From positions 1-27,824 of IMG/VR virus record IMGVR_UViG_3300020042_005038: a DNA stretch of 27,824 bases. One strand, 5' to 3'. The position numbers and the translations under genes were made by a program. The notes under the pieces are model-generated. The model was not told the origin of the DNA, made no database searches, and worked only from the letters and a program-made list of their open reading frames with translations. The stretch comes from a virus (lineage: Duplodnaviria > Caudoviricetes). Positions 1-27,824 of the stretch are shown here, one piece after another (positions within the stretch are counted from its first letter, which is position 1; each line of letters starts with the position of its first letter).

Positions 1-246
1 TACGACCAACAGCAACTGTCTCAGTTAATCGGGGTTTTACGGCTTTACTTCACCCAGTTAGACTCCAACGTGCCTTTACAGGCAGACGGGATCAGGCTAT
101 TAAATCTACCAACATCAGGGTACAATTTGCCAAACGGCACTGTATTTCAGGTTGGCGAAGACTTACGGATTGTTGTACCCAACATTTCTTATTTATTTGG
201 AGTATCAGCCACAGCTAATGTGGGAACGGTAACGGTAACGGTATGA
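1..246 (+). CDS. 3' part of a phage virion-module protein, truncated at the window edge
   Basis: Frame 1 is open from base 1 (YDQQQLSQLIGVLRLYFTQLD...GTVTVTV) to TGA at 244-246, 19 nt before the next gene. Absent from the ORF track because no start codon is in the window. Confidence 0.75.
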   Translation, partial: YDQQQLSQLIGVLRLYFTQLDSNVPLQADGIRLLNLPTSGYNLPNGTVFQVGEDLRIVVPNISYLFGVSATANVGTVTVTV

Positions 247-265
247 ACTATTTTGCGAGGCGTTT

Positions 266-1978
266 ATGAGCTATGCTGCAGCACAACATTTAGCCTCTTA
301 TGGTCGTGGGGGTGATACCGAATTAGTCCACATGACTAAAGGTGAAATAAAAGGTCTCCAAGCTTTAGCTATGGCTCGTGGCGGTTCTCTTACTATTAAC
401 CCTGATACAGGTCTAGTAGAAGCGGGCTTCTTAAAAAGAATGCTCCCTATGATAGCAGGGGCAGCCCTTGCAGCTACTGGCGTAGGTGCACCAATGGCGG
501 CTTTACTGGTTGGCGGTGGCTATGGCTTGGCTACAGGCAGTGTTACCAAAGGTCTCTTGGCAGGTTTAAGTGCCTACGGTGGTGCTGGTCTAACTAGCAG
601 TCTAGGGAGTTTAGGTGGAGAAGCTTTAGCAACTCAAGGAGGTGATGCTGCTTTAAATGCGTTTAACGAAACTCAACGACAAGCAATTACATCAGGACTT
701 GAAAATCTTCCTGTTGGTAGTGGTGGTGTTGGTATACCTACAGAAACTGGGATGTATTTTCCTGGAGCAACCCCAGGAGCGCTTCCAGGGTCCTCAGGAG
801 CTGGTGTTGAAATAGGATCAGCAAGTGCACCTAGCGCAGCGGGAACTAATTATTATCAACAATCTGCTCAAAAGTTTTTAGAAAACCCCAATAATTTACC
901 AGGATTAAGCCCAACAACCTTACAAAATTACCAAGCTTCTTTAAATGCCCCTGGTGCCGTTCCTACTGATGTTATTAGTGCTGCTGGTAGAGCGCAAGGT
1001 GCTGCTGGTGCTACTGCAACAGGTAATGTAACTAAAGGAATTGGAGAAGTATTTAGTAGTCCAAGTGCTGCTGGAACTTTTGCTAAAGATAATGCACTTA
1101 CTATAGGTAGCGCTGTTTTACCTAGTTTAATGCCAGATCAACGTGCTGGTGCTGGACCTGCTGGATATCAAGAGGATGAATACGATAGACAATTAAAGGG
1201 TTACACACTAAATCCTAATTTTCAAGGATATCAAGCTCCGACACCTAATCCTTACTATAAAGCTACTTATGCAGCCGCAGGTGGCGTAATGAATTCTTCT
1301 TCTGATGACGAGTTAGGTGGTGATTACTCGGCTATGGGTATGAATCAGGGCAATATGCAAAAAGGTCTATTTGGTCTTGGATATGCGGCTGGTGGCGTTG
1401 CTCGGTATAGAAGTAAAGGCCAGGTTAATGTATTACAAGAATATTTGGATAGACAAGGAAAGCAACAAATAGAACATTTACCAGAAGGCGTTAGCATTCC
1501 CCGCACTGGTATTTTTAGAGATCCTGATGTAGATACAGCAAAAAAACCAGCTGACCAAGCTACATATATTAAATTAGGTAAGGCGTTTAAAGCTGCGGGT
1601 ATTAAGCCTGTGCCCCTTCCTAAAACTTCTATTAAAGGTTTAGGCGATATAAGCGGTATTTCTGAAGACACTACTGAAGCTGCTAAAGGTGGGGTAATGT
1701 CTCATTTAGGAGGATACTCTGATGGTGGCAGAATGCTTAAAGGACCTGGGGATGGTATGTCTGATTCTATTCCTGCTTCTATTGCTGGAAAACAGCCAGC
1801 ACGGTTGGCTGATGGAGAATTTGTTATCCCGGCTGATGTTGTTTCGCATTTAGGAAATGGCTCTACGGATGCTGGTGCTAAGAAACTATACGGCATGATG
1901 GATAGAATCCGCAAAGCTCGTACTGGTAAAAAGAAGCAGGCTCCTGCAGTTAAAACCGCTAGATATATGCCCGCATGA
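266..1978 (+). CDS. Probable internal virion/DNA-ejection protein, Gly/Ala-rich, 570 aa
   Basis: GAGG before ATG. N-terminal GRGGDTELVH...GGSLTINPDTGL motif, then a hydrophobic Gly/Ala stretch. The C-terminal GG..KGPGDGMSDSIPA...LADGEFVIPA resembles the motif at phage tape-measure/ejection protein C-termini. Confidence 0.65.
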   Translation: MSYAAAQHLASYGRGGDTELVHMTKGEIKGLQALAMARGGSLTINPDTGLVEAGFLKRMLPMIAGAALAATGVGAPMAALLVGGGYGLATGSVTKGLLAGLSAYGGAGLTSSLGSLGGEALATQGGDAALNAFNETQRQAITSGLENLPVGSGGVGIPTETGMYFPGATPGALPGSSGAGVEIGSASAPSAAGTNYYQQSAQKFLENPNNLPGLSPTTLQNYQASLNAPGAVPTDVISAAGRAQGAAGATATGNVTKGIGEVFSSPSAAGTFAKDNALTIGSAVLPSLMPDQRAGAGPAGYQEDEYDRQLKGYTLNPNFQGYQAPTPNPYYKATYAAAGGVMNSSSDDELGGDYSAMGMNQGNMQKGLFGLGYAAGGVARYRSKGQVNVLQEYLDRQGKQQIEHLPEGVSIPRTGIFRDPDVDTAKKPADQATYIKLGKAFKAAGIKPVPLPKTSIKGLGDISGISEDTTEAAKGGVMSHLGGYSDGGRMLKGPGDGMSDSIPASIAGKQPARLADGEFVIPADVVSHLGNGSTDAGAKKLYGMMDRIRKARTGKKKQAPAVKTARYMPA

Positions 1979-2388
1979 ATTTAACCATTCAACCAGTTAA
2001 CGTAACCCATTTTCACCAGACTTGGTCGTTGATTGAAGGATTTTTGGCAGAAGCCCTTAAATGGGGTGAAGATGACTATACGGTTGAGCAGGCTAAAGGA
2101 TATTTAGCTAAAGGCGATTGGTTACTAGTGGTTGCGGTAGATGAAGAAAATACGATTCATGGAGCATCAGCAATAAATTTTTTTAACATGCCAAATGACA
2201 GAGTGGCATTTGTTATAGCAATGGGTGGTAAATTAATAAGTAATCCAGATACATACAAGCAATTTTCTGATTTACTTAAGATGTATGGGGCTACTAAAAT
2301 ACAAGGTGCCGCTAGAGAAGCAATTGCAAGATTGTGGACACGGTATGGATTTAAGGAACGCTACAGAATTGTAGAGGCAAAATTATGA
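1975..2388 (+). CDS. GNAT-fold-like small virion-module protein, 137 aa
   Basis: ATGA overlaps with both neighbours. Size, alpha/beta pattern and C-terminal ARLWTRYGF resemble acetyltransferase-fold proteins found among podovirus internal-protein genes. Confidence 0.55.
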   Translation: MNLTIQPVNVTHFHQTWSLIEGFLAEALKWGEDDYTVEQAKGYLAKGDWLLVVAVDEENTIHGASAINFFNMPNDRVAFVIAMGGKLISNPDTYKQFSDLLKMYGATKIQGAAREAIARLWTRYGFKERYRIVEAKL

Positions 2389-4889
2389 CATATTATTCAA
2401 GACGGCAACTTGAGGCTCTTGGCGAGCCGTTAGGTGATTCAGTTACCCGCAAAGAAGGCGGGCGAATTGTCTATGGCGGCGGCGGTTCTGGTGGCGGTGG
2501 TGGTGGCACTCCTCCGCCTCAACAAAATACTTCCTACAACACTAATATCCCTGAGTATGCAAAGCCTTATGTAACAACTATGTTGGAAGCAACTCAGAAA
2601 CAACTGTTTAATATGGACGGTTCGGATATTACTGGATTTAGAGGATATAAACCCTATAGTACTGATGTAAACAACTACTTTGCTGGTTTTTCTCCTTTAC
2701 AACAACAAGCACAAACTAGTGTAAAAGGACTACAGACTCCTGGACAATTTGGCGATGCTACTACTTTAGCTGGCGCAGCTGGTTTAGGATCTTTAGGTGC
2801 AAGTCAACAATATGCAAGGAACGTAACTGATCCTTCAATGATGCAATCGTATATGTCGCCGTACCAACAAAATGTTACCGACATTGCCAAGATGAATGCT
2901 GTGCGTGAAGCGCAGATAGCACAAAATACTCAAAACCTTGGGGCGGCTCGTCAAGGGACTTATGGTGGGGCTAGGCAAACTCTTATGCAAGCCGAGCGTG
3001 AAAAGAACTTACTGTCTAATTTATCTAACATTCAAGCACAAGGTTCACAATCTGCATTTGATAGAGCGATGCAAGCGCAACAGTTTGGTTCTACTTTAGG
3101 TATACAAGGCTATGGACAAGCTGGACAAGCTGCTTCTACTTTAGGACAACTTGGTGGAGCACAACTCGGTGCTCAAAGAGATATTATTGGTTTACAAAAT
3201 CAAATGGGTGGGCAACAACAAGCGCTTGAGCAAGCTAAGATTAATCAAGCTATCCAAGACTATTCAACACAACAACAGTACCCACTGATGCAGTTGGGCA
3301 TGATGTCTAATATGTTGCGTGGTCTACCCATGCAAGCAACTACTACGCAAACGTATCAAGCAGCGCCCGCTCCCATTACGCAAGGTCTTGGTCTTTTGGC
3401 TGGTGCAGCTGGTGCTAGACAGGCTGGTTTGTTTGCAGAGGGGGGAACTATCAAAAGCTTAGCTTCTGGTGGTGTTGCAGGCTACGCTAATAGGGGAATG
3501 GTTCAGGCTAATCCTGATAGCTCAGTAGTTCGTGGTATCCGTCAAAAATTAATGATGATGGATGCTGACGAGTTAAATCGTGTTGCGCAAAGCAGTCCTA
3601 GCGAAGAAATTCGTGCCATGGCAATACAAATACTACAAGAGCAAAAGATTAGAGAGCAAGCTGAAGCACAAGCTCAACAGTCTATTGCCCAAGATCAACG
3701 TGGTCTACCTACCCCGGTTACGGAGCGAGTTGGTTTACCTGCCGCACCTGCTGGAGCAATGGATACACTAAATGCCGCCAGTGGCGGTATTGTGGCTTTT
3801 GCTGGAAAAGATGAGAGTTTAGTTGAAGCTCCTAATATGTCTTCAGAAGAATACGCAAAATACATAAGTGATGTTATGGGCAGCGATATTTCAATCCAAA
3901 GAAAAAGGGAAATTGCTCCAGGATTAGGGCAGGCTTTAAATCAACTTCTTAGAAAAGAAAATCCTGGTGCTTTTAATACATCACAAAGTAAAGGACTTGG
4001 TGCTACTAAAGAAGTTGCTTCTGTAAATACTCCAAATATGTTTTCAATAGACCCAGAAGAAGAAAAAAGACTTCGTCAACAATATATTGATATTTATAAA
4101 AGTCAACGTGAAGATGCGGGTGTAGGCGCACCCAAAGCTGGGTTAGCCGATATTCTTGCTCTAGAAAAAGCTGGGTTAGCTAAAGAAAGAGAGCAAGCTA
4201 GAGGGTATGACTTAATGCGCTTTGGAGCTCGTCTAGCTAGTCAAGCAGGTCCTACGTTATCCGCAGTAGCTAAAGCAGGAGAAGCAACGCTGCCTGGAAT
4301 AATTGAGTCTGAAAAAGAACTTAAAGGTCGTGAGCGTGAAATAAATAAAGGTATGGCTGAAATTAAAGAGGGTGAGCGCCTAATGAAAGTAGGTGATATT
4401 ACCGCTGGCAATGCCATGTTTGAAAAAGGTCAAGAGCGCATCAGTAAAGAAAGAGTTGCTGGTATGAAGTCTCCTGGCGAAATGCTAGCTTATGCAAATA
4501 ATTATTTAGCATCAAGAAGGGCTGCAGGGGATACACGGGACGAAAACATCATAAGAGAAGAAGGTATGAATGCTCTTCTGGGTCTTCGTGGTGCCGCTGT
4601 TAAACGTGCGGATACTGCGGCTGAAGTTGCAGCTGGTAATATTGGCAACAAGATAGTTGAAGCACATGCTGAAATTGACAAACGTTACCTTTTAAAAATA
4701 GAACTTGCTAAAAAAGAAGATAAACCAAGAATAGAAGCTGAACAAAAAGCAGAAAAAGAAAAAGCAGAAAAAATTATTAAGGGGGGTGGTACGTATGAAG
4801 CTCCTAAATTAGGCAACGTAGTAGAAAATACAAAGTCTACAAAATCTGCATCAAGTAAAGCAAACCCTGCTGATTTTGATACTAAATAA
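2385..4889 (+). CDS. Probable internal virion/DNA-ejection protein, 834 aa
   Basis: Short leader followed by a poly-Gly tract, a Gln/Gly/Ala-rich helical N-half (GTYGGARQ) and a charged coiled-coil C-half. Lies directly before the giant gene. Confidence 0.65.
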   Translation: MTYYSRRQLEALGEPLGDSVTRKEGGRIVYGGGGSGGGGGGTPPPQQNTSYNTNIPEYAKPYVTTMLEATQKQLFNMDGSDITGFRGYKPYSTDVNNYFAGFSPLQQQAQTSVKGLQTPGQFGDATTLAGAAGLGSLGASQQYARNVTDPSMMQSYMSPYQQNVTDIAKMNAVREAQIAQNTQNLGAARQGTYGGARQTLMQAEREKNLLSNLSNIQAQGSQSAFDRAMQAQQFGSTLGIQGYGQAGQAASTLGQLGGAQLGAQRDIIGLQNQMGGQQQALEQAKINQAIQDYSTQQQYPLMQLGMMSNMLRGLPMQATTTQTYQAAPAPITQGLGLLAGAAGARQAGLFAEGGTIKSLASGGVAGYANRGMVQANPDSSVVRGIRQKLMMMDADELNRVAQSSPSEEIRAMAIQILQEQKIREQAEAQAQQSIAQDQRGLPTPVTERVGLPAAPAGAMDTLNAASGGIVAFAGKDESLVEAPNMSSEEYAKYISDVMGSDISIQRKREIAPGLGQALNQLLRKENPGAFNTSQSKGLGATKEVASVNTPNMFSIDPEEEKRLRQQYIDIYKSQREDAGVGAPKAGLADILALEKAGLAKEREQARGYDLMRFGARLASQAGPTLSAVAKAGEATLPGIIESEKELKGREREINKGMAEIKEGERLMKVGDITAGNAMFEKGQERISKERVAGMKSPGEMLAYANNYLASRRAAGDTRDENIIREEGMNALLGLRGAAVKRADTAAEVAAGNIGNKIVEAHAEIDKRYLLKIELAKKEDKPRIEAEQKAEKEKAEKIIKGGGTYEAPKLGNVVENTKSTKSASSKANPADFDTK

Positions 4890-7800
4890 TGGCATACGAT
4901 ATTGAAAGTGCAAGGAAAGCAGGTCTTAGCGATGCTGAGATCAACAATTATCTTGCCTCAAAATATAAGTACAACTTAGCGGGAGCTAGGGAAGCGGGTG
5001 CTCCTGACACCGACATATTAACTCATCTGCTTGCAAAAGATAAACCTGTAGTTAAAACAACGCCAACAACAGAAGTTGCTCCTATAAGCAGTCCTGAAGA
5101 AATAACTTCGCAAGCTGAAACTTCTAGAGGTGCTTTTGCAGCACAACCAGGTGCAGGTTTAACTGAACAGCAAAAACGTCAGTTAGCAGAAGCAACTGCA
5201 AAGTACGAAAAAGAAGTGCCTTTTTTACAAAGACAGACTGATCCAATAAAAGCAGGGGTTAAAGGCTTATCAACTGTTGTTCCAAACTTAGAAATTACTA
5301 GTCTTCAAAAAGAAATTAATGCAATACAAGAAGGCAAAGTTGGTCCACGGGATCCAGTAACTGGAGAAATGACGCCTCTTCAACCAGAAGAAGCTGAAGC
5401 CGCAATTAAATCATTGCAGGCACGGCAAGCAGAAGCACAAAAGAAAGTAATGGGTGTTCAAGCAGAAGTTAGTCAAATTAGAAAAAGACCAGCCGTTGAA
5501 TTATTAAATGATGTAACAACTGCACGACAAGCATTCCAAGCATTTCAAGCCGATCCTCTTGGTATTATGGCTAGTGTATCTTTAGAAAGTTTGCCACAAG
5601 TTGCCCCTGCTCTTGTACTAGGTGCTGTAACACGTAATCCTACTGTTGGTGCATTGGCTATGGGTAGCACTAGCTTTGCTAGTGAATTGTCTTCTGGAGT
5701 TATGGAGTATTTTCAAGATAACGGAGTTGATACTAGAGACCCCGTAGCAGTAAATAAAGCTCTTAATGACCCTGTGTTATTTGCTAAAGCGTACGGGCAT
5801 GCATTAACCCGCGGTTCTATTATTGCAGTAGCAGATACGGCAGCTGCTGGGTTAGCTAGTAAGATGTTAGTGCCTAAACAATTAATAAAAAATCAATTAG
5901 CAAAAGAAGCGGTTAATATTGGTGTAGCTCAACCTACTGCACAAATAATAAGCGGTGGTGGCGGAGAAATACTTGCTCAGCTTGCTACTGAAGGTGAGGT
6001 TAAAAAACCTGGTCGAGCAGTTTTAGAAGCTGCTGGTGAAGGTCCAACTAGTTTATTAGAGACAGCAGCATTTGGCGGGCAACAAGCCTACGAACGTCTA
6101 CCCTCTACGATTGCTAAAAAAGAAGCAGAAGCTAAAGCTGTTGAAGATCAAAAGAAAATTCTTGATAAACTTACTGCTCCTGGCGCTTTAGAAAATTTAG
6201 GTCAACAATTTAACGATACTGTTGAAGGATTAAAAACTTCAATCAATCCTAAAACAACAAAAAAAGATGGGTCAGGTGGACGTTTTTATACTGAACAAGA
6301 AGCCTATGAAGCTGCAGGTAATCTTATATTGCAAGGAGGACTATTAGATGGAACTGAATCAACTATCGGTGGAACAGATCAATCAGGCGTTTCTGTGCCT
6401 GGCAAACCAATCGAAACCAACACCGGAGCTATTGACACTACCGGAGGAGACCTGGCAGCAACTGACACGACTACTACTACTGTTGGAGGCGGAGAAGGAA
6501 CTGAACTCAATACACTAGTTGCAAATCTAAAAGCTAAGTATCCTCAGTTAACAGATGAACAAGCATTAGCAAATGCTGAAGAAAGCCTACGTCAAAAGCA
6601 AATTGCTGCTCAGCAACAAGCTGCTGGTGCTGGTATACCTACTCCAACAAGCGCATTAACTGCTGCGCAAGAACAAAGAAGAACTGAATTAAAAAGCATC
6701 CTTGAGAATGAAGACTTAGGAGATAAATATACCCGTGAGCAGGGTCTTGCTTTAGTAGATGAGTTAATAGCACTAGAAAATATAGCCGAAGGCACAACCC
6801 CACCATCTATTGATACTACTGATACTACAAAAGATAAAAAACCTTCAGTTACTACAGGCAAATCTCGTGGTAGACCAATCGTTAAAAAAACTTCAGAACA
6901 AATAGCCGCTGATGCTGCGTATAAAAAACAACGCCAAGATATTGGTCGTAACGCTAGTAATGATATTAATAGGGCAGAAAAAGTTTTAACCCAAGAGGTA
7001 AATACAGAGCAAATTATTAATAATGCTGCTAACGAACAAGACGCAATATCTCAGTTATCCCAATTAAAACTGCAGCGCATAGGCGCACTTGAGACGGCAT
7101 ATCGTTTATCTGTTGATCCTGACCAAAAAAATAAAACTGCAGGTAAAAAAGCTAGTACGTTACTAAAAACAGCTGACCCCAAAGAACTTGAAACTGCTAA
7201 ACAAATATACGAGTCTAAGAAAAAAATAGGCGCACCTAGCCGTGCCGAAATTAGTGAATCCACTAACGGACAGGATAACACCGTCTTTGAAAAGTACAAC
7301 AACGCACGAAGCGCAGTAAATTGGATTGCTAACAACGGCAACCCTTTTGAAAAAATACTAGCTAGACGGTTACTTCCTTTTCTTAACGGAGTTAAGTTTG
7401 TTGTAGTAGATAGTGCAGACGATATGCCCACTGCATTCCTACGAGACAAGATGATGGGAGCAGCAGGTTTATATGTACCTGACAGAAAGACTATTTATGT
7501 AATGCGTAGCGGCGGTATTAACAATACTGTTGTGTTACACGAAGCCTTGCATGCTGCAACCGTTGCTCGTATTGATGCCTATTTAGAACTAAGAGAAGCG
7601 GGTAAACCTATCCCTGATTCTTTAGAGCGCCCCGTAGCAGAGCTTATGGCTTTGATGATACGGGCAAAAGATAACTTTGATTTGCTTTTTTCTCAGTCTT
7701 TAGAGTCTGGAGACTTAGGGTTACTTACTACTGAGATGTTAGAAATACCTAATGACGCCTTTACTGACGTTAAAGAGTTTGTAGCTTATGGTATGTCTTT

Positions 7801-10800
7801 ACCTGCCATGCAAGAGTTCCTTCTTCTTTCTCCAGGCAAACTTGCAGGTGCTCCTTCTAACTTTGTTGATAGGCTGTTTAATAAATTTGTACAAAGTATA
7901 CGTCAACTGTTTAGTATGGACGAGAAGCATACTTCTGCTCTCCAAGATTTAATTATTGTTACAAACAAATTGCTAGCTGCACCCCTACTAAAAGTTGCAC
8001 CTAGCGAACCTGTAGCAGCCAAAGCAAAACAACCTGCACCACCTAAAACACCTAAGCCACCTAAAGCTCCTAAACAATCAAAAACAGTAGAAAATATCCT
8101 TAGAGCAATTAGGCTATCAAAAACTGGTACCGAATTAAATAGGTCTATTGGTGAATTAATGTTGCAAACAAGAAATGCTAATGATGCCGTTCGGTTAATA
8201 AAAGCTGTTTTTAATTCTATAAATGTAAATAGACTACGTTTAGCAATGTTTATTTTTGATACAAATGATATTACTCGTATGGCAGGGAATCAAATTAATA
8301 ATATAAAAGTTATTAACAATGCTGTAGAAAGTATGGCTGGTATGCGTACTCGCATGATTCGTGAAATGGCAGAAAATGTAGAACCGTGGACTCACTTTAA
8401 TGCAAAATATAAAGAAGGCGGTGAAATTTTAAGTGATTTAATAAATGCTACTACGCTGTTGGAAGTTGATCCTACTAAACATCCTGACTTAGCAACTGCA
8501 TTAAAAAATGATTTAAAACTACAACAATTAGAAAAAAATATTCTTAACCCACCTATAGATCCAAAAACAAACAAACCTAAAAATGTGTCTGCGCTTAAAA
8601 AAGATAGAACAATACGTATTGACAGAATTACAGTAATTTATGAGGGTGGCGTTTATAACAATCCTGTTACTGGTGAAAAAAATAACATGGGCGGGTGGAA
8701 TAAGTTAGGTAAAATTGGTAAAGGAGAAGGACATGCCATATACAAAATGGCAAAAGACAGTTATCAAGAAACATTTAATTTGCATGAACAATTATTAAAA
8801 GAAAAAATTGCGGCTTCTAACGTACCTGGAAATATTAATGATGCGTCTACTCCAAAAGGTAAATTAATTGCGGCAATTACTAAAACTTTTCAAGAAGCTA
8901 AAACACTTGAGGTTTATTTTCCATTAATGCGTTATGGTAATTTTTGGTATAGCGTAGGTAAAGGCAAAAGTGGTGAGTTTTATATGTTTGAAAGTTCTAC
9001 TGCTCGCAATAACGCTATTGATAAACGTGTTGAAGAACTTAACAAAGCTGGAGATAAACGCACCAGAGATAAAATGATTGAGGATGGTGATATAGATCTT
9101 GGTGATGACATTCGCAAACTAAGAGAAAAGCATATTGAATCTAGCGATATGCTTAAAGAAATTTTTGCAATGCTAGATAAAAACAAAACAAATGATATTG
9201 ATGCTGTTAAAGATAACATTTATCAGATGTATTTAATGACCTTACCAGATAAAGACATCCGTCGTAAATTTGTACACCGTCAAGGCAAAACTGGTTTTAG
9301 TGCCGATACACTTCGCAATTTTATTGTTAGTCAACACACTGCTGCTAATCAATTAGCACGATTAAAATATGCGGATCAAATTCGTAATGGTATAGCTGCT
9401 GCTTATGCAGAAATATCTCAAAATCCAAATAAATTAAAATTAGCAGTATTAATTAAAGAAATTAGTGAAAGAGCACTTGCAGAAATTACGCCTAGTGTTC
9501 CAGAGGGGGGTATTAATTGGGATCAAGCTGCTGTAGTGGGTAATAAATTTGTATTCTATTGGTTACTAACTTCCCCCAAATCTGCGTTAATACAAATGAC
9601 ACAGTTAGCTACAGTTGGATTACCAACACTAGGAGCTCAATATGGCATGGCTAAAACTTTAGCAACTGCTTTTAAATACTCAGCGCTTTGGAATAAACTT
9701 GGCGTTTCTAAAACAGATAAAAATGGCAACATAATTACTGAATGGGGTCAACCTTCAATTAACGATTCTAATTATATTGCTAAACATCCTAATTTAGCAT
9801 ATAGAAAAGTATTAAAAGATGCATGGAATTTTGCTAATGACAAAGATCTTTTTATGTCTACTTATGCGTCAGATATGACTTCTATGTCTGAAGTTCCAAG
9901 CGGCACATATCATAACATTGTTAGCAGAGCTACCAGAGGAACATTTAATTTAATTGGTGGTGCGTTCCATCATGCTGAGCGTATTTCTCGTGAAATTATG
10001 TTTATGTCTAGCTTTGAATTAGCTTATGCAGATAACAAGAAAAAAGGTATGGATGACAAAACTGCATTTGATGCAGCTACTAAAAAAGCAACAAGTTTAA
10101 CTACTGATTCTTTATTTGACTATACAAATTACAATAAACCTCCAATAACAAAAACTGCTGGTGGACGAATAGCATTTCAGTTTTTGACTTACCCATTACA
10201 AATGACATCGTATTTAGTACGTAACTTCTACGGCATGCTACCGCTTTTGAATAAAGAAGAAAAAAAAGAAGCGGCTATTAAGTTTTTTGGAACTATGGCA
10301 ATGACTGGTTTATTTGCTGGCGTTACAGGGCTTCCACTATATAGTTTTATTATGGGCGTAATAGACGGTATGCGTGAATTGTTACGAGATGAAGACGAAG
10401 AAGATTACGAAAAAGATGATGAAGGTAATCCTCTTGGCAGACGCAGCACAGATTTATGGGTTAGAAACTGGTTTATTCCTAATTTTTTTGGCCCCGAAAG
10501 TAGTTTGGCACAATTTTTAGGTTTAAGCGAAGAAAACGCAAAAACATTAGCACGTGCATTTGAAATGGGTGTTATACCTGCATATACAGATTTAAACGTT
10601 GCTCCTTCTATTTCTTTAGATGGTATGTGGTTTAGAAGTGACAAACCTGCAGAAACATCTCGTGAAGCATTTGAACAATTTTTGTTAGGTCTTGGAGGAC
10701 CTCTTGTTGGTTTAGGAGGAAATATATTTGCATCAATAGACGATTTTGAAAACGGACAATTTATTAGAGGGTTTGAAAAAATTTCTCCTGCATTTCTTAA

Positions 10801-11263
10801 AGGTAGCCTTACCGCAGTAAGATTAGGTATAGAAGGTGCTACTACCACTAAAGGAGATAAATTAATGGACCCTGAATTTTATACAACTGGTAAATTATTT
10901 GCACAATCTTTAGGTTTTGGTAGCACTGAAGTAGCTCAATTACAAAAGTCTAATTTTTTAGCTAAAGAAATAGTAGTAAAAATGGAAAGTGATCGTGTTA
11001 AATTGCTTAATCGTTTTGACATAGCAATTCGTGATGGTATAGAAACTGAATCTGAAAGACAAAAAGTTATTGAAGTTTTAGAAAAGATAACCGCTTTTAA
11101 TAAAAAAAATCCAATCTCTTCTATTATGATTGAAGAAGAAGATATTATAAAATCTTTTGAAGCACGTACAAAACGTCGTGGTGAATCATATCAAGGACTT
11201 TCTGTTCCAGAAGATTTAATGCCTTACATTTATCCTTTAGTTAAAGGAACTCGTTCTCCTTAA
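4889..11263 (+). CDS. Giant internal virion/polyvalent protein with zincin-like metallopeptidase motif, 2124 aa
   Basis: TAATG coupling. Twin N-terminal repeat (YDIESARKAGLSDAEI / YNLAGAREAGAPDTDI), VVLHEALHAA with downstream EFVAYG, Pro/Lys linker, and a helical C-terminal region with hydrophobic segments. Last gene of the virion block, as large ejection proteins often are. Confidence 0.7.
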   Translation: MAYDIESARKAGLSDAEINNYLASKYKYNLAGAREAGAPDTDILTHLLAKDKPVVKTTPTTEVAPISSPEEITSQAETSRGAFAAQPGAGLTEQQKRQLAEATAKYEKEVPFLQRQTDPIKAGVKGLSTVVPNLEITSLQKEINAIQEGKVGPRDPVTGEMTPLQPEEAEAAIKSLQARQAEAQKKVMGVQAEVSQIRKRPAVELLNDVTTARQAFQAFQADPLGIMASVSLESLPQVAPALVLGAVTRNPTVGALAMGSTSFASELSSGVMEYFQDNGVDTRDPVAVNKALNDPVLFAKAYGHALTRGSIIAVADTAAAGLASKMLVPKQLIKNQLAKEAVNIGVAQPTAQIISGGGGEILAQLATEGEVKKPGRAVLEAAGEGPTSLLETAAFGGQQAYERLPSTIAKKEAEAKAVEDQKKILDKLTAPGALENLGQQFNDTVEGLKTSINPKTTKKDGSGGRFYTEQEAYEAAGNLILQGGLLDGTESTIGGTDQSGVSVPGKPIETNTGAIDTTGGDLAATDTTTTTVGGGEGTELNTLVANLKAKYPQLTDEQALANAEESLRQKQIAAQQQAAGAGIPTPTSALTAAQEQRRTELKSILENEDLGDKYTREQGLALVDELIALENIAEGTTPPSIDTTDTTKDKKPSVTTGKSRGRPIVKKTSEQIAADAAYKKQRQDIGRNASNDINRAEKVLTQEVNTEQIINNAANEQDAISQLSQLKLQRIGALETAYRLSVDPDQKNKTAGKKASTLLKTADPKELETAKQIYESKKKIGAPSRAEISESTNGQDNTVFEKYNNARSAVNWIANNGNPFEKILARRLLPFLNGVKFVVVDSADDMPTAFLRDKMMGAAGLYVPDRKTIYVMRSGGINNTVVLHEALHAATVARIDAYLELREAGKPIPDSLERPVAELMALMIRAKDNFDLLFSQSLESGDLGLLTTEMLEIPNDAFTDVKEFVAYGMSLPAMQEFLLLSPGKLAGAPSNFVDRLFNKFVQSIRQLFSMDEKHTSALQDLIIVTNKLLAAPLLKVAPSEPVAAKAKQPAPPKTPKPPKAPKQSKTVENILRAIRLSKTGTELNRSIGELMLQTRNANDAVRLIKAVFNSINVNRLRLAMFIFDTNDITRMAGNQINNIKVINNAVESMAGMRTRMIREMAENVEPWTHFNAKYKEGGEILSDLINATTLLEVDPTKHPDLATALKNDLKLQQLEKNILNPPIDPKTNKPKNVSALKKDRTIRIDRITVIYEGGVYNNPVTGEKNNMGGWNKLGKIGKGEGHAIYKMAKDSYQETFNLHEQLLKEKIAASNVPGNINDASTPKGKLIAAITKTFQEAKTLEVYFPLMRYGNFWYSVGKGKSGEFYMFESSTARNNAIDKRVEELNKAGDKRTRDKMIEDGDIDLGDDIRKLREKHIESSDMLKEIFAMLDKNKTNDIDAVKDNIYQMYLMTLPDKDIRRKFVHRQGKTGFSADTLRNFIVSQHTAANQLARLKYADQIRNGIAAAYAEISQNPNKLKLAVLIKEISERALAEITPSVPEGGINWDQAAVVGNKFVFYWLLTSPKSALIQMTQLATVGLPTLGAQYGMAKTLATAFKYSALWNKLGVSKTDKNGNIITEWGQPSINDSNYIAKHPNLAYRKVLKDAWNFANDKDLFMSTYASDMTSMSEVPSGTYHNIVSRATRGTFNLIGGAFHHAERISREIMFMSSFELAYADNKKKGMDDKTAFDAATKKATSLTTDSLFDYTNYNKPPITKTAGGRIAFQFLTYPLQMTSYLVRNFYGMLPLLNKEEKKEAAIKFFGTMAMTGLFAGVTGLPLYSFIMGVIDGMRELLRDEDEEDYEKDDEGNPLGRRSTDLWVRNWFIPNFFGPESSLAQFLGLSEENAKTLARAFEMGVIPAYTDLNVAPSISLDGMWFRSDKPAETSREAFEQFLLGLGGPLVGLGGNIFASIDDFENGQFIRGFEKISPAFLKGSLTAVRLGIEGATTTKGDKLMDPEFYTTGKLFAQSLGFGSTEVAQLQKSNFLAKEIVVKMESDRVKLLNRFDIAIRDGIETESERQKVIEVLEKITAFNKKNPISSIMIEEEDIIKSFEARTKRRGESYQGLSVPEDLMPYIYPLVKGTRSP
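6348..6518 (+). CDS. Overprinted 56-aa ORF in the +1 frame inside the 2124-aa gene
   Basis: AAGGAGGA at 6333-6340, 7-nt spacer, ATG at 6348, TAG at 6516-6518. Translation: MELNQLSVEQINQAFLCLANQSKPTPELLTLPEETWQQLTRLLLLLEAEKELNSIH. Confidence 0.65.
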   Translation: MELNQLSVEQINQAFLCLANQSKPTPELLTLPEETWQQLTRLLLLLEAEKELNSIH

Positions 11264-11265
11264 AT

Positions 11266-11290
11266 AAAAAACCCCCGCACTAGGCGGGGG
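11266..11290 (-). terminator. Intrinsic terminator of the - strand block
   Basis: CCCCCGC-ACTAG-GCGGGGG hairpin (11272-11290) followed on the - strand by T6, between convergent genes. Confidence 0.85.
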
Positions 11291-11355
11291 CAAAGAGTTT
11301 GGAAGGAGCTAACTTCCGAGGAGAAACAGACAAGCTGTTCTGTGCTCGAGTATAG

Positions 11356-11550
11356 TTAAATTCTCCAAATGCGTAAACCTTTTACTCCTTCATGGATAAC
11401 CAGCTTAAACACAACCTCTAATTTTAACCTTTTTGTAACACGTGTAATATCTTTTTTGGCAGCATCAGGGTTAAGGCAAGGTATAAAGATTGAGTACCCT
11501 ACTTTAAAATTTCTCCAATTAACGTTGTAACTAATCTTCTCTACTAGCAT
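11356..11550 (-). CDS. Small basic phage protein, possibly DNA-binding, ~64 aa
   Basis: ATG at 11550 overlaps the end of the primase gene. VGYSIFIP...GLRIWR pattern typical of small phage proteins. Confidence 0.65.
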   Translation of the reverse strand: MLVEKISYNVNWRNFKVGYSIFIPCLNPDAAKKDITRVTKRLKLEVVFKLVIHEGVKGLRIWRI

Positions 11551-14371
11551 TTTCAATAATCGGTGCTACAACCGCATCCATATCAATAAAGTCAGGTACA
11601 GAGCAGTCAAAGAACAATGCATGAATCCCAGGAGATGTAACACGCATGCCTTTAGACATCTGTTTGGTATCGGCTTTTACATAAACACCACGGGCTTTTA
11701 GCTCGTTCAATGTTTCTTTGTATGGGGCTTGTGACTCTACACAATCTTTTTTAAAGTCTTTAGCTACGATATACATCATCTTGGTATCAGGTTCATAACG
11801 TATCCTTAGTTCGCCTCGTGGCTCTTGTACAGGTGCCGAGTGCATATTGGTACGCTTGTCTACCTCATTGTTTACAACCAACATGTTTTGTATGTTACGG
11901 TTTATATAGTCACCAATAATAGAAGCAGCGTTATTAGATGGAGGTGCGATATCTTGCCGTACTGTAGTTAGCATCTGCATAGCCCATGTATATATGGCTT
12001 TCATATCGTAGTCATGCAATCCAAGCATCCGAGCAACCAAACCGCCTGTTATGTTACAAGCAATAAGCGCAGACCAGAAACGTTCTTTGGAAGTCAGACG
12101 CATTTCTTTATCAATCTTGGCTTGAATTGCCAACAAGTTACTGACTGTGTCTTCTAAATTACCCAGTAGATAGGTGCAGTAGATGTCGCCAGCATGCCCG
12201 TAGTTTTCTTTTAGTTGATGGTCAAACATTGCCTTGGCTACGTGCACAGGGATAATATTGCTTGGATGTATCTGATACTCTAATAGGCGCATGCTCTCAC
12301 CATCCGGGCTGTTCTTGTGTACCCCAAGTTTCTCGTAGAAGCTAGCGTTTGAACTTGCCAAGGATATCGTCTGCCAAGTGGTATTGTTAATACGCAACTC
12401 GTTTTTATCCGATTTAGACCTGTTAGCTCCACGACCTTGGGACATGCTATAAGCCAGCGTAGAGAACTCGGCAGGGCTAATGTTGGTAATCTCGTCAATC
12501 GTAAAGGGCAGGTTATTCATAATCCCTAGATGCAACATCTTGGCGGCTAGGGTGTCTTTCCATATTGCAGCTAATCTGTCGGGGTGTCCGTACACGCTAT
12601 TGCACATATACAACGCAGTAGATTTACCCGTGCCTGACTCTTTATGAATAAGATTTATGATTGCTCCGCTATGACCAGTAAATTTAAGGAGCGGCGCGCC
12701 AAACGCAGTAAGCGCAGCAAATGCATGGGGTTCTAATCCTGGAGCACCATACAAGTTAAATACTTCTTTCCATTTCTCTAGTGTGCCTTTGGGATGCATA
12801 ACGTCCGCAAACGATCTAGTATTTGCAGAGGGTGGGCTATGGAATGTACCGTCTTTGCTAATCTCTCTATCGCCAATAATAAATTTGCTGTTCTTATCTG
12901 CCCAGCCAAATTGTGTCCTCATAAGTTCTGCCTTTCCTTTGTACTGCAATTCTTTGATAAATGACATTAAGAATGCCATTAGTTGATCCATTTGCTTTGG
13001 CATCCCTGCGACACCTTTTGTTGACAACGCTTCACGTAATCTTTCTTTTACTGCCACGGTAGACAGCGGAATCGTAAACTCCCGTACGTCGTCTTTAGGT
13101 AGATGCAACCGCATTAATACAAGTTCGCCAACTGCAGGGTCAGGATCATGCATCCGCTTTACGATATATAAGTCGTGCTCATACACGCAGATTGGTTCTG
13201 ATTCCTCTTCGTCTTTGATTGTTATATAGATGCCACCGTTCTTCCCACGAAAATACGGAAATGGGTAAGAGGGTATCTTGTACGTCACAGCGTCATCTAA
13301 TGCCTGCGTCTCGTGCACTTCGGTTTCTTCTGCCTTTACTATTTCTCTGCCTAGGGCAATAGGTGAACCAATACGTCCTTTCCACTGGCAACCATCACAA
13401 CCGCCCGGGTTATTTTTTTCAAACGTACTGCAACGTTGAGCAAACGCTGTGTGGCTAGCTTTGTCCTCTGTATCTTCGGGAGAGTAACTAGGATGCTTTT
13501 CTGAAATTTTATGAATTGCAGTCTCTCTATCCACGCAACGATGAGCAATAGATAACGCATTGAACCACATAGGTTCAGATACAGATTCTTGGTTCTGGTA
13601 TTGATACAACAACTGTGCACAACCTTCATTGTTGGCACTGCGAATCATAATCTTGCTAAACCTAGATACGGTGTTAGCAGCCATAGCTTTTTGTAATTCA
13701 CTTAGTTCTCTAGGAGCCGTTGGCTTCTTAGGCGCTTCTTTTACACCCAGTAAGTTCTTAAATGCTTCGTACTCAACATCTGGTGCATCACAGATTATTT
13801 CTACTGGCTTAGGTGGATTATCTTTAAAGTTCAATGTGCCAGGGACTCTAAGCACCCTAGCTATCTCAAATACACTTGCATCGACATAAAGGTTATGCAA
13901 TACACATAGTTCATTCAAACGATTAGCAACTGGCTCCCACTCTTCTCTACTAACAGGGTTAGCAAGGGGCCAATACGCATGGATGCCCCTACCTGAGTTA
14001 ACAAGTAAAGGCTTTGGTAATCCGATTAATTTGCAGAAGTCTTTTAGTGCTTGTAGACCTGTTGCTTGGTCTATATAGCCATCAGGACGATTTGTCTTTG
14101 GGTTTAATTCTGCTTTTGCTTCACCACAATCTAAGTCAAGCCAAAATGCTTTGAGGTCTTTTACGTTCTCTTTTTTACGATTTAGATTTGTCTCAAACTT
14201 AGCAACACCAAAATACACATCTCTGCCTTTGGACAGAAAGTCTTTTACGTGCGTATCAAATTCTTTTCGTGTTTGAACAAGCTCTTGTATAGCAGACTTA
14301 CCCTTTAAGCCAAGCACGGTAAGCCACCCATTGGGGCTTTGCACTCTGTTTAATAGGTCAATATTTGCCAT
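11531..14371 (-). CDS. Primase-helicase fusion (RepB/AEP-type primase, DUF927-like region, P-loop helicase), 946 aa
   Basis: WLDLD, NSGRGIHAYW and RVLRVPGT primase motifs; Cys-rich CSTF...CDGC segment; QFGW; Walker A ESGTGKST; Walker B FTIDE. Confidence 0.85.
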   Translation of the reverse strand: MANIDLLNRVQSPNGWLTVLGLKGKSAIQELVQTRKEFDTHVKDFLSKGRDVYFGVAKFETNLNRKKENVKDLKAFWLDLDCGEAKAELNPKTNRPDGYIDQATGLQALKDFCKLIGLPKPLLVNSGRGIHAYWPLANPVSREEWEPVANRLNELCVLHNLYVDASVFEIARVLRVPGTLNFKDNPPKPVEIICDAPDVEYEAFKNLLGVKEAPKKPTAPRELSELQKAMAANTVSRFSKIMIRSANNEGCAQLLYQYQNQESVSEPMWFNALSIAHRCVDRETAIHKISEKHPSYSPEDTEDKASHTAFAQRCSTFEKNNPGGCDGCQWKGRIGSPIALGREIVKAEETEVHETQALDDAVTYKIPSYPFPYFRGKNGGIYITIKDEEESEPICVYEHDLYIVKRMHDPDPAVGELVLMRLHLPKDDVREFTIPLSTVAVKERLREALSTKGVAGMPKQMDQLMAFLMSFIKELQYKGKAELMRTQFGWADKNSKFIIGDREISKDGTFHSPPSANTRSFADVMHPKGTLEKWKEVFNLYGAPGLEPHAFAALTAFGAPLLKFTGHSGAIINLIHKESGTGKSTALYMCNSVYGHPDRLAAIWKDTLAAKMLHLGIMNNLPFTIDEITNISPAEFSTLAYSMSQGRGANRSKSDKNELRINNTTWQTISLASSNASFYEKLGVHKNSPDGESMRLLEYQIHPSNIIPVHVAKAMFDHQLKENYGHAGDIYCTYLLGNLEDTVSNLLAIQAKIDKEMRLTSKERFWSALIACNITGGLVARMLGLHDYDMKAIYTWAMQMLTTVRQDIAPPSNNAASIIGDYINRNIQNMLVVNNEVDKRTNMHSAPVQEPRGELRIRYEPDTKMMYIVAKDFKKDCVESQAPYKETLNELKARGVYVKADTKQMSKGMRVTSPGIHALFFDCSVPDFIDMDAVVAPIIENASRED

Positions 14372-14392
14372 TCTCGTCTCGTTGTTAAGGGG

Positions 14393-14417
14393 AAAAAAGG
14401 GGGGACTACTCCCCCCT
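14393..14417 (-). terminator. Intrinsic terminator between the HTH gene and the primase gene
   Basis: 8-bp stem AGGGGGGA-CTAC-TCCCCCCT (14398-14417) followed by a T-tract on the - strand. Confidence 0.75.
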
Positions 14418-14439
14418 CACCTTCCGGTGATGCTCTTTA

Positions 14440-14697
14440 TTACTTAAGTTTTGATTCTTTAATGTGCTTAGTTAAACTATTCAGTAACTTAGTTACGTTC
14501 TTGGCATAGCGTTTATCGGGTTCGTACGAACCCACAAACCAGTTGTATATCGTTTGCCTGCTAACCCCAATAGTGGTTGCTACATCTGCAACTGATATAC
14601 CTAGTTTTATAGCCGCTTTACCAAGAGCAACACCAAGCCTACTGCTATCAGCCTGTTTATTAAGCTGAATAGTCTTGGCACTATAGCCGTAACTCAT
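14440..14697 (-). CDS. Cro/XRE-type helix-turn-helix protein, 85 aa
   Basis: ISVADVATTIGVSRQTIYNWFVG is a canonical HTH. Confidence 0.85.
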   Translation of the reverse strand: MSYGYSAKTIQLNKQADSSRLGVALGKAAIKLGISVADVATTIGVSRQTIYNWFVGSYEPDKRYAKNVTKLLNSLTKHIKESKLK

Positions 14698-14699
14698 TA

Positions 14700-15578
14700 T
14701 TAGTTATCCGACCAAGCGCTAACAACATCTGCTAATTTTGCTTTTGGTGCGGCAGGAGGCACCTCAGTTTTCTTAGCTCGTTTAACAACAGGCTCATCGG
14801 GCTCAGCTTCAGATTCAAAAGCTGGTTTAGCTGCTACTGGTGGTAGCTTTACAACGCCATCTTGCTGAGCAACAGTTAACTGAATAACTCTCTTGGACTC
14901 TTGAGTAGCTTGTGCTGTTTCTACAACATCAATCTCTTCATCGGTCAAATGACGCACTGGGGTGAACTTTAGCACATCAGCCGTCTCGTTCTCATCAAAT
15001 GCAATCTGAGTAATGATGCGATCAATGCTCTCGCCGTTAGCTGGCAAGAACTTAATATAGCTCTCAAACGGATGCGTATTACCAACACCCTTACCAAACA
15101 AAGATTTGGCTGGAATATTAAATTGATAAATATCTCCACTCATATCATTCTCAAGCAACACAGCGACACGACGATTAAAGCGACATGCACGACCTTTGCC
15201 ATTTATGCCTGAACCATCAATATTCTGTGGGCAAGTAGCACAGCTTGCGGACTGTGGGTTTGCAGCTTTAGCATCAGGTACATCGCCTTGGTTAGACCAG
15301 CAGTCAGGTAGAGTTGGGGCAGCATCAGGATCAAACGCAGTAGCGTAGAACTGACGAGATACCTTTGGCAATGCGTTAATAACGATTACATTTAAGAAAC
15401 CATCTTTAACCTTGCCTGCTTCTTTGCCGTTTACAATACGGCGAAACACGCCTTTGGACATGGTGATACGACGACTAGTAGAACCGCCACCGCTATCCGC
15501 TAGGGCTTTAGATAATTCGCTAACCTCACGATTAGTTGCTACTGTGTTTTGCTGCTGAAAAATAGAAATATTACTCAT
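14700..15578 (-). CDS. Probable ssDNA-binding/annealing protein with Cys motif, 292 aa
   Basis: CWS...CATCPQN..GSG...RAC motif, low-complexity charged tail ending in WSDN, location in the replication module, AAGGAG RBS. Confidence 0.55.
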   Translation of the reverse strand: MSNISIFQQQNTVATNREVSELSKALADSGGGSTSRRITMSKGVFRRIVNGKEAGKVKDGFLNVIVINALPKVSRQFYATAFDPDAAPTLPDCWSNQGDVPDAKAANPQSASCATCPQNIDGSGINGKGRACRFNRRVAVLLENDMSGDIYQFNIPAKSLFGKGVGNTHPFESYIKFLPANGESIDRIITQIAFDENETADVLKFTPVRHLTDEEIDVVETAQATQESKRVIQLTVAQQDGVVKLPPVAAKPAFESEAEPDEPVVKRAKKTEVPPAAPKAKLADVVSAWSDN

Positions 15579-15973
15579 GTTTTGCTCCTTCTAACGACCA
15601 CGGTGTATTTACTGTCTGCTTGTAAACCAGCAGGTAACAGATTTGGATTCTCTTCAAGAAACTGCTTGAGGTTAGTTTGATGTATCCTCTTCTCGAGCAG
15701 GGGGTAGGCATCATGTTCTTGTATGAACTGATACATAGAATCCCAATCCGTCGTCCAGTACCGTGTATCCACTTTACGAATGATTGTCCCTGCTGGTGTT
15801 TTAATGCTATCGGCATTGTTTTCACGACATACGTCTAGCATTTTTTCTGCGAGCAAGTCCTGTTGAGCTTTTAACTCTTCGTCTTGTTGCTCGTACAACT
15901 CTTTAATCTCAGCTCGCTTGTCACGGATTTTTATATAAATCTCTGCAAGTTTGTCTGTTTGTACATCTTCCAT
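15575..15973 (-). CDS. Conserved phage replication-module protein, 132 aa
   Basis: AAGGAG RBS; coiled-coil N-half, SIKTPAGT, TDWD; first gene after a consensus promoter. Confidence 0.7.
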   Translation of the reverse strand: MEDVQTDKLAEIYIKIRDKRAEIKELYEQQDEELKAQQDLLAEKMLDVCRENNADSIKTPAGTIIRKVDTRYWTTDWDSMYQFIQEHDAYPLLEKRIHQTNLKQFLEENPNLLPAGLQADSKYTVVVRRSKT

Positions 15974-16001
15974 TTTTAGCTCCTTTTAACTACGAACCAC
16001 T

Positions 16002-16029
16002 AGTATACTAATGACTTTGACAATGTCAA
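16002..16029 (-). promoter_or_regulatory. sigma70-type promoter overlapped by palindrome TTGACAWTGTCAA
   Basis: The - strand reads TTGACA-16 nt-TATACT. A 13-bp inverted repeat at 16017-16029 covers the -35 box and palindrome TAGTATACTA covers the -10 box. Confidence 0.8.
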
Positions 16030-17420
16030 GCTATTTCTTCAATTTCTTGTCTGTATAAGTCAATTATTTTTGTGTGGCTGTCTATATTATTTTGTAACAT
16101 TCTGTATAACCTAGCTTCTACTTCGCTTCCTTTGATATGCACAATAGTCATAGGGTTCTTTTGTCCTGGACGGTTAATACGTGCATTAGCTTGCAAGTAT
16201 GTTTCTACGCTGGTTACAGGAGCATACCAAATGATTACATTAGCAGCAGTTAGTGTTAACCCGTGAGATGCTGCTTGCGGTTGGATAATCAGAACACGAA
16301 TGTTTTCTGTTGTTTGAAAGTCGTTAATTATGTCGTGCCTTCTGTTTACAGGAACTTGCCCGTTGATAATTGCACAAGGTATGTTAGCTGCTGTTAAATA
16401 TTTGTTTAGTAGTTCTATAGTATGTGTAAATGGAACAAACACCAGGACCTTATGTGACGCTTCGTTAATAACTTCTTCTATAACTTTCAAGCGGTTAGAA
16501 ACATCAAACTCTATGACTTCTTTAGTATCCGTATAGACCGCACCGCCAGAGATCTGCAGTAGTTTATTAATATTAACAGCTGCATTTACTGAGCTAACCT
16601 GCTCACCACCCGCATGAATAAGCATTTGTTTCTTAAGCAATTTGTAATACTTAATTTGCTGGGCAGTAAGGGGTGCATCCCGTTCTACAAAGGTTACATC
16701 AGGTAAGTCTAAGCATTGATCTTTCTCAAAACGAATAGCGGGTTGTAACACTTTATGCACAATAGACTGGGCTTGAGGTTTTGGTATCCAACGATACGTG
16801 CCTATTTTATACATAACTTGGTCACGAAACTGACCATAAAACTTAGGGGTATTATCGGGGTTAATAAGCTTGGCTAGGCCAAATGCATCTACAGGTGATT
16901 GTGCTGCTGGAGTACCAGTAAGCATCCACATACCTTTGACTTGACTAGCTATATCTCTAAGGGTCTTCCAGCGAGTTGTCTGTGCATTTTTATAAGCACT
17001 TGCTTCATCTACTACAATTAAATCAAACCCACCATGTAATATTTCTTGTTTAACAATATCGACACCATCGTAATTAATAATGACAAACTCAGCGCCAGCA
17101 GCTAATACTTTCTTACGTTGTTTAGGATCGCCATAGGCAATGTCGCATGTGCGATGAATTGCAAACTTAAACAAGTCTTGTTGCCATGCAGATTTCATAA
17201 TAGACAAAGGGCAGATTACCAGCACACGACGTACGACACCTAGGTTCATTAGGTAGTCGGTTGCCCATATTACGCTAGCTGTTTTACCTGTACCTTGCTC
17301 GTTAAAGCAAAAAGCCTTGCGGTTAAGCGTTAAAAACTCAGAAGTCTGCTTTTGATGCGCAAATGGTTTGTGTTTACCAGGCCAGTTGTAGTCCGTTAGG
17401 ATGCTACTTTTTTGAGACAT
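16026..17420 (-). CDS. SNF2-like superfamily 2 helicase
   Basis: NEQGTGKT, VVDEAS, LTGTP, HGLTLTAA, QANARINRPGQ. Likely start is ATG 17420 (MSQKSS); the track's 17552 start lies inside the HNH gene. Confidence 0.9.
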   Translation of the reverse strand: MSQKSSILTDYNWPGKHKPFAHQKQTSEFLTLNRKAFCFNEQGTGKTASVIWATDYLMNLGVVRRVLVICPLSIMKSAWQQDLFKFAIHRTCDIAYGDPKQRKKVLAAGAEFVIINYDGVDIVKQEILHGGFDLIVVDEASAYKNAQTTRWKTLRDIASQVKGMWMLTGTPAAQSPVDAFGLAKLINPDNTPKFYGQFRDQVMYKIGTYRWIPKPQAQSIVHKVLQPAIRFEKDQCLDLPDVTFVERDAPLTAQQIKYYKLLKKQMLIHAGGEQVSSVNAAVNINKLLQISGGAVYTDTKEVIEFDVSNRLKVIEEVINEASHKVLVFVPFTHTIELLNKYLTAANIPCAIINGQVPVNRRHDIINDFQTTENIRVLIIQPQAASHGLTLTAANVIIWYAPVTSVETYLQANARINRPGQKNPMTIVHIKGSEVEARLYRMLQNNIDSHTKIIDLYRQEIEEIA

Positions 17421-17688
17421 TCCGTTTGACTGTGTGGTCTGAGTTCCTGCTAAACGATCTGTTTTTGCTAGCGGGTTTAACCTTGAGATTACCCCTAGTA
17501 CTTGTTCCCCCCTTGCTGAGAGGTTTTGCATGATCGACGTCTTTTCCATCACCCTTGTGTACCTTTCCTTCTTTCATTAGCTCCGCACGGGCAGCATTAC
17601 GCTTGCCCCTATTTTTAATTTGTTCGGGTTTACCCTGATACTGTTCGTATTCTTTTTTGTATGGTCTAGGTTTGTTCACGTATGGCAT
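17404..17688 (-). CDS. HNH endonuclease-like protein, 94 aa
   Basis: DVDHAKPLSKGG...NL......NR motif; AGGAG RBS. Confidence 0.8.
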   Translation of the reverse strand: MPYVNKPRPYKKEYEQYQGKPEQIKNRGKRNAARAELMKEGKVHKGDGKDVDHAKPLSKGGTSTRGNLKVKPASKNRSFSRNSDHTVKRNVSKK

Positions 17689-17698
17689 TATTTTGCTC

Positions 17699-18034
17699 CT
17701 AGTAAGGATCCTTCATTTTGCCGTAAAAGGGGAGAGTCATCAAGCCAGTTTGTTGCAATGCCCTGAGAAAACCGCCTCTTTCGTATGACCCTTTAATTAC
17801 TAACCGCATAGCTTGGCACGTAACCCGTGTCCATTTGCCTTTTATTTTGACCGCCAACTCCATATCGTAAGTGCTACCCAAATCCCCATTTACGTCTATG
17901 TAGCTTTCGGTCATTTTGCCCTCATCTTTGCCAACCCCAAACTCAATTACAAAGTTAGATGCAATCTCGTAGTAATCGTTTTTAAACTCAGGGGGTTTTA
18001 CCTCTAAGGGGCACTCGTCAAAAGTCTCACTCAT
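17699..18034 (-). CDS. Hypothetical protein, 111 aa
   Basis: GGAGA RBS, ATGA overlap, fills the gap in the operon. Confidence 0.7.
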   Translation of the reverse strand: MSETFDECPLEVKPPEFKNDYYEIASNFVIEFGVGKDEGKMTESYIDVNGDLGSTYDMELAVKIKGKWTRVTCQAMRLVIKGSYERGGFLRALQQTGLMTLPFYGKMKDPY

Positions 18035-18702
18035 TTGCGTCTCTCCTTGTAATTATGGCAAGTCTTGACGGGGCACCAACCGCATAATGGACCCGCTACT
18101 GCGTTCCATACCCCTGTTTTTAGGGCTGTTTCTAGTCGTTCTAAATCAAACCGCACATGCTCAAAGTAAGCCATTTTGTGCATCGAACTGTGTTCTTTGT
18201 TTACAAACTCATTACTGACTACGAATATCAAAGCAGACTTAAGCGTTTTAAGTTCTGGGAAGTGAGCAAATACCGCACCTGCTAGTAAATCCAACTGTTT
18301 TAAGTCAGCGTACTTTGCGTTCTTACTGCTCTTGTAATCCACTAGGTAGCCTTCGTCGCCATTAACAATCAGCAAGTCAGCGATACCCCGATACCACGCA
18401 TCTTTATCGTAGAACCCACAAGGATTAAGTCTGCCACCTTTATTAGATACGCCTAGTTCAATCTCAGTATGCTTCTCACCTGGTATGTTCTTAAGCGCAT
18501 CTACCGTATCTTGAATAAACGCAAACTGAGGAGGTATGGGTGTGCCATCTTTAATATAATCCTCAGCAGCTTTGTGTAGCTCTTTGCCATATATTGTGGC
18601 TTCACTACCTTCGTCTTTAACATCCTTAGCTACCTTAATATGGTAATACTTCTTTGGACATTGTTGGAATGTTTTAAGACTGCTATATGACCAAGCTGGC
18701 AT
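18031..18702 (-). CDS. PD-(D/E)XK (Cas4/RecB-like) exonuclease
   Basis: WSYSSLKTFQQCP, IADLL, LVDYKS, QL, C-terminal CGWCPVKTC (1+3 Cys). Likely start ATG 18702. Confidence 0.85.
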   Translation of the reverse strand: MPAWSYSSLKTFQQCPKKYYHIKVAKDVKDEGSEATIYGKELHKAAEDYIKDGTPIPPQFAFIQDTVDALKNIPGEKHTEIELGVSNKGGRLNPCGFYDKDAWYRGIADLLIVNGDEGYLVDYKSSKNAKYADLKQLDLLAGAVFAHFPELKTLKSALIFVVSNEFVNKEHSSMHKMAYFEHVRFDLERLETALKTGVWNAVAGPLCGWCPVKTCHNYKERRK

Positions 18703-18703
18703 A

Positions 18704-18964
18704 CTATCTTCCAAATCTTGGCATGCAAGTTACATCAACAGGAACATCAGACAAGTGACCGTTAATCTTGCGTCTAGATAGTATGACTGATGGTCTAAGC
18801 CCACTAGATTCGCATTCTTGAACCGCCATAATTACTTGACTGCGACTCATTTGTGTAACTTCTTTTTCTACTAATAATGTAGTATCAGGTAGTTTAGAGT
18901 TGTCTACGTAAGGCGATGAGCATGCCCCTAGCAAACCGCATGTTAACAAAATTAATTTTTTCAT
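18704..18964 (-). CDS. Small lipoprotein, 86 aa
   Basis: MKK, hydrophobic core and lipobox LGAC; GGAG RBS. Confidence 0.75.
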   Translation of the reverse strand: MKKLILLTCGLLGACSSPYVDNSKLPDTTLLVEKEVTQMSRSQVIMAVQECESSGLRPSVILSRRKINGHLSDVPVDVTCMPRFGR

Positions 18965-19179
18965 TCTTTTCTCCTCTTCGATGCATATTTAGTTTCAGAA
19001 ATTCTTGCTATGCAGTGGGCACACTTCCATCGTCGGATTGGTCGATGCCTACTACCAACAACAAGCATTTGACCACCAATATTAGACTGATAACTAGTAC
19101 AGCTTGAGCAATATTTTTTTTCATTCTCAAGCACTTTTTCTGATGTATCTTTTTCTAGGTTTAATTGCTGCAAGTCCAA
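18961..19179 (-). CDS. Small zinc-ribbon protein (start uncertain, possibly GTG 19134)
   Basis: CSSC...CAHC pairs. Confidence 0.6.
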   Translation of the reverse strand: MDLQQLNLEKDTSEKVLENEKKYCSSCTSYQSNIGGQMLVVGSRHRPIRRWKCAHCIARISETKYASKRRKE

Positions 19180-19336
19180 GCTCTTCTCCTTTATCTCTAG
19201 CTTCCATTAGGGCATCTGCCATACGATAAGATGCTTCAGCCATATCTTGTGGCGCACCTATATTTTTTGTAATTAATCCACACATAGCTAAACCCGCAAA
19301 TATATCACGTAGCATGCCTTTATCTTCTTCAGTCAT
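19127..19336 (-). CDS. Conserved small phage protein, ~69 aa
   Basis: LRDIFAGLAM...SYRMADALMEAR motif common in phages; likely start ATG 19336. Confidence 0.7.
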   Translation of the reverse strand: MTEEDKGMLRDIFAGLAMCGLITKNIGAPQDMAEASYRMADALMEARDKGEELGLAAIKPRKRYIRKSA

Positions 19337-19970
19337 TTGTACCCACCTTTTCAAAGTTATAAAACCACTCGTCTTTAGCACTCCACTTGGCGTGATTTTC
19401 TACGCTATAGACCTCAGTTGGTATCTTGAAGTCAGGGGTCTTTAGAACTGCTGGTACAAGTGATACGTCATACCACAAGCATCGGTTATTAGGTTGGCAG
19501 GCAAACTGCCCGTTATCTAAACGGATAAAGTTATAGCTCTTATGCTCCTCAACACCTTCTGAAAAGCTAGTATCTAGTCTATTGGGTTCGGGCGAGGCAA
19601 AGTCTATGGTGAATAAGTAGTTGCCAAAGTGAAACTGTTTATCCTTGCCAAAAAACTTAACCTTTAGACCCCGTAGGTTTGACTTCTCAATCACCGCCAT
19701 GTCATACGATAGGCAATCCCATATCTGTAAGTGATCTAAGGGTAACGACTCGGCTACCTTTTTCCAAACATACGCATGGATTGGCAGCTTGTCGTACAAC
19801 GCCCCATAGTTTGTCAGCATGGACTCAACACGAAACGCTTGCCCTTTGATTGCCTTGGCCGTCATCCACACACATGGCTCTAGTTCTCCATGCCCCTTCT
19901 CCTGGTTGTAAAGAAACTCTCTACGCACAAAGCATTTAACGGGGGGTATATTGGCTACTAGGAATGTCAT
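19329..19970 (-). CDS. Conserved hypothetical phage protein, 213 aa
   Basis: Long coupled ORF with ANIPP..VRREFLY..GHGE, WDC, EHK and QPNNR motifs. Confidence 0.75.
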   Translation of the reverse strand: MTFLVANIPPVKCFVRREFLYNQEKGHGELEPCVWMTAKAIKGQAFRVESMLTNYGALYDKLPIHAYVWKKVAESLPLDHLQIWDCLSYDMAVIEKSNLRGLKVKFFGKDKQFHFGNYLFTIDFASPEPNRLDTSFSEGVEEHKSYNFIRLDNGQFACQPNNRCLWYDVSLVPAVLKTPDFKIPTEVYSVENHAKWSAKDEWFYNFEKVGTND

Positions 19971-20245
19971 TTCTTTTTCACCGAATCAATAAACTTACGA
20001 TACACACCTGCCGCATCTGTTTTACCCATGACCTTTGCCCGTTGCTCCATGGCAATAGCCGCTTGTATCTTGTGTGCATGAGAGCGCCCACTTGATTTAA
20101 TCTTAGAGACACTAGCCCTAGCATCTTGAGCCGTAGCAAACTTTAGCCCTGTAATCGTACCTTTAGGGTCTTCGTCTGTGTACAAGTCGCTATGCTTGTC
20201 TGACTTAGCAGGTTGCCCCGCCTTTCTTGGTATACGTTTATTCAT
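19967..20245 (-). CDS. Basic hypothetical protein with LYTDEDPKGTI motif, ~92 aa
   Basis: GGAGAGG RBS before ATG 20245; ATGA overlaps at both ends. Confidence 0.7.
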   Translation of the reverse strand: MNKRIPRKAGQPAKSDKHSDLYTDEDPKGTITGLKFATAQDARASVSKIKSSGRSHAHKIQAAIAMEQRAKVMGKTDAAGVYRKFIDSVKKK

Positions 20246-20415
20246 TTTTGAATCCTCTCCCATAACTCAGACATTGATATTCCTTTGATCTCTCTCCAAC
20301 CAATGTGTATGCAGGCATACATAATAAATAGGAAGAAGGCAAAGATCACGGCAAATATCACCACCGCACAGGTAGCTACGAATAATGCAAACATATTAAG
20401 TATTGTGACAATCAT
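20242..20415 (-). CDS. Small membrane protein, ~57 aa
   Basis: GGAG RBS and ATG 20415 just after the polymerase stop; about 30 consecutive hydrophobic residues. Confidence 0.6.
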   Translation of the reverse strand: MIVTILNMFALFVATCAVVIFAVIFAFFLFIMYACIHIGWREIKGISMSELWERIQK

Positions 20416-20417
20416 TT

Positions 20418-22241
20418 TTAACAATCTCCATACGATTTGCCTACACCTGACTCGCAACTCAAAGGTAGGTCTTGTGCCCACTTGGGTCGCATCTTCATAC
20501 ACATTTCTACATACTCTTGACCCGCTTCCGCTTCTTGCTCAGGTATTACGCAAGCAATCGCATCATGCACAGTCATTACCACTTTATATTTCTTTGCTAC
20601 TTGTAGCATCTGCTCACCGATGATGATTCGGGCTAACGCTTGACAAACATTCTCAATAACTTTCCCACCATATATTCTGTTAAGCACAACTGCTTTACCC
20701 TTTCTGGTGTCGTACACATACTCGTCCTTACCCTGCTCGTTTCGCATTTTACGTAGGTTGGGGTACTTTACATACAGTCCGTTTGGTAAGCGAATGCCTT
20801 TTCTGCCTTCTACTTCGAGGACTCCTGCTTTACCTAATGGCGCAGTTTGGTTGTTAAGAATTGCGTCTAATGCTTTCCCTGCTTGATTCCATAGTTGCGG
20901 TATCCAATCATAAGTTTCTCGGTAGACTTTAATAATACGAGTGGCTTCCTCTTCTTCGATCTCCACATTAAACGTCTTGAGCTGTGTTTTAAATTTCGTA
21001 CTCCCCATGCCGTAGCCACACCCCAATATAGTCGTTTTGCCAACGAACCTTTCGTCCTTACTAATTTCTTTAGTTGCCTTGTTATAGATAGACGATGCCA
21101 TGATTTGGTATACATCTTCGCCCCTTTCAAACGCATCAACTAAATCATTCTGTTCAGCAAGCCACGCTAGAGTTCTTGCTTCTATTTGGCTAGAGTCAGA
21201 GTCCACAACAACGTGCCCGGGAGGAGCCATAATTGCGTCTTTAAGAGTTGAGCCTCGTGGTAAGTTTTGCAGGTTAACCTTGTCGTCACCGCCCCAACGA
21301 CCTGTATGAGCTGCATAGTAGCGTAGTGGTATGGGGAATAAGCCTCGCTGCGCTATCTCAATAAAGCGTTCAGTCCTTGTTTCTTCAATGGTTGACTTAA
21401 CACCAAGACGCGCTGACGCTAACGCTTGCACCACTTCGTTCTCGTGTTCAAGCAGTTCTTTGAACCCTTCGTCAGTCTTAGCAAATGCCCATGCCTCTTT
21501 GCCTGTCGTAGCACTAATTTTGCGTGGGGGTTCTATACCCTGTGCTATGAGCAACTCAGCAAACTTGTCATTGCTCATCAATAATTCTTTTTCTTTCTCG
21601 ATGCTAGCTAGCAGACTTTTTTTTCTCTGCCGTACTACCGCCAAGTGGTCATGCAATATATTGCCGTCAAGCCATAAGCTAGGCTCAGTAAACATACGGA
21701 TAGTTAGATCAATAAGCCGTAGCTCACTAGGAGGAAAGCCTGCACTTAGCTTCTCAAACAAACCTATGGTAAGCATCACGTCATTTTTGCAATACTCGCC
21801 GTACTGTGCCAAATCCTGTGCATTAAAGTCAATCCGACGCTTGCCTTGTGCCTGTAAGACTTCTGTACCTTTTACTCCTAGTCCGTAGTGTTCAGCTAGC
21901 TTGGCAAGGCTACCGCCAACCTCAGTCCCATGTATGGCTCTTGCCATAGATAAGGTATCAGCAATGCCCTTGGGTCTTATACCAAACTCCCAATTAAGAA
22001 TAGCCATGTCAAACATAGCGTTGTGGGCTATCACGAGATGCTTGTCGAGTTCAAAGCTATCTAAGAACTTCTTTGTATCTGCTTTAGTACCACTAAACCA
22101 AGTAGGAGCGCCCGCTTGTTCGCACACTGCTACCCCGATAGTTTCAAACTCAGAGCTACGGACGTACTCTTCCGTGGTAATTTTGCTAAGGGAGAAGGTT
22201 TGAGAGTAGTAAGTCTCAAAGTCTAAACAAAAGATTTTCAA
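20418..22241 (-). CDS. polA: Phage family A DNA polymerase with 3'-5' exonuclease, 607 aa
   Basis: Exo I LDFET, Exo II AHNAMFD, Exo III YCKND; HTGRWGG; motif A DSSQIEAR; motif B RFVGKTTILGCGYG; motif C TVHD. Confidence 0.93.
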   Translation of the reverse strand: MKIFCLDFETYYSQTFSLSKITTEEYVRSSEFETIGVAVCEQAGAPTWFSGTKADTKKFLDSFELDKHLVIAHNAMFDMAILNWEFGIRPKGIADTLSMARAIHGTEVGGSLAKLAEHYGLGVKGTEVLQAQGKRRIDFNAQDLAQYGEYCKNDVMLTIGLFEKLSAGFPPSELRLIDLTIRMFTEPSLWLDGNILHDHLAVVRQRKKSLLASIEKEKELLMSNDKFAELLIAQGIEPPRKISATTGKEAWAFAKTDEGFKELLEHENEVVQALASARLGVKSTIEETRTERFIEIAQRGLFPIPLRYYAAHTGRWGGDDKVNLQNLPRGSTLKDAIMAPPGHVVVDSDSSQIEARTLAWLAEQNDLVDAFERGEDVYQIMASSIYNKATKEISKDERFVGKTTILGCGYGMGSTKFKTQLKTFNVEIEEEEATRIIKVYRETYDWIPQLWNQAGKALDAILNNQTAPLGKAGVLEVEGRKGIRLPNGLYVKYPNLRKMRNEQGKDEYVYDTRKGKAVVLNRIYGGKVIENVCQALARIIIGEQMLQVAKKYKVVMTVHDAIACVIPEQEAEAGQEYVEMCMKMRPKWAQDLPLSCESGVGKSYGDC

Positions 22242-22630
22242 AATTTACCTTTGGGGCTACCGCTTTTTACTTGCCGTTTTCCCGATGATAGTTCTGCTAG
22301 TTTTGCTTTAGCTTCTATTAGTGCTACTACTTCGGAATAACCTAATCCATCTTCTGCATCTCGTAGCAGAGTATTCATGACTCGTTTAGTAAACAGCTCG
22401 CCTTGGAGACTTTGCATCTTGTCCCATAAGGTTTTGATCTCTTTGTCGTTTAGGAATGACAACTGATCTTTGTAGTCCTTACCCCCATTAGTTCGCATTT
22501 CAACAGAGAGGAGAATGTCTCGCCATTTTGCAGGATACCCATCTCGCAGGGTAGGGATAAACTCATCAGGGTTACTGCTCATGCGTTCAAGTAATATCTG
22601 AACACCTTTGTTCATTTCAACATCTGCCAT
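22238..22630 (-). CDS. Hypothetical protein, 130 aa
   Basis: GAGGGGG RBS; overlaps both neighbours. Confidence 0.7.
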   Translation of the reverse strand: MADVEMNKGVQILLERMSSNPDEFIPTLRDGYPAKWRDILLSVEMRTNGGKDYKDQLSFLNDKEIKTLWDKMQSLQGELFTKRVMNTLLRDAEDGLGYSEVVALIEAKAKLAELSSGKRQVKSGSPKGKF

Positions 22631-22946
22631 ATGTGTCCCCCTCGTTGTTAGCCCCTGTTAATTTTTTAAGCAAACTCTCTAACAATGTTAGGTTGCTTTC
22701 ATTTATTACGACGGCAATTCCACCCTGTTTACGGATGTCTGCCATTTCTTTTTCTTGTAGTGCAGTAGGCTTATTGTCGCCTGCCTTGCACTCAATAGCT
22801 ACAAATCTTTTTGAGATGCAACAAATAATATCAGGCACACCGCTACGACCATAGCCATGGGTAGCAGGGAAGAAGTAATAAGCGTCGTAAGCCTTAAGTA
22901 GCTTGACGCATTTATCTTTTACTTTCTTTTCGGGAGTGAGTGCCAT
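22617..22946 (-). CDS. VRR-NUC-like nuclease (possible Holliday junction resolvase), 109 aa
   Basis: PEKKVK...GVPDII...FVAIECK...LQ...GG motif. Confidence 0.85.
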   Translation of the reverse strand: MALTPEKKVKDKCVKLLKAYDAYYFFPATHGYGRSGVPDIICCISKRFVAIECKAGDNKPTALQEKEMADIRKQGGIAVVINESNLTLLESLLKKLTGANNEGDTYGRC

Positions 22947-22952
22947 GCCACC

Positions 22953-22980
22953 ATAATAGCATGGTGTTGGACTTTGTCAA
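22953..22980 (-). promoter_or_regulatory. sigma70-type promoter, probably giving a leaderless mRNA
   Basis: The - strand reads TTGACA-16 nt-TATTAT with extended -10 TGn; ATG follows 6 nt later with no Shine-Dalgarno. Confidence 0.75.
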
Positions 22981-22984
22981 GGAG

Positions 22985-23130
22985 AAAATTGGGTGGAGAT
23001 GTAGATTCTCTGCCACCCTCAGAGTTAACAAGGATTCAGCTAGCCATAAAGTATTGGGGCAAACTAGCTGAAGATAAAATCCATTCGCATCTACAAGGCT
23101 ACTAAGTTCTATCTGTAATCAAACTGCCCC
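22985..23130 (-). ncRNA. Putative structured RNA: two hairpins whose loops pair with upstream segments
   Basis: Stem 23035-23043/23064-23072; stem 22991-22999/23007-23018; loop pairings 23000-23006 with 23089-23095 and 23056-23061 with 23125-23130. Confidence 0.6.
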
Positions 23131-23139
23131 CTAACATTG

Positions 23140-23574
23140 TTAGGTCTTGCTAAGATTACTAATAGCCCGATCCAAATACCATTTAGCTTTCTGTAAGTCT
23201 TCCAACTTATTGCCTTTCAAATCGGCACGACTTACATACTTCACTACATTACCTAGGTTATACCCTAGGTTCTTAGCCTCGATAAAATCAATCGTCTCAA
23301 TACCCCCTGCCTTGTAATGCGGTGGGTGGTTGACCATGTCGGCTTTGCTATGAATACTCTTGTTGGAGGTAGACACTGCTATTACTTGCATACCCTTAGT
23401 AGCTTTACGTGCGGCAGGCTTAGGCGATAGCATTTCTTTCTTGCGACGATATATCGTTTGATACACGCTAGCAATTGGAACTCCTGTTGCCTGCGATACT
23501 TCCTTAGCTTTAGCGTTAGGATTTTTTTGAACGTAACGAACTACTCTACTGCTTTTGGTGAGTTTCTTTCTCAT
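23140..23574 (-). CDS. HTH + DUF3310-like (T7 gp1.7 nucleotide-kinase-related) protein
   Basis: N-terminal AKAKEVSQATGVPIASVY HTH; C-terminal VNHPPHY..GIETIDFI..NVVKY..EDLQKAKWYL. GGAG RBS before ATG 23574. Confidence 0.8.
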   Translation of the reverse strand: MRKKLTKSSRVVRYVQKNPNAKAKEVSQATGVPIASVYQTIYRRKKEMLSPKPAARKATKGMQVIAVSTSNKSIHSKADMVNHPPHYKAGGIETIDFIEAKNLGYNLGNVVKYVSRADLKGNKLEDLQKAKWYLDRAISNLSKT

Positions 23575-23743
23575 TTGTTTCTCCGTTTTGTTGAACATAA
23601 TTAGCTAATACTTCCCTAATCTTTGCACTCTTGTTAGGGTAAGCATTGAAAAACTCTGCTACTTCTTGGCTGATGCGGATAGGTAGGTAAACCATTGCAG
23701 GCTTTACCCCCTTGCCCCTGCCTCTTTTTATTAGTTCAGTCAT
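23546..23743 (-). CDS. Ribbon-helix-helix (BrnA/Arc-like) DNA-binding protein, ~65 aa
   Basis: Basic arm RGRGKG, beta strand VYLPIRI, helices SQEVAEFF and KSAKIREVLANYV. GAGG RBS before ATG 23743. Confidence 0.65.
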   Translation of the reverse strand: MTELIKRGRGKGVKPAMVYLPIRISQEVAEFFNAYPNKSAKIREVLANYVQQNGETNEKETHQKQ

Positions 23744-23951
23744 TTGGTTTATTAGCCTCACGATTTAGTTTGAACAAATAATCTTCCCGATACTCAGTAG
23801 GTGGAACAAATCCGTGCTTTTTCCATGTTCTCATTACGTCAGCACCAGTAGTCCATTTAAATCTTGAGTCTTTATCTAAAGCCATAGATGTCATCTTTTC
23901 TTGTTTAGGTAAATCTTCTACTATAAATACATGTCGTTTCTTATTAAACAT
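23736..23951 (-). CDS. Small conserved phage protein, 71 aa
   Basis: AAGGAGG RBS; DVMRTWKKHGFVPP motif. Confidence 0.75.
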   Translation of the reverse strand: MFNKKRHVFIVEDLPKQEKMTSMALDKDSRFKWTTGADVMRTWKKHGFVPPTEYREDYLFKLNREANKPND

Positions 23952-23960
23952 ACTTCCTCC

Positions 23961-24800
23961 TTAACTAACATTGTTAGGTAACACCAAGAAAGTAGTTTCG
24001 TTAACACGCAAACCTACATCACTAATCACTTGGTTATCTTCAACTAATTTAAGTAGCCCTACTGCCCTACGAATAAAGTCGGGCAACTCATCACTCTGTT
24101 TTATTTCCAAAGGGTCTTCGCCCTTTTGCACAGAATAGTTTACTCCATCTATGAACACAATAAAAGCATTGTTGTTTTTAAACATAGAATCTATATGTTG
24201 CATTGCATGATGCTCATTAAGTTTACTAGGTAACTCTTTTATTGCTTCGCTTGCTCTAGCACCTGGAGTTATTACACTAGCAGTAAACTCTTCGTAGTTA
24301 CTATATATAAAAGTTTGTGCTTGTTGTTCTAACGCACTCCATGAATGTTTTAATGCCCACGCTTTTTCGTTATCTATTTGATATATTGTGCTTTTAACTT
24401 TGTCCTTAGCCTCTTTAAACTTTTCGTCCACATTTTTTCTACCAAAAAACTTATCCACATGCTTAAGTGCTTTGTTAAGGTGAATCGTTTTCATACCACA
24501 ACCACGTTCACGCATGCCTTGAATGCGGTGATTGTCAATACGATACCGATACCCACCACTAGTGTAGTCCTTGTCGATTGAACCTAGGACTTCTCGCTTG
24601 TCTTTAATGTCAAAGCGGTGAGCATGAATAACTTTGTCTGTTGCCATAGCAGTAACGCTAGTTTCGACAAACGTCCATTGCGGATACTTCAAAGCCAACT
24701 GCTCTACTAGGTCTTTGAGAAATGGGTCAATCATGGACTGCCTCTTGATTCCATCGCCAAAGCGGTCATGCTCTTTCAACTCAATGTTTACATATGTCAT
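23961..24800 (-). CDS. Hypothetical protein, 279 aa
   Basis: Long ORF in the operon, GGGG RBS. Confidence 0.8.
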   Translation of the reverse strand: MTYVNIELKEHDRFGDGIKRQSMIDPFLKDLVEQLALKYPQWTFVETSVTAMATDKVIHAHRFDIKDKREVLGSIDKDYTSGGYRYRIDNHRIQGMRERGCGMKTIHLNKALKHVDKFFGRKNVDEKFKEAKDKVKSTIYQIDNEKAWALKHSWSALEQQAQTFIYSNYEEFTASVITPGARASEAIKELPSKLNEHHAMQHIDSMFKNNNAFIVFIDGVNYSVQKGEDPLEIKQSDELPDFIRRAVGLLKLVEDNQVISDVGLRVNETTFLVLPNNVS

Positions 24801-24812
24801 TTAATTATCCCC

Positions 24813-25670
24813 TTACCAATCAAACTTCTTAAGAATGTCGTCGACCTTAGCCTTTACGCTACTACGCACATCAGGGCTTTCCTTGATTGCCTCGATGTCA
24901 ACCCCTAACATTGTTAGTTCAAGGGAACGGCGGGCATTCTCAAGCAATGGGTCTTTCGTTACGTTCAAATGCGTAAGCAAGCCACACAACTCCTGAGCAT
25001 TGGTAATCAGGGTATCGTGATACCTCTTCTTGGTCTCGTCATCGCCATCTATATCGGTTAGCTTTTCTGAGATATGGATAAGAGTCTTATGCAATTTCTC
25101 CCATGGTTCACGCATAGCATCTTTGAGCCTGTCATTAAACGCTGACTCATACTGCTGACCTAGTTCGTCCATGTCTGCTTTGGGTATATCAAGACGGAAG
25201 TCTCCACCCTCGGGCAACGGAGAGAATACCAAACGGAATCCAAACTTGCTACGCAACTCCTCAATACTTGGATAGTCATAAGGGTTGAACAAGTCGCCCA
25301 TATGATGTTTAGATAACTCGATTAAGTCTCCATAGTTTGCATAGAAGTCCTCGATCATGGTGTTCATGTTCTGCTGATACACATTCATGTTTGATTTGTA
25401 GTCCATGAATAGGCTAGTAGGCAGTAGCCTCGCACCTTTGTCTGACCACGATAGCGTAGTCTGATTGTGGTAGAGCCTAGCCTTAGCAGCGTAGTCAGAT
25501 ATCTTCTTACGCTTGTCCGTTCCTGCCATTAGATTCTTACGCACTTGGGCTGAGTCTTTGCTTGCACTATTACTTGCAAGCACACTATCGGTTGCACCCT
25601 TGTCCAACTTGTTGGCAGTCCAAACACTAATGTTTAGTTCTACCAATACTGCACTAGATGAAATACTCAT
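24813..25670 (-). CDS. Conserved helical phage protein next to the AAA/VWA genes, 285 aa
   Basis: GAGGAG RBS; LVELNISVWTANKLD, TLSW...RLLP and DYPS motifs. Confidence 0.75.
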   Translation of the reverse strand: MSISSSAVLVELNISVWTANKLDKGATDSVLASNSASKDSAQVRKNLMAGTDKRKKISDYAAKARLYHNQTTLSWSDKGARLLPTSLFMDYKSNMNVYQQNMNTMIEDFYANYGDLIELSKHHMGDLFNPYDYPSIEELRSKFGFRLVFSPLPEGGDFRLDIPKADMDELGQQYESAFNDRLKDAMREPWEKLHKTLIHISEKLTDIDGDDETKKRYHDTLITNAQELCGLLTHLNVTKDPLLENARRSLELTMLGVDIEAIKESPDVRSSVKAKVDDILKKFDW

Positions 25671-25672
25671 GA

Positions 25673-25915
25673 TTAACTCTCCTCAGGTTTGCCAGCTAAC
25701 TTCGCCAATGAATACATGTTGTTACTTAACACCTTCATACTGCACAACTCCTTCTGTTGCGGAAATATATGGTAGGTATTGCCACCTCTTTCGTTTGATC
25801 GGTATACCTCCTTATACATTTCTGCATCTTTGAGTAGGTCTAACAATGTTAGAGCCTTGTCTGCCTCCATCACAAAATGTTTGTCATACCCAAATTCAAT
25901 AATTACTTTAGCCAT
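25673..25915 (-). CDS. Hypothetical protein, ~80 aa
   Basis: AAGGA before ATG 25915 (MAKVIIEFG); the track's longer start overlaps the VWA gene. Confidence 0.7.
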   Translation of the reverse strand: MAKVIIEFGYDKHFVMEADKALTLLDLLKDAEMYKEVYRSNERGGNTYHIFPQQKELCSMKVLSNNMYSLAKLAGKPEES

Positions 25916-25919
25916 AGGA

Positions 25920-27161
25920 TTAGTCCTTAACATGTATCGTTTTACCCACAGGGGCATACTCCTTGTTGCCCCCAACAATAGTCCATAGAATCGGTGCATT
26001 CCACTTGTCTCCCCAATTACCAATGTAGCCGTCAGTCAGCATGATGATTGCCTCGGGCTTGATTGCTTTCTCTTCCATGTATCGCATTACGCAAGTAGGA
26101 TCAGTCCCCCCACCACCCGCAGGTTTGGTTGAATCAATGATTGAATCTACTTGACTAGATGAATACTCCTCATGTCCCGCAACTTCGCCGTCCCAATAGA
26201 TTAGGTCTACCCTGTCAGGGTGAACATCTTTCGCAATCGACTGCACCTCGGATAAAAACTCCGCTAGTTCCTTATTGCCTACTGAGCCACTCGTATCAAT
26301 GCCAATCACAAGATGACCCACTCGTTCACCTATTAGGCTAGGCATATAGATATCACTAGAGAGATACCTACGATTAACCCGTCGCCACGAACTTGTGTCT
26401 TTTGCATTACATGTAGTTTTAACAAACTCACGCAACACATCTCGCCAATCCACCTTGGGTTCAAGCAACTCGGATAGGTCTCGACCCATACCACCACCGC
26501 CTTTGCCTGCAACTTTCTGTTCGGCAATAAGTCCTTGACGAATAGCGGAGTCAATGTCTCGTTCCAATTCTTTCTTGGCTTGCTCGTCTAGTGCTTTCGC
26601 ACCTTCCCAATCATGCTCATCAAACCCACCACCGCCACCGCTACCACCACCTTCGCCTTCTTCATCACCATCGCCACCCTCGCTTTGTTCTTCCTTGAGA
26701 ATGTCGAATACTTGCTTAGCGTTCATACCTCTGAAGCGTTCGTCGATTGCACCTAGTGGCTTACCATTAGCTTGCTTGGGCATGGCAAGTAGTAACTCGT
26801 CTTTGTCCATGTCATGTAGCTGAAGGTTAATCACATAGTCGCATGCAAGGTTAGCTAGTTTGTGATTTTCGTCATGCAACTTTCGCCATGTAAACATATG
26901 TCGATAGGCTTTGTGCAATGTCTCATGCAACACCACGAATGCCAACTCCTTGTCGTCCAACTTCTGAATAAACTCACGACCATACAACTCATCTCTGCCG
27001 GTAGTGCATGCGGTTGGTATGTCTTCCACTACGCTAGTCTTACCAACAGTCATAAGACCTGACCACAAAGCAAATCTAGGGTTACGCATGATTGAGATTT
27101 TTACTTTGCTCAACCGACGTTCCTCTTTGTCCTTTACTATTACTTCACTATTACCTAACAT
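25920..27161 (-). CDS. HExxH metallopeptidase-like + VWA domain protein (DUF2201 type)
   Basis: PTACT.G, VVLHETLH, NLACDYVIN, Gly/acidic linker, DEHDW, MIDAS IDTSGS, GGGGTD, LTDG. AAGGAG RBS before ATG 27161. Confidence 0.88.
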   Translation of the reverse strand: MLGNSEVIVKDKEERRLSKVKISIMRNPRFALWSGLMTVGKTSVVEDIPTACTTGRDELYGREFIQKLDDKELAFVVLHETLHKAYRHMFTWRKLHDENHKLANLACDYVINLQLHDMDKDELLLAMPKQANGKPLGAIDERFRGMNAKQVFDILKEEQSEGGDGDEEGEGGGSGGGGGFDEHDWEGAKALDEQAKKELERDIDSAIRQGLIAEQKVAGKGGGGMGRDLSELLEPKVDWRDVLREFVKTTCNAKDTSSWRRVNRRYLSSDIYMPSLIGERVGHLVIGIDTSGSVGNKELAEFLSEVQSIAKDVHPDRVDLIYWDGEVAGHEEYSSSQVDSIIDSTKPAGGGGTDPTCVMRYMEEKAIKPEAIIMLTDGYIGNWGDKWNAPILWTIVGGNKEYAPVGKTIHVKD

Positions 27162-27309
27162 TGTTAGTTCTCCTTGTTGTCCATACATCAAAAAAATCTT
27201 CCGCTTTATATCCACGCTTAGCTAGTAACCGCCTTGCTTTACGCAAAGCGTTCTTCTGTGCTTGACGAACAGCCTCTCGGGATACCATGCTACCCTTAAC
27301 ACCCCTCAT
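27151..27309 (-). CDS. Small basic protein, ~52 aa
   Basis: AGGA before ATG 27309; fills the operon gap. Confidence 0.55.
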   Translation of the reverse strand: MRGVKGSMVSREAVRQAQKNALRKARRLLAKRGYKAEDFFDVWTTRRTNNVR

Positions 27310-27487
27310 GGTATCTTCCTGTTCTATCAAAATATTCTTCGGCATACTCCAATACCTCTTGTCTAAGTAAATCGACGGGGTATTTACCATTAGCCAAATC
27401 ACATAACAAATCTAAGAATGAATCGGGGTCTAGGTTATCGCTACCAATCCAATCCTCCATCATGCTTTTAGTTATAACTTGGCTCAT
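27296..27487 (-). CDS. Small acidic protein, 63 aa
   Basis: GAGG RBS; ATGA overlap with the ATPase gene. Confidence 0.65.
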   Translation of the reverse strand: MSQVITKSMMEDWIGSDNLDPDSFLDLLCDLANGKYPVDLLRQEVLEYAEEYFDRTGRYHEGC

Positions 27488-27824
27488 AGCAAGTCCTCAT
27501 TCTTCTGAACCCAATCAGCAAACTTCGATGAACTGAAAGCAATCTGTTGTTTGGTTGGTGACTTCGCAATGTTGATTGCAAAGCATGCTTGCCACTCGGC
27601 TTGGAATCTTTCAATGTATTCCATGAACTTAGGCATGGATTGTTTATCCACCTTAGCGATTGCACCGAACACAATAATTGCACATGCACCTGCTGACTCA
27701 GGAACAGTCGCAGTCTTTGGATTAGCGATCACAGATTCCCAAGTAGGAAGCTGATCCGAGAACTCTATGTATGCTTGCATATCCCGACTAGCTGACTCGC
27801 CTACCGCACCACTCATTGCACATA
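27484..27824 (-). CDS. C-terminus of a probable MoxR-like AAA+ ATPase, truncated at the window edge
   Basis: GAVGE..A..F...LP..E..IANP....VP, YIER...EWQ and FADW pattern typical of AAA proteins upstream of HExxH-VWA genes. The Walker motifs are outside the window. Confidence 0.65.
   Translation of the reverse strand, partial: CAMSGAVGESASRDMQAYIEFSDQLPTWESVIANPKTATVPESAGACAIIVFGAIAKVDKQSMPKFMEYIERFQAEWQACFAINIAKSPTKQQIAFSSSKFADWVQKNEDLL

Follow-up and report, generated by a model that had tools for sequence, protein, structure and literature searches.

Dispersed palindromes across the early region of a freshwater phage family and a candidate protein reader

Palindromes over the early operon

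The window analysed in this study, a 27.8-kb fragment (27,824 nucleotides in full) of a freshwater phage, carries six exact copies of the palindrome CTAACAWTGTTAG, which start at 22679, 23131, 23965, 24905, 25840 and 27155. They lie over the distal part of an early operon on the minus strand (22617..27824) that comprises the end of a MoxR-type ATPase gene and the DUF2201/vWA, DUF3150-like, 279-aa, RHH, HTH-DUF3310 and VRR-NUC genes. The copy at 27155..27167 covers the likely start codon of the DUF2201 metallopeptidase/vWA gene, the one at 25840..25852 is inside a 116-aa ORF, where it encodes LTLL, and the one at 24905..24917 is inside the DUF3150-like gene (LTML), where it is held at synonymous positions. 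The copy at 23965..23977 occupies the last codons of the 279-aa gene, directly before the next ribosome-binding site, and that at 23131..23143, where the early operon ends, lies over the HTH-DUF3310 stop codon. The array's last site (22679..22691) falls within the VRR-NUC gene, where it encodes LTLL; some 270 bp upstream of it is a strong sigma-70-like promoter of the replication operon (22953..22980, minus strand; 11/12 matches to the consensus, and a consensus match only), which precedes the VRR-NUC and DNA polymerase genes near the array's distal edge. Both the six positions and the gene contexts reported for them in an earlier sequence-only reading were confirmed, as was its 12/13 copy at 9912; a further 11/13 copy lies at 13950. 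When up to two mismatches are allowed the window has 8 matches, compared with a mean of 1.07 and a maximum of 4 in shuffled sequence, and 0 of 100 shuffles reach 8.

Since the window is a fragment, these six copies represent only the last quarter of the array. A relative with 95% identity across 3.9 kb has an array of 24 sites spanning 11.8 kb, and the six correspond to its distal end. In 16 near-complete relatives, 205 of 207 sites fall between the start of the terminase small subunit gene (TerS) and the DNA polymerase gene (PolA), an interval that makes up 14-22% of each genome, so that the early region marked in the earlier reading is one bounded domain. The array begins a short way ahead of the early promoter and continues to the operon's end, with 20-27 sites in G001, G002 and G004 and 6-17 in the other 13 genomes. 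The description of the copies as largely inside genes holds for the distal part of the array seen in the window. Among 227 sites in 18 genomes or fragments, 45 are inside conserved genes, 79 immediately precede a ribosome-binding site with its start codon, and 103 are unclassified. The view that these are not ordinary operators was too strong, as 71 of 87 loci among the relatives have a site between -200 and +100 relative to where the first gene starts, in most cases a little ahead of the early promoter. No repeated palindrome was found in four stretches, covering part of their genomes only, of DSL-LC04, HTVC027P and HTVC023P, the nearest cultured phages by terminase (53-57%). Our search of the main texts of open-licence papers and preprints returned no paper on this array or on the cultured phage MinM2 (OQ594354), a distant relative that carries 25 sites of a palindrome of its own.

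In-gene selection and covariation with the first early gene

Alignments of the relatives indicate that the in-gene copies are selected as DNA and are missing from lineages that use another palindrome. The 24905 site is present at the same place in 46 of 56 rows with the same motif and in 0 of 22 rows with another motif, and its codons are identical in 43/44, 45/47 and 45/46 of the rows that keep the same residue, versus 0.58 elsewhere in the DUF3150-like gene. The corresponding counts are 24/56 and 0/14 for the 25840 site and 28/51 and 0/23 for the 22679 site, the last read by eye because an alignment gap broke the automatic count. In L038, which has another spacer, the VRR-NUC residues are unchanged and the site has been lost through a synonymous change. 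The expected conservation at synonymous positions was thus borne out. New sites have also arisen inside long genes at the expense of fixed codons, and isolated 13-bp sites without common flanks are among those selected. The alignments show coding sequence bent to accommodate the sites and relaxed again after a motif change.

The search of related phages that had been suggested revealed the array in a large family with at least 18 palindrome types, and a phage-encoded reader is likely. We examined covariation of the first protein of the early operon and of TerS in 98 loci of 18 types, with spacer lengths of 0, 1 or 2 merged into one type, and compared 13 other conserved, non-virion families across types. 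The palindrome type tracks the first gene and none of the 13 others. The nearest neighbour by first protein has the same type in 86/86 cases, versus 76/86 by TerS. There are 32 pairs that differ in type despite a TerS similarity above 0.8, and in all of them the first-protein similarity is at most 0.14. In every one of the 13 other families some cross-type pair stands at 0.60-0.99; the first protein reaches 0.20 in that comparison, and its highest cross-type similarity among the 98 loci is 0.37. G016 and L056 have different palindromes, their DUF3150-like proteins are 99% identical and their RHH proteins 100% over 56 aa; even at the distal end, 8-9 kb away, the sites go with the first gene although the intervening genes are nearly identical. 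G022 and G023, which had been fetched as apparent negatives, share with G014 a second first-protein family (similarity 0.45-0.53) and the same TACYYRRGTA core, at 7, 4 and 13 sites, respectively. The complete genome G021 lacks both the array and a first-protein match and keeps the RHH gene. A change of first early protein comes with a change of palindrome, which points to this protein as the likely binder of the sites.

Rapid evolution, and tight linkage to the closest sites, nevertheless account for part of this signal, since first proteins of the same type can be barely alike, with pairs down to 0.03 (G011 and L585, 0.08). Type changes number 18 on the first-protein tree and 21 on the TerS tree, the minimum possible being 17; these FastTree trees, made without shuffles, are indicative only. 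In L567 an array is present and an ATG-only scan found no first gene, and in one motif-switch pair the large ejection protein also diverges.

Other candidate readers fared poorly in the same comparison. The sequence-only reading had proposed the RHH protein (23546..23761, minus strand) or the 85-aa HTH protein (14440-14697), and there is now scarcely any reason to favour either. The RHH gene does lie at the end of the array, often followed directly by a site, yet it is identical in G016 and L056 despite their different palindromes, its strand residues vary widely within one palindrome type, and it is absent from the array-bearing G006 while present in the array-less G021. The recognition helix of the 85-aa HTH protein hardly differs among types A-D, G, H and I. 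HTH-DUF3310 was rejected by comparison across types, TerS and the other conserved early genes by the cross-type pairs noted above. The 279-aa protein was dropped because it has a cross-type pair at 0.79 and its well-predicted fold (pLDDT 94) has no clear match, the best being a frataxin-like arrangement at Z 7.0. When columns were searched one by one for residues fixed in the window's type, those found were mainly imposed by the sites themselves or by descent.

The candidate reader and the role of the palindromes

The candidate reader is the first gene of the early operon, which by alignment to L002, where first proteins are encoded at 313-837 and 1980-2582, should lie about 4.3-6.6 kb past position 27824, to the right of the window. 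The protein matches no Pfam family, solved structure (PDB) or viral model, and fold searches gave nothing above background (best Z 5.6), with no repressor of the HTH-plus-stoperator-domain kind among the matches listed. A profile search retrieved 397 relatives at E<=0.001, all unnamed, and tblastn against 50,697 cultured phage records gave no match. Structure prediction suggests a four-helix N-terminal domain, an acidic linker and a C-terminal helical hairpin; the median pI is 5.8 and only the fourth helix is net basic. DUF3102 (PF11300) was a weak language-model lead only (0.82 and 0.79) and was dropped as the reader's family; it is not among the 25 listed of 29 families found for 47 first-protein members at E<=1. 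PF25746 is a weak look-alike (0.77) of the second first-protein family and matches 0 of 5 genomes at E<=1, in a search that has no positive control since no control genome passes the cut-off either.

We think the balance tips slightly toward the palindromes being operators through which the first early protein shuts down the early arm, and the best reading of the sequence comparisons is likely an autoregulated repressor with dispersed operators, with a logic like that of stoperators and sites that are palindromic. The protein would probably bind as a dimer, contacting DNA through its basic fourth helix and pairing through its C-terminal hairpin. Once built up it would switch off the whole early arm and limit its own synthesis; occupancy at the promoter, at gene starts and at in-gene sites would block both the initiation of transcription and its elongation, and may fold the arm into loops. 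An incoming phage that shares its palindrome with a resident one would be repressed by the latter, and for this reason the reader and the sites could be expected to switch together. No tyrosine integrase or serine recombinase was found in any of the five complete genomes, so an immunity role would be one without a recognised lysogenic state. More tentatively, we can imagine a swappable module of address and reader, in which a new DNA-binding family, produced first on infection, coats and loops the sharply bounded 10-13 kb early arm beside the packaging start into a silenced nucleoprotein domain, and in which exchange of the reader together with rewriting of the array allows escape from co-infecting relatives, giving superinfection immunity groups in lytic phages.

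A rather doubtful alternative is that the first protein or a virion protein coats and bridges the early arm to compact it, protect it or help pull in the first-entering DNA, with repression as a side effect or absent. The sharp confinement of the sites (205 of 207), the gain of in-gene sites at the cost of fixed codons in long genes, and a predicted two-domain build with a linker that would permit bridging are all consistent with it, as is a G-rich tract just outside the first site, found in 44 of 87 loci and 0 of 87 control stretches, which could mark the packaging start. Spacing is more even than random (p<0.05) in 6 of 16 genomes, five with the window's motif plus G015, but not significantly so in the other 10. 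Moreover, in several lineages and in MinM2 the sites are mostly at gene starts, MinM2 is more dispersed, with 12 of its 25 sites outside the early block, and a role in entry or packaging alone would leave at least 18 specificities among close relatives unexplained. For the sequencing runs that contain this DNA only contigs exist, and the four RNA runs share 5-7% of the words. The sequence-only reading had offered a version of this, region marking by a dimeric protein; its bounded domain, selected in-gene sites and unbiased palindrome centre have stood, and the RHH protein as its reader has not. It is less probable still that the first protein works as an activator or anti-terminator, raising early transcription from sites ahead of promoters and gene starts. 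In 36 of 43 loci, a count with no control set, the first site is 54-76 bp ahead of the inferred start, a position that suits an activator as well as a repressor, and many sites are just before gene starts. Only few internal sites are near a sigma-70-like promoter, however, the early promoters examined are already close to consensus, and sites over start codons, stop codons and the middle of genes fit blocking better.

Explanations that need no phage reader appear very unlikely. One is that the sites are recombination or gene-conversion cassettes, or RNA or DNA hairpins: the longer common flanks of intergenic sites in some lineages suggest conversion among sites, and Cluster O repeats are described as mediating deletions (PMC4351075). 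Against this, isolated 13-bp in-gene sites without common flanks are selected, none of the 15 listed of 33 joints ends at a site, and the covariation with the first gene would be left unexplained. Nor does the palindrome centre show strand bias (50 A and 39 T on the early strand, p=0.29), which argues against this reading and matches the expectation for a dimer on double-stranded DNA. At least as improbable is binding by a host regulator, with types that differ between hosts, because types differ between phages whose TerS are 92-100% similar, a single type occurs across loci of 41-56% GC, and it is a phage gene that the type tracks. No reliable host emerged from searches of prokaryote genomes; the DUF3150-like protein had no relative there, and PolA matches were mostly stray contigs in assembled bins.

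Significance and comparison with known systems

If the first early protein is the reader, the family offers a natural library of at least 18 putative protein-palindrome pairs built on a family without a known fold, which would be useful for studies of specificity evolution and as a source of orthogonal regulators. If the role is immunity, phage-versus-phage exclusion groups would exist in a freshwater family that is widespread and in which no lysogeny genes are recognised.

The matS/MatP and parS/ParB systems of bacterial chromosomes have slowly changing motifs and resemble the array in having dispersed palindromes limited to one DNA domain, many of them inside genes. The proteins scanned here contained no MatP or ParB family match, and partial Pfam scans showed no ParA/ParB. 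The repressor c of Streptomyces phage phiC31 binds dispersed palindromic conserved inverted repeats, a likeness to the binding predicted here for the candidate reader. phiC31 is, however, an integrating phage, and PF25746, the family of its repressor, had no match in the five genomes searched here.

In Cluster A mycobacteriophages the divergence of stoperator motifs goes along with that of the repressors and results in heteroimmunity (PMC6550527). The array is similar to the L5 gp71 and TipsytheTRex systems in having more than 20 13-bp sites for one phage protein (PMC9283540, PMC6550527), with sites at promoters and in short intergenic gaps and a motif that diverges with the repressor, here the candidate first early protein. 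L5 stoperators need orientation (PMC9283540), and Cluster A sites as described are asymmetric, oriented with transcription and genome-wide, whereas those here are palindromes without orientation that keep to one arm and often fall within genes. The Cluster A repressor is described as a monomer with an HTH and a stoperator domain, in temperate phages with an integrase or parABS; the candidate here matches no solved structure, and no integrase was found. The Cluster O mycobacteriophages, which are not obviously temperate, have a 17-bp palindrome in 34 copies, of which roughly one third fall in coding sequence and which are most concentrated in one operon, with its function left open (PMC4351075). 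Both arrays have invariant arms, a variable A/T-rich centre, many copies, part of them in genes, and no clear orientation (PMC4351075). Cluster O, by that account, has one motif genome-wide and no identified reader; the array described here is confined, has at least 18 types and covaries with a gene, and so, for a class of phage repeats left without an assigned function since Cluster O was described, it supplies a testable candidate reader.

Extent of the array and selection on its sites

The six exact 13-bp palindromes that the sequence-only reading placed in the early region, at 22679, 23131, 23965, 24905, 25840 and 27155, were borne out, as was its 12/13 copy at 9912, and a further 11/13 copy lies at position 13950. 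With up to two mismatches the window holds eight matches; shuffled sequences averaged 1.07, and in 100 shuffles eight was never reached. The window is one entire phage contig of 27.8 kb. Its plus strand carries ejection-type genes, and its minus strand an early and replication operon (the end of a MoxR-type ATPase gene, DUF2201/vWA, a DUF3150-like protein, RHH, HTH-DUF3310, VRR-NUC, PolA, helicase and primase). The 16 runs with at least half of the words sampled from it are all metagenomes of freshwater or lakes.

The 12/13 copy lies in the reading frame (4889-11263) of an ejection-type polyvalent protein of 2124 aa, whose C-terminal part is DarB-like and which is highly variable among close relatives. 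A 63-aa ORF (27306-27488) between the ATPase and vWA genes is a variable insertion: the contigs of four out of four runs skip it and have nine other letters instead. The fast-evolving 279-aa protein at 23961-24800 is present in 19 of 19 fetched genome records, and its confident model has two beta-rich domains linked by long helices, with no clear fold match.

Among 80 viral loci found via the DUF3150-like protein (duplicates kept), 64 have at least three exact copies, 14 a variant palindrome and 2 none. The relative L002, 95% identical to the window across 3.9 kb, carries 24 sites spanning 11.8 kb, so the array's last quarter is all that the window contains. Sixteen complete or near-complete genomes together have 207 sites, 205 of them between the start of TerS and PolA, an interval of 14-22% of the genome; each genome's palindrome pattern was picked after its sites were seen. 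Site spacing is more even than random in six of these genomes, among them all five that carry the window's motif, whereas the remaining ten show no such evenness. Of 227 sites across 18 genomes or fragments, 45 are within conserved genes, 79 are immediately ahead of a ribosome-binding site and start, and 103 are unclassified; the central base shows no strand bias.

The in-gene copies, for which synonymous-site conservation had been suggested as a check, proved to be held at synonymous positions, as shown by the codon counts at 24905. This site is at the same place in 46 of 56 same-motif rows of aligned relatives vs 0 of 22 other-motif rows, although rows share ancestry and these in-gene counts are not of independent events. 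Its Leu, Thr and Leu codons are the window's in 43/44, 45/47 and 45/46 of the rows keeping the residue, compared with 0.58 for other codons of the same gene. The site at 25840 is in place in 24/56 same-motif vs 0/14 other-motif rows, and that at 22679 in 28/51 vs 0/23, the latter counted by eye because an alignment gap spoiled the scripted count. In L038, a locus with a two-base spacer, the VRR-NUC residues are unchanged and the site was lost by synonymous change. The array is real and selected. Relic in-gene sites of the window's type persist in the switched genomes G016 and G012, which points to recent switches or recombination, and relic or mixed sites of a type other than the main palindrome (G016:12045, G016:16845, G012:3129, and in L047, L039 and L040) suggest type switches in progress.

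Palindrome types and their candidate reader

De novo scans showed that many different palindromes occupy the same arm in relatives: TAACA half-sites with a spacer of 0, 1 or 2, CTAAC-N3, GTTACA-N1, GTGAC-N2, CTGATAC-N0, GTGGGAA-N0, GTAGCGT, AACCTAG-N5 and others. The palindromes could be read by a host protein, but cross-type pairs reach TerS similarities of 0.92-1.00, and such differences between very close phages are therefore evidence against a host reader. The phage proteins put forward by the sequence-only reading did not hold up either. The RHH protein (23546-23761) has the same sequence over 56 residues in G016 and L056 (100% identity), yet their palindromes differ; its strand residues vary inside a single type, G006 has the array but no RHH, and G021 has an RHH but no array. 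The recognition helix of the 85-aa HTH protein (14440-14697) is nearly unchanged across types, and in the clustering 5 of 10 array-bearing genomes lacked HTH-DUF3310.

The product of the first gene of the early operon, in contrast, tracks the palindrome type. The covariation set took in 87 of the 108 distinct loci listed as TerS-anchored, together with 11 hand-added genomes, and covered 18 types; loci were dropped for lack of a significant palindrome, for a terminator-like best match or because no first ORF was found in them. For 86 rows the type has at least one other member; in all 86 the nearest neighbour by first protein is of the same type, vs 76 when neighbours are taken by TerS. All 32 pairs with TerS similarity >0.8 but different types have first-protein similarities of at most 0.14; for same-type pairs (n=190), in contrast, the medians are 0.65 and 0.78. 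Candidate reader and motif also recur jointly across TerS clades (L547 vs L557: TerS 0.73, first protein 0.83), and each of the 13 other conserved families compared contains some cross-type pair with a similarity of at least 0.60. G022 and G023 were fetched because they looked like negatives; they have a second first-protein family and a TACYYRRGTA core in common with G014, and neither array nor first-protein match was found in the complete G021 or in 9 kb of the early arm of L660. Against this candidate, same-type first-protein pairs go down to 0.03, the TAACA half-site accompanies at least two first-protein subfamilies, and in L567 the array is present but the first gene was not found. In the array-less branch (G021, L660, L666, L667 and L670), which has no first-protein match, a different gene of 230-240 aa comes first in the early arm, and G021 is also without the ATPase/vWA/DUF3150 module.

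The AlphaFold2 model of the first protein (mean pLDDT 82) has four helices, a disordered acidic linker and a C-terminal helical hairpin; the fourth helix is the only consistently basic one, and its sequence differs between types. No match was found in Pfam, PDB or viral models, a language-model search pointed weakly to DUF3102 and to the phiC31 repressor family, neither of which HMMs confirmed, and the 397 relatives are all without a name. The first protein probably represents a new, putative DNA-binding family. In G006 the first protein aligns weakly to the family core, and the remaining ones without a match may be either remote members or unrelated proteins. The first gene lies beyond the window's end; L002 has two paralogues, and their counterparts would lie ~4.3-6.6 kb past position 27824.

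Site placement and proposed role

Of 87 loci, 71 have a site within -200 to +100 of the start of the first gene. Loose matching, with no control, found a -10-like hexamer in 43 loci; in 36 of these the centre of the site falls 54-76 bp upstream of the inferred start, immediately before the -35 region, and there is often another site at the ribosome-binding site (again by loose, uncontrolled matching). The last sites lie at the end of the early operon; they adjoin its terminator in G006 and G008, and in the window they flank both sides of a predicted strong replication-operon promoter. A 140-bp non-coding stretch (22990-23130) runs from the 23131 site to this promoter.

Because the sites bracket the operon and cover start and stop codons, the array fits a self-limiting repressor closing the early arm: the first protein would limit its own synthesis, and the same repressor would close the arm. 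Since 0 of 5 complete genomes had an integrase or serine recombinase, it may be directed at the early-to-middle switch and at co-infecting relatives instead of lysogeny. The array may instead have the domain-compaction or entry role raised by the sequence-only reading, for which the G-rich tract flanking the first site in 44 of 87 loci speaks. This tract lies ~20 bp outside the first palindrome in TerS-anchored loci (L539-L763), is absent from all 87 control stretches and could signal a packaging start or a genome end; array-less G021 has similar C-rich 12-mers.

Side relatives and known systems

Phage MinM2 (OQ594354; L302 / W01) has 25 copies of GTTCA-N3-TGAAC, mostly ~30 bp ahead of start codons and 13 of them in the early block. 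Its host label may be wrong, because three records of the same length and score state different cyanobacterial hosts and the fetched stretch is 68% GC. A 60.6-kb phage-like contig within a Bradyrhizobium isolate assembly (L521 / G026:C42) combines genes for the ATPase, vWA and PolA with ~14 degenerate TACC-N5/6-GGTA sites, one of which immediately precedes a first early gene of 250 aa. An integrase was not seen among the 26 of 46 proteins scanned, and the contig hints at persistence in culture without integration. G006 carries a GcrA cell-cycle regulator (L280:266-754), which suggests an alphaproteobacterial host for that branch, and in G002 one protein (L266:6401-6895) has a C-terminal domain of RNA polymerase alpha type.

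Among open-licence papers and preprints we found none describing the array. Nearest to it in anatomy is the Cluster O palindrome, which has no identified reader and whose function is unknown (PMC4351075). The Cluster A operator/stoperator network (PMC9283540) is similar to the array in how it works, but the array fails the defining asymmetry and orientation of the stoperator sites. With immunity regions (PMC6550527) the array shares the fast joint switching of protein and sites.

Follow-up and report, generated by a model that had tools for sequence, protein, structure and literature searches.

A widespread, apparently undescribed triple-pseudoknot RNA and its candidate role as an optional gene of aquatic phages and some betaproteobacterial chromosomes

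Results

An RNA at the boundary between early and replication genes

The window, that is, the whole stretch of DNA that we analysed (27,824 nucleotides), is the 27.8 kb virus record of a lake phage and is about 44% complete. On the minus strand, an arm of early genes (ATPase, DUF2201/vWA, DUF3310) leads into the replication genes, which encode a small endonuclease, DNA polymerase, exonuclease, helicase and primase. The RNA described here occupies the 193 nt that separate the DUF3310 stop codon from the endonuclease start codon (Table 1). The endonuclease had no match in a Pfam search; we take it to be VRR-NUC-like. The first-pass annotation had called this gap the largest between genes; one of 267 nt at 11264-11530 is larger unless a 66-aa ORF there is real. 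On the plus strand, the window also encodes a 2124-aa protein (4889-11263) whose C-terminal part is DarB-like. No DNA match to the window was found among cultured phages. The closest of these by polymerase are Rhizobium phage RHph_TM3_14A and Pseudomonas phage KPP25 (36-38% identity), and the profile model of the RNA matched none of three genomes of polymerase-closest cultured phages.

Two DNA features flank the RNA, a palindrome (CTAACAWTGTTAG) and a promoter. Both exist where the first-pass annotation had placed them. That they belong to the element was not supported: both are also found at sites of relatives that are empty of the RNA, and the palindrome can stand on either side: it lies 5' of the RNA in the window and 3' of it in L864/L879. 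The window holds six exact copies of the palindrome (at 22679, 23131, 23965, 24905, 25840 and 27155, all in the early region and its boundary) and eight copies with at most two mismatches, against 1.07 expected. Several contain or adjoin a stop codon, and relatives carry versions with one to three central bases. The copy beside the RNA is probably a DNA site, and the repeated 13-bp palindrome probably serves as an operator or as a place where early genes are shuffled. Near-consensus promoters (11/12) were seen on the minus strand at 22980-22946 and 16029-16002, the former giving the endonuclease gene a leaderless start.

Table 1. Coordinates of the RNA, its parts and its neighbours in the window.
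Feature	Position	Strand	Detail
Triple-pseudoknot RNA	22988..23130	-	profile alignment, covariation
P1 5' strand, pseudoknot 1	23125..23130	-	pairs with 23061-23056 in the P3 loop
P2 hairpin	23072..23114	-	outer stem 23114-23107/23079-23072, internal loop, 2-bp inner stem 23099-23098/23088-23087
PK2 5' strand, in P2 loop	23089..23095	-	pairs with 23006-23000
P3 hairpin	23035..23072	-	23072-23062/23045-23035; loop carries P1 3' strand
J3/4 linker, pyrimidine-rich, conserved YCC	23025..23034	-	YCC in 75/86 representatives
P4, 5-bp first stem of 3' H-type pseudoknot	23008..23024	-	23024-23020/23012-23008
P5, second stem of 3' pseudoknot	22991..23018	-	23018-23013/22996-22991; 6-7 bp in the family
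Loop 3 of 3' pseudoknot	23000..23007	-	invariant unpaired A 23007, then PK2 3' strand
DUF3310 gene, upstream of RNA	23140..23598	-	final gene of early cluster; Pfam PF11753, E 1.8e-21; PHROG 236 nucleotide kinase
Small endonuclease gene, downstream of RNA	22617..22946	-	first replication gene; PHROG 93 endonuclease, E 5.8e-19
Sigma-70-like promoter TTGACA-16-TATTAT	22953..22980	-	11/12 consensus; 7 nt ahead of next start codon
Palindrome CTAACAWTGTTAG	23131..23143	.	contains upstream stop codon; outside the RNA

Covariation supports a fold with three pseudoknots

Read 5' to 3', the RNA presents the P1 strand, hairpin P2 with a PK2 strand in its loop, hairpin P3 with a loop that pairs with P1, a pyrimidine linker and the P4/P5 pseudoknot, in all seven helices and three pseudoknots within about 145 nt. 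The first-pass annotation had proposed two of these crossings, and the segments that it named are all on the minus strand: GGGGCA with UGCCCC in pseudoknot 1, and UGUAGAU with AUCUACA in PK2, together with the hairpin here called P3. By plain folding, the window's copy of the RNA was not unusual (z -0.61; 58 of 200 shuffles folded equally well). Both crossings arose in 47 of 20000 base shuffles, with segments picked after the fact. Since the single sequence folds no better than shuffled ones, the test has to be comparative. We therefore turned to homologues. Among the 89 members that could be aligned, out of 100 loci searched with the profile model, 93.9% of 2813 cells were paired, 28 of 34 pairs showed double changes, and the covariation score was 0.521, compared with 0.134 for shuffled and at most 0.068 for slid partners. 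Both long-range loop pairings covary.

Helices P2b, P3 and P4 were included in the model and lean towards it, while PK2 and P5 lay outside it. PK2 was paired in 99.2% of cells, with double changes in four of its seven pairs, and P5 in 95-98%, with double changes in five of six. For P4 these values were 92.6% and four of five, and all five of its pairs formed in 80 of 86 representatives (the parser demanded four). P3 exceeded the 95th percentile of shuffles in 74 of the 86 and had double changes in nine of nine pairs. P1 was aligned poorly by the model (76% and 43%) and was given a separate shuffle test; it exceeded the same percentile in 60 of the 86, with 84 different helix sequences, the parser being blind to it. 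The weakest helix is the P2 outer stem (P2a), whose register varies (32 of 86). The P2 inner pair changes from C-G to G-C in three of the 89 members. About two rows of the 86-representative set are probably false matches.

At the 3' end, the first-pass annotation had drawn a third hairpin with the inner stem GAGA/UCUC. This stem was paired in 57% of cells, and its four pairs all formed in 2 of the 86 representatives; what stands there is an H-type pseudoknot, with CUCUG/CAGAG as the covarying helix. Hairpin P2 had been overlooked, and the total rises to three pseudoknots. The suggested switch pairing UAGCC/GGCUA did not hold up either: it was 59% paired, with a score of 0.114 against 0.096 for the slid control.

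The sequence of PK2 varies while its pairing is kept. When we scanned with a pattern free of the 7-mer, 24 of 83 distinct sequences among the matches listed departed from the AUCUAC core, and 22 of these, several of them close kin, retained a fully complementary upstream partner. The 103 aligned members hold 17 strand combinations, in which the last two pairs and the preceding A never vary. Loop 3 carries A-A-U in 103/103 aligned members, a figure set in part by the search patterns, which fixed several core bases; the second A and the U were left free in the scan, yet were invariant in 83/83 of the matches listed. Among unpaired bases A23007 alone is invariant, loop C 23097 being substituted in several members. 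A permutation search for partners of J3/4 and of the 3' tail found none, and a z -3 signal coincided with P3. The 7 nt directly 3' of P5 (22990-22984 in the window, and their counterparts in relatives) are nearly free of G and usually begin A-C-Y (83, 73 and 97 of 100).

On the minus strand, G-U pairs outnumber A-C pairs by 110 to 11 (5 to 6 in helices outside the model), and the RNA is always co-oriented with the marker genes. Together these comparisons favour an RNA read from the minus strand, as had been proposed. In some members P1 is absent or swapped for a local hairpin (for example L380, L437 and L461). The subfamily lacking P1 comprises L380, L382, L437, L461, L513, L545 and L554, several with a small local 5' hairpin, and because it exists, P2-PK2-P4-P5 is suggested to be the essential core. 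Two distant variants, L384:2489-2626 and L398:2489-2629 (both minus strand), have an altered 3' domain; that of L384 lies 3' of an SNF2-like helicase gene and ahead of a long hairpin and promoter, and in both loci tRNA genes stand 0.5-0.7 kb beyond the RNA.

The family is widespread in aquatic phages and reaches some chromosomes

Pattern, protein-anchored and profile searches over viral, metagenome and genome collections yielded at least 258 distinct matches of at least 90 nt and at least 643 matching loci among 957 fetched, the loci being redundant. Members are 133-162 nt long (median 146) and come from uncultured aquatic phage contigs and some Limnohabitans-type chromosomes. Seven of eight genome matches fell in Limnohabitans, Rhodoferax, Comamonadaceae or Burkholderiales records; the eighth, L481, was a chance match and was rejected, as were most matches of a first pattern scan. 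The profile model, built in all searches from 18 near relatives, found the RNA in 4 of 139 genomes in the genus of genome G001 and in 1 of 151 of a family sample; two loci that by eye resemble members, L644 and L165, escaped it. Three matches that remain in some counts are probably false, namely L496, L536 and a second one in L668; the parser background was 9 matches in 2.55 Mb of shuffled loci. The window's genome holds one match, and 622 loci hold one full match each. Contigs from four RNA runs (four studies) reach parts of the flanking genes and not the RNA, and such contigs speak to presence only.

Out of 144 loci, 134 have their nearest downstream ORF on the strand of the RNA, 139 have their nearest upstream ORF there, and in 95 the endonuclease is the next gene; among 66 long loci the endonuclease follows in 51 and the polymerase in 47. 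Of 83 upstream stop codons, 36 fall inside P1, 41 on its 5' side and 6 on its 3' side; those outside are mostly within about 12 nt of P1, which as a rule leaves too little space for a promoter of the RNA's own. The signal that follows is variable, being a ribosome-binding site, a promoter or an intrinsic terminator, the last of which also occurs at empty sites. Among the matches listed, 261 distinct 3' ends were followed by a ribosome-binding site and start in 169, a -35 box in 53, a terminator and -35 box in 9 (one weak), both a -35 box and a ribosome-binding site in 4, and none of these in 26.

Other settings occur. In L539/L563 the RNA lies between exonuclease and helicase genes, and in L855 it lies 312 nt past a tRNA-Thr gene with no clear gene upstream; a tRNA within 1 kb was seen in only 2 of the 643 loci listed. 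No consistent mobility gene emerged from clustering of nearest-neighbour proteins. With chromosomal neighbours, the RNA splits a merR-type and VIT/vWA gene pair, whose homologues across the family sample are without it in 18 of 19 cases. This MerR-type HTH and VIT/vWA pair (L479, L480, L482-L486) is itself widespread (19 of 401 genomes) and in L479 lies beside an SNF2 helicase gene. An unrelated hairpin precedes the endonuclease gene at L220:2353-2382, in a lineage with another gene order.

Filled and empty sites differ by one block

To avoid choosing loci by the RNA itself, we drew a sample of 80 loci by an early marker protein from a relative that lacks it. Of the 28 distinct DUF3310 3' ends visible, 12 carried the RNA, with a terminator behind it in 7, and 16 were without it, 9 of these having a terminator of the same type. 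The filled locus L879 and the empty locus L872 are almost identical in their flanks; what separates them is the RNA and a few codons. Between the window and its empty relative L911 the difference is exactly the block between the palindrome and the -35 box of the promoter, 23130 to about 22984. In the window's lineage, the RNA stands where relatives carry a terminator hairpin.

On a phylogenetic tree built from 31 marker proteins, 21 from filled and 10 from empty loci, six changes were required, five of them forced by strongly supported branches, and a single clade of empty sites was rejected (p-AU 4.4e-7). Loci without a visible slot or a full marker were left out of the tree, as were L913 and L919-L923, and it does not separate gain from loss. 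At least five to six gains or losses among close relatives are needed on this tree. In related phages and bacteria the RNA comes and goes as a single block, much as an optional gene does, and may therefore have a function of its own.

Discussion

What our data support directly is the fold, the strand preference, the gain and loss of the RNA as a block, and its indifference to the signal downstream. Taken together, the comparisons show a real and widespread RNA, apparently undescribed, which behaves like an optional gene in aquatic phages and in the chromosomes of some betaproteobacteria. The first-pass annotation was partly supported in its interpretation. Of the functions that it listed, a decoy or nuclease-resistant RNA fits best, a ribozyme is possible, and an attenuator is a poor fit, since neither terminators nor promoters change with the presence of the RNA.

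Our tentative preference, held at somewhat less than probable, is for an accessory RNA gene that is co-transcribed with the early genes, knotted at both ends against nucleases, and active in trans through its folded core. The RNA would be transcribed at the end of, or inside, an early operon. P1/P3 would secure its 5' end, and the P4/P5 pseudoknot, clamped by PK2 to the P2 loop, would secure its 3' end, so that the knotted RNA would outlast the mRNA after endonuclease cuts and trimming in AU-rich flanks. The conserved core (P2 loop, PK2 and P4/P5 junction) would then present a shape to which a host protein binds. The RNA would most plausibly be a decoy or an inhibitor, and usefulness against some hosts only would account for the patchy presence. 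Some findings count against an accessory RNA gene. The upstream stop codon lies in P1 or mostly within about 12 nt of it, so that freeing the RNA would cut into the mRNA upstream and P1 would be unfolded by ribosomes, a placement that fits a role in cis equally well; and position is strongly conserved (endonuclease in 51 and polymerase in 47 of 66 long loci).

A bolder version, which we regard as possible and clearly short of likely, is that the RNA could be the founding member of a new class, either a triple-pseudoknot self-cleaving ribozyme or a counter-defence decoy shuffled like a protein gene. As a decoy, it could imitate the tRNA-like substrate of some host nuclease by means of its 5+6-bp 3' pseudoknot, with the A-C-Y tail and the loop-strand clamp.

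It is rather unlikely that the RNA is a small self-cleaving ribozyme of a new class, one that would cleave the polycistronic transcript between its early and replication parts and alter the stability of the resulting halves. The size, the several pseudoknots and the conserved core would suit one, as would a sporadic presence between operon genes like that described for hammerheads (PMC3088659, PMC6765202). The core, however, has just one invariant unpaired base, A23007, with loop C 23097 replaced in several members; no known family reached the Rfam cut-off in the window or 19 related loci; each locus holds a single copy; and 8 members have a terminator no more than about 30 nt further on, so that little would be left to cleave off.

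A block in cis, in which the knotted 3' domain stops 3'-5' exonucleases and either prolongs the life of the early mRNA upstream or protects the cistron downstream, is in our view unlikely. It would explain why the RNA abuts the upstream stop codon, why it lies at the 3' end of early transcripts where a terminator or promoter follows, and why in the window's lineage it replaces the relatives' terminator hairpin. Against this, many filled sites retain a terminator hairpin that is already protective and would make the RNA redundant there, the 5' pseudoknot and sequence-conserved core are more than such a block needs, and L855 has no clear upstream gene to protect.

We consider it quite improbable that the RNA regulates downstream genes in cis, whether as a put/EAR-like antiterminator or by linking termination at the upstream stop codon to access to the ribosome-binding site that comes next. 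Of the 261 ends among the matches listed, 169 have a ribosome-binding site with a start within about 45 nt, the stop codon is often inside P1, J3/4 can pair with ribosome-binding sites (mean -4.8 compared with -2.0 kcal/mol for a coding control), and put RNAs work alone on polymerase (PMC9378689, PMC8632103). J3/4, however, fits its own ribosome-binding site no better than that of another member (p 0.42, 74 members) and is retained where no such site follows. The downstream genes vary, and the unchanged terminator and promoter with or without the RNA argue against a put/EAR-type context.

We find it very improbable that the RNA is an insertion element, selfish or neutral, that is tolerated where it inserts behind stop codons, as the clean filled and empty sites in unrelated operons might suggest: the RNA is single-copy per locus and per genome searched, has no consistent mobility gene nearby, and shows deep compensatory change in its helices, which indicates selection on the fold. 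Finally, a single-stranded DNA structure (replication origin or primase site), an unlikely reading that the first-pass annotation had raised and that matches the position at the head of the replication genes, is barely credible given the 110 to 11 bias of G-U over A-C (though 5 to 6 outside the model), the constant co-orientation with genes, the dispensability of the RNA in close relatives and its presence within a chromosomal operon.

Three covariation-supported pseudoknots in about 145 nt are rare, and folds of such complexity often perform demanding biochemistry, as argued in PMC5737381. The RNA is abundant in aquatic phage data and offers natural filled and empty alleles in near-identical backgrounds. 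It is also present in the Limnohabitans genomes L479 and L483, whose records are not marked as metagenome-assembled, so that expression, cleavage and binding partners are probably directly testable in these carriers. Should it prove to be a new class of ribozyme or a counter-defence RNA of phages, either result would be notable; even with no function assigned, the RNA is a new family and a structure target, 'new' being relative to Rfam 15 and the literature searched, with part of it possibly listed in supplements.

Comparison with known RNAs

As the first-pass annotation had surmised, the RNA belongs to no family that Rfam 15 covariance models recognise. In the window region a search at E up to 5 gave one weak, unrelated match outside the RNA; 20 member loci gave none at family cut-offs; the L479 region at E up to 10 gave weak snoRNA matches only; and 11 divergent loci at E up to 0.5 gave tRNA positions only. 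The literature we searched, with thin coverage of subscription journals, held no description of it, although the alignments of two motif catalogues may list part. Its words are absent from the readable tables of the viral RNA candidates of Fremin et al. 2023 (PMC10690425; 10,006 alignments). We judge the family to be probably undescribed.

Betaproteobacteria-1 (RF02932) shares with this RNA a length of about 120-145 nt, a betaproteobacterial range and an orphan function, and it has three pseudoknots. As an identity for the RNA it was rejected, its model exceeding the cut-off in none of three genomes that carry the RNA. A true RF02932 member (L492, 64.7 bits), found in 1 of 151 genomes, has three hairpins and other conserved words, and lacks the P2-loop and loop-3 words seen here; when consensus and member were compared by eye, neither conserved words nor helix order were shared. 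The PK2 words resemble the repeat stem of Cas12a; we rejected this likeness, since the strand order is opposite and the 7-mer varies. An HDV-like fold was likewise set aside, since its helix order differs from that of this RNA.

Small self-cleaving ribozymes (hammerhead, twister, pistol, hatchet, HDV-like) are likewise compact, pseudoknotted, patchy and found between phage operon genes (PMC3088659, PMC6765202). Hammerheads flank prophage genes of varying identity, one of them 13 nt ahead of a phage helicase gene (PMC3088659), and the role proposed for ribozymes near phage genes is the processing of polycistronic transcripts (PMC6765202). This RNA differs from them in having no Rfam match, known ribozyme families included, at the cut-off in the window and 19 related loci, and a single invariant unpaired base. 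HK022 put and B. subtilis EAR are also protein-free structured RNAs within early or long operons, put acting alone on polymerase (PMC9378689, PMC8632103); put, however, is a double hairpin of about 70 nt near the promoter, while this RNA is optional and often at the far end of the operon. Further orphan RNAs with elaborate structures are ROOL, GOLLD and raiA; prophages can carry ROOL and GOLLD, and ROOL contains three pseudoknots (PMC5737381). ROOL has an average length of 581 nt and a link to tRNAs, in contrast to the roughly 145 nt, rare tRNA linkage and lack of Rfam matches found here.

The last comparison is with the pseudo-ToxI of phage PhiTE and the type III antitoxins. ToxI consists of 36-nt tandem repeats, whereas this RNA has one unit, about 145 nt long, that contains three pseudoknots; no tandem repeats of the unit were found in its own genome or in 622 loci (one match each), and no toxin-like gene was recognised beside it. 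Pseudo-ToxI is also a phage-encoded pseudoknot and sets a precedent for one acting as a mimic (PMC3594212), and this RNA could in the same manner act by its shape on a host protein.
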